A DNA stretch of 64,000 nucleotides from an uncultured Gammaproteobacteria bacterium (GTDB lineage Bacteria > Patescibacteriota > Microgenomatia > UBA8517): NCBI GenBank assembly GCA_964458085.1, contig CAYWFF010000001.1, positions 890 to 64,889 on the forward strand, read 5' to 3'. A model generated the notes under the pieces. That model was not told the DNA's origin, did not search any database, and was given only the letters and a program-made list of their open reading frames with translations. Positions 1-64,000 of this stretch are shown in pieces. A program made the position numbers and the translations under genes. The stretch's first letter is position 1. Each line of letters begins with the position of its first letter.

Positions 1-140
1 ACAGAGCAACGCCTGTATAACCGCCCAAGCTCTAGCTAGTTAGATTCCAAAAACAAGTAATTAAGCAAAAAAGTAATCAGTAATTATGAGCTTTCAAATT
101 CTAAGTTACTCAATTACCCAAATACTTAATTACAAATCTG

Positions 141-2285
141 TCAAAGTTCGCAAGTCGAAAAACCGCACTGTTTACATTTATAGCACTTTTTATCTTTCTT
201 CAACGGCACATCACAAGTCGGGCACATCTTGACTTCAGATTTCCTGTTTGCTCCTCCAAATTCAAACACCTGATCCTTTTTAGTTCTATCTCGGTAAACC
301 GTCAAACCTTTACAACCCAATTTCCAAGCTAGTACATAAGCTTCTTCAATATCATTAGGAGAAGCAGTTGAGGGCATGTTTATAGTTTTGGTAATTGCAT
401 TATCAGTCCACTTTTGGAAAGCTGCCTGCATTTTGATGTGATCACGCCAGTCGATGTCGTGAGCCACTTTGAAAACACGTTTAATGTCTGTAGGAATTTC
501 TTCTATATCCTGGATACTACCGTGACTTTCTACAATTTTTTGGATTAGGTCCTCTGAATAGATTTTTCTTTCTTTCAATTTTTCAACCAAAGTAGGTACA
601 ATTGTCCGAAGCCGCATGCCTTCCATAACATTTTGTTCATAGGCAAGAGCAAAATAAGGTTCAATCCCGAAAGAAGTCTCGCAAATTACTGCGTTACCGC
701 TTGATGGCGGAAAAGTAAGAAGAGCAACATTTCTAGGTTTTCTCTTTTTATTTGCCCAGATGGAATCAGTGACAAATGGAAACGGTCCTTTTTCATCAGC
801 CAGATCACAAGATGCATCAAATGCAGCAGTGTACATAGTTTTGGTAACTTTTTCAGCTAAATCAAAGGCTTCTTCTGAGTCATATGGAATATCAAGAAGC
901 GCCAAAGCCTCTGCCCAACCCACTGCTCCCATTCCGATCCGCCGGTGATTTCTCACTGCCTGCTGAACTTCTGAGACAGGAAACCATGACGCATCTATTA
1001 CGTTGTCCATAAGCCTGGTTGCAACTTTTACCACTTCACTTAGATGATCGTGATCAAACTTATTGTCTTTTATAAATTTTGTGAAATTCACATACCCTAA
1101 ATTACAAGATTCAAAAGGGAAAAGAGGTTCTTCCCCGCAAGGATTTGTAGCGGCAATCGGTCCGCGTTTTTTAAGAAGCGGATTTCCGAGTGCAGTTCCT
1201 TTGTTAATTGCAGATAAATTAATAATCCCCGGATCCCCGGTTTGCCAAGCCATTGTTGCCATCAAATCTAAAATGGATTTTGCGTTCACCGTGTTTACAA
1301 CTTCTTTAGTTCTTGGATTTACAAGATCCCAATTTTTACCTTTAAGGGCAGCTTCCATAAAGTCATCAGTAATGCCTACTGAAATATTTGTTTTAGGTAA
1401 ATAACCGTCTGTTTGTTTAGCGGATATAAAGTTAAAAATATCAGGATGGTCAGCGTTAAGTATCGCCATATTGCCCGACTCATATTTTCCCTCCTGCCTG
1501 AAAAGACTGGTCATCAGATCAAACATTTCAATCATTTTGACCGGACCTGCTGCAAGTTCAGGGATCCCACCTACCAAATCCCCCTCAGGCCGGATGTTAG
1601 AGAAATTGTATCCGCAACCCCCTCCGTGTTTTTTAATGAGTGTGGATTTATGCAATATCTCAAAAATATCGTTAATGTCATCTGTCATAGGCCAGACAAA
1701 ACAATTTGCCAACTGAGGAGTTTGCTTGCCTGCGTTTGCGAGAGTCCGGGTTCCGGGTAAAAATTCAAATGACTCCATAATTCCTAAAAACTTACTAAAC
1801 CACTTTTCCTGTTTTGCCTTGGTTTTTTCAACAGAAGAGAGTGTTTTTGCAACACGGGTAAGCATTCCTTTTGGAGATTCTATAATTTTCCCCGCTTTGT
1901 CCCTGCGTAGGTACCTCATCTTTAAAATGTAAAGCGTGTTGTATGAAAGCCCTATGTCGTCTTTTACCCCCAATGCATTTTTATCCTGTTTAATATGTTT
2001 CTTATTTTCTCGGAAGCGTATGTAGGCTTTTGCAGTCTTTGCATGTCCGCGCTCAATTAAAACCTTTTCCACAATTTCTCCGATTTCTGATGTTAAAACC
2101 GCTTCGCCATTCGGATAACGATTGTTGACAAATGCCACAACTTCCCCGGTAATTTGTTCTGCCAAAGTTTTATCACTCCCGCCTACACTTTGGGCAGCAA
2201 GCCAAATACTGGTGAGGATTTTTTCCGGGCTAAAGACTTCTTTTTGGCCGATATTTTTTAGTACTAGTTTTTCTTGTTTTGCCAT
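141..2285 (-). CDS. nrdJ: class II (adenosylcobalamin-dependent) ribonucleotide reductase, paralog 1
   Basis: Active-site NPCGE motif (thiyl Cys-Glu), conserved N-terminal Cys (ANCFVW) and ESCNL Cys, no glycyl-radical motif, C-terminal CxxC...CxxC zinc ribbon; 714 aa. Confidence 0.8.
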   Translation of the reverse strand: MAKQEKLVLKNIGQKEVFSPEKILTSIWLAAQSVGGSDKTLAEQITGEVVAFVNNRYPNGEAVLTSEIGEIVEKVLIERGHAKTAKAYIRFRENKKHIKQDKNALGVKDDIGLSYNTLYILKMRYLRRDKAGKIIESPKGMLTRVAKTLSSVEKTKAKQEKWFSKFLGIMESFEFLPGTRTLANAGKQTPQLANCFVWPMTDDINDIFEILHKSTLIKKHGGGCGYNFSNIRPEGDLVGGIPELAAGPVKMIEMFDLMTSLFRQEGKYESGNMAILNADHPDIFNFISAKQTDGYLPKTNISVGITDDFMEAALKGKNWDLVNPRTKEVVNTVNAKSILDLMATMAWQTGDPGIINLSAINKGTALGNPLLKKRGPIAATNPCGEEPLFPFESCNLGYVNFTKFIKDNKFDHDHLSEVVKVATRLMDNVIDASWFPVSEVQQAVRNHRRIGMGAVGWAEALALLDIPYDSEEAFDLAEKVTKTMYTAAFDASCDLADEKGPFPFVTDSIWANKKRKPRNVALLTFPPSSGNAVICETSFGIEPYFALAYEQNVMEGMRLRTIVPTLVEKLKERKIYSEDLIQKIVESHGSIQDIEEIPTDIKRVFKVAHDIDWRDHIKMQAAFQKWTDNAITKTINMPSTASPNDIEEAYVLAWKLGCKGLTVYRDRTKKDQVFEFGGANRKSEVKMCPTCDVPLKKDKKCYKCKQCGFSTCEL

Positions 2286-2327
2286 AAAACTGGTTTAGTT
2301 CAATCGTTATAAAAAACTCTTACTTTT

Positions 2328-4670
2328 CTAGATTTTGCATTTGCTCCAACCGCATTCTTTGCAAGTCACACAACCGCCTTCAAATTCAACAACCCCTCCG
2401 CATTCCGGACACTCTTTTTCGTCGTAAACTTCAACTTGTGCAATTGCCTGACCTGTTAATTTTTTAGACGAAGCTTTCTGTTTAATGCCGGCATTTAAAA
2501 CCTGATCATCTTTACTGCCGTCCCGATAAATAGTAATTCCTTTACAACCCAATTTCCATGCTAAAAGATAGGCTTTTTTAACATCACCAACCGTTGCTGA
2601 ATTTCTGAAATTAACCGTTTTTGAAACTGAATTATCGGCATAGCGTTGGAAAGCTCCTTGTATCCGAACATGCCACTCAGGGTCAATATCGTGAGTTGTA
2701 ACAAAAACTTTCTGGATATCTTGGGGTATTTCTTTCATGCCTTGAATCGACCCGTGGTTTTCTGCTATTTTTGCAATTAATTCTTTTGAATATAAACCCC
2801 GCTCTTTTAAAACCGCTTCAAAATTAGGCTCTACATAGAAAAGCGACGCAGTTGAGCGGTTTTTGGAGTCTTCGTTGTAAAAGGACCGTCTGGTATATAC
2901 AAGTGCAAACAAAGGTTCAATCCCAGAAGTTGTATTTCCGATCATTGAAACAGTACCGGTGGGTGCAATTGTAATCATGGTGCAATTTCTGTATTTTTCA
3001 GCAGATCCTTTATAGGTTGATATATCCCAATTAGGGAAAACGCCTCGGGTCTTTGCTAATTCAAGTGACGCATCCTCAGCGTTTTTCTTCACAAATTTTG
3101 CAATTTTGTCGGCAATTCTAACGCCTTCCGCAGTGTTGTAACCCACGCCCATTTTAAATAAAACTTCAGCAAAACCGATCATTCCAACTCCTATTTTCCG
3201 GTTGCCGTATTTAACCAGCCGCTCTGTTTCTGTCAAAACATAGGCATTTACTTCAATCATATTGTCCAAAAACCGAACGACGGTTTTAACGGTTTGTGCC
3301 AAATCGTCCCAATCCATTTCATAGCTTCCGTTCTGTTTCACCAAGTGACTGGCCAAGTGGACAGAAGTCAGGTTGCAGGATTCATACGGCAGTAAAGGCT
3401 GTTCTCCGCAGGGGTTTGTAGCATCCAGTTTTCCCAAAGTTGGCGTGAAATTATCCTCTTCCATCCTATCAAGAAATATCATTCCCGGATCTCCAGTTTT
3501 CCACGCGTGTTCACAAATATCATCAAAGAGTTTTTTCGCTCTGACGGATTTTACCGTAATACCGTTTCTGGGATTCACCAGATTAAAACGTTTATCAGAC
3601 ACTACGGCGTCCATAAATTCGTTGGTTACACCGACTGAAATATTAAAGTTCTTCATCAAACCATCCTGATCTTTAACTGAGATAAATTCATAAATATCGG
3701 GATGTTCAACATTGAGTATTCCCATATTTCCGCCGTGCCTTTTTGCACCCTGAACTATTTTTGAAAGTGCTGCAGAATATACCTGCAGAAAATCAACCGG
3801 TCCTGAAGCGGCGTTGGGAATATTTCTTACTTTATCTCCTTTAAATCTGATTTGACTGAAATTAAATCCTGTCCCACCATAATTCTTCTGAATTAGTGCA
3901 GCGTCTCCCAATGTTTTAAAAATTGCACCTATTGAGTCCGTTACCGGTAAAACAAAACAGGGAGACAATTGCTGAAGGCAAGCTTCATTTCCCGCTTCAT
4001 ACAAAGCACTTCTGGTACACACAAATTTAAAACGCGCCATTTTGTCAAAAAATATTCTGGCAACCTGTTCAACCAGCTTTTCGTCCCCCCAGGTAATCTC
4101 CGCTTTTGCCAAGTGTTTTGCTACCCGCCAAAATATTTGACCCGGAGTTTCCAGAAGATCCCCGCTTGAGTCCTGTTTGGAACATCGGGAAACCAACGTG
4201 AGTTTAGCGTTTTCTGTCATTTTAGGTTCCCACATTTTATAAGAAGATTTTTTTGCACTTAGCTTTCTCTCTTTAAAGAGAATGTAATATTTTGCAGCTT
4301 TGAAGTATCCCGCTTCAGCTATAATCGGTTCTACAATGTCCCGGATTTTTTTGGTAGTAATTGTCTCCTTGTCGATTTCTGAAAGAATAATGTAAACTTT
4401 TTTAAAGATGTCCTTTGCGGTTTTTTGACTGTATGTCTTAGTGTCTTTGCCGACGAGAATTATACTTTTACTTAGTTTTTGTAAACTGAATTTTTCTTTA
4501 TCCCCTGTACTTTTGATTACCGTTTCTATTTTCAAGTGAGGCAGTGAAGCTGCCGAACTGCTTATTTTTAAATCACCATAACTAACAGTGGCTAACATTT
4601 CACCCGGAGGGCTGCCTCTACCGTTTGTTGATTTTTGGAGGTTTTTTAAACTGCCGTTATTTTTTTTCAT
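2328..4670 (-). CDS. nrdJ: class II ribonucleotide reductase, paralog 2
   Basis: NPCGEQPLLPYESCNL motif block, conserved Cys set, C-terminal Cys4 ribbon; 780 aa; diverged from paralogs 1 and 3. Confidence 0.8.
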   Translation of the reverse strand: MKKNNGSLKNLQKSTNGRGSPPGEMLATVSYGDLKISSSAASLPHLKIETVIKSTGDKEKFSLQKLSKSIILVGKDTKTYSQKTAKDIFKKVYIILSEIDKETITTKKIRDIVEPIIAEAGYFKAAKYYILFKERKLSAKKSSYKMWEPKMTENAKLTLVSRCSKQDSSGDLLETPGQIFWRVAKHLAKAEITWGDEKLVEQVARIFFDKMARFKFVCTRSALYEAGNEACLQQLSPCFVLPVTDSIGAIFKTLGDAALIQKNYGGTGFNFSQIRFKGDKVRNIPNAASGPVDFLQVYSAALSKIVQGAKRHGGNMGILNVEHPDIYEFISVKDQDGLMKNFNISVGVTNEFMDAVVSDKRFNLVNPRNGITVKSVRAKKLFDDICEHAWKTGDPGMIFLDRMEEDNFTPTLGKLDATNPCGEQPLLPYESCNLTSVHLASHLVKQNGSYEMDWDDLAQTVKTVVRFLDNMIEVNAYVLTETERLVKYGNRKIGVGMIGFAEVLFKMGVGYNTAEGVRIADKIAKFVKKNAEDASLELAKTRGVFPNWDISTYKGSAEKYRNCTMITIAPTGTVSMIGNTTSGIEPLFALVYTRRSFYNEDSKNRSTASLFYVEPNFEAVLKERGLYSKELIAKIAENHGSIQGMKEIPQDIQKVFVTTHDIDPEWHVRIQGAFQRYADNSVSKTVNFRNSATVGDVKKAYLLAWKLGCKGITIYRDGSKDDQVLNAGIKQKASSKKLTGQAIAQVEVYDEKECPECGGVVEFEGGCVTCKECGWSKCKI

Positions 4671-4709
4671 AAATATAACTAATCACTAAATACTAAAACT
4701 CACCTGTCG

Positions 4710-7172
4710 TCAACACTCTGAATATCCGCAACCATGACATGTTTTGCAACCCATTTCGTGTACTAAAGTTGCGTTTCCGCATGAAGGGCACATATCTGCC
4801 TGTTTTGTAACTAATTCCATTTGAGCAGGAACTGCTTGCTCTTGTAAAGGAAGAGTCTGCTGCTCCTCGGCATAGCTGTTTCCGTTGCCGTTTATAGCAT
4901 GAGGGTCTTGTTTCTCTTTACCCGAAAGCATTCCCATATCCATAGCAAGCGCTTTTGCTATAGCATCGGGAAGCGATAGTATTTTCTCTGATCCGAAACC
5001 TACTGTCCGAGCTCCCCCAATACCCATAAGCTGATCGATTATAAATACTGCCCGCTCTCTCGTGCTTAGGTTGCTGCCGAATCTCAATGATTTCGAAATT
5101 AACCTGCCTAAAGCTTCCGCCATAGCCTGAACATCACTCCCCGCACGGCCGATATTTATAAACAACTCAACCGGCGCTCCCGTCTCATCGTGGTTAACTG
5201 TAATAAACGCCGTCCCCACCGGAGTTTTCAGGCGATAAGTTGCGCCAATTACTTTAGTGGGGCGAATCCAATTGTAGGACTTTTGCAATTCGCCATTTAC
5301 GTTTTCGGGTGAAATTTCACTTTTACCTGCTTCTTTACCTTTAGAGCTTTCGTCTGCCCTGATTAATGTTCCCTCACGCGATCCTTCTCGCATATAAGAA
5401 ATTCCCTTACATCCCGTTTCGTAAGCAAGTTCATATAGTTTTTTAACATCGTCCACGCTGTGAGTTTTTGGCGCGTTTACGGTTTTACTAATGGAAGAAT
5501 CGGTATAATGCTGAATTAATGATTGAATTTGTACATGCTCCGCAGGAGTTAAATCATCAGCAACAACAAAATATTCCGGCATAGTTTCAGTTCCGTTTTC
5601 ATCAACCCACTCCTGATATAACGGGTGGTACATAGTTCTCTCGCCTAGTCGATCCTTTTGGATATAAGAAAAAGAAAAGACCGGTTCTATTCCAGATGAT
5701 GCTCCTGCTAAAAGCGCAATTTTCCCGGTCGGTGCTTCAGTCAGGATAAGTGCATTTCTTATCCCGTGTTTTTTAATATTTTTCCGAATGCCTTGAGGCA
5801 TGGTCCTCATAAATCCGCTGGCAAGAAACTTGTCTGCCATGAACTGCGGGAAAGCCCCTTTTTCCTTTGCCAGATCCACTGACGTTTCATAAGCGACATC
5901 CCGAAGCGTCCGGTAAATTTTTTCAATCACTTCAAGAGACTTCTTGGATCCATAGCGAATTTTCATTTTTATAAGAGCGTCAGCTAAACCCAAAGTTCCC
6001 AGCCCAATACGTCTCTCACGCGCCTGAACTTCCTCTATTTCGGGATATAAATATTTCTCGGCATCAACTGCATTATCCAGGAACCGCACTCCTGAGCGGA
6101 CAACATCAGAAAACTCTTTATAGTCAAAAAGACCCCCGGAGACAAATGAGGAAAGATTGATTGAGCTTAAATTACAAACACCCCACGCAGGTAATCCCTG
6201 TTCGCCGCAAGGGTTTGTAGCAATGTTTTTTTCAAAGTACCAGGTGTTGTTCATTTCGTTGTATCTATCCATGAAGACTACTCCCGGTTCAGCCGAAGCC
6301 CAAGCAGAGTTACAAATTTTGTCCCATAGATAGCGGGCTTTTTCTGTTTTATACACCCTTACAGGGTGGCCTTTAGATTCCCAGTCGGACATATCTCCCT
6401 GCCAGTCTGTCCGGTAGTGAGGTGAGTCGGTATCCGGGAATTTAAGATCCCAATTGGCATCACTTTTTACAGCCTTCATAAAAGAATCTGAGACACAAAC
6501 GCTTAAATTTGCTCCTAAAATTTTCCCCTGTTCTTTTTTGACAGTAATAAATTCCTCCAAATCAGGATGCCAATCCCACAACATAATCATAAGAGCTCCT
6601 CTTCTGGTCCCTCCCTGTTGAATAATGTCATGAGCAGCCACAGAATAAATATTTGCCCAGCTAACTGCTCCCGAACTTGTACCATTAACTGACTTTAAAT
6701 AAGATCCACGCGGCCGCAGGCTTGAGAGATTAAAACCAACTCCTCCGCCCCGAGCACTTATCTCAGTCATTTGTTCAAGTGTTTTAATTATGCCTTTTCT
6801 GGTATCTTCGGGACTAGGTATTACAAAACAGTTAATCATAGTCGTGTCAGTACCTGTTCCTGCGGTTGTCAAAAATCGGCCTGCGGGACAGAATCTAAAA
6901 TCAGTCATTGCATCAAAGAACTTTGCTTCCCATTCTTTTTTCAACTTTGGCGTTTTTTCTACTTGAGCAAGAGCTTTGGCGACTCTTTTCCACATTTGCT
7001 CTGGATATTTTTCAAGCGGGCTGCCGACTTCGTCTTTCAAGGAATAGCGGTCAAGGAACAGTTTCTGTCTTATACCGGAAAGCTCGGTTCCATTGTCGAG
7101 TTCAAAATAATACCGGTTGGAGCCTGAATATGCTTTTCTTTTTGTTTTTTTTGCAGAACTTTGTAGTTGCAT
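4710..7172 (-). CDS. nrdJ: class II ribonucleotide reductase, paralog 3
   Basis: NPCGEQGLPAWGVCNL motif block, conserved Cys set, C-terminal Cys4 ribbon; 820 aa. Confidence 0.8.
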   Translation of the reverse strand: MQLQSSAKKTKRKAYSGSNRYYFELDNGTELSGIRQKLFLDRYSLKDEVGSPLEKYPEQMWKRVAKALAQVEKTPKLKKEWEAKFFDAMTDFRFCPAGRFLTTAGTGTDTTMINCFVIPSPEDTRKGIIKTLEQMTEISARGGGVGFNLSSLRPRGSYLKSVNGTSSGAVSWANIYSVAAHDIIQQGGTRRGALMIMLWDWHPDLEEFITVKKEQGKILGANLSVCVSDSFMKAVKSDANWDLKFPDTDSPHYRTDWQGDMSDWESKGHPVRVYKTEKARYLWDKICNSAWASAEPGVVFMDRYNEMNNTWYFEKNIATNPCGEQGLPAWGVCNLSSINLSSFVSGGLFDYKEFSDVVRSGVRFLDNAVDAEKYLYPEIEEVQARERRIGLGTLGLADALIKMKIRYGSKKSLEVIEKIYRTLRDVAYETSVDLAKEKGAFPQFMADKFLASGFMRTMPQGIRKNIKKHGIRNALILTEAPTGKIALLAGASSGIEPVFSFSYIQKDRLGERTMYHPLYQEWVDENGTETMPEYFVVADDLTPAEHVQIQSLIQHYTDSSISKTVNAPKTHSVDDVKKLYELAYETGCKGISYMREGSREGTLIRADESSKGKEAGKSEISPENVNGELQKSYNWIRPTKVIGATYRLKTPVGTAFITVNHDETGAPVELFINIGRAGSDVQAMAEALGRLISKSLRFGSNLSTRERAVFIIDQLMGIGGARTVGFGSEKILSLPDAIAKALAMDMGMLSGKEKQDPHAINGNGNSYAEEQQTLPLQEQAVPAQMELVTKQADMCPSCGNATLVHEMGCKTCHGCGYSEC

Positions 7173-7175
7173 ATT

Positions 7176-7616
7176 TTAATCTTTTATTGCTTTGGCAAAA
7201 TCTTCAAGGTCTTCAAATTCCAAGTACACACTGGCAAATCTAAGCCAAGCCACTCTGTCCACTTTCTTTAATCTTTTTAAAACAGCACGACCGATCGCTT
7301 TTGAGGATACTTCTTCTTTCTCTTTTCTAAGCATCTCCCGCTCGACAGAATCAATCACAGAATTAATAAAATCGAGAGGAAGCGGCCGTTTTTCAACCGC
7401 TCTCAAAATCCCGCGTTTCACTTTTTCTCTGTCAAAAAGTTCCCGTCTGCCATCTTTTTTAATTACCCATATACCGTTGCCTTTAACCGTTTCATAAGTA
7501 GTAAAACGCTTTTTGCACTTAATACATTCTCGTCTTCTTCGTATGCTATGACCTTCGTCCCCTGAGCGAGATTCCAATACTTGCGTATTGGCAGTTGCAC
7601 AAAACGGACATTTCAT
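7176..7616 (-). CDS. nrdR: transcriptional repressor NrdR (zinc ribbon + ATP-cone)
   Basis: N-terminal MKCPFC...CIKCKKRF zinc ribbon followed by ATP-cone-like region; 4 bp upstream of nrdJ paralog 3, same strand. Confidence 0.85.
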   Translation of the reverse strand: MKCPFCATANTQVLESRSGDEGHSIRRRRECIKCKKRFTTYETVKGNGIWVIKKDGRRELFDREKVKRGILRAVEKRPLPLDFINSVIDSVEREMLRKEKEEVSSKAIGRAVLKRLKKVDRVAWLRFASVYLEFEDLEDFAKAIKD

Positions 7617-7706
7617 AAATTTTTTATAAGTAATTAATATTAAATGTTAAAACACCTGTACCATAAGTAAATTTATCAAAAACCTCTTTCACAGGTGTAA
7701 ACAAAA

Positions 7707-7752
7707 GTCACTATTGGTAGCGACAGAAACAATGATTAAACACTAGATGTGT
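7707..7752. promoter_or_regulatory. two palindromes about 30 bp apart upstream of nrdR (candidate NrdR-box pair)
   Basis: GTCACTAttggTAGCGAC (7707-7724) and ACACTAGATGTGT (7740-7752), centres about 30.5 bp apart; resembles tandem NrdR-box geometry but sequence deviates from the acaCwAtATaTwGtgt consensus. Confidence 0.25.
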
Positions 7753-7929
7753 AAAGTCAACTACTAAGATATACGTCAAAACATATCACTACAAGCACAA
7801 CGTCAGCCTAAAAAAAGCAATAAATTAAACTTCTTTTTCCGCGAAAAAACAATTCAGGTTAAAGCGGTTATAATGCGATAAATTGGGGGTAAATCTATGA
7901 GGTAATTATTTTAACAAAAGTAAAGTTAA

Positions 7930-8556
7930 TTACCAGTTATAAGGGTTTTCCGGTGGTTCCATTCCTTCTTCAGCCATTGCTACACGAACTCCTTGATAAA
8001 TAACTTTGGGATAGCTAGCCGAGCTCACAAGAGCTGCCTGTAAATCTCCGGTAACACTTTCACTCATAGCATCAATTATTTCCGCATGCTTGAGCGATGC
8101 AGTTGCAAGCGTTGTAAGAAACTCTTTCACTTCCCTACCGGCTTTTCTGTTTTCTTCTTCTTTCAAAAATGCCCGTTCCAGATATTTTTCAGCTTTTGAC
8201 AGGGTAGAAATTGCGAGTTCAGTTTTACCTTTTTCTAAAAGCTTTATACTTGACACCAATCGCTTATCTGCAAAAAGTAAAAGCAGTTCTGCTTCCCTTT
8301 CCGGATTTGAAGTTGAAGCAAGCCACAATTGATCGCGTATTACTTTTATGGACCACCAAGGAGAATCAGGAAGAACTTTCCCCGGATTGGGAAATCCATA
8401 CTCAACCGGATTTTCGTTTTTACTGATTATCAGCGTTTCCTGAAGCGGAAAGTCATATTGGACAGCCGCCGATCTGAAGACTGATATAAAAAGTATAACA
8501 AAAGCTAAAGACACTAGAGTAAGTACAAGCAATAATTTACGGAGCATTAGGTACAC
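7930..8556 (-). CDS. hypothetical membrane-anchored protein
   Basis: N-terminal hydrophobic segment then soluble domain; no motif recognised. Confidence 0.4.
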   Translation of the reverse strand: MYLMLRKLLLVLTLVSLAFVILFISVFRSAAVQYDFPLQETLIISKNENPVEYGFPNPGKVLPDSPWWSIKVIRDQLWLASTSNPEREAELLLLFADKRLVSSIKLLEKGKTELAISTLSKAEKYLERAFLKEEENRKAGREVKEFLTTLATASLKHAEIIDAMSESVTGDLQAALVSSASYPKVIYQGVRVAMAEEGMEPPENPYNW

Positions 8557-8598
8557 TTATGGTAGATTTGGATATTAAAAATGTCAAGGAAGGTCCGG

Positions 8599-9255
8599 TC
8601 AGCGAAAAAGCATTATCGGCCATTCCCAAAAAATATGAAGTAGGATGGATGCCGTAACATTTTTAGTTCTGGCAAATACAAAAGCAGACCCTATACCGAA
8701 AATTGTCGTCAATATTAGAAATATAATTGAAGTGTTGGTATCGATATCAAACCAAAAAAGAGTAATAGGAATATGAATCAACCCCCAAACAACGCTGGTG
8801 GCAAGATTTGCTACCCATTCATTCGAGAGGGCATGCCAAACCCTGTTAAAAATAAAACCGCGAAAAACAATTTCCTCTGAAATGGCTGTTGCAAGAGACA
8901 GCCCTATTGAAACAAAAAAGAGCTTATCTCCTACATTTGCCCCAAAATCAAATTCTTGATACTTTATATAATTGACAAAAACTCCCTCAATTGCAAATAT
9001 AAGCCCTAATCCGATTGACAAATATATAGCAGGGAATAAGTTTTTTGAAGTTATCCCAATGGTTTCCAGAGAGGAATGTTCTTTTTTTAGAAAATAAATG
9101 ACCGGAGTCAGCCATAAAATAGGTTTAACAACAAGTTCTTCGATTTCGACCGGTAATTTAAACAACAACCTGTAAAAGCCCCAAAATACCAGTATATAAG
9201 CCGCGAGCAAAGTGGCGTGTTTTATGGCGGTTTCTTTTTTGGGCATTTTACTCAA
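8599..9255 (-). CDS. CPBP-family intramembrane metalloprotease (CAAX protease-like)
   Basis: Multi-TM with EEIVFRGFIF (EExxxR), and HIFWEW (His motif) characteristic of CPBP/Abi family. Confidence 0.6.
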   Translation of the reverse strand: MSKMPKKETAIKHATLLAAYILVFWGFYRLLFKLPVEIEELVVKPILWLTPVIYFLKKEHSSLETIGITSKNLFPAIYLSIGLGLIFAIEGVFVNYIKYQEFDFGANVGDKLFFVSIGLSLATAISEEIVFRGFIFNRVWHALSNEWVANLATSVVWGLIHIPITLFWFDIDTNTSIIFLILTTIFGIGSAFVFARTKNVTASILLHIFWEWPIMLFR

Positions 9256-9773
9256 TCAGGCTGCATATTAATTGTACACTCTTTATAAGCAAAATCTATT
9301 GCATGGACAACATCTTTAACCCTAGTCTGAGCTTCCATTAAAGAAACTGCATTTGCTTCATTCGGAAACCAATGAAAAAGAAGATTGCGGGACATTTTCC
9401 ATGTTTCCCACAGTTCTTTTGCCAATGCCTGCCCTCCACAGTAACGTTCAATTTTTTCATATACACTCTCTTCATTAGGATCCTTTTCAAGAGAAGGATT
9501 GAGTGCCCGGCCGATTCTGAAACGTTTACCGTCATATTCGCCTTTAGTGATAAACCCCATATCCAAAAAGAACTTTTTCAAAAATCCTTCATAAGCTTTT
9601 GCTGCAGGAAAAACAATAAAAGAATAGTCATGAAATTCTTCATCCCACCTTTCTACCCTGTCACAAAGAATTAAGGATTCTTTTAAGAGTTCCTGAAGAT
9701 CGTGCGCAATATAGGTCCACCACTGTCTTTTTTCCAAATCCTGTATATCGTACATAGTGTTATTGTAGCCCAA
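9252..9773 (-). CDS. hypothetical protein
   Basis: 173-aa ORF overlapping neighbours by 4 and 14 bp, consistent with operon; no motif recognised. Confidence 0.4.
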   Translation of the reverse strand: MGYNNTMYDIQDLEKRQWWTYIAHDLQELLKESLILCDRVERWDEEFHDYSFIVFPAAKAYEGFLKKFFLDMGFITKGEYDGKRFRIGRALNPSLEKDPNEESVYEKIERYCGGQALAKELWETWKMSRNLLFHWFPNEANAVSLMEAQTRVKDVVHAIDFAYKECTINMQPD

Positions 9774-10275
9774 TTGTAATTGAAATTGCAGTAGTTTCTG
9801 ATTTCGGAGTCAGACCGATAAAACCTGTATAGTGACAGGAAAGAGATCTGTCGATGCACCACAACGCTTTGAGCGATTCATCAGAAACTGTTTTTTTAAT
9901 TGAAGCTATATATGTTTCGGAGGAGTCTGATATTTCCATTTCCCACCCTGCTTCCGGCAGTACCTGAGAGTAATAGGATGATACTTTTGACAATTCGTCA
10001 GGGCTTTCCAAAACGACCGACATACCTATTGACCCTTTCGCTTCGCTGCTCCATGAACTTACTATTGTTGCTCCTGGATATATCGGCAGATCTTTGGGAA
10101 ATTGGAGAGGTATCCTTTTTTCATTGTCTTGCGTGACTGGCGCGTCACTCTGGGAAGAAGGTAAACTCTCCGTTGGCATACTGTCTGAAGTGAAAATAAG
10201 TTTATATACCAATATGCCGAGTAAAACGAAAACAAAAATTGTTATGATAAAAATAATGCTTTTCCTGCTTCGCAT
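9760..10275 (-). CDS. hypothetical membrane-anchored secreted protein
   Basis: N-terminal TM/signal-anchor, Ser-rich linker. Confidence 0.4.
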   Translation of the reverse strand: MRSRKSIIFIITIFVFVLLGILVYKLIFTSDSMPTESLPSSQSDAPVTQDNEKRIPLQFPKDLPIYPGATIVSSWSSEAKGSIGMSVVLESPDELSKVSSYYSQVLPEAGWEMEISDSSETYIASIKKTVSDESLKALWCIDRSLSCHYTGFIGLTPKSETTAISITIGLQ

Positions 10276-10370
10276 ACATTACTATAACATGACCATTTGT
10301 ATTCCAACTGCCTTTTTGGCAATAAACCTAAGATGCAAAAAAGATAAATCTCTCATATAATTTGTAGGCG

Positions 10371-12704
10371 ATGAAGAAAACAAGAAATAAAGGGTTAAAC
10401 TCTGTTTCGACTGAAGTTAAAAAACGAACCACTAAAAAGCAGGTAAAAAAAGTTACGGCTCAAAGACGAAAAGGAATTTTCACTTTCTTCCGGCGGAAAA
10501 AGAAAAAAAAGGACAATCAGATGTTGTCTCCAAAAGCACGAAAGATATATAACATTAAACGGGTAATATTTTTAAGCGTAGTTTTAGGCAGTTTCCTCTG
10601 GTTATTCTGGGGTGTACCTCTTCCGACACAACTATCATCCCAGCAAATTCCGGTTTCAACGAAACTGTTTGACCGCAACGGAGAACTTCTTTATGAAATA
10701 TATGCTGATAAGAGAAGCACGCCGGTGAAACTTGAAGAAATGCCTCCCTATATAGAGCAGGCTACAATTGCAATTGAAGACAAGGATTTTTACCGCCATT
10801 ACGGTGTCTCTTTCACCGGTATCGCCAGGGCTGCATACAACATAGCCTTCAAACAAAAACTTCAGGGCGGTTCGACATTAACCCAACAATTAGTAAAAAA
10901 CGCCTTACTTACTCCTGAGAGAACCTTAAGGCGTAAAGTTCGCGAACTTGCACTTACTCTTTTTGTGGAAACAATTTATTCCAAGCAAAAAATCATGGAT
11001 CTTTATCTAAATCAAATGCCTTACGGCGGAACTGCGTATGGAATCGGTGCAGCAAGCGAACTTTACTTTGCCAAATCAGCCAAAGATCTTTCACTTGCTG
11101 AAGCAAGTTTACTGGCAGGACTCTTAGCTTCACCGTCCCGCTATTCTCCTTTCGGCTCTCGTCCGGAACTTGCAAAAGACAGGCAATCTATTGTTTTAAG
11201 AAGAATGGTCGAAGACGGCTACATTTCCCAAGAAGAAGCAGATAATGCAATTGAAGAAGAATTGAAGTTTGCCAAAATTGATAATTTGAAAGCCCCCCAC
11301 TTTGCACTCTGGGTAAAAGAACAATTAGCAGAAAAATACGGTGAAGCGACTGTCGAGCGGGGCGGTTTAAGAGTAACAACAACACTTGATTTATCACTTC
11401 AAAATTTTGCACAAGACGCTGTAGCATCTGAAGTGGCTGAACTAATTGATTTCAATGTGGGTAACGGTGCAGCTTTGGTTACCCGTCCGCAAACCGGAGA
11501 AATATTGGCAATGGTTGGCTCAAAAGATTATTTTGCAACGGATGAAGACGGCCAGGTAAACATCATTTTTGCCCATCGCCAACCCGGATCATCTATAAAG
11601 CCATTGAACTATGCACTTGCAATCGAAGAAAAAAAGATAACTCCGGCAACCATCTTCGCTGATGTCCCCACCTGCTTTATAGTCTTTGGGGCATCTCCCT
11701 ATTGCCCTAAAAATTATGATGGTGGCTTTCATGGTGGCGTAGCAGCCCGTTTTGCTTTAGGTAATTCGTACAATATTCCTGCTGTTCGAACACTTGCTTT
11801 AAACGGTATTGAAAACTTTATGGATTTTGCAACTAAACTGGGTATATCCACTTTTACCGATCCTTCACGCTACGGTTTGTCGCTCACTCTCGGAGGCGGT
11901 GAAGTTATGCCGTATGACATGACACAAGCTTTCGGGACATTTGCCAACGGCGGCGTTAGACAACCGCTTATTCACATTCTAAAGGTAACCGACTGGCGCG
12001 GTAAAGTCCTGGAAGAAACAAAACTTGACGAATTAGAAGGCGAGCGAGTTCTTTCGCAGGGAACCGCATTCTTAATTTCTCATATTCTCCATGACAACAA
12101 TGCCCGAATTGCTGCATTTGGGTCAAATTCACTTCTTAATGTTAAGGGGCATCCTGAAGTATCTGTCAAAACAGGAACTACAAACGACAGAAGGGACAAC
12201 TGGACAATAGGTTTCACCCGCCACGCCGTAGTTACCGTGTGGGTAGGCAATAATGACAATAGTTCTATGTCAGGAGCAGTTTCGGGCGTGTCAGGAGCCT
12301 CTCCGATTTGGAACACAATTATGCAAAAAACTCTGGATAGAGTCGAAACCGGAATATATAGTGAAGAAGATAAAGAACATGGATGGCCGAGACAGCCGAA
12401 AGACGTGGTGGGACGAGAGGTGTGCGCATCAACTGGAATCATTCCTCGGGAAGGTGAAAGCTGCGGTACACGCTTTGAATATTTCCTGGCAGACTACCTG
12501 CCCACCGAATTTAAAGGTGGTATACAGGATGTCCACTTTGATAAAACTACAGGTGGTTTTATTAACGAACAAACACCACCAGAAAATATCGAAGTACGTC
12601 AAAATAGCGTCATGTATGATCCCCTGGGAACTTTTCTCTGTGTCGACTGCGGAATACCGTCATCTTCTCAGTCGGCAACTATTCGTTACCCTTTAGAAAA
12701 CTAA
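10371..12704 (+). CDS. class A penicillin-binding protein (transglycosylase + transpeptidase)
   Basis: Lys-rich cytoplasmic tail, TM, GT51 motif GGSTLTQQLVKN, transpeptidase SSIKP (SxxK), SYN (SxN-like), KTGTT; 777 aa. Confidence 0.85.
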   Translation: MKKTRNKGLNSVSTEVKKRTTKKQVKKVTAQRRKGIFTFFRRKKKKKDNQMLSPKARKIYNIKRVIFLSVVLGSFLWLFWGVPLPTQLSSQQIPVSTKLFDRNGELLYEIYADKRSTPVKLEEMPPYIEQATIAIEDKDFYRHYGVSFTGIARAAYNIAFKQKLQGGSTLTQQLVKNALLTPERTLRRKVRELALTLFVETIYSKQKIMDLYLNQMPYGGTAYGIGAASELYFAKSAKDLSLAEASLLAGLLASPSRYSPFGSRPELAKDRQSIVLRRMVEDGYISQEEADNAIEEELKFAKIDNLKAPHFALWVKEQLAEKYGEATVERGGLRVTTTLDLSLQNFAQDAVASEVAELIDFNVGNGAALVTRPQTGEILAMVGSKDYFATDEDGQVNIIFAHRQPGSSIKPLNYALAIEEKKITPATIFADVPTCFIVFGASPYCPKNYDGGFHGGVAARFALGNSYNIPAVRTLALNGIENFMDFATKLGISTFTDPSRYGLSLTLGGGEVMPYDMTQAFGTFANGGVRQPLIHILKVTDWRGKVLEETKLDELEGERVLSQGTAFLISHILHDNNARIAAFGSNSLLNVKGHPEVSVKTGTTNDRRDNWTIGFTRHAVVTVWVGNNDNSSMSGAVSGVSGASPIWNTIMQKTLDRVETGIYSEEDKEHGWPRQPKDVVGREVCASTGIIPREGESCGTRFEYFLADYLPTEFKGGIQDVHFDKTTGGFINEQTPPENIEVRQNSVMYDPLGTFLCVDCGIPSSSQSATIRYPLEN

Positions 12705-12743
12705 TTCTTCACTATTTCCGTCAAGGCTGATATAATAGTCAAA

Positions 12744-15686
12744 GTGGCTCCAGCCCGGAATAATTTATCAGATGAAAAATATGCCCCCTCACCTGTCGAG
12801 ACAAGTCTTTATCTAATAAAAAGACTCCTGGTTTTTATTGGTAGCCCACTTTATCATGTCACTTTTATCTTCCTTAAACTAATCTCTAACGGATTTATTA
12901 TTACAGGACTATATCTTACTAGCATGATACGCCATATAAATAAATCTATTTCCAAACTTGGCTCTTGGCAGGAGCTTTTTAAAAAATCAGGGCTCGAAAA
13001 AACATTAAAAGATGTTAAAAAACCTGCAGTATCAGAAGTGTTGGAAAAAATGGAAACTCCTTTTGAAGTCTTTAGCCGCATTCTCAGAACGCAGATATAT
13101 TTGCTTAATCGAAAAAATTACAAATATCATAAATATTTTGCCAAAAGTTTATCTTCAGTTTCAATATCTTTAAAATCATCCCCTAAAAACACCGTTTTTA
13201 GAAATACGTTTCGTAATCTTATCAAAGTCTGGCATGACTTCTATTCAGCTATAAATCCTGTATTTTTTCGGATTAGTAAAATCAGCAAATTAAAAGTTAA
13301 GGAATTCCATACCACATTACTGCCACACATTTCCCGCAAAAAAGGGTCGGTTTCACAAAATTTCGGTAATATTTTCCACATAATTCCTGCCCACACCAAA
13401 AGAGTAAAGAATACGTTTAACTTTTGGAGCAAAAAAGGCATAGAAAAAAGTACCACAGTTAAACAACAGGTCAGGAAAAATATAGTAAAAACCGGAAAAA
13501 TACTTAATCCTTTTTTCGTTCTTTCAATTTTTTGGCTAAAATGGAAATTACTTTTTACCCGTATTCCCAGGTTTCCCCGAATTAACTTCAGAAGATCAAT
13601 TCTTCTAATTGCATCGTTTTTATTGGTTGTGACTTCGATTTCCTTAGCACTATATCTGTCTTGGGTTTACCTGACTATTGATTTACCGTCCCCCAACGAA
13701 CTATCAACTAGAAAAATTGACGTAACTACTAAAATATTTGACAGAAACGGACTACTTCTTTACAAAGTCTATGCTGATGAAAACAGAACTCCGGTAAAAC
13801 TTTCCGAAATTCCCAGGCACGTCATCACTTCAACTCTTGCAATAGAAGATTCGGAGTTCTACTCTCATCCGGGATTTTCTATCAGAGGCATCCTACGCTC
13901 TGCTAAACGCAATATTGAGCGCGGAGAACTAACAGGCGGATCAACTATAACCCAGCAGTTAGTAAAAAATACCCTTCTTTCCTCTGAAAAAACTTTTACC
14001 CGAAAAATCAGAGAGCTTATTTTGGCGGTACAGGTCGAGTTGAATTATTCAAAAGACGAAATATTAGAAATGTATTTATCTGAAGTTTCCTACGGAGGCA
14101 CTGCTTACGGTATTCAGGAGGCATCAAGAATGTATTTTGATAAAGATGTCGGAGAATTAACCATCGCTGAAGCCGCTCTCTTAGCAGGAATTCCCAGAAG
14201 CCCTACTAACTATTCACCTTTTGGTGTCCACCCGGAAACAGCTGCAGCCCGGCAAAAAGAGGTTTTACGGCTAATGGAAATAAACGGTTATATATCCAAA
14301 AAAGAGAAGGGTGAAGCAGAGGCGGAAAAACTAGTCTATGCGAAAAATGTTGTTGACATAAAAGCACCGCATTTTGTGATGTATGTTAGAGAAAAGTTGG
14401 AAAAAAAATACGGTAAAGAAGTAGTTGCTAAAGGAGGCCTCCAGATTGTTTCAACACTAGACTATGAAATTCAGACTATGGCTGAAAAAATAGTAGCGGA
14501 AGAAGCTGCAAAACTCGAAAAGCTTCACGCCACAAACGCCGGAGCAATCATTATGAATCCGAAAAACGGTGAGATCCTGGCAATGGTAGGTTCGAAAGAT
14601 TATTTTGCAACCGAACAGGACGGAAACGTAAATGTCACAACAGCTCTGCGTCAGCCAGGATCCTCTATTAAAATAGTTAATTACGCTTATGCTCTATCTC
14701 ATGGTTTTACGCCATCTTCTGTTATCGCAGACATACCTACATCTTTTTCCGTAGAAGGACAGCCGGCTTATGTACCGAAAAACTATGACGGCGGCTTTCG
14801 GGGAAATATAACTCTAAGAAGCGCACTTGCTGAATCACGAAACATTCCGGCAGTTAAAATCCTAGAATCTTACGGAGTTTCCCAAATGCTTCAGCTTGGA
14901 CAAAAAATGGGGATAACAACCTGGAACGATCCTTCCCGTTACGGCCTATCTTTAACTTTAGGCGGAGGCGAAGTTAAACTAATTGATCTGGCCCGAGTTT
15001 ACGCAACAGTTGCCAATTACGGCAAACGCCCTGAACTGACATCTGTAATATCTGCTGTAAATTATAAAGGCAAAACCTTAATAGACAATCGCTGTATCGA
15101 AAAATCTCCGTTAATTGCTGAAGCCAATGCTTCCGAAACCATTGCCTCAGCATCTGCGGTACGAACTGAACCCGCCACCGAGTGCGGAGGCGAACAAGTA
15201 CTGGAACCCGCAGTTGCCTATTTGCTCATTGATATATTAAAAGATAATTCAGCACGGACACCTGCGTTCGGATCAAATTCGCTTCTGGTAATTCCCAATC
15301 ATCCTGAAGTGGCGGTTAAAACCGGAACCAGCAATGATTTGAGGGATAATTTGACGGTCGGTTTTAACCAGGATTATTTGGTTGCGGTTTGGGTTGGCAA
15401 CAACGACAACACACCCATGGCACGTGTTGCTTCAGGCGTTACGGGTGCAACACCTATTTTTAACCGGATTATGACAACATTACTATCAGACAAAACTGCC
15501 AGGGAGTGGACAGCTCCACCGGGTGTTGTCCATATTTCAATTTGCAGTATTACGGGAACTCTTCCATGTGAGGGATGTCCCACCAAAACTGAATGGTTTT
15601 TGGACAATAATAAACCACAAAACCATTGTTCACCGGAATATTTTAAACGTAAAGAGAGCGGAGACAGAATCGCCCGGGAAAGATGA
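12744..15686 (+). CDS. class A penicillin-binding protein paralog; about 290-aa low-complexity N-terminal extension (true start uncertain)
   Basis: GGSTITQQLVKN, SSIKI, SRN, KTGTSND motifs; TM only at about residue 290; N-terminal region is K/I/F-rich. Confidence 0.7.
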   Translation: MAPARNNLSDEKYAPSPVETSLYLIKRLLVFIGSPLYHVTFIFLKLISNGFIITGLYLTSMIRHINKSISKLGSWQELFKKSGLEKTLKDVKKPAVSEVLEKMETPFEVFSRILRTQIYLLNRKNYKYHKYFAKSLSSVSISLKSSPKNTVFRNTFRNLIKVWHDFYSAINPVFFRISKISKLKVKEFHTTLLPHISRKKGSVSQNFGNIFHIIPAHTKRVKNTFNFWSKKGIEKSTTVKQQVRKNIVKTGKILNPFFVLSIFWLKWKLLFTRIPRFPRINFRRSILLIASFLLVVTSISLALYLSWVYLTIDLPSPNELSTRKIDVTTKIFDRNGLLLYKVYADENRTPVKLSEIPRHVITSTLAIEDSEFYSHPGFSIRGILRSAKRNIERGELTGGSTITQQLVKNTLLSSEKTFTRKIRELILAVQVELNYSKDEILEMYLSEVSYGGTAYGIQEASRMYFDKDVGELTIAEAALLAGIPRSPTNYSPFGVHPETAAARQKEVLRLMEINGYISKKEKGEAEAEKLVYAKNVVDIKAPHFVMYVREKLEKKYGKEVVAKGGLQIVSTLDYEIQTMAEKIVAEEAAKLEKLHATNAGAIIMNPKNGEILAMVGSKDYFATEQDGNVNVTTALRQPGSSIKIVNYAYALSHGFTPSSVIADIPTSFSVEGQPAYVPKNYDGGFRGNITLRSALAESRNIPAVKILESYGVSQMLQLGQKMGITTWNDPSRYGLSLTLGGGEVKLIDLARVYATVANYGKRPELTSVISAVNYKGKTLIDNRCIEKSPLIAEANASETIASASAVRTEPATECGGEQVLEPAVAYLLIDILKDNSARTPAFGSNSLLVIPNHPEVAVKTGTSNDLRDNLTVGFNQDYLVAVWVGNNDNTPMARVASGVTGATPIFNRIMTTLLSDKTAREWTAPPGVVHISICSITGTLPCEGCPTKTEWFLDNNKPQNHCSPEYFKRKESGDRIARER

Positions 15687-15687
15687 T

Positions 15688-16767
15688 TTAATTTGTACTT
15701 TTACTTTGGGCTTCAAATACAATTTCTGATAGCTTGGGAAGTACTTCATCCGCTTCTTTTTCTACAATTCCTTTACTCATAACAACCACTGCATAAGGTT
15801 TGCTACTGAAAACGATTCCTGCGTCGTTCACCACACGGACTTCGCGACCGAATTTATGAGCAATGGTAATTGAATCCGGAATTCCTTTAGGCAGCCAGTT
15901 TTCAAAATTGGTATCTGTTAAAAATCCCAACAATTCATCTCTATGTTCTAAAGTTAATATTTCGCCTTTATACAAAATCCGGAAAAATTGGCCAATGTCA
16001 TTTGGTGTAGTTGCATTATCGGAAAGGGACGTTTCATACATTCCAATTCTGGAAAGCGTTTCGTCAATAACCTTTTCTCCCACAATCCGTTTTAATGCAG
16101 CATATGCAGTATTGTCTGATTCTTTACCCATTAATTCTAAAAGTTCGCGATAAGTAAATTTCGTACCGTTTGGCCTCGTGCTTATTGAACCCGCACCTCC
16201 CCGTTTGTCCTGTGCTTCCAGTCGATATATTTCATTTAAACTCAATGTCCCTTTTTCAACTTCCCTGTAAACCGTTGCCATGAGAGGAAGTTTAATTAAA
16301 GATGCTGCCTCAAATTCTTCAGTTTCATACAGTCCATAATCATTTCCGTCAGTGAGGTCTACCACATACACTCCATATATCCCCGAATAATTATTAGTCA
16401 CCTCCCTTATTTTTTGCAACGTTTCATGACCGGCCTGACCAGGAGAATCACCTTCAATAATATATTTTTCTTCACCTAAAAAAGGTAAAGATGATAAGTT
16501 AAGCCTCGGTAGTTTTGGAACTTTCCAACCGCGGGAAGAGAGGGATAAGACAGAAGAGACGCTTGCTGTTAATAAAAGTAAACCAAAAATGATTCCCCGC
16601 TCTTTTATACCCCAAGGTTTTTTCAGTTCTTTGCGAGCACGTTTGTTTTCTGATTTTAAGTCTTTAAATTCTTTGGATTTGGGAAGCTTTTTTTTGGGAA
16701 GAACATCTTCCAATTCTTCTTCAAGTTCTTCAGGTTCTTTGGTTTTCTTTTTTTTGAAAAATCCCAT
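15688..16767 (-). CDS. class A beta-lactamase-family serine hydrolase, membrane-anchored
   Basis: K/E-rich N-terminus + TM, then ASLIK (SxxK), ESDN (SDN), HKFG (KxG-like) motifs. Confidence 0.5.
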   Translation of the reverse strand: MGFFKKKKTKEPEELEEELEDVLPKKKLPKSKEFKDLKSENKRARKELKKPWGIKERGIIFGLLLLTASVSSVLSLSSRGWKVPKLPRLNLSSLPFLGEEKYIIEGDSPGQAGHETLQKIREVTNNYSGIYGVYVVDLTDGNDYGLYETEEFEAASLIKLPLMATVYREVEKGTLSLNEIYRLEAQDKRGGAGSISTRPNGTKFTYRELLELMGKESDNTAYAALKRIVGEKVIDETLSRIGMYETSLSDNATTPNDIGQFFRILYKGEILTLEHRDELLGFLTDTNFENWLPKGIPDSITIAHKFGREVRVVNDAGIVFSSKPYAVVVMSKGIVEKEADEVLPKLSEIVFEAQSKSTN

Positions 16768-16887
16768 GGCTCATTGTAACAGATTTATTTTTTCAATCCG
16801 AAGCTGAACCCTTAAGGTTTAAAAGTATTCATTAGAATTACGTCAAAAAAAATATCCGACTACACACAATGCTGTTATAATATTACT

Positions 16888-17625
16888 GTGGAAAACAATT
16901 CCGATTTTTCTGCAACACCAGAGACAACACAAACAAAACTTTCCAAATCTTTCAAAGCAGTCCAACAGACCCTTGGAATAAGAAGCAAGGTGGACCAAAT
17001 AGCTCTAATTCAGTCTGACCAGTACGATGCTTTACCTGTAGCAACCAAAAGCATAGTTACCGGAAAAGTAAGTTCGATAGTCCACATTCCTCCATTCTCG
17101 ACAGAAGCCGGTAACCCAGATTATCCATTAACCCACGAGCTAGCTCATATCGCATTAATTGATTCAGGAATTCCAACTACAAAACTTGGCATGATAATTG
17201 AAGAAGGGCTGGCTGAAAACATTGCTTTACAAACTGCTCCTGGAGAGTTCCGTAAACGTGTCCTAAAAGAAATAAGTATACTGTCACCGAATTTTGAAGA
17301 AACTGTAAAAAAAGAATTGGCTGGAAACGATGCTGAAAATTTATACATCGGTGGCGGTATTGACCGCCATGATGGTACAGCAAAACTTTATACCATTACC
17401 CACATTGTCGGGACAAATTTCATTGCGCATGTATTGAAAGATAAAATATCCGCTTGGCCTGTAATTATACAAAATCCACCCACAGCTGAAGAATTATGCT
17501 ATCCGGAAAAATATCTGGAGAAAATGCTTGAAAAGATAGAGGCTTATTTACCAGAGACAATCATACCAAAAGAAATAGCTTTGGCCTCAACCGACATTAC
17601 CCATCCGGATAACCGGATAATATAA
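16888..17625 (+). CDS. hypothetical protein with HExxH motif
   Basis: LTHELAHIAL contains HExxH; otherwise unrecognised. Confidence 0.35.
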   Translation: MENNSDFSATPETTQTKLSKSFKAVQQTLGIRSKVDQIALIQSDQYDALPVATKSIVTGKVSSIVHIPPFSTEAGNPDYPLTHELAHIALIDSGIPTTKLGMIIEEGLAENIALQTAPGEFRKRVLKEISILSPNFEETVKKELAGNDAENLYIGGGIDRHDGTAKLYTITHIVGTNFIAHVLKDKISAWPVIIQNPPTAEELCYPEKYLEKMLEKIEAYLPETIIPKEIALASTDITHPDNRII

Positions 17626-17745
17626 ATTACTTTTTAACATTTTCCCTCAAAACCCCTTTACATTTAGCTACTTCGAAAAAAACAGGAAGGAAGAGACTTT
17701 AAAATAAATGGGGTTCAGCAGATTACCCTCAAAATTTGTAAATAC

Positions 17746-18990
17746 TTAACTTTTCTTCGGGCGAATTAATATTTTTCCGTCTACGCTTTGTTTTGCCTCA
17801 ATTGTACTTGTACTTATTCCTGATATTTTTCCAATTTCATCTTTTTCAAAAAGTTCGGACACACTGTCTTTAAAGTTTTGCAGACCAATCTCTGCCTCTT
17901 GATCAGATATGGTTTGAGGAAGTGTCAGTCCTTTGATTCCGAATTTAAAAGCTAAAGCCTTATATAAAGATTCTAATTCCTGCTGAGGAGTCTGATCACC
18001 AATTTTTTCCCACTCTGTATCGACAATTCTAACTTCGCCTGATTCAGTAATCATGATATTTTCCCATCCTTTAGCAGTCACCAGATCTCCGTGAACTCTT
18101 TGCCCTCTTACGTGGTACTCGGCAACCTTGTCTAGTAGCTGCTGCCCCTGATCTTTTGTAAGCATCCCAACCATAGCTCGATGTTCAAGATCTTCTTGTA
18201 TTACAGCAACTTTTTCTTCATTAATTCCTGATAAGGTGTCCGAACTTTTTATGCCATGATGTGTGGGATTTTGACGCATTTCTCGAATTTGCTTTTCGAT
18301 CTTATCCATTTTTTCCTGGATTATCTCACTAACTTTTCTGCCTTTTATTTTTTCCATCTTATAACCATTAACAATTGCGCCTTCAAATACAGGAAGGCCT
18401 CCAGCACCATTCATCTTGCGCATAAATTCAACTTCAAAGTAAGAAAATGCAGAATTTGGTTCGTTAAACACTTTTGCGACTGAATCCTCCCCTGCGCTAT
18501 AGACATTTGACCATTTTCCACCCGCAAGCCTATCCCCATACATTTCCCTTACCTGTGAATAAAAGGCTGTTTGTTCTGTAGGTAGATTTAAGGTTGGCAT
18601 ACCACCTTCAAATGTCTCCCCAGCTCTAAGCGGCCGATATTCTTCCATCTGCTGTTCTTTACCTGTAGTTTTTTCCTCACTAAAGTTGTCCCACTTATTT
18701 AAGTCATCTGTTCCCTCTTGCGGGACGAATGGTTCTTTTGGTTCCGCCACCGGCTGCTGCATGGCCATGATATCCTCCGGAGTAAGCTTAGACATTTGGG
18801 TAAGTATGTCATTAGGAGGCTCTTCTTCTTTTCTAAATCGCCCAGCCAAGTCATCCAGCCACTTTTTCCCTCGTGCGGTTAAGCGACTCAAACTGTTAGG
18901 CTGTTTTTCAGCTGGCAGTTCAGGTTTCTGAATTCGTTCTCCTTTTATCTCAGTTACTGGAGTTTCCACTTGGTCTAGATCATCTGTCAT
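17746..18990 (-). CDS. acidic protein with C-terminal atypical kinase-like motif
   Basis: HGDLVTAKGWENIMI...IVDTEW resembles the HGDLxxxNIl catalytic loop + DFG-like Asp of RIO/Kdo-kinase/APH-like folds; rest is acidic, low complexity. Confidence 0.35.
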   Translation of the reverse strand: MTDDLDQVETPVTEIKGERIQKPELPAEKQPNSLSRLTARGKKWLDDLAGRFRKEEEPPNDILTQMSKLTPEDIMAMQQPVAEPKEPFVPQEGTDDLNKWDNFSEEKTTGKEQQMEEYRPLRAGETFEGGMPTLNLPTEQTAFYSQVREMYGDRLAGGKWSNVYSAGEDSVAKVFNEPNSAFSYFEVEFMRKMNGAGGLPVFEGAIVNGYKMEKIKGRKVSEIIQEKMDKIEKQIREMRQNPTHHGIKSSDTLSGINEEKVAVIQEDLEHRAMVGMLTKDQGQQLLDKVAEYHVRGQRVHGDLVTAKGWENIMITESGEVRIVDTEWEKIGDQTPQQELESLYKALAFKFGIKGLTLPQTISDQEAEIGLQNFKDSVSELFEKDEIGKISGISTSTIEAKQSVDGKILIRPKKS

Positions 18991-19355
18991 GGTGTGGCTA
19001 CTTTCTTATTAACTACTTTTTCTAAATACTCCTGCATTTTTTGGTGGGCTTCTTCAAACTTCTGCTGTTTTACTAAACCGTCTACCTCTGTCATCACTAC
19101 TGGTTTCTCCACATTTTCATATTCGGCTATATGTTTATTTACAATTGCCGCCAGCTCATAAAATTCATCATCAAGCATTAGGACAATTTCCTGAAGTTTA
19201 TCTTCAGGAGTACTCTGCGGAAGGGCTTGCAAAACAAACTTTGCAATTTGCGAAGCTCTAGCCAGGCCCATTTCCTGATTTTCTAGTTTTTCGATGAGAA
19301 GCCCGGCAATTTCAGTTTCCAGTTTTTCTAATTCTAAGTTTGGTTGTGTAATCAT
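18987..19355 (-). CDS. hypothetical acidic protein
   Basis: ORF overlaps downstream gene by 4 bp (operon). Confidence 0.35.
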   Translation of the reverse strand: MITQPNLELEKLETEIAGLLIEKLENQEMGLARASQIAKFVLQALPQSTPEDKLQEIVLMLDDEFYELAAIVNKHIAEYENVEKPVVMTEVDGLVKQQKFEEAHQKMQEYLEKVVNKKVATP

Positions 19356-19399
19356 AAAGCTATTAAATCTAAAGTATTGTGTTTTGTTAAAACTTAAAC

Positions 19400-20446
19400 T
19401 TATTCTCCAGAAGTAACCAGGTGGTTTGGTTTTAAATTTTCAACTATTTTTTCCGCCTTACGGATGTGAAGATAATGTTCTCGAGCTTTTTTATAGGCAT
19501 CTGGATTACGAAACAGTCTTTGAGTTTCCTCATCTACAAAATCAGCGGTTTTATTCTTAGTTTCTATATTTTGCGATGTCTCGGCAACATACTTTCCAGC
19601 CATAATTTGATTTAATTTGTCTAATCTTGCTGCCTCATTCACCACGGCATTTAAAGTATGTAATTCATCTGGAGTTATGTTCTGGAAATTCCTATTTACC
19701 GCTTGTTCTGCTAGTGCCGTCAATTCATGTATTGACTTAGCTTCATCAAGTACCGGTTCCAACTCTTCCTTTCTTCTTCTTAACTCTTCATTTTGTAGTC
19801 TTCTGTAAGCACTAACCCAATCCTTAGGCGGAGGTATAACTTCGTTATGTGTATCGTCTGGCAGATCTTCAAATTGCTCAGCTTCCATACCATAAACAAA
19901 ATAAGCGCTGTCAGCTTCCTCATTTACCTCTTCCATCAAAGTCTGAAAAGCTTCAGTCGGAGTAAGTGTAGCAATTTCTCTTAGTACTTCCTCCTCATCC
20001 GGAATCATTGTCTCGGTAAAAGCTTTTTTCAAAGGTTCGCCCCGGACACGTTTCAGAAACTCAATAGCTTCCGGAGTAGCACCAGACTTTCCAAAAATTT
20101 CAGAAGCCTCTTCTTCATACTGCTCTGGATTGTCTGAACTTAGCCAATTCCACACTGTTTCACTGTCTTTTAAAGGATTGTTATTTTCATAGACTGCATC
20201 TTCCAGACGCTTCAACAATTGCTGTAATCCACTTTTGTCAGTCCGAGCTATATCTATTAAACTTTGCAGTTCATCTAAATATCGATTATTAAACCGATCT
20301 GTAACTTCAGCGATCGCATTTTGAGTACCTTTCATAATTTCTCCCGGAGTCAAATGTACAATTTCTTTAGAACTTTCTTGTCCACCAGTAATTTCAGTAT
20401 CTTGTGCCATGTTTCTAATTGTTATATTTGCTATCCTATCCGTCAA
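19400..20446 (-). CDS. hypothetical acidic cytoplasmic protein
   Basis: 348-aa ORF heading three-gene operon. Confidence 0.4.
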   Translation of the reverse strand: MTDRIANITIRNMAQDTEITGGQESSKEIVHLTPGEIMKGTQNAIAEVTDRFNNRYLDELQSLIDIARTDKSGLQQLLKRLEDAVYENNNPLKDSETVWNWLSSDNPEQYEEEASEIFGKSGATPEAIEFLKRVRGEPLKKAFTETMIPDEEEVLREIATLTPTEAFQTLMEEVNEEADSAYFVYGMEAEQFEDLPDDTHNEVIPPPKDWVSAYRRLQNEELRRRKEELEPVLDEAKSIHELTALAEQAVNRNFQNITPDELHTLNAVVNEAARLDKLNQIMAGKYVAETSQNIETKNKTADFVDEETQRLFRNPDAYKKAREHYLHIRKAEKIVENLKPNHLVTSGE

Positions 20447-20981
20447 TAACTACAATAATTATATGTTTTTGGGAAATGAAGAAAAGTATCATTTAAATAC
20501 TCTTTTGAAAACAGGACTTTTTGAGAGAGCTGAAATGCTTGAGTATAAAAAAACAAATGAGCTGGCAAAAACACTCATTGAAAAAGCGGACGCGCTAACA
20601 CAGGAAGAATATTCTAAAGTAGTTATGGAAATAATGAAAGATTACGGCTTATATTTTGAATTAACATCTGAAACCAGCGTGGCAGATCTTTTGAGCTATT
20701 TGGCTAATTCAGTTTATGAAAGCGGATATCACCCAAAAGACCAAACCGTTACCTTCCTCGGAAAATCTTTTAAAGATATAAAAATTAAACCCTATCAAGT
20801 GGTTAAGTTTATAAAAACTCAAAAGCTCAATCAGTTGCTAACAGAAGAGCGAGGATTATATCTTCAGGAAGTAAAGATACGAGAAGGTGCCAGCGGATTT
20901 TATCTTTTAAAATATGGTGTTAAGTTTGATAAAAACGAAACAGAATTTCTGAAATTTGTAAAGGGAAAAATTTTTAGTTAA
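20409..20981 (+). CDS. hypothetical protein
   Basis: 190-aa ORF, divergent to 19400-20446 with 38-bp overlap of starts. Confidence 0.35.
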   Translation: MFLIVIFAILSVNNYNNYMFLGNEEKYHLNTLLKTGLFERAEMLEYKKTNELAKTLIEKADALTQEEYSKVVMEIMKDYGLYFELTSETSVADLLSYLANSVYESGYHPKDQTVTFLGKSFKDIKIKPYQVVKFIKTQKLNQLLTEERGLYLQEVKIREGASGFYLLKYGVKFDKNETEFLKFVKGKIFS

Positions 20982-20987
20982 GAAATT

Positions 20988-21974
20988 TTACTGCCTTCTT
21001 TTCTCCCACACATCCGGGTTAACAATGGTGTCCGGTCGCTGGCCGTTGAGGGTATTTAGCACCGCATCCACCGCTTGGTGTCCCATTTTTTCCCTAGCTT
21101 CCCATGTGGCGGAAGCAATATGTGGAGTCAGTATCACGTTTTCCATACCGACAAGTTCGGGATTTATATTGGGCTCATTGTCAAAAACATCAAGCCCGGC
21201 ACCGGCAAGTTTTCCCGACCGAAGCGCATTTACCAAATCATGTTCATCAACGATTGGACCGCGAGCGGTATTTAAAAGAAAGCTTCCCGGTTTCATTTTG
21301 TTAAATGCGTCAATATTCATCATGTGTCGTGTCTCGTCAGTCAAAGGCACGTGGAGTGTCACAAAATCACTCTCCGCCAAAAGTCTATCCATATCAGCAT
21401 ATTCGACTCCAAGTTCCTGCTCTGCTTGCTCATCACGGCTTCGTTTGTAATACAAAACCCGCATATTAAAACCCTTTGAGCGCCTGGCAACCATCGCACC
21501 TATCCGCCCCATACCGACGATTCCCAATGTTTTTCCGATTAGACTTGAACCGATAAATATAGAGGGTTCCCAACCTGAGTAACTTCCCCTTTTGGTTGCT
21601 TCATCTGCTTCCACAATCCTTCGGGCTAAACCTAAAATCAAAGCCCAAGCGTGCTCAGCCACCGCTTCGTTAACCTCATCTGACGGAGTGTTTGAAATTA
21701 CAATTCCCCTCTCTGTTGCATCTTCTACTTTAATATTGTCAAAGCCAACCGCGTAGTTTGATACAACTTTCAATTGCGGTCCAATAGCATCCAATACTTC
21801 TCCGTCAATTTTATCGGTTAGTAAAGACAATAAAGCATCTGCTCCCTGCGCTTTTTCCAGAAGTTCTTCCGCAGTTAGTGGTCTGTCAAATTCGGAAACC
21901 ATTATTTCGTGCCCTGAATTGTATAGCTTTTCAAGGGAGGTTCCGGGAATTTTGCGGGTTACAACAATTTTCAT
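20988..21974 (-). CDS. D-isomer-specific 2-hydroxyacid dehydrogenase (glycerate/hydroxypyruvate reductase-like)
   Basis: NAD-binding GIVGMGRIGAMVARR, catalytic-domain layout of the D-2-hydroxyacid DH family. Confidence 0.8.
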   Translation of the reverse strand: MKIVVTRKIPGTSLEKLYNSGHEIMVSEFDRPLTAEELLEKAQGADALLSLLTDKIDGEVLDAIGPQLKVVSNYAVGFDNIKVEDATERGIVISNTPSDEVNEAVAEHAWALILGLARRIVEADEATKRGSYSGWEPSIFIGSSLIGKTLGIVGMGRIGAMVARRSKGFNMRVLYYKRSRDEQAEQELGVEYADMDRLLAESDFVTLHVPLTDETRHMMNIDAFNKMKPGSFLLNTARGPIVDEHDLVNALRSGKLAGAGLDVFDNEPNINPELVGMENVILTPHIASATWEAREKMGHQAVDAVLNTLNGQRPDTIVNPDVWEKRRQ

Positions 21975-22054
21975 TAACTCCAGTCTACAAATTATTGAGA
22001 CTTACTGCAAGATGTTTGGAGAAAAAAATTAAGTAAGGTAAAATATACTTAACA

Positions 22055-23821
22055 ATGACTGAATCAGCACCCGGGAAAAATAATGTAAGTAGAAGAGATT
22101 TTTTAAAAGTAGCTGCAACAACTGCAGCTGCATTAGGTGCTGATGTGTTGAGAAGAACTACAGGAATAGATGCAAATACATTCGCCGCTGAAGCCGCTGG
22201 ACTTGAACCTCAGGTAACTTTACCTCCTAATACGGAAATCGATACTGTAGTTACATACGGTGTAAGAACGGAAAACAATGAAACCAAACTCGAACCTTTA
22301 GATTATATACAGTGCAGGCAAGTAATAGATTATTTTAATGGACTTAAAGCAGAACTAGATCCTAGAAAACGCATCACAATGGATATAGTCTCAGAAACTA
22401 CTTATAAAAATTTCACACTCGGACCAGATGATCCGAGAACAATTCAAGCTTATTACGGTGATGTACATGAAGCAAAAAACAGCATTTATGATGAGGGTAA
22501 AAAACTACTTGAAAATGTAACATTAGATGAACAGTTTGAGGGTGTAGAATTTCGAAACGTATTAATTGTAGTTAGAGATGATATTTTTCCGGAACCACCC
22601 GAATCTCACCATTTAGGATTTATAGATCCAAACAACCCAGGACCGTATTTATACGTAGATGGCTGGCGGGGACGTGTCGGTGAACTGTCCGAACCAAGAT
22701 CAAGTGACTATTGGATTGATGCTTTACAAGCAGATGGCTCCAGACTTCATGAGGGTTGTCATTTAACAGAAGATCTACCTGACGATTATTTAATAGACTA
22801 TGATTACAATTTAACAGGAACACAAAATTTATTACGTTTTATACAAGATAAGAAGTACCCAAATGGCGACAAGCGAATAGCTGAAATTGTTGGTGTAAAT
22901 GTAGAAGAAATAGAAGTTCATCTTATTCAAAAAATTGAATTACAAAAAAACCAAGCTGAGAAAAACACCTCGGCAAATGTTGATCCATTCAGAGGTGTAC
23001 CAACCGAGTGGAGAAAATATTTTGTTAATCAACGGATTGGCCCCCCGGGCACAACCCCCGATCCTGACGGTTCCACTATAATGAGTGAGGCATCGCAAAT
23101 GAAGATAAGCAGATATGCAATGTATGTGCAATTGAACCGTATTAGAGAAGGCAAGATGCATGATCTTACTTATACTAAACCAGAAATATACGGAATTCCT
23201 CCCTTAATAGCAGAAGAAAATTACTTGAATGTTGGGACTGCTTTAAATGGTCAACAATTTGAAATATATCGATCAGAAGGTGATTATGGTGATAGACATT
23301 TTGAAAGAATTCTAAATGGTAGTGTTGAGGATGGAAAAATTAATATACAAAACCCTTGGTCTGATCCGAACCTATTAGTAAACGTACAGGGGCGGGATAT
23401 GATTCCTGAATACCGAAGTCTTCTTTTTATAAAAGTTATCGGTAGTGATCCAGATAATCCAAAGTGGATATATATGGATGCCCGGTCGTTTTTTGAAGCA
23501 TATATTAAACATCACAAAACTAAAGCAGTAGAATTTACCCATATTCCTCTGGCAGATAAAAACTCAATATTCCAAACTCACGATTGGGCAAGTCATGGGA
23601 ATACGAGAGTTTATCAAGAAGCTACCTTAACCTCCACACCTCTTCCAGCAACTGAAACTCCACAATTTACAGTTACACAAACACCACCCGCCAGCACTGG
23701 TACACAAACTGCAACAGTCACGGAACAACCAACTGTTCAACCGCCAATTTCTGCAACTCCGACTCCACTGAGGCAACGATTGGAGAAAATATTTATACCA
23801 CTTTTAAAGAAAGGAAGATAA
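22055..23821 (+). CDS. Tat-signal secreted protein of unknown function with Thr/Pro-rich C-terminus
   Basis: SRRDFLKVAATTAAALGA twin-arginine motif; C-terminal TPxTxT low-complexity. Confidence 0.5.
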   Translation: MTESAPGKNNVSRRDFLKVAATTAAALGADVLRRTTGIDANTFAAEAAGLEPQVTLPPNTEIDTVVTYGVRTENNETKLEPLDYIQCRQVIDYFNGLKAELDPRKRITMDIVSETTYKNFTLGPDDPRTIQAYYGDVHEAKNSIYDEGKKLLENVTLDEQFEGVEFRNVLIVVRDDIFPEPPESHHLGFIDPNNPGPYLYVDGWRGRVGELSEPRSSDYWIDALQADGSRLHEGCHLTEDLPDDYLIDYDYNLTGTQNLLRFIQDKKYPNGDKRIAEIVGVNVEEIEVHLIQKIELQKNQAEKNTSANVDPFRGVPTEWRKYFVNQRIGPPGTTPDPDGSTIMSEASQMKISRYAMYVQLNRIREGKMHDLTYTKPEIYGIPPLIAEENYLNVGTALNGQQFEIYRSEGDYGDRHFERILNGSVEDGKINIQNPWSDPNLLVNVQGRDMIPEYRSLLFIKVIGSDPDNPKWIYMDARSFFEAYIKHHKTKAVEFTHIPLADKNSIFQTHDWASHGNTRVYQEATLTSTPLPATETPQFTVTQTPPASTGTQTATVTEQPTVQPPISATPTPLRQRLEKIFIPLLKKGR

Positions 23822-23875
23822 CTCAAGTTATTAAACTCGATGGTTACAGTGTCTTAGAGAGAATTCAAAGGTGAA

Positions 23876-24871
23876 CTACAACTCACTCACTCCCACGCCA
23901 CAGCTTTTGGCACGCTCCAGCCATTCAGGCATTTTTTCCTCGGTTAAAAGTCCCTTTTGCGGTCCCATGTAGCCTATAACCGAAGATGCGTTAACTGCAC
24001 CCCATACCAAGGCTTCTTCCAAAGGTTTGCCTTTTATTAGAGCCGCAATCATACCCGAACCAAAAGAATCCCCTGCTCCGGTCCGCTCGTAAGCATCAAT
24101 AGGAAGTGCTCCTGCCCGTAAAAACCTTTCACCGTCATACACAAATGAGCCATTGCTGCCGTCTGTAATTACGGACACCTTGGGCCCCATCTGACTCATA
24201 GCGCTTAAAAGCTCTCTGTCCTTGTCGTGAGAGTCACCAAATCCTGTTATTTTTTCAGCTTCTTGCCTGTTTACGTACACTAAATAAGTTGATTCCAAAA
24301 CCGGTTTTATGGTTTCAATTCCTGCCCTTAGCTGCCTACTTCCGGGATTAAAAGCTAATTTAGTTTCAGGATGCGTCTTAGCCCAGCGGGAAAGTTTTAG
24401 GTAAAAATCTTCAAATCCTTCTGCCATGGAAGTCAAATATACCCAAGGAACTAGAGGAAAGTCCTCAGGAAACTGATATTCTTTTTTGGCATGGTAAGTG
24501 AAAATTGTCCGCTCCCCCGAATAAACGACTACGGTCGAATAATTGGACTCTACTCCGTCAAGCATACGGGTGTAAACCAGATCAACCCCTTCGTCCCGTA
24601 ATTGATCGTATATATTTCTTCCGGTTGTGTCTCCTCCTAAACTTGATAAAATTCCGGTTTTGATACCTAAACGGGCTGCACCAACTGCGTTATTTGCTGC
24701 ATTTCCCCCAACAGAAAAGTCCAGAGTGCGCACAGGAATTTTGTCGCCGTAAGAAAAACAAATTAGACAATCTTTATCATTGAGTTGACACAAAGCTTCA
24801 CTTTCAGTAGGAGTAATGTATACATCCATCGTCGCATCCCCAACGGATAAAAGTTCCAGATCTGTTGTCAT
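23876..24871 (-). CDS. PfkB-family carbohydrate kinase
   Basis: GAGDSFGSGMIAAL (PfkB signature 2), GG motif near N-terminus. Confidence 0.7.
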   Translation of the reverse strand: MTTDLELLSVGDATMDVYITPTESEALCQLNDKDCLICFSYGDKIPVRTLDFSVGGNAANNAVGAARLGIKTGILSSLGGDTTGRNIYDQLRDEGVDLVYTRMLDGVESNYSTVVVYSGERTIFTYHAKKEYQFPEDFPLVPWVYLTSMAEGFEDFYLKLSRWAKTHPETKLAFNPGSRQLRAGIETIKPVLESTYLVYVNRQEAEKITGFGDSHDKDRELLSAMSQMGPKVSVITDGSNGSFVYDGERFLRAGALPIDAYERTGAGDSFGSGMIAALIKGKPLEEALVWGAVNASSVIGYMGPQKGLLTEEKMPEWLERAKSCGVGVSEL

Positions 24872-24890
24872 ATTCTATACTACCACGAAG

Positions 24891-25961
24891 TTACTCGTTC
24901 TCTAAAGAAATGTTATATTTCCCCTCTCTGGCCAGAGAATTTAGTTTTACCCGTTTTAGGAAAGCTTGTTGGGAATTTTCTCTATTTTCCTCTTTCCCTT
25001 GCCAGGTTGAAAGAACCGGTTCCTGAAGTGCGCGCCCGAAAGAAAAACTTATTTGCCAAGGCGTATCTGCTTTGTTTTTATTAATTTCATTCAAGTATAA
25101 AGTGGAGTCTTCTGGTGTTAAACCTCCGGACAAAAAGACTACCCCGGGAACTTGCGCAGGAACTGAACGGGTTAAGGTGTGGAGAGTCAACTCGGCAATT
25201 TCTTCTAAAGTTGCTTTACTTTGGTTTTCTTTACCTGAAACAATCATATTTACCTTCAAAAGCATGCCTTCATAGATTACTTTATGATCTTCAAGAGATG
25301 CGAATAGGGTTTTTAAAACCGCAGTAGTCACTTCTTCGCATCTGCCTATATCGTGATCTCCATCCATTAGAATTTCAGGCTCGACAATTGGCACCAGTAC
25401 TGCTTCTTGAGACAACGCAGCAAAACGGGACAGTAATTCGACGTTTGAATTTATACAAGTTAATGTCGGAATTCCTGCTCCTACCGTAATAACTGCCCGC
25501 CATTTTGTGAAAGCCGCGCCCAGGGAAACATATTCTGATAGTCTCTCGCGAAGTCCGTCTATTCCTTCAGTTATCTTTTCATCTGGAAAAAATGCCAAAT
25601 CGACCGTCCCTTTGTCCACTTTGATTCCGGGAAGAATTCCACGCTCATGAAGATACTGAGGAATAGGTTTACCATAAGTTGTCGTTTGTCTAATAGTTTC
25701 ATCAAAAAGAATTACCCCGCTGATGTATTTTTCCATTTCAGGAGTTGTAAGCAATAAATCTCTGTATTTTCTTCTCGATTCTTCAGTTGATTCAATTCCG
25801 ATTTTGTCAAACCGCTTTTTGATGGAAGGAAAACTCTCATCGGCAGCTAGAATTCCTCTACCCTCGGCAACTAATTGTTTGGCAACTGAAATCAATTTAT
25901 CTTTGTCCATAGCAGTTAGTTTAAAGTAGCATGCGGCAGTTGAAATTACAATCTCCTCCAC
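24891..25961 (-). CDS. fba: class I fructose-bisphosphate aldolase
   Basis: GRGILAADES...ISGVILFDETIRQ matches class I FBA N-terminal block. Confidence 0.7.
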   Translation of the reverse strand: MEEIVISTAACYFKLTAMDKDKLISVAKQLVAEGRGILAADESFPSIKKRFDKIGIESTEESRRKYRDLLLTTPEMEKYISGVILFDETIRQTTTYGKPIPQYLHERGILPGIKVDKGTVDLAFFPDEKITEGIDGLRERLSEYVSLGAAFTKWRAVITVGAGIPTLTCINSNVELLSRFAALSQEAVLVPIVEPEILMDGDHDIGRCEEVTTAVLKTLFASLEDHKVIYEGMLLKVNMIVSGKENQSKATLEEIAELTLHTLTRSVPAQVPGVVFLSGGLTPEDSTLYLNEINKNKADTPWQISFSFGRALQEPVLSTWQGKEENRENSQQAFLKRVKLNSLAREGKYNISLENE

Positions 25962-25973
25962 TGATAATGAAGT

Positions 25974-26438
25974 ATGGCAAAAGAACCAGAGATAATAACA
26001 GTAGTCAAAGCGAAACGGTCAATATTCGATTATTTTAAACCTAAGAAAAAAAGAGCTGACAAAAAACCTAAACCCAAAAAGCTTCCCAAAGCAACGGTTT
26101 TTATTGAAACAAAGAAAGTAAGTCCGGCAATTTCCAAAGAAGCACCTTTGTCTACTAAGGTAGTTTCTAATCCCGTACAACCACCGCAACCCACCAAAAA
26201 AACTAATGTGTCTAAAAAGGCTAAGGCAAAAGATAATACTTTACCGAAAGCGGTGCCTAAGTTAGAAAAAGTTAAAACACTCTCAACTACACAAAATGTT
26301 GCTCCCCGCACAGACGGTATCGTGGTCGGTCACATTAAACCTGTTAGCAAATTACCAGTAATTGTAGTGACGCTGTTTATCCTTTTTGTTATGTTTTCAA
26401 TACTTATTTACCTCGTAATTCAAAATACCATTTCCTAA
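25974..26438 (+). CDS. Lys-rich protein with C-terminal TM anchor
   Basis: Lys/Pro-rich, C-terminal hydrophobic helix. Confidence 0.4.
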   Translation: MAKEPEIITVVKAKRSIFDYFKPKKKRADKKPKPKKLPKATVFIETKKVSPAISKEAPLSTKVVSNPVQPPQPTKKTNVSKKAKAKDNTLPKAVPKLEKVKTLSTTQNVAPRTDGIVVGHIKPVSKLPVIVVTLFILFVMFSILIYLVIQNTIS

Positions 26439-26479
26439 ACTTCGCTTGAAATGAATAACATTTCTGACTACACTACCCT

Positions 26480-26893
26480 ATGACCACCATCCCCGAATCG
26501 GAATATGGCTTTCTGTTTCACTATTACCGGGCTGAAGTATACCGTGAGTCAAATTGGCGAAGCAGACTCGATGTTACCACCAATTGGGCCATTGTCACAA
26601 CCGCTGCAATTATTTCCTTTGCGTTCGGAGAACCACGTGTTCCTCATACAATAATTTTAGTAAACTACTTGCTAATCTGGTTTTTCCTCTATTTAGAAGC
26701 AAGAAGATACAGATATTACACAATGCTTCGCGAGAGGACTCGTGCCCTGGAAAAAGAACTCTTTGCACCTATTTTTTCCGGTACAAACATTAAAAACCTT
26801 GACGTAGAAAAGTGGCAGCATGCAGTTTCTGACGATTTACAAAAACCACATGTCCATATGTCAAAAGCCGAAGCAATAGCCTGGCGGATGTAA
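26480..26893 (+). CDS. hypothetical membrane protein
   Basis: two predicted TM helices. Confidence 0.4.
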   Translation: MTTIPESEYGFLFHYYRAEVYRESNWRSRLDVTTNWAIVTTAAIISFAFGEPRVPHTIILVNYLLIWFFLYLEARRYRYYTMLRERTRALEKELFAPIFSGTNIKNLDVEKWQHAVSDDLQKPHVHMSKAEAIAWRM

Positions 26894-27118
26894 CATAATT
26901 ATATTATGCTTTTTATCTTTTTATTTTTAGTTTGGATAACGAAAATCCGGGCATATCCGGTTGACGCTATAGACTTAGAGCAAATGTTTGAAAACGCAAG
27001 ACTTTCTTTCATTCCGGGAGGTTTGGTGTTCGCTGTTTTTTCGATTTTTCTTACTATAACTATTGCCTTTGCAATCTATATTCCCAGACATTCTGAGGTG
27101 GATGATCTTCCTTAAGAT

Positions 27119-27616
27119 CTAAACAATCTGTTTTCGAAGTATAAATGGTGAAACAAGTCCGCCTAAACCTAACAGTGTAAGCATTACGGTGGGGAGCCCA
27201 AATCCTGCATCAGGGAGCTGATCGGTTGCGGTGGTTGTTCCGGTGGAGTTTTCGATACCAGTGTCTGCCGGCACATCACTTCCGGTAGTTAATGTAAAAC
27301 TATACAATCCGCCAGTTGGAGATGAAAGAGCTACGCTGTGGTCCCCTTCCGTAAGGGTCGTAGCATAACTCCAGTTTCCTCCGGTGTCTGCGGAAGTTGT
27401 TGCCGACACATCATCTATAACTATAGTTACTACTTCTGACGCAGTTGTTGTTCCAGTTAAAACTACATTTGTACTTGTATACCACCAATGGGAATATTTA
27501 GCTCCACTTGTATCCAAGCCACCGATTGCAGTAAGGGTCAAGTCGGCAGCGAAAGCGGCGTGGGGAAAAAGTAGAAAAACAACAAGAAAAACTGAAATGA
27601 TTCTGGACAGATGCAT
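27119..27616 (-). CDS. secreted Thr-rich surface protein with LPDAG + hydrophobic + RK C-terminal sorting-signal-like tail
   Basis: signal peptide, T/S-rich repeats, C-terminus QLPDAGFGLPTVMLTLLGLGGLVSPFILRKQIV. Confidence 0.45.
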   Translation of the reverse strand: MHLSRIISVFLVVFLLFPHAAFAADLTLTAIGGLDTSGAKYSHWWYTSTNVVLTGTTTASEVVTIVIDDVSATTSADTGGNWSYATTLTEGDHSVALSSPTGGLYSFTLTTGSDVPADTGIENSTGTTTATDQLPDAGFGLPTVMLTLLGLGGLVSPFILRKQIV

Positions 27617-27697
27617 TACTTATTATTACGGAAGTTTAAACACCTTGTCAATGGAGCAACAAATTAGCAAATGAAAGAAGTTGTATTATTGGTATTG

Positions 27698-28699
27698 TTA
27701 TTCTGAAGTGTTTTTCCGGGTAATAACTTTCCTTACTTTCTCTTCGATGCGTTCTGCCGTAAGTCCATACTTCTCCCACAATTCTTCAGGTTTACCTGAT
27801 TCACCAAATGAGTCCTGCATCCCTACAAATTCCATAGGCGTAGGCTCCCGTTTTACTAATAATTCTGCAACTGTACTCCCCAATCCGCCACTTACTTGAT
27901 GCTCTTCGACAGATACTACTGCACCAGTTCGTCTGGCAACTGAAAGAATTGTTTCTTCATCAAGTGGTTTAACGGTGTGACTATTCACTACAAGCACTTC
28001 TATTCCTTGCTCTTCCAACAAATGTGCAGCTTTCAAAGCTTCAGACAATAGTGGTCCACAGGCAACTATAGCTGCCTGAGGACTAGCAGACTGCCAATAA
28101 ATTTCAGCTTTACCGATTTCAAATGGGGTTTCTTCAGTTGTCATTACAGCGGTTTTTTCGCGAGCAAGCCTTATATAAGAAGGCTTGCCGTTGTCAGCGA
28201 TTGCAATTGTTGCTTTTTTCGCCTCTATTGCGTCGCAAGGAACAACAACAATCACATTAGGCAACACCCGCATCAAAGCAATGTCTTCTAGCGCTTGATG
28301 TGTTGCGCCGTCCGGACCAACGGAAACTCCGGAATGGGAACCCACAATTTTGACTGGCATTTCGTTAAGCGCAACAGTAGTTCTAATCTGCTCCCAGTTT
28401 CTCCCCGGAGAAAAAGTGGCGTATGAAGCTATAAAAGGGATTTTTCCAACTGCTGCCATTCCTGCAGCAACTGTAACTAATGCCTGTTCCGCAACCCCAA
28501 CCTCAATAAACCTTTCGGGAAATTCCTTGCGAAATAAATCCATTTTCGTGCTTTCAGTCAGATCAGCACACAAGGCAATCACCTGTTCGTTCCGCTTCCC
28601 CGTTTCCACCAAACCTTCCCCAAACCCCTGGCGGGTAGGTACCAAGTCCACTTCTGAAGTGAAAATTCTTTCTGATAACAAAAGATTCTTGTTTAACAT
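27698..28699 (-). CDS. transketolase, C-terminal subunit
   Basis: Pyr/C-terminal domain similarity; adjacent to N-terminal subunit. Confidence 0.85.
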   Translation of the reverse strand: MLNKNLLLSERIFTSEVDLVPTRQGFGEGLVETGKRNEQVIALCADLTESTKMDLFRKEFPERFIEVGVAEQALVTVAAGMAAVGKIPFIASYATFSPGRNWEQIRTTVALNEMPVKIVGSHSGVSVGPDGATHQALEDIALMRVLPNVIVVVPCDAIEAKKATIAIADNGKPSYIRLAREKTAVMTTEETPFEIGKAEIYWQSASPQAAIVACGPLLSEALKAAHLLEEQGIEVLVVNSHTVKPLDEETILSVARRTGAVVSVEEHQVSGGLGSTVAELLVKREPTPMEFVGMQDSFGESGKPEELWEKYGLTAERIEEKVRKVITRKNTSE

Positions 28700-28702
28700 A
28701 AT

Positions 28703-29545
28703 TTATTCGTATTCCGATTGTATCTTCCCTCCCAAACTTCTCAAATTCTGCAATGCATCAATTGCGTCCCCCAGGTCAGGTGGCTTTCCGTGCCACTCAG
28801 GCAAGTTCTCCATAAATTCGACTCCCTTCCCCGGAATTGTCCGGCAAATTACAGCAACCGGATTGACATGAATTGCGCGTGCCTCGTTTGCTGCATCTAT
28901 AATTGCCTCGATATTGTGACCGTCTATTTCCAACACCGTCCAGTTAAATGCTTCATACTTTGCCCGTAAAGGCTCGAGAGGCATCACATCTTCTGTATAG
29001 CCGTCAATTTGAATGTTATTACGGTCAATAAACATTGTTAAATTAGCCAAATTGTATTTACCGGCAAAAAGAACCGCTTCCCAATGATTTCCTTCCTGAT
29101 GCTCTCCGTCTGAAGTTACTGCATAAACTCTGTTAGTTTTGCCGTCCATCCTTAAGCCGTAGGCCATTCCCGAAGCTTGTGCTAAACCAGAGCCTAAGGG
29201 ACCTGAAGTTGTTTCAATTCCTGGGAGTTTGGTACGTTCAGGATGACCTTGAAGTCTTGTGCCTAACTTCCGGAGAGTTAACAATTCCGATATGGGAAAA
29301 TAGCCGGCATGGGCAAGTGTCGCATAAAGTACTGGAGTGATGTGTCCGCAGGAAAGCACCAATCGGTCACGTTCTTCCCACATTGGCTCATCAGGATTAT
29401 GCTTTAAAATGTTAAAATACAAAGCAGTAAACACGTCTGCCATCCCCAAAGGCCCTGCAGAATGCCCGCTTCCTGCTTCTAAAAGCATTTTGACAATATC
29501 CTGTCTTATTTCGTTGGCTCTACTCTCGAGTTCCTGTGTTGTCAT
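28703..29545 (-). CDS. transketolase, N-terminal (TPP-binding) subunit
   Basis: GHSAGPLGMADV..., TPP-binding GDGE..EGN motif; split transketolase arrangement. Confidence 0.85.
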   Translation of the reverse strand: MTTQELESRANEIRQDIVKMLLEAGSGHSAGPLGMADVFTALYFNILKHNPDEPMWEERDRLVLSCGHITPVLYATLAHAGYFPISELLTLRKLGTRLQGHPERTKLPGIETTSGPLGSGLAQASGMAYGLRMDGKTNRVYAVTSDGEHQEGNHWEAVLFAGKYNLANLTMFIDRNNIQIDGYTEDVMPLEPLRAKYEAFNWTVLEIDGHNIEAIIDAANEARAIHVNPVAVICRTIPGKGVEFMENLPEWHGKPPDLGDAIDALQNLRSLGGKIQSEYE

Positions 29546-29581
29546 ATTTAGCGAATTAAAATAGTTCTACCAATTTAGTAA

Positions 29582-29598
29582 AGAATATTAAATATTCT
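29582..29598. promoter_or_regulatory. perfect 8-1-8 palindrome AGAATATTaAATATTCT upstream of transketolase genes
   Basis: direct reading; lies 37-53 bp upstream of the 28703-29545 start on its strand. Confidence 0.3.
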
Positions 29599-29655
29599 AG
29601 CCCGATAAAAAGTGTGTTTCCTTTGTGTTTATTTCCAACTTTACAAAACCATATT

Positions 29656-29699
29656 ATTCGTAGCTATTCGTATCATTCGTACTCATTCGTAGATTAGTA
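29656..29699. repeat. four to five tandem about 10-bp phased repeats of ATTCGTA
   Basis: ATTCGTA at 29656, 29666, 29675, 29685 and degenerate ATTAGTA at 29693. Confidence 0.55.
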
Positions 29700-29705
29700 T
29701 CATTA

Positions 29706-30356
29706 TTAAGTCATGAATGCTTTCTCACTACACACCTTGCAATGGCTGTGGTCTATTTTTTGAAGTTTGTGTTCAAACTTTTGAATAGTAGGCAAAACAT
29801 CCTCTCGTCTTTCGACAATCTCAAATGAATTCATTTCCTGATAATCTATGTTCATGTTCCGCTTTATAGCGTCAACAATTTCGTGCCAGAAGTCTCCATA
29901 GAGAATAAACGGTTTATGGTGTCCATGATAAAGTTTGGACAGAACCCAAGCTGTCCCGAATTCGCTTAAAGTACCAGATCCGCCTTTAAAAATAATAAAC
30001 ATATCCGCATGTTCCAGAAGTTTAAACATTCGCTCAATATAGTTTGTTGTCTTTATTTCATCAGTAGTAATATTTCTGACATACCGACCTTCAAATCCCG
30101 GTGCGTCTTTCGGATAAAAAGTCACGGAAATGGTTTCCCCATGTACTGCTGCAGCTCCTTGGGTGGCTGCATACATCACTCCCGGGCCGCCGCCATTTAC
30201 AATCGTAAAGCCTTCTAATGAAAGCTCCTTTGCCAATTCATAAGCGTCTTTAAAAACGGGATCTGTTTCAGGTATGTTTGCATCCCCGAAAAAAGCAATA
30301 TTTTTTAAAAGCGGGCGCGGAAAAGGAACGGAACTTGCTTTGGTTTTCTCACCCAT
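29706..30356 (-). CDS. LOG-family protein (TIGR00730 Rossmann-fold nucleotide-binding)
   Basis: GGGPGVM and KGGSGTLSEF (PGGxGTxxE) motifs. Confidence 0.7.
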   Translation of the reverse strand: MGEKTKASSVPFPRPLLKNIAFFGDANIPETDPVFKDAYELAKELSLEGFTIVNGGGPGVMYAATQGAAAVHGETISVTFYPKDAPGFEGRYVRNITTDEIKTTNYIERMFKLLEHADMFIIFKGGSGTLSEFGTAWVLSKLYHGHHKPFILYGDFWHEIVDAIKRNMNIDYQEMNSFEIVERREDVLPTIQKFEHKLQKIDHSHCKVCSEKAFMT

Positions 30357-31002
30357 GAAGTTTTATCTCCTTTTCAAATTCTTCCAAGTTAGTTTTTAGA
30401 TCCCTTTCAAAAAGCCTTATACCAATAGCCAATTCATCTGCTCCTGCTTCGACAATTTCCTTAGCATTTTCCGGGGTGATACCGATATCGGAAATTATGG
30501 AAAACGGAGTATCATCTTTTTTACGTAATTCATTTAATTCCTTTATTTTACCTAAAGCCCTTTTGTCAAAAGGCTGTCCGCCGAATCCTGCCGAGCCGTT
30601 AAGAATCAAAACCGTATCAAGATCAGTCAAGATTTCCTTGTCTAGAGCGCCCAGCGGAGTTTCAATATCCAAAGCAAGTCCTACTTTGCAGCCAGTTGCT
30701 TGGACTTTACCAATAAACTCTATCTGGCTTTCCATCATTTCAATTTGACCAATTATTCGCTCCGCCATACCTCGCACACAGCGCTCTACCCAGTCGATAG
30801 GGTTTCTAACCATTAAATGGTAATCAAGTCTGAGGGAACTTTCGAGATCAGAAAAAACTGACGGATCAACTGTTTTATTGGCTGCAAATTCACCATCAAT
30901 AATATCAATTTGGAACTTTTCAACTAAGTCCTCGCACTGTTCAATCCAGTTTTTAATTTCATTAGGATCGTTTGAAATAGGTGATGGGATAATTATCGCC
31001 AT
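30349..31002 (-). CDS. rpe: ribulose-phosphate 3-epimerase
   Basis: DIIDGEF, DYHLMV, NGSAGFGGQPF motif blocks. Confidence 0.7.
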   Translation of the reverse strand: MAIIIPSPISNDPNEIKNWIEQCEDLVEKFQIDIIDGEFAANKTVDPSVFSDLESSLRLDYHLMVRNPIDWVERCVRGMAERIIGQIEMMESQIEFIGKVQATGCKVGLALDIETPLGALDKEILTDLDTVLILNGSAGFGGQPFDKRALGKIKELNELRKKDDTPFSIISDIGITPENAKEIVEAGADELAIGIRLFERDLKTNLEEFEKEIKLHG

Positions 31003-31478
31003 AGTAAGGAAAATGTTTCCAAAGCTTTGTGTTGGGTTGTCTCAAAATGAGTCTCAGGTCGTTTTTCCATAACCAAACTCATGGCCTCAGCAACACTCAT
31101 TTCTTTATAGCGAATAAGGTAAGCCGCAACAAGTGTCGGGCTTCTTCCATGGCCATTTCTGCAGTGAACGTAAATGATGTTCCCATTCTCAACCGCTTCG
31201 TGAATAAGTGTGGTTCCAATTCGAAGTTGATCCGGACTCGGCGCGTCACCATCAACAACAGGAAGCCAAGCATACATATCAATATCATCAGGTGGTGTTT
31301 CTTTTTTCTCGGCTGCCAGATTAATCTCCAAACAAACACCAAGTTTTTTAAATTCATCTGCGTGGAAGGTACACTCTCTTCCGGTACAGAAGTCCGACCC
31401 TACATAAATCTGTTCAGTTATTTGCGAATAGTCAAAAGTGTGTTCATCGTTTCTACCATGTGGTTCCGGCTTATCCAT
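30993..31478 (-). CDS. dual-specificity / Tyr protein phosphatase
   Basis: VHCRNGHGRSPTLVAAYLI = HCx5R(S/T) P-loop. Confidence 0.6.
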   Translation of the reverse strand: MDKPEPHGRNDEHTFDYSQITEQIYVGSDFCTGRECTFHADEFKKLGVCLEINLAAEKKETPPDDIDMYAWLPVVDGDAPSPDQLRIGTTLIHEAVENGNIIYVHCRNGHGRSPTLVAAYLIRYKEMSVAEAMSLVMEKRPETHFETTQHKALETFSLLWR

Positions 31479-31480
31479 AT

Positions 31481-32599
31481 TTACTTTGTTTGAAATGAAA
31501 GTGTTAAAGGATCTGTTGGAGCTTTTGACGAATCAAGAGTTCTACCTACCCTAATTACCTGTTCGACAAGCCGGTTTGCATAACCCCATTCATTATCATA
31601 CCAAGCAAAAACTTTCACCATATTTCCCGCAACCACTTGCGTTAAAGAAAGGTCAACTATTGTCGACTCGCTTCTGCCGATAATATCGCTTGATACTAAA
31701 GGTTCCTCAGAAACTGCAAGTATTCCCTTGTATAAGGGGTTTTCCGATGCTTCAGTAAAAGCTTGATTAACCAGTTCAGGAGTCACATTTTGTCTCAAAA
31801 GTAAAGTAAAGTCAGTAATTGACCCCGTTGCCGTTGGGACCCTTAGAGACATTCCGTCAAACAGCCCTTTAAGCTCAGGAATGGTTTCTGTCGTCGCAAT
31901 CGCAGCGCCGGTTGTGGTGGGAATGATATTTTCTGCTGCCGCCCGTGCACGCCGTAAATCCTTGTGGGAATTATCCTGCAAATTCTGATCATCGGTGTAG
32001 CTATGGACCGTGGTCATCATTGCTTTATCGATACCGAATTTAGCATGCATAACGGCAGCAACGGGTGCTACACAATTTGTGGTACAGGAAGCATTCGATA
32101 AAACATCAATTCCGTCTCCGTCACTGTCTCCTTTATATTCATTTACACTTAAAACGAAGGTGCCTACATTTCCTCCCTTTGAAGGTGCAGACAAAACAAC
32201 CCTTTTAGCTCCTCCCAAAGCATGTTTTTTAGCATCTTCTTCTTTGGTAAAGGCACCGGTTGCTTCAATTACCACGTTGGCTTCGTATTTACCCCAAGGT
32301 ATTTTTGCAGGGTCCCTCTGGGCAAGAACCGCTACCTGTTTTCCGTCTGCTTTCAAATACCCTATTAGGGGATCTTCATCGGTCGCTTCTTTTGCATCCT
32401 TCACTTTTTCCCACTTAACATCTTTTTCAAATTTCCGATACATTGTGTCATGGTTAACCAAGTATGCCCATCCATCCACATTCATGGATCCGGATGTATT
32501 TAAAACAGTAATATCTAATTCAGAAGTATGTTTCAGAATCCAAATTCGAAATGCTATCCGTCCTATTCGTCCAAAACCATTTATTCCCACTTTTATCAT
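31481..32599 (-). CDS. gap: glyceraldehyde-3-phosphate dehydrogenase
   Basis: MIKVGINGFGRIGR NAD motif, SNASCTTNCVAP catalytic Cys motif. Confidence 0.85.
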   Translation of the reverse strand: MIKVGINGFGRIGRIAFRIWILKHTSELDITVLNTSGSMNVDGWAYLVNHDTMYRKFEKDVKWEKVKDAKEATDEDPLIGYLKADGKQVAVLAQRDPAKIPWGKYEANVVIEATGAFTKEEDAKKHALGGAKRVVLSAPSKGGNVGTFVLSVNEYKGDSDGDGIDVLSNASCTTNCVAPVAAVMHAKFGIDKAMMTTVHSYTDDQNLQDNSHKDLRRARAAAENIIPTTTGAAIATTETIPELKGLFDGMSLRVPTATGSITDFTLLLRQNVTPELVNQAFTEASENPLYKGILAVSEEPLVSSDIIGRSESTIVDLSLTQVVAGNMVKVFAWYDNEWGYANRLVEQVIRVGRTLDSSKAPTDPLTLSFQTK

Positions 32600-32603
32600 A
32601 CTT

Positions 32604-32657
32604 TTAGCGTATACAATTTTATGCTTATTGACAATAGCATACGGTGCTTAGCGTATA
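32604..32657. promoter_or_regulatory. direct repeat TTAGCGTATA (x2, 44 bp apart) plus TTGACA/TATAAT-like hexamers in gap / glycosyltransferase divergent region
   Basis: TTAGCGTATA at 32604-32613 and 32648-32657; TTGACA 32628-32633 and TATAAT 32654-32659 (spacer 20 bp, too long for a canonical promoter). Confidence 0.3.
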
Positions 32658-32672
32658 ATCAAAAGAGCCGAA

Positions 32673-33788
32673 ATGGAAAAATCAGCAAAAAAAGTTCTAG
32701 TTCTCACCACCAAGTGGGGACATCTTAGTATTGCACGCGCAGTTTACGATGCTTTAGACAATTCATCCTGTCAAGCGGTGGTGGAACAAATTGCAGTTGA
32801 AAAACTGTCTGATCATTCGTATACCACTGTTTACCGCCTCTTCCCTCATATGTGGAAGGTCCCTTTTCGATTAGCGGAAAAGGAAAGAATCGGTAAGCTG
32901 ACTAAAAAGTATTTAAAACATACTTACCGAAAAAAAGTTGCCGAATTGATTAAGCTTCATGAACCAGACATTGTTATTAATACATATTTCGGATTAAACC
33001 CGGTGCTTGAAATGTATGCCGAGAAAGGATTGCCTGTATTTAACATCGTTGCCAATCCCAGAACGTTCAGTAAACTGGAATTAAGCAATAAACTTGTGAA
33101 TTTGCTGTTTGATAGCAAGGCAATAAAGGATGCCGTAAAACTGGGAATTGCAAAACAAAAGTGTGTTCAGGCTGGATGGTTTGTCCGAAAAGAATTTCAG
33201 GAGTCATATAACAAAATAGAAATTAGAAAATCCTTAAAAATGAACTCTGCCGTATTTACTGTTTGTATAGTTGGCGGAAGCGACGGCATTTACAGCATTC
33301 TGAAAGTTCTCCCTGCATTTATAAAATCTCCCGAACCTGTACAGGTGGTTTTTGTGGCCGGTAATAATACCCAACTTTTAAGGGCAGTCAATGGCTTTAA
33401 AAAACTGGCTGAATCTGAGACAAATCACAAAACAACACTTATTCCTATCGGCTTTACCCATGAGCTTGATTTATATTTAAAAGCATCGGATCTCGTCGTC
33501 GGAAAAGCCGGACCAAACCTTCTTTTTGAAACCGCAGCAACACACACTCCCTTCTTTGCAGTAACCCACATTACAGGCCAAGAAGACGGAAATTTAGAAA
33601 TATTAAAAAAATTAAAACTCGGGATAGTTGAGGAAAACCCGGTTAAAGCTGTTCGATTAATTCGCCACATTCTTAAAAAACCTAGTTACCTTAACCGGTT
33701 CACGAAATCCGTAGATAAAATGTCGTCTTACAATAAGTTAGCTGCAGCAAAACTTGTGAGTTTACTAGAGGAAGAAAGAGACAACTAA
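32673..33788 (+). CDS. glycosyltransferase (GT28-like: MurG / MGDG-synthase fold)
   Basis: GT-B-like two-domain layout; weak motif support. Confidence 0.4.
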   Translation: MEKSAKKVLVLTTKWGHLSIARAVYDALDNSSCQAVVEQIAVEKLSDHSYTTVYRLFPHMWKVPFRLAEKERIGKLTKKYLKHTYRKKVAELIKLHEPDIVINTYFGLNPVLEMYAEKGLPVFNIVANPRTFSKLELSNKLVNLLFDSKAIKDAVKLGIAKQKCVQAGWFVRKEFQESYNKIEIRKSLKMNSAVFTVCIVGGSDGIYSILKVLPAFIKSPEPVQVVFVAGNNTQLLRAVNGFKKLAESETNHKTTLIPIGFTHELDLYLKASDLVVGKAGPNLLFETAATHTPFFAVTHITGQEDGNLEILKKLKLGIVEENPVKAVRLIRHILKKPSYLNRFTKSVDKMSSYNKLAAAKLVSLLEEERDN

Positions 33789-33793
33789 TCTTT

Positions 33794-34810
33794 CTAATTG
33801 TTGTTTACTAAAGCTTCAATTCCCGGAAGTGCTTTGTGAGCCAGAAATTCAAGCATTGCACCTCCACCGACTGAAATCCAATCAAATTTTTCAGTCAACC
33901 TTAAAAGTTTTAACGCAGCTTCAGTGTCTCCACCTCCTGCCACTTTAAATGCTGATGAGCCAGCGACAGCCTTAAATACTCGTTCAGTTCCCTGCCTGTG
34001 ACCTTCTTCTTCAAACCTACCAATTGGTCCACCAACCACAATTGTCTGGGCGTTTTTAATAACTTCTTCAAATTTTTCAACTGAATGGAGCGTAATGTCT
34101 TCTTTGTCAGGCAGAAGTTTTGCAATCAACACTTTGTCATCATTTTCGTACAGCCCCTGAAATTCAATAATTTCAGGTAGTCTCCCAGCTACCAATATAG
34201 TGTCACTAAAGTTTTTAAAAGGCTCAATATATGCTAATTTATCTTCTTTTAGCCCACTAAGTATGATTATTACAGGACGCTTTGGATTATCAAATACTTT
34301 GCTCAAGTTTTCCACTTCTTGCACCATACGCGGACCAGCAGCATGAGGCAAAAGTTTAGGCAAACCGACTATAGACGCATGCTTCCGGTGAGAAATGCCA
34401 AATGCTTCGTTAACGTATAAATCTCCAAGTGAAGCCAGCTTTTGAGTAAACTGTTCATCGTTTAACACCTCCCCCGCCTCAAACCTCAAGTTTTCCAATA
34501 AGCAAATTCTTGCATCGGGCAGTGTTTCGGGAGTGACTTCAGTGACAAAAGATACTTGTTCTCCAACAAGATTAGTTAACATTGTTGCAACCGGTTCCAT
34601 ACTAAATTCCATATCTCTACCCTCAGGTCTTCCGCGGGTACCCAGAATAATAATTCTGTCTGGGTTTTTTGCCAGTATTGTTCGGACGGTATCGGCAAGC
34701 ACCTGGAGTCGTAAACTGTTTTCTGACTCAACGTCAGTATCTCCCCGAAGAAGTACTGGTTTGCCACTTAAATCAAGTGTTTCAATTCCTGGCAGATTCA
34801 TATTCGGCAA
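33794..34810 (-). CDS. pgk: phosphoglycerate kinase (compact)
   Basis: N-terminal LDLSGKPVLLRGD (cf. LDLxGKRVLxRVDFN), C-terminal GGGDT and GGGA hinge motifs; 338 aa. Confidence 0.7.
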   Translation of the reverse strand: MPNMNLPGIETLDLSGKPVLLRGDTDVESENSLRLQVLADTVRTILAKNPDRIIILGTRGRPEGRDMEFSMEPVATMLTNLVGEQVSFVTEVTPETLPDARICLLENLRFEAGEVLNDEQFTQKLASLGDLYVNEAFGISHRKHASIVGLPKLLPHAAGPRMVQEVENLSKVFDNPKRPVIIILSGLKEDKLAYIEPFKNFSDTILVAGRLPEIIEFQGLYENDDKVLIAKLLPDKEDITLHSVEKFEEVIKNAQTIVVGGPIGRFEEEGHRQGTERVFKAVAGSSAFKVAGGGDTEAALKLLRLTEKFDWISVGGGAMLEFLAHKALPGIEALVNNN

Positions 34811-35234
34811 CTTTTTCTAATCTTTGTATGTATTTATCTTCATTTGAAAATTTGGTAGTTAGAAATGTGTCCACGATCGCGTGCGCAACCTCCAAATTAA
34901 CATAATCAGCACCGAGCGCAAGTATATTTGCATTATTGTGTTCCCGAGCTTTTTTCGCCATTTCAACTGAAGTTGCAACCGCAGCCCTAATTCCTTTCAC
35001 TTTATTGGCAGCTATTGCTTCACCGTTTCCGGAACGACCTAAAACAATTCCAAGAGCCTTTTTATCTTTTGCTATCTTTTCGGCTAAAGGAATAACAAAG
35101 TCGGAATAGTCATCGTCTTTTACAAATTCTAAATTCCCCAGATCGCTGACGTCATACTTTTTCCCTTCCAAATATTTTTGTATGTTCTCTTTGAGAAACC
35201 ATCCCCCATGATCTGATGCCAGGTAAATTTTCAT
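34782..35234 (-). CDS. rpiB: ribose-5-phosphate isomerase B
   Basis: MKIYLASDHGG N-terminus, about 150 aa. Confidence 0.8.
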   Translation of the reverse strand: MKIYLASDHGGWFLKENIQKYLEGKKYDVSDLGNLEFVKDDDYSDFVIPLAEKIAKDKKALGIVLGRSGNGEAIAANKVKGIRAAVATSVEMAKKAREHNNANILALGADYVNLEVAHAIVDTFLTTKFSNEDKYIQRLEKVAEYESARN

Positions 35235-35314
35235 AAAATTAAAACGTCTCTAAAAAATCCGATAAACGTAGTCCATAATGTCATTAGTCGCCAGCTCCGA
35301 TTGCCTTAAATTAT

Positions 35315-35974
35315 TTATTTTTTAAATCCATTTATCAGTTCTCGAAGTTCTTTCTCGGGATCACCTGCTTTAACGATGCCCGTTGCTATTGCTATACCCT
35401 GAGCTCCAAGCTTTAAGCTGGTTGCAACATCCTCCACAGTGTGCACCCCAGCTCCCACTATAAGCGGAATATTGACCGCTTGTGCAATTGTTGCTGCTTT
35501 GACAATAACATCCGGCCTTGCGGTAGCAACGGAACGTGTAGTACTGCCCACCAATTCAGGTGGCTCATACGCAAGGTAGGTAGGTTTAAAACGAACAACT
35601 ACATCAAGTTCATCAGTATCAGCAGCAAATATAAGTGTTTCCAGCCCCACCTGTTTTGCTCTGGTTACTGCTTTAGATAAATCTTCAAACTGGAAGAATT
35701 TTTTCTCTGAGTGGTTTAAGAAAGTCCCCGAAGCACCATCCTCTTTTACTGCTTCTGCAATTACTGAACCGGTGTGTGCTCCGAATTCTACAGGGTCAAT
35801 ATGCTGTGCCCAAACTGTTTCTGACACGCTGCTGACTTCTTTGATGTCTCCTGACTGAACAACCGGAATTATGGGAATGCCGGTTTCTTCCGACACTTTG
35901 ACAAGAACTTGTGAAAGTTTAACTGCATCTTGTCCTGTCCCTTCGGGATAAGCTTTGAAATTAACAAATATCAT
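35315..35974 (-). CDS. tpiA: triosephosphate isomerase, short archaeal-type
   Basis: MIFVNFKAYPEGTG start (cf. archaeal MxIVNFKxY), 219 aa, flanked by glycolytic genes. Confidence 0.55.
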   Translation of the reverse strand: MIFVNFKAYPEGTGQDAVKLSQVLVKVSEETGIPIIPVVQSGDIKEVSSVSETVWAQHIDPVEFGAHTGSVIAEAVKEDGASGTFLNHSEKKFFQFEDLSKAVTRAKQVGLETLIFAADTDELDVVVRFKPTYLAYEPPELVGSTTRSVATARPDVIVKAATIAQAVNIPLIVGAGVHTVEDVATSLKLGAQGIAIATGIVKAGDPEKELRELINGFKK

Positions 35975-36225
35975 GGAGCCAATTTAAAAACGGTTTGCAA
36001 CTTACCCTTATCAAAACCTACTATTGTCTCTTTAGAACCGTCTTCTCTCTCGACGACAGTAAAAGGAACCCCCATAAATCCATGGGAGTCTGCCATCATC
36101 ACCTTTTGCGCATCCGGATCCTGATCGACTAATTTTTCTGTAAAAGGAATATTTTTACCGGTTAAATAGTCCATCATTAATTTACAGTAAGGACAGGTTG
36201 TTGTTGCAAAAACAGTAACTATCAT
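35971..36225 (-). CDS. glutaredoxin-like (NrdH-like) small redoxin
   Basis: TTCPYC CxxC motif, 84 aa thioredoxin fold size. Confidence 0.55.
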   Translation of the reverse strand: MIVTVFATTTCPYCKLMMDYLTGKNIPFTEKLVDQDPDAQKVMMADSHGFMGVPFTVVEREDGSKETIVGFDKGKLQTVFKLAP

Positions 36226-36237
36226 ATAGTTATTAAG

Positions 36238-36972
36238 TCATTGTATAGCGTAACCAAGGCGAAATGCAATTTCAAACATAAAAGCATTGACATATTTATA
36301 GGTATCAGTCAAAAGCAAAATACCCATTCCGATAAGTAATAACCCTGTTAAATTCTGTAAAATATGCAGCATTCTTTGTGACCTTATTTTTTTTGTAATA
36401 TGTATTACTCCCAAACTTGTAAGAATAAACGGAACAGACATTCCGAGTGCATAAAAAAACAACAATAAAGCACCGTTTAATACTGTCGCTTGTACTGCTG
36501 CAAGCGTAAATATAGCACCCAGGACCACCCCCACACAAGGCGACCAGGTAACAGCAAACAAAACTCCAAATAAAAATGCATGCCCGCGAAGTTTAGTTTT
36601 TAAGGGGTGGGGAATTAAGTTCCACTCTCCGGTAAGCCACGGAATTTTAATTATTCCTAACTGCTGAATTCCTAAAATCACAATAAATAATCCGCCCGCT
36701 TGTTGTAATGAACCCTGATACAAACGCAGTACGCTCCCCCAACTTGCAGCTGTTGCTCCCAAAATCACAAATACAGTAGTAAATCCGATAACAAAATTTG
36801 CTGTCAACCAAACAACTCTCAAATTAATTTTGCTTTTATTTACAGCCTTACTGGGTATAGCGTCTCCTGTGATAAAACTAATATATAAAGGTAGCAGCGG
36901 CACGACGCACGGAGCTAAAAATGATGTGATCCCTGCCACAAATGCAACCGGAAGAGAAATGTCAAACATCAT
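36238..36972 (-). CDS. ccdA: cytochrome c biogenesis / thiol-disulfide transporter CcdA (DsbD-like TM domain)
   Basis: LAPCVVPLLPLYISF and WSPCVG motifs with paired Cys in TM helices. Confidence 0.7.
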   Translation of the reverse strand: MMFDISLPVAFVAGITSFLAPCVVPLLPLYISFITGDAIPSKAVNKSKINLRVVWLTANFVIGFTTVFVILGATAASWGSVLRLYQGSLQQAGGLFIVILGIQQLGIIKIPWLTGEWNLIPHPLKTKLRGHAFLFGVLFAVTWSPCVGVVLGAIFTLAAVQATVLNGALLLFFYALGMSVPFILTSLGVIHITKKIRSQRMLHILQNLTGLLLIGMGILLLTDTYKYVNAFMFEIAFRLGYAIQ

Positions 36973-37004
36973 TTAAGTATACCCGAAGTTGTAATTTTAA
37001 AATA

Positions 37005-37559
37005 TCAGAATGAGCCTTGCAGCAAGATGTTTTGCGGTTTATTGTCCGGTGTTTTATCCCGGGACACTATTACCTGAGTAAAACCTGAAAGGTCGAGCGT
37101 GTTTTGATAGTCTACAATATACCCTCCCTTGGCAATCTGAAGAGTTCCCATATAGACAACTTCATACTCGTCCTGGTCTTCTGTTCCTCTTGTTAACCAA
37201 GCATGATATGGCTTCCCGTCTGCCGGGTCAGGCAAATCGGCAAGCACCGTACTATCAAAACGATTATTTTCATATTTTTTAGTAGCAATAGCAGAACCGT
37301 TTCCCCCTGACACATCTTTTAGTTCAGCTTTATCCACATTTTCAGGAAGAGTTACCCTGAATCTTTCCTGAATATTTTGTTCTATTCCCTGAACGAAAGG
37401 AGAGGGGCTCGGAGTCAGAGAATTTGATACCTGAATTTTGTTGTTATTTACCCGTTGCCAAAGATACCACCCTGCAGCACCCGCAACTACCAAAAGCACA
37501 ACTACTATGAGTATCCTTCTCACTAGGCAGAGAATATCATGCTCACAACATGGTGTCAA
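37005..37559 (-). CDS. hypothetical membrane-anchored protein
   Basis: single N-terminal TM. Confidence 0.4.
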   Translation of the reverse strand: MTPCCEHDILCLVRRILIVVVLLVVAGAAGWYLWQRVNNNKIQVSNSLTPSPSPFVQGIEQNIQERFRVTLPENVDKAELKDVSGGNGSAIATKKYENNRFDSTVLADLPDPADGKPYHAWLTRGTEDQDEYEVVYMGTLQIAKGGYIVDYQNTLDLSGFTQVIVSRDKTPDNKPQNILLQGSF

Positions 37560-37624
37560 TTCTGCTCAACCAAAAAAACACATACTGTATATTCCGCATA
37601 TTTACCGATTTTTTACCGCAAGCC

Positions 37625-37813
37625 TCAGCGAAGTTTCATATAAACACCAAAAAGTGCTAATACAGAAGCTACCAAAAGCCATTGTGTTGAGGCTAGCCAA
37701 ATATCGGTTCCCATATATCCGATTCCTGACAATACGACTGCAACAGCCGCACCTCCCATTAAAATTTGAGAAAAATTAGACATATCACCACCTGTTTCCT
37801 TCTTTTTTGCCAT
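37625..37813 (-). CDS. small membrane protein
   Basis: 62 aa, two hydrophobic helices. Confidence 0.3.
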   Translation of the reverse strand: MAKKKETGGDMSNFSQILMGGAAVAVVLSGIGYMGTDIWLASTQWLLVASVLALFGVYMKLR

Positions 37814-37842
37814 TTATATCACCTCCTTTACAAATACCCTTA

Positions 37843-38169
37843 TTAAGACTCGCTAGAGTGTTCCCACTTTTCTGCGTTTTCTAAAATATCACCTTTTTTA
37901 AAGAGTATTGCAGAAAGTACCTCTTCCCACTTTGGAAGTTTTCGTATTACCCATGCCAGGTCTATTGCAAAATGTTCCATTTCTTCTTCCTGTGCGTGGC
38001 GCATAATTTCTGCAACCTCCTTGTCTTTTGTTGCAGCAATCCGCTGTTCATACCATGAAATCGCTTCTGCTTCTTCTGTTAGGGAAGTTATAATCCGTGC
38101 AAAATCCCTGGTTTTGTCGTCCATTTCTTCCGCCGGTTCATGATACTGGTTAAATCCCATACTGCTCAC
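37843..38169 (-). CDS. ferritin-like / rubrerythrin-like domain protein
   Basis: acidic helical protein with EEEMEH and ExxH-like metal-site residues; adjacent to VIT1 gene. Confidence 0.45.
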   Translation of the reverse strand: MSSMGFNQYHEPAEEMDDKTRDFARIITSLTEEAEAISWYEQRIAATKDKEVAEIMRHAQEEEMEHFAIDLAWVIRKLPKWEEVLSAILFKKGDILENAEKWEHSSES

Positions 38170-38172
38170 CTC

Positions 38173-38700
38173 CTAGCTTAAGACATAAGTTTGTAAGAAA
38201 TATCCTAAAGAATATGATACAAACGACGCAAATCCGCCGACAAATAAAGTTTCAAAACCGCTATGGATTTTATTTTTTCCCGTGTAGTTTGCCCTAAGCA
38301 CTCCAACATAGAAAAGGGAGATCATAACGAAAATAAATGAGTACATGAATGTAGACGGAAAGTTAAAAATATATGGTACTAATGGTATAAGTCCTGCCGT
38401 ATTAAATGCCGCAAACATAATCGCACCATGTTTAAAAGGAGCGTTAGTCGGCTCATCCCCATCACCCGACTTTTCCTCATATTCCAATTCGCTTTTTACC
38501 CCCAAATAACTTCCTGAGGCCATTGAAATACTGTCTGCCAAAACATTTGCAAATCCTAAAATCAGAACAGTCGTATAAGGCAAGTGAGCACCTGCTGCTC
38601 CGGCAATAATTGCAAACGTTGTTACCAACCCGTCACTTGCAGCAAAAACAGCATCACCCAAAAGGGATGCGCGCTCATGGAGTTTTGAAAGTCTGGGCAT
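38173..38700 (-). CDS. VIT1/CCC1-family iron/manganese transporter
   Basis: AASDGLVTTFAIIAGAAGA signature, 5 TM. Confidence 0.6.
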   Translation of the reverse strand: MPRLSKLHERASLLGDAVFAASDGLVTTFAIIAGAAGAHLPYTTVLILGFANVLADSISMASGSYLGVKSELEYEEKSGDGDEPTNAPFKHGAIMFAAFNTAGLIPLVPYIFNFPSTFMYSFIFVMISLFYVGVLRANYTGKNKIHSGFETLFVGGFASFVSYSLGYFLQTYVLS

Positions 38701-38765
38701 TCATTCATCTTAGCTTTCAAATGTTCTACTTGTAAATAGCCTAAGGATTGTAATATGATGACTCA

Positions 38766-38899
38766 GGTTGTGTTCAAGGAATACGGTCAAATCCGTAGCT
38801 GTACCGCAACTGTAACCTTTCGATTTTCGAAGGGAAGCCAGAAAACTAACAACCGCTGCCAAATTTATATTGCTTTTGGCGTATCCCGAGTAGGAAAAT
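38766..38899 (+). ncRNA. cobalamin (B12) riboswitch, copy 1
   Basis: AAGGAAUACGGUCAAAUCCGUAGCUGUACCGCAACUGUAACC ... GGGAAGCCAG core matches the B12-element pattern (GGGAAg-ACGGUG-AAUCCg-AGCnG-CCGCnACUGUaA; GGGAAG box); conserved AUCCCGAGNAGGAA segment overlapping the RBS of 38900. Confidence 0.75.
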
Positions 38900-39340
38900 A
38901 TGAAAAAGATAATAATTATCCTTCTAGCACTCTCCTCTTTAGTTGTTGCTTTATTTGTATGGCAAAATCTCACCATAAAAAACTCCCCAGTCGGAACTAA
39001 TTCCCAAGTATCAAATATGCCCGATACTAATACTCTATCGGCTAGCGTCTTAATTGATTACGGAGACACCCAAAGCCCAGAGTACCCCCTTAACTTGGCT
39101 GAAACCACAAATGCTTTTGATGCGCTCCTGTTTGCGGCAGAAAAAGAAGGTAAAGAAATAAAAAGTACACAATATGATTTTGGGGTCTTTATTGAAACAG
39201 TCGGCAGTATGGAAAGCTCAGCCGAAAAAGCCTGGATTTATTTTGTGAATGGCAACTCCGGTCAAGTTGCAGCTGATCAATATGAATTAAATGAAGGCGA
39301 CAAGATAGAGTGGAAATTCATAGCACCCACGGACAATTAA
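38900..39340 (+). CDS. small secreted protein, possible B12-binding (DUF4430/transcobalamin-like) uptake component
   Basis: signal peptide + about 110-aa domain; directly downstream of cobalamin riboswitch 1. Confidence 0.4.
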   Translation: MKKIIIILLALSSLVVALFVWQNLTIKNSPVGTNSQVSNMPDTNTLSASVLIDYGDTQSPEYPLNLAETTNAFDALLFAAEKEGKEIKSTQYDFGVFIETVGSMESSAEKAWIYFVNGNSGQVAADQYELNEGDKIEWKFIAPTDN

Positions 39341-39347
39341 CTTAAAA

Positions 39348-39974
39348 ATGAAAAGATCCCAAACTTACACACCCTTTGCGAAACGCCTTGTAATTGGTCT
39401 TTTTGTTATTGCTTTTTTAGAACGAGTAATATTTGATCTGGGTGCGAATGTTGAACTTGTTACGGCTGCTTTCATACTTGGTAGTGCTTACTTGGGAAGA
39501 AATCAGGTTTTATGGTTAGTTTTGGTTCTTATGGTTTCCACAGACCTTTTACTGGGAAACACAAATATATTTCTTTTTACCTGGAGCGGTTTTCTCGTTC
39601 CGGCATTTTTTGCTGGAGGCTTAACTAAAAAACTTATGAGGTTTATCAAACACTCCAAAGTCCGCTTTCCCAATAAATTACTGAAGGGTATAGCACTCAC
39701 TTCCCTAGGATTAACTTCCAATCTCTTTTTCTTCTTTTGGACTAATTTTGGAGTATGGCTTTTGGACTCTTACGGCATGTATGCAAATGATTTCGAAGGG
39801 CTTATGCTTTGTCTTATAAACGGCCTGCCCTTCTTGCGCTCACAAATACTAAGTACTCTTATCTTTATTCCCGTTTTCGCTATAGCAGTAGAAATCTCCA
39901 CTCTTCCTGTCTTCAAACTATTGACCAATAAATTGCTGTTTTCCAATAATTTCAAAGTTCTGGTCAAAAATTAG
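39348..39974 (+). CDS. integral membrane protein, possible ECF-type S component for cobalamin (CbrT-like)
   Basis: 208 aa, about 6 TM; co-transcribed position after riboswitch-controlled secreted protein. Confidence 0.4.
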   Translation: MKRSQTYTPFAKRLVIGLFVIAFLERVIFDLGANVELVTAAFILGSAYLGRNQVLWLVLVLMVSTDLLLGNTNIFLFTWSGFLVPAFFAGGLTKKLMRFIKHSKVRFPNKLLKGIALTSLGLTSNLFFFFWTNFGVWLLDSYGMYANDFEGLMLCLINGLPFLRSQILSTLIFIPVFAIAVEISTLPVFKLLTNKLLFSNNFKVLVKN

Positions 39975-39977
39975 AGA

Positions 39978-40103
39978 GATTGTGTTTAAGGAACTACGGT
40001 GTAAATCCGTGACTGTGCCGCAACTGTAACCCTTCGATTTTCGAAGGGAAGTCAGAAAACTAACAATTCTCTTCGTATATAAGCAACCATCCCGAGCAGG
40101 AAC
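39978..40103 (+). ncRNA. cobalamin (B12) riboswitch, copy 2
   Basis: near-identical core to copy 1 (AAGGAACUACGGUGUAAAUCCGUGACUGUGCCGCAACUGUAACCC...GGGAAGUCAG) and the same AUCCCGAGCAGGAA segment before ATG at 40104. Confidence 0.75.
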
Positions 40104-40928
40104 ATGACGTACAGCGAACACAAAGAACTCCCTCATATTACTACCTGCCGTTTTTTGGAAACTTGGCAAGGCATAAATCCCAACCGTTTAATCGCCGAAC
40201 TAATATCAGTAAACAATGAAACACATAGGAATCCTGACCCTTATCATTTCAGTTTGAGACAGGGAAAATTGATAGATCCCGAAACTGGAAAACCTATAAC
40301 TGATTTTATTTCTGATGGGGTTGAGTTAGAGGTAGTTTTAAAATTACAGGATTGGGCTAACAAAAAAGATGCAGGCCTCGCCTATTGGGTAAGCCCGAGA
40401 CTTGTGGATGTATATCCAAGTGAAAAGTTAATCATTCACAGAATCGCATATACTCTGACCGGCGAAAAAATTGTTTTGAATAGTGCAATTCTTTTTGAAG
40501 CAGAACTTGATAACCCCGAAACTCTTAGGGATACACTTTTTGAATCAGATGATACAGAAGAAAATATTCTTAAGTTATTGGCTTGGGTTCAGGAAGTGTC
40601 AGGAGAAGCAGTGAATTTAACTTCTCACAAAACACATAAAGACCAGGCTCAGTACTTTGCCAAACAAATCATAAATGGGGTGGATCATTCCCAGATTATT
40701 CAAGAAATGCTTCAAACAGGATTTTTAGGTGAATTCTCAATCAGTTGTAAGACGGTAAATAACCCAGCCAGTTTTTCAAATTATATTCTCTCCCGAGCTG
40801 CAATAAATTCTATCGAGACTAGTGAAGGAAAGTATGTAGAAAAATGTGGCAATTGCGGAAAAGAAATTAAAGCAGTTATCAGAAAAGGCTATAAATGCAG
40901 CTGCGGAGGTGTATATGAGGGCTGCTAA
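40104..40928 (+). CDS. uncharacterised cytoplasmic protein with C-terminal Cys4 zinc ribbon, under cobalamin-riboswitch control
   Basis: 274 aa, no TM, C-terminal CGNCGKEIKAVIRKGYKCSCGG; no known adenosyltransferase/Cob motifs seen. Confidence 0.5.
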   Translation: MTYSEHKELPHITTCRFLETWQGINPNRLIAELISVNNETHRNPDPYHFSLRQGKLIDPETGKPITDFISDGVELEVVLKLQDWANKKDAGLAYWVSPRLVDVYPSEKLIIHRIAYTLTGEKIVLNSAILFEAELDNPETLRDTLFESDDTEENILKLLAWVQEVSGEAVNLTSHKTHKDQAQYFAKQIINGVDHSQIIQEMLQTGFLGEFSISCKTVNNPASFSNYILSRAAINSIETSEGKYVEKCGNCGKEIKAVIRKGYKCSCGGVYEGC

Positions 40929-40954
40929 TCAATCTGGATTACACCAACCCGCCC

Positions 40955-40985
40955 TGGTATAATACCTTTGCAAATTCAATTTGCA
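40955..40985 (+). promoter_or_regulatory. extended -10 (TGGTATAAT) followed by 17-bp palindrome TGCAAATTcAATTTGCA upstream of tRNA
   Basis: TGGTATAAT at 40955-40963; perfect 8-1-8 palindrome at 40969-40985. Confidence 0.35.
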
Positions 40986-41072
40986 CGCACATTAAATTTA
41001 AGCATTAAGCATAAAAGTTGTAAGCAATAAATTCTAAAATCTGACAGCAATTTGCTAATTGCTTTTTAACAA

Positions 41073-41385
41073 TCCCCGGTAGCTCAGTGGTAGAGCAGGA
41101 AGCTGTGAAGTGACGCAGCCTTCAACAGAGATGTTGAAGAGAAAATTGGGTGAATTGCGGGAAGCCTAAAGCTAAAGCTAAGGTAATCCGCAGCCAAGAC
41201 CTATTTGATATTATCAAACAGGTAAGGTTCAGAGACTAGGTGATTACACCCAGAGTCGAGTCTGACTCGACGAGAGCGCCCAACACCCTACCCTTTTAGG
41301 AAGGGTGATGAGATAGTCCACGCTATATGGAAACATATGGATCAGTGTAACTTCAAGGTCGTAGGTTCGAGCCCTACCCGGGGAG
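41073..41385 (+). tRNA. tRNA-Asn(GUU) interrupted in the anticodon loop by a group I intron
   Basis: exon 1 41073-41106 (UCCCCGG UA GCUC AGUGGUA GAGC A GGAAG CUGU) + exon 2 41348-41385 (UAA CUUCA AGGUC GUAGG UUCGAGC CCUAC CCGGGGA G); 7-bp acceptor, U1-A72, G73, body closely resembles bacterial tRNA-Asn; splice junction chosen by exon-terminal U / intron-terminal G and P1 pairing GCUGU/GCAGC. Confidence 0.7.
41107..41347 (+). ncRNA. group I self-splicing intron (241 nt)
   Basis: canonical core elements readable: P (GAAUUGCGGGAAG), Q (AAUCCGCAGCC), R (GGUUCAGAGACUAG), S (AGAUAGUCC); terminal G; 5' exon ends in U. Confidence 0.75.
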
Positions 41386-42876
41386 CACATTAGTACGATA
41401 TTCTGGCAAAAGCAGTACATCGTAAGGTTTTTTGAGGCGAAAATCGAGTTTTCCGTCTTTCAAAATAAGGTTCTCACCGAGGTCGAGAATCAAATCACGT
41501 TTTTCTTCCTTTGTCCCATTCTCCAATCTTTCTTTAGCTGAAAACGCATTATCGAGATATCGTGTGCACATTTCCAACCAAGTATCGGCTGAGTAATCAT
41601 TATCTTCCAACTTTTCTTTGATAGACTTTTTCTCATTGAGAAGTTCTGACTTCTGCTCCAGAAACTCTTCCTTAGTTAGTTCTTGATCTGCTCTCATCCT
41701 GACCAGATACTTAATTCGAGTTTGGATGGCATTATATTGATTCTGTAAATATCTTGCTCGTTTGGAAAACTTTTCTACTTCTTCTTGGTATTTGGCTTTG
41801 AATAACTCAATACCTAATTTCCATGTCTCTTCATCAATCTTGATCTGCACCATGTTTTCGAGCAGAAGTTTTTCTAATCTTTTGCCTGTTATTGCTTGTT
41901 GTTTGCAAATACCTCTTCTGTGAGTGCAATGGTGGTAAGTATAGACAACTGTTCTGTTGGTACGTTTGAAATACTTTGTTTTGACTGTTGTTGTGATTTG
42001 GCAGCCACAATCGCCACAAGTAATCAATCCGTTATAGGTATGCTCCCATACTTTCAATTTAGGCCGAGAACGGAGTTGTAATGCCATTTGCACATCCTCA
42101 AACAACTTCTTGGTTATTAGTGGTTCATACGTACCTTCAAACAACTCGCCATTATGGTGGAAGTATCCATAATAAACTATGCAGTTTAGAATGTTGTGTA
42201 CATGGCTTTTACTGATTTTCTTACCTCGCTTAGTTCGTAATCCTTTATCGTAAAGATGTTTGGCAATCTTTGAGAGGGGGTTACCTTCTTTCGCCATTTG
42301 AAAAGCCTGTTGAATCAATGGGCCTTCAAACGGATGTGGCCTCATAATTCGTTGTCCTCGAATACCAAAGCCTTCATATCCAACTATAGCTGGTCTGGGA
42401 TACTCACCACGTTCGCACTTATGATTTAGTCCTCGTTTTACGTTTTGACTTAGATTTCTTGAATACTGATTAGCCATCCCAAAGTGGATTTGCAGAATCA
42501 GGTGATCTGATTCCTGTGTATAGACAGAACCAGTTGCTGTTCTAATTTCCTTGAGCACACCATCTTGGAGGAGTTGTAAGATCATTCCTCCTTCTTCTGG
42601 ATTACCACAAAGACGATCTTCTTTCCAACAAAGAAAAGCATTTGCTTTTCCAGTCTTTATCAACTGGATTGCCTTATCAAAGTCTGGTCTGTTGTGAGGC
42701 TTGAAAGCTGATCTACTCTCAGAGAATCGGTATTTGACTCTGAGTCCTTCTCGTTTTTCAACCTTTACATTTTCAGCATGTTGATCTTTGAGAGAAGCTA
42801 CTTGTCGCTCTTTCGCTTCGGACGATTTGCGACCATATTCTATATGCACAATTTCATTATCTATACTCATATTCAT
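41374..42876 (-). CDS. large serine recombinase (integrase)
   Basis: N-terminal YGRKSSEAKERQ catalytic Ser motif, recombinase domain, C-terminal CGDCGC...HHC zinc ribbon + coiled coil; 500 aa. Confidence 0.8.
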   Translation of the reverse strand: MNMSIDNEIVHIEYGRKSSEAKERQVASLKDQHAENVKVEKREGLRVKYRFSESRSAFKPHNRPDFDKAIQLIKTGKANAFLCWKEDRLCGNPEEGGMILQLLQDGVLKEIRTATGSVYTQESDHLILQIHFGMANQYSRNLSQNVKRGLNHKCERGEYPRPAIVGYEGFGIRGQRIMRPHPFEGPLIQQAFQMAKEGNPLSKIAKHLYDKGLRTKRGKKISKSHVHNILNCIVYYGYFHHNGELFEGTYEPLITKKLFEDVQMALQLRSRPKLKVWEHTYNGLITCGDCGCQITTTVKTKYFKRTNRTVVYTYHHCTHRRGICKQQAITGKRLEKLLLENMVQIKIDEETWKLGIELFKAKYQEEVEKFSKRARYLQNQYNAIQTRIKYLVRMRADQELTKEEFLEQKSELLNEKKSIKEKLEDNDYSADTWLEMCTRYLDNAFSAKERLENGTKEEKRDLILDLGENLILKDGKLDFRLKKPYDVLLLPEYRTNVLPG

Positions 42877-42908
42877 CTACTTATAATTTTAGCAAAGTAA
42901 CAGCCTCA

Positions 42909-43457
42909 TTACAGTGATGGTTCCTCCTTATTACTCTCTCCTAAACTCTCCTCTATATCTCTAATATCTTCCTCAGATAAACCCAATTCACCCATAGAAG
43001 GAAAATTAGAGCTTTGAGGGCTGTTTTGAGATGACTTCCTTTGCATTTCTGCAATAAAATAATCCTCTTTTTCAATTTGTGTATGCAAGGTTGCAAATAA
43101 TTCTTTCATTATTGATTCAGGGAACTTAGCAAAGATTTTGATCCACTCTTTTTCAAAAGCATAATAATTGGTAATGATGGTCAGTCCATTTTTTTCGCTG
43201 AGAAGTCCCAATTTGATAAGTTCTTTACGCCTTCTATGAACTGTTGAAATACTACAGTTCCACGCTTTGGCTAATACTTGATCGTCACGGATGATTACTC
43301 TGTAATTTTCGTGTCTTCGATCAAAATCAGCTTGCATAACAAAGGCAATATAAGCACCTAACTGAGTAAAACCAAAATCTGGATGATTGAGAAGGAATTG
43401 GACACCTCGAAGAACCGAAATGTATCCGATAAAATTAGGTTTGTATTGAATCTTCAT
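42909..43457 (-). CDS. putative HTH DNA-binding protein
   Basis: CSISTVHRRRKELIKLGLL helix-turn-helix-like segment. Confidence 0.35.
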   Translation of the reverse strand: MKIQYKPNFIGYISVLRGVQFLLNHPDFGFTQLGAYIAFVMQADFDRRHENYRVIIRDDQVLAKAWNCSISTVHRRRKELIKLGLLSEKNGLTIITNYYAFEKEWIKIFAKFPESIMKELFATLHTQIEKEDYFIAEMQRKSSQNSPQSSNFPSMGELGLSEEDIRDIEESLGESNKEEPSL

Positions 43458-43479
43458 ATCAATCTGTCACAAATATCAA

Positions 43480-43725
43480 TTACCTTTCTGCGAACAAGCG
43501 ATCCTTGAGAAATCGCATGTTCATGCTGTATTGCTTTACAGGCTGTTTGAGTTCTCCAGAAAAATAGGCACTTGTTATTTCTTCTGACCCTTGTGAATCA
43601 AAAACAAACCAGTAGAAGTTTGCTTCTCGCTCAAGTCGAATTAGTTTGATTCCTGCTGTTAGCAAAGCTGCTGCATGGGCTAAATCCTTAGTAAATGTTT
43701 CTTTTGAATTACTGTTTGTTTGCAT
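43480..43725 (-). CDS. hypothetical small protein
   Basis: 81-aa ORF in recombinase-proximal module. Confidence 0.3.
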   Translation of the reverse strand: MQTNSNSKETFTKDLAHAAALLTAGIKLIRLEREANFYWFVFDSQGSEEITSAYFSGELKQPVKQYSMNMRFLKDRLFAER

Positions 43726-43912
43726 ATTCCATCCTCCATCTAAACTTGAATGTATGTTCTACAAATGAAACAAGATTCTCAGCAATGGTGATAACTTCTA
43801 AATCGGAGAGGGGGCGTTGATACTTTGGCTCGTACATTTTTCTGACTTTCTGTTGCAGTTCGTCAGTGAGCCATTTCGGAGCAATGATAGTTTTATTTGA
43901 TTTCTTATTCAT
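43709..43912 (-). CDS. hypothetical small protein
   Basis: 67-aa ORF overlapping previous by 17 bp. Confidence 0.3.
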   Translation of the reverse strand: MNKKSNKTIIAPKWLTDELQQKVRKMYEPKYQRPLSDLEVITIAENLVSFVEHTFKFRWRMEYANKQ

Positions 43913-43921
43913 CTGTTACCC

Positions 43922-44800
43922 TTGCTCGAAAAATTGTTTCCGAGCGATTACACAAAGGGTAACAAGAGAAGAACTCAAAGTAACTTGAGGTTTGGTGTGG
44001 TGGGCATTATTCTTGTTTTAGTAATAGGTGGATGGTACTTGTTCACTTCTCGTAATCAGGTAATGCTTTCAACCGAAGAACAAATAAAGCAATTAGAAGA
44101 AAAAATCGCTTCTGATCCTCAATATCAGGACAGAAGATCACAGACATACAAGGATGCACAGAACCAGTTGTGTTTGTTGAAAGCTCGTCCTACCGATCAA
44201 CGAGAAAAAGCAATTACTTCAATAAAGGCTTTCATTGATGATGAAAATGCCAAGGTTGATTTTTCCTGTGGAGAGTTTAGAAGGCCAGCATTTTTAGGAG
44301 CCTCACAAGCAGAGAGATATTTAGTAGATAACAACGAAATTATCATCAATACAGCTACGAATCATGTCGCTGAGATACCTGTTCAGGATAACTGGGTATA
44401 TCAAAAGGACGGAACACGTTTTGGTAATACATCTTCAAATCTACCCTTATATAGCCAGACAGAGATTGAGGAATTAGCCAAGAACTTTCTGACTAAACAT
44501 TCTCAAGCAATTGGGTCGATTGACCTCTCCTCACTAAAGTTTGAGATTGGCAAGAAGAGCAATGGGACCAGTTCAACAAATTATTTCCTTACTTGGAGTG
44601 GTGAACAGAAAAAAAGGAAATTACCAGAGCCTCAAAAGACATGCAGTAAGGATTTAGCACCAGAAGCAATCCAATACTACGAATCCGATGGAACGCCTTG
44701 TTACACAAATTACGAAGAAAACTATAACCCTCAACTAAGCATTGCATTTACGAACGAAGGGAGGCTTGTCAGTTTTAGTAGTTCTTTGGAGGTAGAGTAA
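43922..44800 (+). CDS. cargo protein 1: N-terminally anchored extracytoplasmic protein
   Basis: single TM (FGVVGIILVLVIGGWYLF) then about 240-aa domain. Confidence 0.4.
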   Translation: MLEKLFPSDYTKGNKRRTQSNLRFGVVGIILVLVIGGWYLFTSRNQVMLSTEEQIKQLEEKIASDPQYQDRRSQTYKDAQNQLCLLKARPTDQREKAITSIKAFIDDENAKVDFSCGEFRRPAFLGASQAERYLVDNNEIIINTATNHVAEIPVQDNWVYQKDGTRFGNTSSNLPLYSQTEIEELAKNFLTKHSQAIGSIDLSSLKFEIGKKSNGTSSTNYFLTWSGEQKKRKLPEPQKTCSKDLAPEAIQYYESDGTPCYTNYEENYNPQLSIAFTNEGRLVSFSSSLEVE

Positions 44801-45949
44801 ATGAAGTTCGGTATTAGAACACCATCACTCAAAAGGAGGATAGCAGCCAGAACATCTTGGAAACGCTTTGTAAGGCACAGTATGGGCTTGAAAGCTCCCA
44901 GAGGGATGGGAATAATAACAAACCCAAAAAAGGCTTTGTATAACAAAGTTTATAACAAGACATCTGTGAGTGTCGATGACTTGCTGAAAGGACATTCTCC
45001 TATTCCAGCAGTACCATCTCTCACACATAAACCAAATATGGAAGAACAACCACAAGCAGGTATACAAATAAACAATACAGGTAACATTATCAGGAGTTCG
45101 AGTCGAGCACTTACAGTTACAAGCAAGAACTTTCAGGAATTGCGACAGCAGATTACTGATATTTACAATCAGAGAGTTGAATTGCTCAAGAAACTGAGTA
45201 ACGCAAAGACTAAATTATTTTTACTTACCACTCTTCACTTTGGAAGCTATCTGTTCATCGTTGGTTTTTTCTACAAGAAAATTGCTGAAACAAGGAAGGC
45301 ACAGCAGGAAGTTGTCAAAGAATTAGAGAAACAAGTTTCCGAGACATTTGTGAAGTTGACTTTTGCAGACAAATCTCAATTAGAGAAAAGTTGGCTCAAT
45401 TGTATTGATGCTTTCAAAGAACTAATGAGTAGCGAGAAGATATGGGATATTACTTATGCTGAAAATGTGAATAGAGCACAGGCAAGAACAGTAGCCCAGA
45501 CAGCAACCAAACGTACTCCTATCACCAAAACTGAAAGGAATCTTGAGTTCATCAAGAGCGATTTGCCGTTCTTATTTCTTCCAAATGAAAATGGCCCAGA
45601 CCTATTTTTCTTTCCAACCTTTCTCCTTCTTTTCAAAGACAATCAGGAGTTTGGTATTTTCGACCTGAAAGAAATCAAAGCCAACATGAAATTATCAGGA
45701 TACATTGAGGAGGAGGGTGTTCCGAAGGACACTGAAATCATTCAACACACTTGGAAAAAGGCAAACAAAGATGGATCAATGGACAAGCGATTCAAAGGCA
45801 ATTATCAAATCCCAGTAGTGAAGTACGGAGATGTCACTTTTGAATCGGAGGGTGGTCTTGAGGAGTCATTCATGTTTAGCAACTTTGATGCTTTTACTGA
45901 TTTTTCAAAGACCTACGAATACCATGTTTCCTTATTAGGAAAACTCTAA
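44801..45949 (+). CDS. cargo protein 2: basic N-terminus, coiled coil, single mid-protein TM
   Basis: start overlaps stop of previous gene; TM LFLLTTLHFGSYLFIVGFFY. Confidence 0.4.
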   Translation: MKFGIRTPSLKRRIAARTSWKRFVRHSMGLKAPRGMGIITNPKKALYNKVYNKTSVSVDDLLKGHSPIPAVPSLTHKPNMEEQPQAGIQINNTGNIIRSSSRALTVTSKNFQELRQQITDIYNQRVELLKKLSNAKTKLFLLTTLHFGSYLFIVGFFYKKIAETRKAQQEVVKELEKQVSETFVKLTFADKSQLEKSWLNCIDAFKELMSSEKIWDITYAENVNRAQARTVAQTATKRTPITKTERNLEFIKSDLPFLFLPNENGPDLFFFPTFLLLFKDNQEFGIFDLKEIKANMKLSGYIEEEGVPKDTEIIQHTWKKANKDGSMDKRFKGNYQIPVVKYGDVTFESEGGLEESFMFSNFDAFTDFSKTYEYHVSLLGKL

Positions 45950-45951
45950 TT

Positions 45952-46713
45952 ATGTTTGGATTATTCAATAAGGCTAAGTTCTCCAGTGACGATGAAGCCT
46001 CTACAGCCCTTATGCGTATCTCCAGTATGGGTTTTGGAAGTGAGCAGGACTTCGCAAAAGATAACATGCTCAAGGTTCTGGCTGAAGTCGAACAGTACGC
46101 CAGCAATTTACAGAATCCGAAACTGGCTTATTGGTTAGGCATTGCGTGGAGAAACTTTACTGCTTGGCATATTCGAGGTGAGGATAGAAAAGAATATCTG
46201 GATAAAGCAGTGTTCTACTTTGATAAGGCCTTACAACTCTCAAAAGATACTTTACCAATTCAACTTCCACTTGAGAAACGACATAATGCCGATTACTTGG
46301 ACCAAATTGATATTGCTGGAGAGTTAGGGCACATGCTCGTTGAAGATGCTCCTATACGTGACTTGGATCGAGCAGAAAAGGTACTGCAATTCGTTTTTGA
46401 TAACACAGAGGAATACGAACCATGCCTCTGTGCCTATGCAGAGCTGTTTTATAAGCGTGGTGACTATGAGATATCTGCTGAGATCGGACTCAATATCAGC
46501 GACAGGTGTGCAAAGTCCCCAGAATGGAAGGATGATCCACCACCTGCACCATTGGGCATTGTTGGCAGTGCTTATAGGGCGTTAGCAAAACAGGCAAAGA
46601 AAGAGGGCAAAACCAACGAAGCAATCAAATGGTTCAAGAAAATGAAGGATTTGAAAGTCGCTTCCGACAATGATTTGAAAATCTTGGAAAAGCTGAAATC
46701 TGCTGGCCTATAA
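45952..46713 (+). CDS. cargo protein 3: soluble helical (TPR-like) protein
   Basis: 253-aa ORF 3 bp after previous. Confidence 0.4.
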   Translation: MFGLFNKAKFSSDDEASTALMRISSMGFGSEQDFAKDNMLKVLAEVEQYASNLQNPKLAYWLGIAWRNFTAWHIRGEDRKEYLDKAVFYFDKALQLSKDTLPIQLPLEKRHNADYLDQIDIAGELGHMLVEDAPIRDLDRAEKVLQFVFDNTEEYEPCLCAYAELFYKRGDYEISAEIGLNISDRCAKSPEWKDDPPPAPLGIVGSAYRALAKQAKKEGKTNEAIKWFKKMKDLKVASDNDLKILEKLKSAGL

Positions 46714-46759
46714 CTCTAATTGAAGTCTGTATCAAGTCTTGGTATAATTCCGATCAAAT

Positions 46760-47200
46760 ATGGCAGAACGACTACCAGCACCGATTAGTCCAGTTGACGC
46801 AATAAGATCAAGGGCTTTTATGGAAAGTTATATCAGGGTCATTCCATCTTTGATTCCTCCTGCAATTATGAATGAAGCACAGTCAATCGTTGCAGCTCAT
46901 AGGCCTGAAGGGGTGCTACCTGGCGAAGAACCTGTTTGTATGGCAGGTTTGAAGCCAAAAGATCACGGCTTTCTCAATGGTTTACATTTACGATCTAAGG
47001 ATGAGCAAAGAAAGATTTTTGCACAGAAAAGATCGGAGTATGCTGGTGACCCAGTAGCCCAGCAACAGATTGATGTTTACGATGGCGATACTGAGTACCA
47101 TGTCAAGATGAGGGAGTTTAGTGATGCTTTGAAATCAGGTAATTCCCAGAAGGAAGCAGAGTTAGACGCTTGGTTCAAGGAACATTATCCAAACATATAA
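46760..47200 (+). CDS. cargo protein 4: hypothetical
   Basis: 146-aa ORF. Confidence 0.35.
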   Translation: MAERLPAPISPVDAIRSRAFMESYIRVIPSLIPPAIMNEAQSIVAAHRPEGVLPGEEPVCMAGLKPKDHGFLNGLHLRSKDEQRKIFAQKRSEYAGDPVAQQQIDVYDGDTEYHVKMREFSDALKSGNSQKEAELDAWFKEHYPNI

Positions 47201-47201
47201 T

Positions 47202-48821
47202 TCAGTTGGCAAATGTGGGCGTGTAGTTATTTGACATAAGAAACTCTCGATAATAGTTTCCCACATAGTCAGTTAGTGCGAGCCAAGTATCACTTATCCG
47301 AACTAGCCTCAAATTTTCAAGTACTTTGAAGGCATCGGTATAAGTAACATTTACAACTTCTTTATCTTTTATCCAGATTTTGCATGCAAACCATCTTAAG
47401 AACTGTTTTTTCTCCTTTTTATTAAATGCTTTATATAGCTTGGGTAATTGCTTTAAGAATTTAATAATAGTATCTATTTTCTTGTCATCCAAGTTAGCTG
47501 AAGGCTTGGAAAGCTTTGCAATATCAGCCTCTACGGATTTAAGTTCATCCTTCAAAGGTAAATACTTCTTTTCAATTCTATCTTGAGGCATTACTTCTGC
47601 AATCATCTGATCTTCAAGTTTGTCCATTTTCTTTTCTATCACTGCTTTTCGGTCTTTCAGTGCCTTTGTTCGTGATGGAATATCATCTCCTTGTTCTTTC
47701 ATAACCTCTTCGAGCTCAGTTCTCAAGCCCTTGAAAAATCTCTCATCAAACTTGATGTTAGCCATAAACTTTTCTAATTGCTTATGAACTTTATCCATCG
47801 GAGCATAGGATTGTTTGCAAACCTTTCCTTTTCTTGAACCTAGACATCGATAATACTTAAAAACCCTTCCATCTGGTTTGACGTGTTGCTCACCAGACAT
47901 AAGAGTTCCACATTCATCACAAAAGACCAATCCTGCAAGAAACCAATTGTGTTTTCTTGACCTGTCAGCACCTTTGTTATGTTTAGCTAAGATTGCCTTA
48001 GACTTTTCTATATCTTCCATTGTTACTATTGATTTATGTTTACCGTCATACATTTTCCCACAATATAACACCTTTCCAGCATAGCGTACATCAGTAAGTA
48101 TTCTGTGAATATTGCTGGAACTAACTCTTTTTCCGTTCTTGGTTCTAAAGCCTTCTTGATACATTTCTTCTTCAAGGGAATAGATGGAGTGATTACCTGT
48201 ATGAAATCTTCTGAAAATTTCTTTAATAAAGTAGACTCTTTCTTTATCAATTTTCCAGGCAACGCCTTTTTTATAAGAGTTTAGATATCCAATGACTGCA
48301 ACTCCTGGTTGAAAACCTTTCTCTGCAAGTGCTACCATTGTTCTTTTTGTCTTCTGTCCTGTTATTTCCCTTTGAAGCTGATTTGCTCCAGCCATTACTA
48401 AGTCCACAAATTTACCAACTGGATCATCACCAAAGTTAGGTTGTTGTGTGGCTATTAGTTCAACACTGTGTTTTTTAAGAAACGATTTTACAGCTAAATG
48501 GTCTTGTGCATCTCTTGCGAATCTATCTGTTTCCTCTAACAAAACAATATCAACATCCTTATCTTTCTCACATCGCTCAAGCATTCTTGTAAATTCTGGC
48601 CTACCAGTTGTACTACCACCACTCTTGCCTCCGTCTTTATAGATTTCTAATATTCTCCAGTTATGTTCTCTTGCATATTTAACCAACCTATCTACTTGAT
48701 CATCTAGAGAATGTCCTTCCCGAACCTGTCTATCTGTGCTTACTCTTGCGTATATTAGACAGCTTTTGATTCTAGCTTGATCTTCTATATGAGAAATATT
48801 TGTTGTATATGTCATTTTCAA
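47202..48821 (-). CDS. large serine recombinase (second copy, distinct sequence)
   Basis: IYARVSTDRQ catalytic motif, recombinase domain, CDECG...YYRC zinc ribbon, C-terminal coiled coil; 539 aa. Confidence 0.8.
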   Translation of the reverse strand: MKMTYTTNISHIEDQARIKSCLIYARVSTDRQVREGHSLDDQVDRLVKYAREHNWRILEIYKDGGKSGGSTTGRPEFTRMLERCEKDKDVDIVLLEETDRFARDAQDHLAVKSFLKKHSVELIATQQPNFGDDPVGKFVDLVMAGANQLQREITGQKTKRTMVALAEKGFQPGVAVIGYLNSYKKGVAWKIDKERVYFIKEIFRRFHTGNHSIYSLEEEMYQEGFRTKNGKRVSSSNIHRILTDVRYAGKVLYCGKMYDGKHKSIVTMEDIEKSKAILAKHNKGADRSRKHNWFLAGLVFCDECGTLMSGEQHVKPDGRVFKYYRCLGSRKGKVCKQSYAPMDKVHKQLEKFMANIKFDERFFKGLRTELEEVMKEQGDDIPSRTKALKDRKAVIEKKMDKLEDQMIAEVMPQDRIEKKYLPLKDELKSVEADIAKLSKPSANLDDKKIDTIIKFLKQLPKLYKAFNKKEKKQFLRWFACKIWIKDKEVVNVTYTDAFKVLENLRLVRISDTWLALTDYVGNYYREFLMSNNYTPTFAN

Positions 48822-48840
48822 TACTTTTTCATAACTTTAA

Positions 48841-48925
48841 TGGCCGCCTGGTGAGCTCAACCCAATTGGTATGGATTGTCCAGACGGCCATCAAAAAAAC
48901 CAATTGGTTGTTGAACTCAATTTAA
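48841..48925. promoter_or_regulatory. imperfect inverted repeat (TGGCCGcCTGG / CCAGAcGGCCA) around a core with GAGCTC and CCAATTGG palindromes, upstream of recombinase 2; candidate att/regulatory site
   Basis: arms at 48841-48851 and 48880-48890; second CCAATTGG at 48900-48907. Confidence 0.3.
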
Positions 48926-48950
48926 TTGAAGCATAAATGTCAAATATTTG

Positions 48951-50546
48951 TCAACTCGCTCTTGCTTCAATATCTTCAAGCTCATTTTGAACCCATTCTT
49001 GGTTAACTTCAATGTCTTTGTTTAGCAAATACTTTTCTTTATTTTCTAATTCAAATTCCCAATGTCCCATTTCAACCGCCCGAAAAGTCTGAAGTATACT
49101 TTCCACATCTGAATTGTGTGTGTTAATAAACAATTCAATTTCACTTTTAGCTCGTTCAATAGTTCCAAAGGGATTTTTGGGATTACTGCTTAATAGCTCT
49201 CCATCATAATGATTATCACTAATTGTTTCTGTTAAAGCTATTCTTTCCTTTATCTCTTTAATTTTGTTTGTGGCATTAGTCACAAATTCTATAAGTGCAT
49301 CTTCATAATCTTTTTTGGATATTTTTACGTCTGCCATATCGCTTTTAAACCAATCTTTGTTTACTTTTACAGGTAACAAAGTAGTCAAAATTGTTACTAT
49401 AAATGATTGCTGTTGTCGGTATCTTTTAATAAGATATTCATCATGAGGGGAGGAGACAACAATAGCTTGTCTGCTTCTTTCTTCTTTTTCTGTAAGGTTT
49501 ATATCCCCTGGATATACAATACCCTTTGTGTCAGTGTACCTTAGCTCTATGCAGTCTTCACTTAGAGGGTTATAGCCTCTATCTTTTTCTCCAGGCTCTC
49601 CAGCATATTTCTGATATCTTCTATCCCAATCATAATAACTTCCAGCCTCAATACCTTCCACCTCTTTGATACTCCACTTTTTAGCTTTACGATCATAATG
49701 TCTAATCTTTCCTGTTGCTTTAACAAGCTCACCATCGATGACTGCTTTTTTTATCCTCTCTTTTTGTTCATCTATAGCTTTTTGCCAAGTTTCATACTCT
49801 TTCTTGCTTGGTTTTTCTAATGCATGTGCTTTTTCTTTTAGAACAATATCTTTAAGCTCATCATCTGACTTACCAACATACTCTTTATACTCTTTCCAAA
49901 GATAAGGCTCTTCACCTATCTTGTCTTTGAATCTCTTATAATTATCTGCTCCGTTTTTTAATCTATTTGTAGCTTTACTTATCAGCTCTTCTTTAGTTTT
50001 CCCATATCTGTCCATCCACCATAAATATTCATCCAAAAGTTCAAATTCTTCGTCTAGCTTTTCTTTTACTTTCAGCTTGTAGAATGCTTCTTGTTTGGCC
50101 AAACCATGCCTCCCATCTATTTGTAAAACCTCTTTTTTAATGGATTTTTTTGCCCTTTTAATCGCTTCGTTATATTCAGTTTTTGTCACAATTACAGGAA
50201 TATTTTCAACATACTCAATTGCTTTATTTAGAATTGGAGATATCGAAAGCAGATAAGTTAAAGGTGAAATTTGTTTTTTATATAAGTTTAATTCTAATAA
50301 AAGAATTTCAATTGTCGGTAGAAGTCTAGTCCACACTTCTTCTTTAAGGGAAATGTAGAAATTATATTTTTCAACTTGTTCATTTGGGCATGCTGAAACA
50401 ATAGTCTTTATTTGACTCTGAACCTCTGGAGGGAGCTCACCATTATTTACCTTGTCAAATGCTTCCATTTGAAGTTTGACTATTAGCTTTGCTCTTTCTT
50501 TTGGTGTCATGAATATAGACACTTTGTTTATATTTAGGTTTCTCAT
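48951..50546 (-). CDS. hypothetical protein (element-encoded)
   Basis: 531-aa K/E-rich ORF. Confidence 0.4.
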   Translation of the reverse strand: MRNLNINKVSIFMTPKERAKLIVKLQMEAFDKVNNGELPPEVQSQIKTIVSACPNEQVEKYNFYISLKEEVWTRLLPTIEILLLELNLYKKQISPLTYLLSISPILNKAIEYVENIPVIVTKTEYNEAIKRAKKSIKKEVLQIDGRHGLAKQEAFYKLKVKEKLDEEFELLDEYLWWMDRYGKTKEELISKATNRLKNGADNYKRFKDKIGEEPYLWKEYKEYVGKSDDELKDIVLKEKAHALEKPSKKEYETWQKAIDEQKERIKKAVIDGELVKATGKIRHYDRKAKKWSIKEVEGIEAGSYYDWDRRYQKYAGEPGEKDRGYNPLSEDCIELRYTDTKGIVYPGDINLTEKEERSRQAIVVSSPHDEYLIKRYRQQQSFIVTILTTLLPVKVNKDWFKSDMADVKISKKDYEDALIEFVTNATNKIKEIKERIALTETISDNHYDGELLSSNPKNPFGTIERAKSEIELFINTHNSDVESILQTFRAVEMGHWEFELENKEKYLLNKDIEVNQEWVQNELEDIEARAS

Positions 50547-50548
50547 GA

Positions 50549-50923
50549 TTATTTTCTTTTTACGGTCTTTCGTTGCATAAGAATACTTTCAATCATTTCA
50601 ATACGGCCATCTAAGTTTGCTGTTTCCATGGCTTTTAATGTATGGCTGCAAATATAAGCAATTGTGTTGGCTACATTAGGAGGTATAGAGCCGTTCCTTA
50701 CTCCATTTATAGTTTCCTCAAGAATCTCAACAACATCACTTGGCGTTTTTACATCTCGTTCTGGTAAAGATAATCTATCTCTTTTCGATGATTTTCCTCC
50801 TTTAACCACAGCCAAACTATGATCTTCTTTAGTGTCTGGGTTGTGAGCAAAGCAATAGTTCGATTTTTTCATAGCATTAGCACCACACCTTTCTCCGTTA
50901 GTTTTTGTATAAGTACATTTCAT
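50549..50923 (-). CDS. hypothetical protein with N-terminal Cys/His cluster
   Basis: MKCTYTKTNGERCGANAMKKSNYCFAH. Confidence 0.35.
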   Translation of the reverse strand: MKCTYTKTNGERCGANAMKKSNYCFAHNPDTKEDHSLAVVKGGKSSKRDRLSLPERDVKTPSDVVEILEETINGVRNGSIPPNVANTIAYICSHTLKAMETANLDGRIEMIESILMQRKTVKRK

Positions 50924-51435
50924 AAATTTCCTCCTTGTTTATTAGCAACTCTAATGGGGGTAGGGGGTAACTCTTCCTTCTTAGACCACTCGCAATCCTG
51001 TCCAAATATTTCCTTTACTGTGTCTAACAATTGATTTTCATCCATAAAATAAAGCATTTCTCGCTTTCTTCCTTCGTCTTCAATTCTTTCAATAAGTTTT
51101 AATGCTGCCTCGAATTTTTTAACTTTCTCTTTTTTCTCATCATCGTCAAGCAACGTTCTTTCTCCGATTTCTTTATCAAGAGTATCTGCAAACGTTTTAG
51201 CTTCTACATATCTTTCTAATAGAATCTCACCTGGCCATTCTTGTAAATATCTAACATCTTTATATTTTGCCTCGTTTTCAGCTTGTTCTATCAAGTCTGT
51301 CAGCCTTTTTTCAAGTGTTGCAATTGTTTCCATGCGTGCTCCTGCTTTTTTTGCTACCTTTATGTTTGATTTTGCCTGTTTAATAGCCTTGTTTAACTCA
51401 GTAGACATCTTTGTTGACGATTGGTAGACGTTCAT
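50920..51435 (-). CDS. hypothetical coiled-coil protein
   Basis: 171-aa ORF. Confidence 0.35.
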   Translation of the reverse strand: MNVYQSSTKMSTELNKAIKQAKSNIKVAKKAGARMETIATLEKRLTDLIEQAENEAKYKDVRYLQEWPGEILLERYVEAKTFADTLDKEIGERTLLDDDEKKEKVKKFEAALKLIERIEDEGRKREMLYFMDENQLLDTVKEIFGQDCEWSKKEELPPTPIRVANKQGGNL

Positions 51436-51638
51436 GTTTATTTAATCCTCCTTGTTTTCGGAACAAATTGATAATTCGGGTAGACGTTAGTATTTATAGA
51501 GATATACAAGAAGCACTCACCAAAATGACATCTGCCTACTAGTATTTGTCTAGAAACCGTAATGTCTACCACTTTTCTTGTTTTATCCCTATTTTTAGGT
51601 GTATTTGTTGTTTTCATATGTCTACCTAATGTCTACCC
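51422..51638. repeat. array of GGTAGACG / CGTCTACC motifs (2 in one orientation, 3 in the other)
   Basis: tGGTAGACG 51422, gGGTAGACG 51468, aATGTCTACC 51561, ATGTCTACC 51618, ATGTCTACCC 51629. Confidence 0.45.
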
Positions 51639-53881
51639 AAACATCTCTAGATTGGGAATTCCATATCTGCGTAATAAATCTTTGACAATGCTGACTTTGA
51701 CTTTATACCTACAATAACCTCTTACTTTTCTTCCTCTTATACCAAATCTTTTAAGTGCTGCACCTACACCTCTACTGGTAAAGTACTGTCTTTGATCTAT
51801 TTCAAGATATTCGCTTGCTTTATCTTTTATCTCTTTGTTTTCAAGTTCTACTGTTTCCTGTTGACCAACAAGTTCTCTTAATGCAATTAGGACTGCGGAG
51901 TCAAAATCATCAAGGTCGACACTAGAGGTTTCTTCTGCTCTTCTTATTGCCTCATCTCTTATGTTTTCAAAAGTTCCTGGAAGCTCTGTATCTATTATTT
52001 TTGCAATAGAGAGTAGGGGTTTCCAAAGCTCGTTTTGGCGGTTAAGTAATGCGTTTACTTTAGAATCTGAGCTATATATTTTTGCTATCTTTTCGGAATA
52101 ATCCAGTGAAAATGAGTATAAAAGATTTCTTAGATAACTCCAGTCTTCAGACCCTTCTGTAACAGCGGTATTTCCTTTATCTGGGTTATTGGTTCTTACC
52201 ATTGTTAGGGTAATTGACCTGTCTTCTAACACATCATCAAGTCCTGATATGTTGGCAATGGCTTTAGGGCTATAGATTTCAAACGCCTCAATATCAAAGT
52301 TGCCTTTTTTGTTTTTTGTGGTTCTGTATGCAGGTGCTCCTCTTTTGTAGCCTGAATTTAACAATTCCCTTAATTCTTGTTTTCTTGTCTTATCTGAAAG
52401 CTGTTCACCTTCATCAAGTGCCAGTGTCGGTCTTTTTGCTTCAACCAATCTAAAGAGCACTGCAGGAGAGATATTACTTGATATGATTGCGTTAAATGCT
52501 AATTTTTCAATAATAAGAAGTGTTTTGGTTTTTCCACTTCGTTTTACTCCAACAAGGTATAAATACGGATACGCATCAAAAACAGGGAAACAATATGTTC
52601 CCATCAGCCAAAGAGCAATAATATCTGCATCATTCTCATCTCTGAAATCTACAAATTTTTTTAACACTTCTTTTATTTCTATAAAGGCAAGGGAAGGAGA
52701 AACTTTATCTTTATTGACTAGAAACTTGTTAATATCTTCTACTTTCCATCTCTGAATGTTGTTTGGAACAAGTGATACGTCACGTAGACTGTATGTCTTA
52801 TTTTCAAAATCTATATAACCATGTCGGTTTTTGTCTATTCCAACTTGTTTATTGCTAGTAATTACAACTACAGCTTTAGATTTCTCATCATCTACTTGAA
52901 CTGGTAGCTCGAATGTATAAAACAATTTGCTGTCTTTATAGTCTACGGCAGGATGAATTTTCGAATCTGACTCTTCATTTAGTAGCTTCACTTTAGGTTT
53001 ATGAGACTTAGCTTCATCAAGCAATTTTTGAAAGTCATCAGCAGAATGTCCTTGCTTCACAAAAAAGTCTGTTAAGTCTACTTTTTCTTCACCGTTTTTA
53101 GGAAGTTTAACAATCCTGGCTCTGTCACCAATAAAACTTGCTACTTTTTTAGCACCTGATACACCTGCTTCATCAGTATCAAAACAAATATATATTTGTT
53201 TTACACTTTCGAACTCTTTTACCCACTCTTTTTTAAAAGTACTTGCACCTGCAGTACTGCTTACGGAAGGAAAGCCGTTTTGCGTGGCTATTATAGCGTC
53301 AAACTCACCTTCACAGATAACTATGTAGGAATGGTTATTCTCTAGTGCCACACTATTAAAGATCGAGGCTTTACCACCTTTTTCATTCCAATATTTTTGT
53401 CCCTTATTCTTTTTTGGATCACGGCGGTGACGAAGGTTTACTAAAACATTATTAACAAACACGGGAAGTACGATACTTTCTCCATCCCATCCGATTCTAA
53501 ACTTGTTTATGGTTTCTTCAGTAAGTCCACGCTCTTTGAGTAAATACTCTTTTATACTGTTGGGTATGTTTTGATGATAGTTGTCAACATTTTTAATGCT
53601 AAAGTTTTTTTTCTTTAGCTTTACTTTATATTCAATTCCCCTGTTAATTACCTGTTTTTCAAGTTGAGGCAGGTTATTATCTCCAAGTTTTTCAGTTATG
53701 TTCTGCCAACTGCCTTTAGCTCCACAGCGATGACAAATATAACATCCATCAGCGTTGTTGATATATAAATGCTTTTTTTATCATCACAGAATAAGCATTG
53801 TATTTGTGCTTCTTTGCCTTCGGACACAATTTTGTGTGGTATACTTTTTGCTGACAAGTATTGTTCTACGTTTTGATACAT
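51633..53881 (-). pseudogene. DnaG-type primase (zinc-binding + Toprim) fused to P-loop NTPase, frameshifted within an A7 homopolymer (about 53773-53779)
   Basis: Toprim VICEGEFDAIIATQNGF and Walker A GVKRSGKTKT in 51633-53462 ORF; upstream in-frame extension encodes ...KKHLYINNADGCYICHRCGAKG up to a TAA at 53778-53780; the 53696-53971 ORF in another frame encodes ...QCLFCDDKKSIYI; joining at the A-run restores a CxxC-x16-CxxCHxCG primase zinc ribbon. Confidence 0.6.
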
Positions 53882-53931
53882 AAGTCTTGGCGGAGGAGAG
53901 GAAGGGTTAGTCCCTCTCCTCCAAAGAAAAA

Positions 53932-54333
53932 CTATTTTTTGGCTGGCATTACTTTTGATATGTCCTGCCAACCTTGTTCATCTCCTGGTCGGTCTTCAAC
54001 CAGAATTTGACAATTTGTCTCCACTAACTCCTCAAGGTCAACCTCTTCACTTGGACTAGGTTCTCTGCCTAATAATGCAGTTACTATACGAAACAGTTTT
54101 GAACTGGTATCAGGTGTTTTACCTTTTGTGAGCTTTGCAGAAGCTGCAAGAGAGCGTTTTGTACCTTCTTGTTCTCCAGAGTTAATTTCAAACTCTAAAA
54201 GAACATAAGAACCATATTTACCCTCCTCTTTATGCTCCCATCCAGTGAATTTTGCAGGATACACTCCTACAGGAATTGGTTCTGGAGCTTGTGGCTCTTT
54301 AACAGTAAATTTTCCTTCAGCCATTGCCGTCAC
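53932..54333 (-). CDS. hypothetical protein
   Basis: 133-aa ORF. Confidence 0.35.
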   Translation of the reverse strand: MTAMAEGKFTVKEPQAPEPIPVGVYPAKFTGWEHKEEGKYGSYVLLEFEINSGEQEGTKRSLAASAKLTKGKTPDTSSKLFRIVTALLGREPSPSEEVDLEELVETNCQILVEDRPGDEQGWQDISKVMPAKK

Positions 54334-54646
54334 CTCCTTTCGATGGCTCTTGATCTAATAAATCTGATGATTGTTCTTCTGGACGTAAGAGTTGTGTAGC
54401 CTTTACTGATATTGCAGTCTGGATTTTTTCTCCAACCTTTTCATTTATGGGGTAGAAGATAGGAATCTGCTTTCCATTCTTAAGAACCTTTGTTGGATAT
54501 ACGCACCTGAACCCTGAACCATCTCTTTTGGTGAAGACTGCGATATTTCCTACGAAATATTTACTGTCTAACACACAGCTTGCAAAAAATGTTAGTCCTC
54601 CTTTTGCTTTAATCGGTAATAGTTCTATTTCAGTTATTTTTGTCAT
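54317..54646 (-). CDS. spoVG: SpoVG-family nucleic-acid-binding protein
   Basis: ITEIELLPIKAKGGLTFFASCVLDSKYFVGNIAVF...FRCVYPTK...IFYPINEKVGEKIQTAI follows the SpoVG pattern (VTDVRL..GxxRAxASITLDxEFVVHDIRVI..FVAMPS...HPIN). Confidence 0.55.
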   Translation of the reverse strand: MTKITEIELLPIKAKGGLTFFASCVLDSKYFVGNIAVFTKRDGSGFRCVYPTKVLKNGKQIPIFYPINEKVGEKIQTAISVKATQLLRPEEQSSDLLDQEPSKGGDGNG

Positions 54647-54878
54647 ACTTTTTTACCTCCTCTTCAGCAAGTTTTCTGTCATACCACTCAAGCAGAAGTT
54701 CTGCTAGTGGCCTAAATGATCCACTTGCGGTCTCAATTTCTTTCTTCTTTATTTTCTGGACTTCTTGTCCAACAATTTTTTTAAACTTTTTAGTATTCAT
54801 TGTTTCACTTATTCACTACTTGACTGTTTATAGAGTAAAGGAGGAAAAGTGAAAATATAGGTAAAGTACTGAAGTAAA

Positions 54879-54984
54879 AATGAAGATTTTGGTTCACTGT
54901 AGAATAGATGATTTTATTGATGAGCGTAAAGTATGAAGATTTCGGTTCAAATTTTTATCTTCATCCGATCAAAATATGAAGCTT
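54879..54984. repeat. iteron-like direct repeats ATGAAGATTT(T/C)GGTTCA x2 (+ partial third)
   Basis: copies at 54879-54897 and 54932-54949, partial at 54975-54984; between 614-aa gene and SpoVG gene. Confidence 0.4.
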
Positions 54985-56827
54985 AGTTTATATCTATCTT
55001 ATATGACCCTTTATAAAAACCTTTTGCTTTATTGATCTCTATTTTTCCGTTAACTTCAGGGAAATTTCGCTTTAAACCGTCAAGTATTAACCTTCTTATT
55101 TTTGGTGCATATTCTACTCCCTCTCTTACTTTTCGTGTACTGGAGTAGCTATTTTTTTGTGACAGATTCCATATTGTTACCATTCGCTTTTTTTCAACTC
55201 TAACATTTTCAACAAATTCTTTAAAAACTTTAAACCAAGGAGTGTTAATTGACACTGGCTTAGAAAACCCTAATCCAGGATAGTGTATCTTAGCTTGGTT
55301 TCTGGATTCTCTAATTATAGTAATTTTATCAAACTTAGCTATCGTGCCTTGATCGTTAAAATCTTCATCTCCTTGGTTTGATTCTGTGATAGTTTCTTCG
55401 TCAGTTGTGTCAGTTGGTACATCAATGTTTTGTTTTCCTGACCTTAATTCCCACAGTATCTCGCTTAATAAAGTTTCCTTTGTATCTCTTATTGGAAAAG
55501 TAGCATAAACCCTATTTGGCTCTATAAGATTAGGTATTTTCGCTGACATGTCCATAGCCTGTCTCACACTATCCAGGAAGCCGTTCGGAAGTTCAAACTG
55601 AAATCTCTTCGCTATTTCATTTAACTCTTTTTGTATATTCTGGTAGGGTACTAATGAACGTTGGATATCAGGCATCATTTCTGAAATTCTCTTTTCAACC
55701 AGTCCACTCATTTTCTGCATCTCCTTGTACAAACCCATCCTAGATAAAATATAGCGGTGTAGCCGTTTTAGCCATGTCTCGAATTTTTTTCGATTAAGAT
55801 ATACAGTTGCTCTACCCTCTACAATTGAATTAATCTCAGATCTATAAATATCGCTAATGGCATCGTCTTTAGGAAAATAGTATTCTTTGTTAATTTCATA
55901 TACACCTGCAGCTATTCGAGTTATGTTGTAGTGAGCCCACCAAACAGTATTTTCTCTTATCTTTTTAAACTTTTCCCATTCTTTATGTGCTGCTGAATAT
56001 TCTTTAAATAGTTTTGGAGTATTAGTATCTTGAATTAAATGCTTTTTTATAAGATTCCTTTTACCTTCGTTCACAAATCTTTCTATTAGCTCTCTATAAG
56101 GTGTGTAAAAGTAGTCCAATTCTTCATCGAAGAAGGACGTTTCTAAATCTTGTATTCTTGCTTTTAGTTGAGCTATTTGGCTAATAAAAGGACTAGTTGG
56201 ATCATCCTTGAGTCCTGCCCTGGCTGCTTTTCCTAGCAAGTCTTTAGAAAGAGGAACAAGTTTGTTGTAAAATTCATTTCTTTTATCTCTATAGCTTGCC
56301 AAGTCTTTCTGAGAATCATCTTTTAATGAAGCTAGCAAGGACGATAACACATCACTCTCAATTAGATACTTTCCGTAATCAGCTAATTTAATAAAAAATT
56401 GGTCTTCTTTTTGTTCTTCAGTTATTTCTTCATATTTTGTTTCTAAGTCAGAAATTAAAGTTTCAGCGAACTCCTTCTTACTTATTTGGATTTTAGTCTT
56501 ATCATTCGGAGAGTATTTTTTATATACCTCATCGAATTTGGGTTGGAGGATTTCAAGATCAAACTCTCTTGCATTATCCCATTGGAATTCGAGGCCGTAA
56601 CGTTCGCTCTCACTGCGTTTTGTAATTATCTTAATTGCTCCTAATTCTTGAAGTTTTTTTAAAATAGCAATTTTTCTTCTCCTGGGTATTATGCCTACTC
56701 CGACAACTTTTCCAATTACAAATTTAACAGGTTTACCTTTTTCTGTAGCTAAAGCCTCTTCTTTAATCTTTTGTAGGATTTCCCACACTTGTTCATTAAA
56801 TTTTTCTTCAGGGTCACTTTTTCCCAC
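54983..56827 (-). CDS. hypothetical large protein (possible replication initiator)
   Basis: 614-aa K/E-rich ORF next to iteron-like repeats; no motif recognised. Confidence 0.35.
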   Translation of the reverse strand: MGKSDPEEKFNEQVWEILQKIKEEALATEKGKPVKFVIGKVVGVGIIPRRRKIAILKKLQELGAIKIITKRSESERYGLEFQWDNAREFDLEILQPKFDEVYKKYSPNDKTKIQISKKEFAETLISDLETKYEEITEEQKEDQFFIKLADYGKYLIESDVLSSLLASLKDDSQKDLASYRDKRNEFYNKLVPLSKDLLGKAARAGLKDDPTSPFISQIAQLKARIQDLETSFFDEELDYFYTPYRELIERFVNEGKRNLIKKHLIQDTNTPKLFKEYSAAHKEWEKFKKIRENTVWWAHYNITRIAAGVYEINKEYYFPKDDAISDIYRSEINSIVEGRATVYLNRKKFETWLKRLHRYILSRMGLYKEMQKMSGLVEKRISEMMPDIQRSLVPYQNIQKELNEIAKRFQFELPNGFLDSVRQAMDMSAKIPNLIEPNRVYATFPIRDTKETLLSEILWELRSGKQNIDVPTDTTDEETITESNQGDEDFNDQGTIAKFDKITIIRESRNQAKIHYPGLGFSKPVSINTPWFKVFKEFVENVRVEKKRMVTIWNLSQKNSYSSTRKVREGVEYAPKIRRLILDGLKRNFPEVNGKIEINKAKGFYKGSYKIDIN

Positions 56828-56990
56828 TTCTTCAATACCTTTCTTGGCAGGTATTTTACCATTTTTTCGATCTCAATCTTTAGCATTATTTGTATTATAC
56901 AAAGCCGTTCTTTTTTCTTGATACAGATAACTTTACAAAATCTGTTTTTCCATATGATTTAAGAATTAATTTTTTATACAATTAAAATCA

Positions 56991-57932
56991 ATGTTGGTAT
57001 CTATTTTAATCTTCTGCTTTGCATTCGCACTTCTTTGGGTTGGTTCTGGATTGGCAATCTCTGCTGTTACCAGGCTTTCAAGAAGCTTTAGGATGTCAGG
57101 TTTTTCAACCTCTTTTTTAATGCTTGGCCTCTTTACCTCGTTTTCCGAAATTGCCGTTGGTGTTAATGCATTTATTGATAAAGAACATGAAATATTTGTG
57201 GGTAACTTGATAGGAAGCTCGGTAGTGGTATTTCTTTTTATCACCCCCTTATTAGCCTTTTTAGGGAGAGGACTTAAGCTAAACCATAATTTTTCGTACA
57301 AGGATTTGATATCAGCTCTTTTTGTAATTGGCATGCCTGCACTTCTTAGTTTAGATAGACGCATAGGTATTATCGATGCAATAGTTTGTGTTTCTATTTA
57401 TTCATACTTTTTTTATATGAGAGACCGTGGGTTCAAATCAATCAGAAAGATAGTTTCCATTAAATTAACTAACACTCAACTTCATCTGCAATTATTAAAG
57501 ATACTTACAGGTATAGGTCTTCTACTTTATGCAAGCAATCTATTGGTAACCCAAACAGTTGTTTTAGGAGAAAGTCTTAATATCTCTACCTTTTTTATAA
57601 GCCTGCTTGTTATATCAGTTGGAACTAATATTCCTGAAATAGCTGTAGCGATTCGTTCGGTTTTAGCTCACAAGAACGATATAGCATTTGGTAACTATGT
57701 AGGATCTTCTGCCCTCAATACCTTAGAGCTTGGAGTTCTTACCTTGGGAACAAGAGGAACAATTCATCTCACACAAAGCTCACCGTTCAGTCTGGTAATT
57801 TTCCTTATAGGACTTGGAGTTTTTGCATATCTTGCAAAAAGTAAAAACGACCTATCGCGAAATGAGGCAAAAATTCTATTGCTTTTCTATTTTGCATTTA
57901 TAACATTTGAGGTAATAAAAGCGGTTGAATAA
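56991..57932 (+). CDS. CaCA-family cation/Ca2+ antiporter
   Basis: two alpha-repeat motifs GNLIGSS and GNYVGSSALN in a 10-TM layout. Confidence 0.7.
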   Translation: MLVSILIFCFAFALLWVGSGLAISAVTRLSRSFRMSGFSTSFLMLGLFTSFSEIAVGVNAFIDKEHEIFVGNLIGSSVVVFLFITPLLAFLGRGLKLNHNFSYKDLISALFVIGMPALLSLDRRIGIIDAIVCVSIYSYFFYMRDRGFKSIRKIVSIKLTNTQLHLQLLKILTGIGLLLYASNLLVTQTVVLGESLNISTFFISLLVISVGTNIPEIAVAIRSVLAHKNDIAFGNYVGSSALNTLELGVLTLGTRGTIHLTQSSPFSLVIFLIGLGVFAYLAKSKNDLSRNEAKILLLFYFAFITFEVIKAVE

Positions 57933-57990
57933 ATGATTCAGTCAAAATTTTGGTTTGGTATATAAACTTAGTATACAATCTTAGTAGGTT

Positions 57991-59679
57991 ATGGATATCT
58001 TTACAGAAATCAGTTTAATAATACTTTTAGTGACAGTTGTTTCTTTCATAATGAAGTTATTAAAGCAGCCTTTTATTGTTGGATATATTTTGTCTGGAAT
58101 AATAGCTGGTCCATATTTTCTTAATCTACTTCATTCAGAAGAAAATATTGAGTTTTTCTCAAAAATAGGAATAACTATATTGCTTTTTATTGTGGGTATT
58201 CACCTTAGTCCCAAAGTGATAAAAGAAACAGGTAAAGCCTCACTTGTAACAGGATTAGGGCAGGTTCTTTTTACTTCAGTAGTTGGTTATGGGATCTGTA
58301 GGCTTCTTGGTTTTGACAACACAACTTCTATTTATATAGCTACTGCCTTAACTTTCAGTAGCACAATTATAATTCTAAAACTTTTAACCGACAAAGGAGA
58401 TATGGATAAGTTGTATGGAAAGATTTCAGTCGGATTTTTACTTGTCCAGGATTTGGTTGCAACCTTTGCTTTAATAATCGTATCCACACTGGCAAGAACC
58501 AATGGAGGAAGCCTGTTTTCGGTATTAGGATTTCTTACACTGAAAGGAATCTTATTAGGAGTTTTGATTGCAATAGTAAGTATTAAAATTTTGCCAAGAC
58601 TATCAAAAAGCATTGCCTCAGCGCAGGAGCTATTGTTCATATTTTCTATTGCTTGGGGTATGATTCTGGCCTCAATCTTCTATAAGCTTGGTTTTTCCAT
58701 TGAAATTGGAGCATTGGTTGCAGGAGTTGCTCTTTCCACAACACCTTTCGCTTACGAAATAGCCTCAAGACTTAAACCTCTAAGAGACTTTTTTATTCTT
58801 TTGTTTTTTATTCTGTTGGGATCTCAGATGGTACTTGATACCATCCCACAAATACTTGTTCCTTCGATAATAATGTTTTTGTTAGTTTTTGTTGGAAATC
58901 CTGCCATAGTAATACTCTTGATGAACCTTCTTGGATACAAAAGAAAAACAGGTTTTATGGCAGGCCTTACCGTTGCCCAAATTGGTGAGTTTTCTTTGAT
59001 TTTTGCGAGTATGGGGGTCGCTGTCGGACATGTATCAGAAGAAATACTTTCTCTTGTCACCTTAGTCGCACTTTTGACAATTGCCTCCTCAACTTACCTT
59101 ATTTTATATTCAGAAAAGATTTACGCATGGACTGAAAGAGCAATTAAGCTTCTTGAAGTAAGAAAAGTACAGTTTGAGAAGCAAGTTTCCTCACAAGAAA
59201 ACCACGAAGTAATTCTTTTTGGCTACGACAGAGTGGGGAGCGACTTTGTAAAAGCAATCCAAAAACTTGGGAAAAGTTTTGTGGTAGTTGACTATAACCC
59301 TGAAGCAATAGAACGACTTAAAAAAGAAGACTTGCCTTTCGCATATGGAGACGCTGATGATGTAGAGTTCTTAGAGGACTTAAACATATCGCAGGCAAGG
59401 CTTATAATATCAACAATACCAGATGTGGATACGAATAAACTGTTGGTAGAGAAATTACACCATGCCAATCCAAAAGCAGTGAGCATTGTTCTTTCTCATA
59501 ACGCTAAAGAGACATTGGAGCTTTATGACAAAGGAGCAAGTTATGTGATTACGCCAATATATTTAGGAGCTCAATATGCCTCACATATGATTACTAAACA
59601 CGGTCTTGATGCAAAAAGCTTTGAAGAAGAAAAGCAACGTCATTTGCAGCATCTGTCAAAAAGAGTCGATATACTCTGA
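57991..59679 (+). CDS. CPA2 (Kef-type) cation:proton antiporter with C-terminal RCK/TrkA-N domain
   Basis: 12-TM Na+/H+ exchanger region followed by Rossmann VILFGYDRVG. Confidence 0.75.
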   Translation: MDIFTEISLIILLVTVVSFIMKLLKQPFIVGYILSGIIAGPYFLNLLHSEENIEFFSKIGITILLFIVGIHLSPKVIKETGKASLVTGLGQVLFTSVVGYGICRLLGFDNTTSIYIATALTFSSTIIILKLLTDKGDMDKLYGKISVGFLLVQDLVATFALIIVSTLARTNGGSLFSVLGFLTLKGILLGVLIAIVSIKILPRLSKSIASAQELLFIFSIAWGMILASIFYKLGFSIEIGALVAGVALSTTPFAYEIASRLKPLRDFFILLFFILLGSQMVLDTIPQILVPSIIMFLLVFVGNPAIVILLMNLLGYKRKTGFMAGLTVAQIGEFSLIFASMGVAVGHVSEEILSLVTLVALLTIASSTYLILYSEKIYAWTERAIKLLEVRKVQFEKQVSSQENHEVILFGYDRVGSDFVKAIQKLGKSFVVVDYNPEAIERLKKEDLPFAYGDADDVEFLEDLNISQARLIISTIPDVDTNKLLVEKLHHANPKAVSIVLSHNAKETLELYDKGASYVITPIYLGAQYASHMITKHGLDAKSFEEEKQRHLQHLSKRVDIL

Positions 59680-60048
59680 AACTTTTCTTTTCAGTTCTTT
59701 ATTTAGTGATTTTCTAACTGAGTCTTCATCAATATTAGATTTGCCGATCATAAAGTGGTCATATATCGGTTTAAGATGCTGAGGTATATAGTTTCTCAAA
59801 TATGGATGCAGAAGCCTTTGTTTGAACAAGACGGTTATTGCATTATAGAAAAGCAATAGAAAAACAGAGAAAAGACCCCAATTTATATACGCTAACAATA
59901 CTGTAGAAACAAAGAAGATTATTCCTATACTGCCTGCAACTCTCAATGTCTTAAAACTTTTATGAACAGACCGGAAGTTGGCAAACGATAAACTAATTAT
60001 GGACAAGAAATAAAGACACCACCAATATAAGGAAAATAAACTTTCCAT
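59656..60048 (-). CDS. hypothetical membrane protein
   Basis: 130 aa, 3 hydrophobic helices. Confidence 0.35.
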   Translation of the reverse strand: MESLFSLYWWCLYFLSIISLSFANFRSVHKSFKTLRVAGSIGIIFFVSTVLLAYINWGLFSVFLLLFYNAITVLFKQRLLHPYLRNYIPQHLKPIYDHFMIGKSNIDEDSVRKSLNKELKRKVSEYIDSF

Positions 60049-60330
60049 TTTCTTAATATTAGTATAACATTTTCTATCTTTTATTAGAAAAAACGAGCTG
60101 TCTGTAGTCAGTCAAAATATTTTATTTTAGTCTAATATGGTGCAAGATGGTATAATATTTGCAAACTAGCGTGAAGAGTGCGGACTTTTAAGCTCACTAA
60201 CTGTTCGGATAATATCCCATAGACGGAGCAAAGGAACTCTAGCAATAAATTAAAACATGGCAATTAGTGTTTAATATAACCACTTTATAATTCTTACATA
60301 CTCCAATAGAATGTCTGTTAATATATCAAT

Positions 60331-60942
60331 ATGAGCAAACCAAAAGTTACAAGCGGACTAACAATATCTTTGGATGGTTATGGTGCAGGGTTAAACCAAA
60401 CTTTTGAAAATCCCTTTGGTGACAACTTTAGTTCAAACCTACTAGATCGGTGGATGTTTGAAGAGCCTGAAAAGCAAAAACACACAAAAGAGATAGACGC
60501 TATCCTCGATGCTAGCGCCTTCATTATGGGTAGTAATATGTTTGGCCCTAAAGACAGGAGAGATAAGACAAAGTGGAAAGGGTGGTGGGGAGACAATCCA
60601 CCCTATCATGCACCTGTATTTGTTCTTTCCCATAAGGAACTAGAACCGATAAAAATGGAGGGTGGTACAACTTTTTACTTTGTAACTGACGGTGTTGAGT
60701 CAGCACTTTCAAAAGCAAAAGAGGCTGCTGGAAATCGAAATGTAAAGATCATGGGGGGAGCTAATACAATCAACCAATATTTGGCAGCGGGGTTGATTGA
60801 TGAACTTTGGCTACATATTGCTCCAGTAACTGTTGGCAAAGGGACACGATTGTTTGAAAATGTACCCAACCTCAAGCTTGAACCGATTGAGGTTAGCGGA
60901 ACCAATGTAGTGACACACATCAAATACAGGGTTTTGAAGTAG
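60331..60942 (+). CDS. dihydrofolate-reductase-family reductase (RibD C-terminal domain type)
   Basis: TISLDGYGAG start and NADPH-binding GGANT.. layout. Confidence 0.65.
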   Translation: MSKPKVTSGLTISLDGYGAGLNQTFENPFGDNFSSNLLDRWMFEEPEKQKHTKEIDAILDASAFIMGSNMFGPKDRRDKTKWKGWWGDNPPYHAPVFVLSHKELEPIKMEGGTTFYFVTDGVESALSKAKEAAGNRNVKIMGGANTINQYLAAGLIDELWLHIAPVTVGKGTRLFENVPNLKLEPIEVSGTNVVTHIKYRVLK

Positions 60943-60960
60943 GATCTTCTGTCAATTAAA

Positions 60961-61076
60961 CTGCTGGCCCCTACTTCTCCATTTCTTCCTTTAACCGATT
61001 AATGAACCTGATATCCTCAAAAGCCTTAAATATACGCACGAATTGACTGGTTATATTAACGTTACGATCCTCGAGT
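60961..61076. repeat. diverged about 110-bp repeat, copy A (second copy 62262-62395)
   Basis: shared blocks TTAAT-AACCTGA-TCCTCA, GAATTGAC-GG, ATATTAA--T--CGATCCT; minus-strand reading of copy A gives a 34-codon open frame (LEDRNVNITSQFVRIFKAFEDIRFINRLKEEMEK*) without a start. Confidence 0.45.
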
Positions 61077-61125
61077 ACTTAAACAAGCTCAGCAGTTACG
61101 CTAAAAATTTGTTAAAGTAACTATT

Positions 61126-61581
61126 GTGAAATCAAAAACACATAACCTAAAGAGGATGGATAATGTTGGTATCGTCGTAGATTCCCTTGATAAAGCCATC
61201 GCTTTTTTCACCGAACTTGGCATGAGCCTTGAAGGAAGAACCATGGTTGAAGGAGAATGGGCAGGACGCGTTACCGGACTTGGCAACCAGCTTGTTGAAA
61301 TTGCCATGATGGTTACTCCCGACGGCCACAGCCGAATTGAGCTTTCTCGATTCATCGTCCCTCCTACAGTTGCTGATAATCGTTATTCTCCCGTAAACTC
61401 TCTCGGCTACCTCCGAGTAATGTTCACGGTAGGCAACATCAACGACACTCTCGCCCGACTCCTAAAGCGTGGAGCTCAACTCGCAGGTGAAGTAGTTACA
61501 TACAAGGACTCATATAGATTGTGCTACATACGTGGTCCCGGAGGACTCCTTATAGGGCTAGCACAACAACTCGAAAATTAA
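61126..61581 (+). CDS. VOC-family (glyoxalase/bleomycin-resistance fold) protein
   Basis: 151 aa, paired beta-alpha-beta-beta-beta layout. Confidence 0.55.
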   Translation: MKSKTHNLKRMDNVGIVVDSLDKAIAFFTELGMSLEGRTMVEGEWAGRVTGLGNQLVEIAMMVTPDGHSRIELSRFIVPPTVADNRYSPVNSLGYLRVMFTVGNINDTLARLLKRGAQLAGEVVTYKDSYRLCYIRGPGGLLIGLAQQLEN

Positions 61582-61609
61582 CCTTCATCGGAAAATGATT
61601 TAAAATATT

Positions 61610-61834
61610 TTATTTCTTTAATTCCCCCGGTTCACGATGCTCAACTTTTAGAATTAAATTTGATTTAATACCCGCAACTGCCGGTAACAAATGATTGAGT
61701 ACTTGTTCCGCTGTCATTCGCAACTTCTTGCCGCGTGCCGAAATTTTCAGCCATCCCTTTTTATCTTTGTAGTACTTTTCGGTGAAATTCTTCGTCCCCA
61801 TGTAAATTATGTAACTGTCGTTTTTCAGATTCAT
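61610..61834 (-). CDS. hypothetical small protein
   Basis: 74-aa ORF. Confidence 0.3.
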   Translation of the reverse strand: MNLKNDSYIIYMGTKNFTEKYYKDKKGWLKISARGKKLRMTAEQVLNHLLPAVAGIKSNLILKVEHREPGELKK

Positions 61835-61882
61835 TATTCTTATTTTAGCATTTCTTAGAGCTGGTTTTGATATACTTTAATA

Positions 61883-62245
61883 ATGAAATCTTACAAGAAT
61901 GTAGATGATTATATTGGCATTTTTCCTAAAGATGTTCAGAATAAACTGAAAGAAATTAGACAAGCCATTAAAGATGAGGCGCCCGAGGCGAGAGAGAAAA
62001 TCAGTTATGGAATTCCTACAGCCACATTAAATGGAAAATATTTCATTTACTTTGCAGGCTTCAAGAATCATGTAAGCGTATATCCAGTTACCCCTGCAAT
62101 CGAAAAATTTGTTAAAGAAATTGACAAATATAGAGCCGGAAAAGGAACTCTCCGGTTCCATCTCGACAAACCTTTACCGATGGTAATAATTCGTAAAGTA
62201 ATCAAAGCTAGGGTTAACGAACATTTAGAATCGGCAATCTCATGA
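61883..62245 (+). CDS. DUF1801 (YdhG-like) domain protein
   Basis: KNVDDYIG...YGIPT...HVSVYP pattern. Confidence 0.5.
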   Translation: MKSYKNVDDYIGIFPKDVQNKLKEIRQAIKDEAPEAREKISYGIPTATLNGKYFIYFAGFKNHVSVYPVTPAIEKFVKEIDKYRAGKGTLRFHLDKPLPMVIIRKVIKARVNEHLESAIS

Positions 62246-62261
62246 CATTATCACCGCTACT

Positions 62262-62395
62262 AGTTCTTTATCCACCTCTTCCCATAATTGGTTAATAAAC
62301 CTGAATTCCTCAGATATTCTGATATATTCGCATGAATTGACCGGCTAAAGCGCACCGCAGTGCAGACTTTCACAATATTAATTTCACGATCCTTT
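62262..62395. repeat. diverged about 110-bp repeat, copy B (with about 27-bp insertion containing GCACcgcaGTGC mini-hairpin)
   Basis: aligns with 60961-61076; copy B reading frame is broken by stops. Confidence 0.45.
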
Positions 62396-62458
62396 TAAAA
62401 AAGGATTAATGGGTCCCAAAATTGCTTTATTTTAGTTAGGGATTATAATTAAATCGAT

Positions 62459-62863
62459 ATGTTACAAGGTTTTAAACAGTTTATACTCAAAGGTAACGTT
62501 GTAGATTTGGCAGTAGGTGTAGTTGTCGGCGTTGCATTCGGTTCAGTAGTGACTGCTCTTGTAGAAGACATTATTACCCCAATAATTGGAGTGTTTGGCG
62601 GTACACCTGATTTTTCATCATTAAGTTTTACTATAAACAACAGCGAATTTTTTATCGGTCATTTTATTAATGCACTTCTTTCATTTGTCATTATTTCAGC
62701 TGTTATTTACTTTTTTGTGGTGATACCGATGAATAAACTGACGGCAGTTGCAAGAAAAGAGAAACCCGTAGACCCTACTACCAAAAAATGCCCGGAGTGC
62801 TTAAGCATAATTCCGCTTGAAGCGAAACGATGTGCATATTGCACTTCGGCTCAGAAAAAATAA
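62459..62863 (+). CDS. mscL: large-conductance mechanosensitive channel MscL with C-terminal Cys4 zinc ribbon
   Basis: KGNVVDLAVGVVVGVAFG pore-helix signature; C-terminus CPECLSIIPLEAKRCAYC replaces usual helical bundle. Confidence 0.8.
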   Translation: MLQGFKQFILKGNVVDLAVGVVVGVAFGSVVTALVEDIITPIIGVFGGTPDFSSLSFTINNSEFFIGHFINALLSFVIISAVIYFFVVIPMNKLTAVARKEKPVDPTTKKCPECLSIIPLEAKRCAYCTSAQKK

Positions 62864-62979
62864 GGATGTCTGTAAATTAAAATCAGTAATTTTAAAGAAA
62901 TTTAGTTTTTACATTTAAACATTTCAAGAATAATTTAAAATAAGTCTAATTTAGATACCCTTTTTGTTATACTTCTCTC

Positions 62980-63402
62980 ATGAATATGTTTAAGCCTACC
63001 ACCTCAACATCTATCAAAGATTATTTTGACCGGCTTCCGGAAGAGAGAAAGGCAACGCTACTCTACTTACACAACTTTATACAAAAAACAGCACCAGCGC
63101 TTAAACCTATTTTTGCTTACAACATGCCGGGGTATGGCACATTTAATAAATACAAAAATTACAAAAAGGAAGTTGTTGATTGGCCGATCGTTGCGTTGGC
63201 GAGCCAAAAATATTATATGAGTATATATATTTGTGCACTTGAGAATGGCCATTATTTAGCCGAAAAACATAAAGGTGATTTGGGGAAAGTAAGTGTCGGC
63301 AAAAGCTGCATCCGCTTCAAAAAGCTGGCTGATTTAAATTTAGACATGCTGGAAAAAATTATTAAACAGGCGGCCAAATCCCCTGGTTTTGGGGGGAATT
63401 AA
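62980..63402 (+). CDS. DUF1801 (YdhG-like) domain protein, second copy
   Basis: IKDYFDRLPEERKATLLYLHNFI...MPGYG pattern. Confidence 0.5.
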   Translation: MNMFKPTTSTSIKDYFDRLPEERKATLLYLHNFIQKTAPALKPIFAYNMPGYGTFNKYKNYKKEVVDWPIVALASQKYYMSIYICALENGHYLAEKHKGDLGKVSVGKSCIRFKKLADLNLDMLEKIIKQAAKSPGFGGN

Positions 63403-63571
63403 CTAAAAAGCGTGTGAACATAAACCGAAATTGAATTTTCTTTAAACACCATAAATTTACACTGGCATATACCTGAATTTTATGAGAACTTTGAATATAC
63501 TCCTAGCTAAAGGAGTGAAGGTTTTCTTAACTGATTATACTTAAGTTATTCTTAAAAAGGATTTTTAACAC

Positions 63572-64000
63572 TATGAAAATTTTAATTATTTACGACTCGA
63601 TGTTCGGCAATACTGAAAAAGTTGCCAATAAAATTGTCCAGAGCTTTCCGGAAAAGGATATAAAGCTAGTACATATTGCAAAGGCAGAACTGAAAGATAT
63701 CGAAAGTTGCGACCTTGCTATCTTTGGCTCCCCCACACACGGAGGTCAGCCGTCGGCTCCTATTTCGGAATTTTTAAAAAAATTGCCGAAAGACGCTCTC
63801 AAAGGTAAATTGGTAGCCGCTTTTGATACTCGCTTTTCCAAAACCGAGCATGGTTTGGGGCTAAAAATGCTTATGAATATGATAGGTTTTGCTGCCGAAA
63901 AAATGCTGACTAATTTAAAAACTAAAGGAGGAAAACCTGTTTTGCCCGGAAAAGGATTTATAGTCAACGACAAAGAAGGCCCGCTATCAAAAGGAGAACT
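63572..64000 (+). CDS. flavodoxin (3'-partial, runs off window)
   Basis: MKILIIYDSMFGNTEKVA (FMN phosphate-binding loop), GSPTHGG; ORF open to window end. Confidence 0.65.

What the first reader, a model, noticed from the sequence alone, without database searches (positions are those of the whole stretch)
43922..47200. Four-gene cargo block sandwiched between the two recombinases
Four tightly packed + strand genes (gaps of 0-46 bp) sit between the two recombinase genes. They encode a signal-anchored extracytoplasmic protein, a protein with basic N-terminus, coiled coil and a single mid-protein TM, a TPR-like soluble protein and a small soluble protein. None carries a motif I recognise. Recombinase-flanked positions are classic hotspots for anti-phage defence or other accessory cargo, so this is a candidate uncharacterised system, for example a membrane-effector abortive-infection module.
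Basis: inference. Interest (0 to 1): 0.55.

Follow-up and report, generated by a model that had tools for sequence, protein, structure and literature searches.

The report
Mosaic cargo of a small integrative element
The four genes are real, but they are not one four-gene system: three form a small conserved membrane-linked module of unknown function, built around a widespread uncharacterised prophage-cargo protein, and the fourth is an unrelated add-on gene shared with phages.

Summary
Observation confirmed. Four tightly packed + strand genes (g1-g4, 43922-47200) lie between two large serine recombinase genes. All four have homologues and evolve under purifying selection. None matches Pfam, NCBIfam or PADLOC.

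The "sandwich" comes from two adjacent mobile elements. Element A (about 5.9 kb) starts with the recombinase at 41374-42876, next to an intron-containing tRNA, and carries g1-g4. The second recombinase (47202-48821) belongs to element B, which is inserted at a conserved 54-nt site just past g4.

The four genes are not a conserved unit:
- g2 is a widespread, mostly solitary prophage/MGE cargo family (phrog_17982; 298 GTDB species; 122 of 5,426 E. coli genomes).
- g3 (TPR-like) follows g2 in about 20 close relatives and is fused to it in P0061.
- g1 joins them in only 5 loci. Its fold is weakly PepSY/YpeB-like.
- g4 has its own promoter and also occurs in CPR phage genomes.

No function is shown. 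My best guess (about 0.35) is a membrane-associated exclusion or defence module made of g2-g3, with or without g1. This is an ordinary to moderately interesting candidate, and the E. coli homologue makes it testable.

The parts
41073..41386 (+). tRNA gene interrupted by a group I intron (intron about 41097-41340). It is the integration site of element A.
   Evidence: Rfam Intron_gpI scores 119 bits. The exons were read from the sequence. ARAGORN misses the gene. The same intron-tRNA precedes the rec500 homologue in L134, and the tRNA 3' end does so in L135.
41374..42876 (-). rec500, the large serine recombinase of element A. Its last ~13 nt overlap the tRNA 3' end.
   Evidence: Pfam Resolvase, Recombinase and Zn_ribbon_recom. 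It is 83-92% identical to the recombinases of the g1-g3-bearing loci L134 and L135.
42909..43912 (-). Element A backbone: a 182-aa HTH/DnaD-like protein (42909-43457), an 81-aa DUF5659 protein (43480-43725) and a 67-aa protein (43709-43912).
   Evidence: phrog_186 DnaD-like at 9e-6 and weak HTH_36. DUF5659 at 1e-5. These proteins are conserved at 66-87% identity in L134 and L135.
43985..44800 (+). g1: a signal-anchored extracytoplasmic protein with four conserved Cys. The ORF is open from 43922, but the likely start is TTG 43985. It may contain tandem PepSY-like repeats.
   Evidence: Three close homologues of 271-272 aa. The alignment and the DNA breakpoint fall at the start codon. The hydrophobic anchor has KD 2.25. 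The AF2 model is poor (pLDDT 57). The top Foldseek hit is the YpeB C-terminal PepSY domains, E 6e-3, prob 0.98. No Pfam PepSY hit.
44801..45949 (+). g2: the core cargo protein. It has an N-terminal basic domain (aa 1-63, 44801-44989), a helical hairpin with a hydrophobic tip (aa 139-160, 45215-45280), and a conserved alpha/beta C-terminal domain (aa ~184-382, 45350-45946).
   Evidence: phrog_17982 at 2e-46, plus N-terminal phrogs 3374/10934/29766/4721. 274 homologues. 298 GTDB species and 47 IMG/VR contigs. AF2 pLDDT 80. No significant PDB or BFVD fold match; the best weak hits are PH domains.
45952..46713 (+). g3: a TPR-like cytoplasmic partner of g2.
   Evidence: It follows g2 directly in every locus where it is at least 60% identical. 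It is fused to the g2 core in P0061. Its profile hits consensus TPR/PPR chains at 4e-22. It has 120 representative clusters.
46720..46748 (+). Promoter-like element (TTGAAG-17-TGGTATAAT), 11 nt upstream of the g4 ATG.
   Evidence: Consensus scan. The same cassette lies upstream of g1 in L134-L137.
46760..47200 (+). g4: an independent small soluble add-on (moron-type) gene.
   Evidence: 17 homologues. In L139-L141 and L147 it sits in a CPR phage genome (SU10 capsid, GpA terminase) as a lone + strand gene. In L142 and L143 it sits in another context. It is absent from the other g1-g3 loci.
47230..47283 (.). Conserved ~54-nt block that marks the junction between element A and element B. It is a recurrent serine-recombinase insertion site.
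   Evidence: The block is present downstream of g3 in L134, L135, L137 and L138. L137 (recombinase present) and L138 (no recombinase) are identical up to ...GTGCGAGC and then diverge.
47202..48821 (-). rec539, the large serine recombinase of element B. Its last ~27 codons read across the junction into the 54-nt block.
   Evidence: Pfam Resolvase 1e-29, Recombinase and Zn_ribbon_recom. The block lies inside its 3' end.
47284..56900 (-). Element B: a low-GC (0.33-0.36) ~9.6-kb element with a Toprim/DUF3631 primase, a SpoVG-like gene and unknown genes. Host genes resume at 56991.
   Evidence: GC profile. Pfam on its ORFs, with Na/Ca and Na/H exchangers from 56991.

Best explanation
The block is the accessory cargo of a ~5.9-kb integrative element (element A) in a CPR/Patescibacteria-type genome. 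Element A comprises the serine recombinase rec500, a small replication/regulation backbone, and this cargo. It sits at an intron-containing tRNA gene. The second recombinase belongs to a different element (B), inserted at a conserved 54-nt site at the cargo end.

The cargo is a mosaic.

(i) g2-g3 is a functional pair. g2 is a cytoplasmic protein held at the inner face of the membrane by the hydrophobic tip of a helical hairpin. It has a basic N-terminal domain that other homologues swap for a different one, and a strongly conserved alpha/beta C-terminal domain of unknown activity. g3 is a TPR-like adaptor that binds g2.

(ii) g1 is a lineage-specific third partner. It is anchored in the membrane with a disulfide-containing, possibly PepSY-like ectodomain.

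(iii) g4 is an unrelated gene with its own promoter, shared with CPR phages.

Inferred and not shown: g2-g3, with or without g1, acts at the cell envelope for the benefit of the element. The most likely role is excluding or aborting infection by competing phages or elements. In that model g3 senses a signal, g2 acts at the membrane, and g1 contacts the wall or wall enzymes.

The structural and architectural part is well supported (about 0.85). The exclusion/defence role is a guess (about 0.35).
For: Element structure:
- The stop codon of rec500 overlaps the 3' end of the intron-containing tRNA.
- The same tRNA + recombinase + backbone + g1-g3 arrangement occurs in L134 and L135.
- A 54-nt block is shared by 5 loci. 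L137 and L138 form an occupied/empty pair that diverge right after it.
- Element B has lower GC and its own primase, and host genes resume at 56991.

Mosaic nature of the cargo:
- The g1-g2-g3 trio occurs in L134, L135, L137 and L138, and partly in L136.
- The g2-g3 pair occurs in L001/2/3/9, L007, L010, L012, L014 and L149-L159.
- P0061 is a natural g2-g3 fusion.
- g2 occurs alone elsewhere, with no conserved neighbour in 133 loci.
- g4 occurs in phage genomes and has a conserved promoter cassette.

Membrane association of g2 is achieved in three different ways across the family:
- a hydrophobic hairpin tip (KD 1.5-2.2) in the CPR subfamily;
- a W/F/R/K-rich amphipathic segment in DUF4236-type members;
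- a separate C-terminal TM followed by an SH3b domain in P0098.
AF2 places the hydrophobic stretch at the turn of an antiparallel helical hairpin.

MGE-cargo context of the family:
- It matches phrog_17982.
- 47 IMG/VR contigs carry it, often at a prophage end.
- The E. coli homologue lies beyond the tail-fibre genes of an icd-site lambdoid prophage, next to a DUF2971 protein that matches the defence candidate PDC-S31.
- The N-terminal domain recurs in lysogeny modules of Streptococcus SM1 and Lactococcus TPW22, between int and the repressor. That is the position where Sie proteins are known to be encoded (PMC7693887, PMC3952083).

g1:
- The best fold hit is YpeB, a membrane-anchored PepSY protein that restrains the lytic transglycosylase SleB (bioRxiv 10.64898/2026.06.01.729290).
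- A 31%-identical homologue lies beside a YceG/MltG-like gene in phage L139.
Against: - No experiment, known domain or catalytic motif ties any of the four proteins to phage resistance.
- PADLOC has no model for them or for their distant homologues.
- Immediate neighbours of g2 homologues in 75 species are highly heterogeneous: 136 Pfam families in 146 proteins, many of them housekeeping. Only about 8-10 are defence-like.
- A g2 homologue sits next to the terminase in Microcystis phages, which fits any phage-beneficial role.
- The g2 fold has no significant match (E > 0.07), so 'PH-like' is only a hint.
- The g1 model is low-confidence (pLDDT 57), its YpeB hit is above E 1e-3, and Pfam PepSY does not hit.
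- In this window g1 has lost the promoter and ATG seen in its relatives, so its expression here is uncertain.
- It is not settled whether the 54-nt block is the end of element A or flanking host DNA.
Confidence: 0.4

Rival explanations
1. All four genes form one new anti-phage defence system (a membrane-effector abortive-infection module) located in a recombinase-flanked hotspot.
For: The genes are packed tightly on one strand. They are MGE cargo with no known function. One membrane-anchored and one membrane-associated protein sit beside a TPR-like candidate sensor.
Against: g4 has its own promoter and a separate distribution in phage genomes, and it is absent from every other g1-g3 locus. g1 is present in only 5 loci. 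The two recombinases belong to two different elements. There is no PADLOC hit.
Confidence: 0.05
2. The module controls cell-wall enzymes rather than providing defence. On this reading g1 is a YpeB-like PepSY regulator that holds a peptidoglycan hydrolase in check, and g2-g3 is its cytoplasmic control unit. The purpose would be lysis timing, envelope remodelling, or attachment of the episymbiotic CPR cell to its host.
For: The best fold hit for g1 is the YpeB PepSY domains. The g1 homologue in phage L139 lies between a YceG/MltG-like gene, small membrane proteins and a secreted nuclease, an arrangement that looks like a lysis cassette. One g2 homologue carries an extracellular SH3b wall-binding domain. 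PepSY proteins regulate wall enzymes (bioRxiv 10.64898/2026.06.01.729290; PMC10653890).
Against: There is no wall hydrolase in element A. g2 is mostly solitary and is found in many phyla without g1. The g1 model and its PepSY assignment are weak. In sequenced phages the g2-type genes sit in lysogeny or accessory regions, not in lysis cassettes.
Confidence: 0.2
3. The genes serve the element's own maintenance or spread, for example replication control, partition, addiction or transfer, rather than conflict with other phages.
For: Element A is tiny and otherwise carries only a recombinase and three small backbone genes. g1-g3 travel with that backbone in L134 and L135.
Against: g2 homologues occur without any such backbone in Bacteroidota chromosomes, E. 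coli lambdoid prophages and Microcystis phages. The cargo slot is variable between otherwise related elements. No nucleic-acid enzyme or NTPase motif was detected.
Confidence: 0.1

Closest known systems
phrog_17982 / RefSeq 'DUF4236 domain-containing protein' (uncharacterised prophage cargo family)
   Same: The g2 core (aa 105-372) matches phrog_17982 at 2e-46. It aligns over the whole conserved C-terminal domain with DUF4236-bearing homologues, including an E. coli prophage protein.
   Different: g2 lacks the DUF4236 N-terminal domain (Pfam negative). Instead it carries a different basic ~60-aa domain (phrog_3374 and others). It has a hydrophobic hairpin tip and a dedicated TPR-like partner. 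The family itself has no known function.
Prophage superinfection-exclusion and abortive-infection proteins encoded in lysogeny modules (Sie2009, Ltp, P22 SieA, lambda RexAB)
   Same: Both are MGE cargo genes for membrane-associated proteins, placed beside integrase or regulator genes. The g2 N-terminal domain recurs between int and the repressor in SM1 and TPW22. For Sie loci see PMC7693887, PMC3952083 and PMC10883804. RexAB is cited from my own knowledge.
   Different: There is no sequence or fold similarity to any of these proteins, and no phenotype has been tested. g2 has at most a re-entrant anchor, not a multi-pass channel like RexB. This is a resemblance of context only.
YpeB (membrane-anchored PepSY protein that restrains the lytic transglycosylase SleB)
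   Same: g1 has the same layout: an N-terminal anchor, then a helical region, then repeated alpha+beta units. YpeB's C-terminal domain is the top Foldseek hit (E 6e-3, prob 0.98).
   Different: The model is low-confidence and Pfam PepSY does not hit. No SleB-like gene is adjacent in the window, and the organism is not a spore former.
Large-serine-recombinase integrative elements (phiC31/Bxb1-type integrases, tRNA-targeting islands)
   Same: Both flanking genes have the three-domain LSR architecture. The integration site is a tRNA gene, and no long direct repeats are seen, as expected for serine integrases.
   Different: Each recombinase gene reads across its own attachment junction: 13 nt for rec500 and about 82 nt for rec539. 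The two elements lie in tandem. The tRNA target contains a group I intron.

Membership tests
phrog_17982 (g2 core family) | Significant full-length match to the family HMM | tested here: met
   E 2.3e-46, aa 105-372 against profile positions 103-374 of 390. 26 invariant and 12 nearly invariant columns are shared across 23 homologues.
DUF4236 (PF14020) | N-terminal DUF4236 domain | tested here: not met
   There is no PF14020 hit in g2. 25 of 72 aligned homologues have it, so g2 shares the core but not this domain.
TPR repeat proteins (g3) | Repeats scoring above Pfam gathering thresholds | tested here: inconclusive
   TPR_2 scores 22.1 bits against a cutoff of 27; TPR-S, TPR_1 and PPR hits are all sub-threshold. 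The family profile, however, hits consensus TPR/PPR chains at 4e-22 to 1e-7 over aa ~150-240.
PepSY / YpeB-like (g1) | PepSY domain detectable by sequence or by a confident fold match | tested here: inconclusive
   No Pfam PepSY hit at E up to 5 for the 5 family members. The Foldseek top hit is 5boi (YpeB C-terminal domain), E 6e-3 and prob 0.98, but it comes from a pLDDT 57 model with TM about 0.3.
Known or candidate anti-phage defence systems (PADLOC-DB v2) | Match of any component to a defence-system HMM | tested here: not met
   g2, g3 and g4 have no hits at E up to 1. g1 has only a chance-level MTase_III hit (0.0027, 14.6 bits). The E. coli, Bacteroidota and fusion homologues also have no hits. 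Newer DefenseFinder models could not be run.
Known or candidate anti-phage defence systems | Enrichment next to known defence genes | tested here: inconclusive
   Of 146 immediate neighbours in 75 species, a few are defence-like (HSDR_N x5, mad3/mad8, AbiEii, ThsB, PtuA/GajA-like) among 136 Pfam families. No background control was possible.
Conserved multi-gene operon ('system') | The same gene set co-occurs across diverged genomes | tested here: not met
   This is not met for the four-gene set. It is met only for g2-g3 (about 20 loci plus a fusion) and for g1-g2-g3 (5 loci).
Large serine recombinases (flanking genes) | Resolvase catalytic domain + Recombinase domain + zinc ribbon | tested here: met
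   Both flanking proteins have all three domains.

The most novel reading that the evidence does not exclude
g2 defines a new, phylogenetically wide family (CPR, Bacteroidota, Enterobacteria, cyanophage) of membrane-associated anti-phage or exclusion proteins. It has a previously undescribed C-terminal fold and interchangeable N-terminal modules (basic domain, DUF4236 or zinc ribbon). In CPR elements it has recruited a TPR sensor (g3) and a PepSY-like envelope partner (g1).
Probability: 0.3. Interest if true: 0.6.

Novelty: new member of a known kind. Interest (0 to 1): 0.38.

Why it matters
If g2(-g3) is an exclusion or defence function, it would add a widespread family that current defence catalogues miss. 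Members occur in E. coli prophages, where testing is easy. It would also be one of the few functional leads for mobile-element cargo in CPR/Patescibacteria, whose phage biology is almost unexplored. Whatever the function turns out to be, the locus shows that "recombinase-flanked" blocks can arise from tandem element insertion. It also shows that tight packing does not make a system.

Tried and rejected
- Pfam, NCBIfam, PADLOC and PHROGs on all four proteins gave only the phrog hits for g2.
- PDB profile searches for g1, g2 and g4 found nothing.
- Foldseek of the g2 model against PDB and BFVD gave no hit better than E 0.07.
The 4-sequence run gave a poor model.
- The search for related loci with the broad g3 alignment failed because no block was conserved enough.
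- I looked for att direct repeats or a displaced tRNA fragment and found none. That is expected for serine recombinases.
- A broadly conserved 'upstream antisense' ORF cluster next to g2 homologues was rejected as an artefact lying opposite the DUF4236 coding region.
- P0063 looked like a possible second kind of g2-g3 fusion, but its extension is unrelated to g3.
- Literature searches for DUF4236 and for CPR serine-recombinase elements returned nothing useful.
- I saw no EF-hand or other catalytic motif when reading the conserved TWKKANKDGSxDKRF...NYQIP segment (my reading).
Full report
**1. Observation**

The window holds four + strand ORFs:
- g1: 43922-44800
- g2: 44801-45949
- g3: 45952-46713
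- g4: 46760-47200

The gaps between them are 0, 2 and 46 nt. The flanking - strand genes, 41374-42876 (rec500) and 47202-48821 (rec539), each carry Resolvase, Recombinase and Zn_ribbon_recom domains. Both are therefore large serine recombinases.

All four ORFs are real genes:
- g2 has 274 detectable homologues, g1 has 3, g4 has 17, and g3 has 120 representative clusters.
- In pairwise codon comparisons dN is 0.02-0.3 while dS is saturated, or dN/dS is 0.03-0.12.
- None of the four matches Pfam, NCBIfam or PADLOC at meaningful scores.

- Homologues of g1 are 271-272 aa. DNA and protein alignments place the start at TTG 43985. The promoter and ATG seen in relatives are replaced by unrelated sequence in this window.
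- The hydrophobic stretch of g2 (aa 139-160, KD 1.8) lies at the turn of a predicted antiparallel helical hairpin.
- g4 has its own promoter-like element.

**2. Setting: two elements, not one hotspot**

Rfam finds a group I intron at 41097-41340. Reading the flanks shows a tRNA gene at about 41073-41386, whose 3' end overlaps the rec500 stop codon. ARAGORN misses it.

The arrangement of intron-tRNA, rec500 homologue (83-92% identity), the same small backbone genes (HTH/DnaD-like, DUF5659 and a 67-aa protein) and then g1-g2-g3 recurs in L134. The same arrangement is seen in L135, where only the tRNA 3' end is on the contig. The block is therefore cargo of a small tRNA-targeting serine-recombinase element, element A.

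A ~54-nt sequence at 47230-47283 lies inside the 3' end of rec539. It is conserved downstream of g3 in L134, L135, L137 and L138. L137 and L138 are about 95-97% identical across g1-g3 and identical through this block up to GTGCGAGC. After that point L137 continues into a different serine recombinase, and L138 continues into unrelated genes. This is an occupied/empty pair.

In the window, the sequence to the right of the block is a ~9.6-kb, lower-GC region. It has its own Toprim/DUF3631 primase and a SpoVG-like gene. Ordinary host genes (Na/Ca and Na/H exchangers) resume at 56991.

So rec539 belongs to a second element, B, inserted at the cargo end of A. The "sandwich" is incidental. Whether the 54-nt block is the end of A or flanking host DNA remains open.

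**3. Co-occurrence**

I ran tblastn of the four proteins against 160+ fetched loci. The results:
- The g1-g2-g3 trio occurs in L134, L135, L137 and L138, and partly in L136.
- The g2-g3 pair occurs in L001/2/3/9, L007, L010, L012, L014 and L149-L159.
- Every g3 that is at least 60% identical sits directly after a g2.
- More distant g3 relatives (34-42% identity) stand alone. One of them, in L160, is next to a large N6-methylase/restriction-like gene.
- P0061 (561 aa) is a natural fusion of the g2 core with g3, at 63% identity over 241 aa. This supports a physical partnership.
- g2 itself is otherwise solitary. Clustering all ORFs within 4 kb in 133 loci found no conserved neighbour.
- g4 is absent from every other g1-g3 locus.

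The 73-77% identical g4 homologue lies in a CPR phage genome that has an SU10-type capsid gene and a GpA terminase. There it is a lone + strand gene between - strand blocks. IMG/VR also holds this contig as L147.

The g3-g4 spacer carries TTGAAG-17-TGGTATAAT. This is the same cassette that precedes g1 in L134-L137.

The block is therefore a mosaic: a g2-g3 core, a lineage-specific g1, and an independent g4.

**4. The g2 family**

The g2 core matches phrog_17982 (2e-46). Its first 63 residues match four other PHROGs of unknown function.

The family is found in 298 GTDB species. These are mostly Bacteroidota, plus CPR, some Proteobacteria and others. It is also found in 47 IMG/VR contigs, often at the very end of a predicted prophage. 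It is present in 122 of 5,426 complete E. coli genomes.

In E. coli 2012C-4502 the homologue is annotated "DUF4236 domain-containing protein". It lies beyond the tail-fibre genes of a lambdoid prophage at icd. Its neighbours are a DUF2971 protein, which matches the PADLOC candidate PDC-S31, and a DUF3800 protein. Two Microcystis phages carry a homologue next to the terminase.

The N-terminal module varies across the family: the basic domain seen here, DUF4236, a zinc ribbon, or nothing. The basic domain also occurs in other proteins:
- as a stand-alone 62-67-aa protein (Paenibacillus phage Diva gp30, Lactococcus TPW22 orf3);
- as the N-terminus of Streptococcus SM1 gp2.

Two of these three genes lie between the integrase and the repressor.

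The C-terminal domain has many invariant polar residues (W215, R229, E303, D310, N322, D328, R330, N334 and others). This suggests a specific binding or catalytic site.

The AF2 model is good (pLDDT 80, core above 90). It has no significant match in PDB or BFVD. The best weak hits are PH domains.

Membrane association appears in three alternative forms:
- a hydrophobic hairpin tip in the CPR subfamily;
- a W/F/R/K amphipathic segment in DUF4236-type members;
- a separate C-terminal TM followed by an SH3b domain in P0098.

Taken together with the C-terminal fusion to cytoplasmic g3, this argues that the g2 core is cytoplasmic and sits at the inner face of the membrane. This is an inference.

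**5. g1, g3 and g4**

g3: the profile hits consensus TPR/PPR proteins (4e-22) over its C-terminal ~90 residues. "TPR-like" is therefore reasonable, although single Pfam hits are below threshold.

g1: it has an N-terminal anchor, a helical region, four conserved cysteines and two helix-plus-sheet units. The AF2 model is poor (pLDDT 57). Its top PDB hit is the C-terminal PepSY domains of YpeB (E 6e-3, prob 0.98). Pfam PepSY does not hit. YpeB is a membrane-anchored protein that holds the lytic transglycosylase SleB inactive (bioRxiv 10.64898/2026.06.01.729290; PMC6660665). A 31%-identical g1 homologue in phage L139 lies beside a YceG/MltG-like gene, small membrane proteins and a secreted nuclease. 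This is a lead only.

g4: no detectable relatives of known function.

**6. Function**

Nothing here demonstrates a function.

Points in favour of an exclusion or defence role for g2-g3 (with or without g1):
- It is MGE cargo.
- It recurs at prophage ends and in lysogeny modules, where Sie proteins are typically encoded (PMC7693887, PMC3952083, PMC10883804).
- It is associated with the membrane.
- It has a repeat-protein partner that could act as a sensor.
- It has a defence-candidate neighbour in E. coli.

Points against:
- There is no PADLOC match for any family member tested.
- The immediate neighbours of g2 homologues in 75 species are heterogeneous and largely housekeeping, with only a few defence genes. 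I had no background control.

I put about 0.35 on exclusion/defence and about 0.2 on a wall-enzyme or lysis-control role. I put about 0.1 on element maintenance and about 0.05 on the original four-gene-system idea. The remainder is unknown.

**7. Comparison and novelty**

By sequence, g2 is a member of phrog_17982, the "DUF4236 protein" family, but it lacks the DUF4236 domain itself. In context it resembles lysogeny-module exclusion genes, with no homology to any of them. The flanking genes are ordinary large serine recombinases.

This is a new, uncharacterised member of a known kind: accessory cargo of integrative elements. It is not a categorically new entity.

**8. Verdict**

Interest is moderate to low (0.38). 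The main value is that a widespread, catalogue-absent prophage cargo family, with a conserved partner in CPR elements, can be tested directly through its E. coli homologue.

Noticed in passing
window 41073-41386: A tRNA gene is split by a group I intron (Rfam 119 bits), so ARAGORN reports no tRNA in the whole window. It is the integration target of element A. In L134 the same tRNA has a longer intron holding a 120-aa ORF, which may be a homing endonuclease.
   Followed up: partly
window 38751-38868 and 39963-40082: Two cobalamin riboswitch aptamers on the + strand, just above the gathering score. One lies upstream of small membrane-protein genes (38900-39340, 39348-39974). The other lies upstream of a 274-aa Cys-rich protein (40104-40928) with no Pfam match.
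   Followed up: no
window 47202-47285 and 41374-41386; L137 2990-3084: Both serine recombinase genes, and the unrelated one in L137, read across their own attachment junction. Their C-terminal codons (about 27 for rec539, about 4 for rec500) are therefore supplied by the target side and would change on excision.
   Followed up: partly
window 47284-56900: Element B is a ~9.6-kb low-GC element. It has a serine recombinase, a Toprim/DUF3631 primase, a SpoVG-like gene and several large unknown proteins (531 aa, 614 aa), but no capsid genes. It may be a satellite-like or replicative island.
   Followed up: partly
window 43913-43985 versus L134/L135 (about 4.4 kb extra): Relative to L134 and L135, the window lacks a segment between the 67-aa gene and g1. 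In those loci the segment holds a tyrosine integrase, MgsA_C, DUF6788 and DUF4352 genes. The breakpoint falls exactly at the g1 start codon and removes its promoter.
   Followed up: partly
P0061 and P0062 (proteins); L155, L156, L159: Natural g2-core + g3 fusion proteins of 561-565 aa exist in metagenomes, one of them labelled as a Bacteroidetes MAG. P0063 (612 aa) carries a different C-terminal extension with a zinc ribbon.
   Followed up: partly
L148 (E. coli NZ_CP027440.1 128551-147555): The accessory end of an icd-site lambdoid prophage holds the g2 homologue, a DUF2971 protein matching the PADLOC candidate PDC-S31, a DUF3800 protein and a 209-aa unknown. This looks like a compact candidate defence islet.
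   Followed up: partly
L001 9942-11916; also L008, L010, L012: A 474-aa plus 178-aa gene pair of unknown function recurs downstream of g2 or g3 in several CPR elements. It has no PADLOC hits and appears to be another mobile cargo cassette occupying the slot that g4 occupies here.
   Followed up: no
L139 7893-11236: A CPR phage carries a putative lysis cluster: a holin-like 2-TM protein, a YceG/MltG-like 329-aa protein with a signal anchor, an 87-aa membrane protein, the g1-like protein, and a membrane-anchored SNase. An MltG-type enzyme serving as a phage lysin would be unusual.
   Followed up: no
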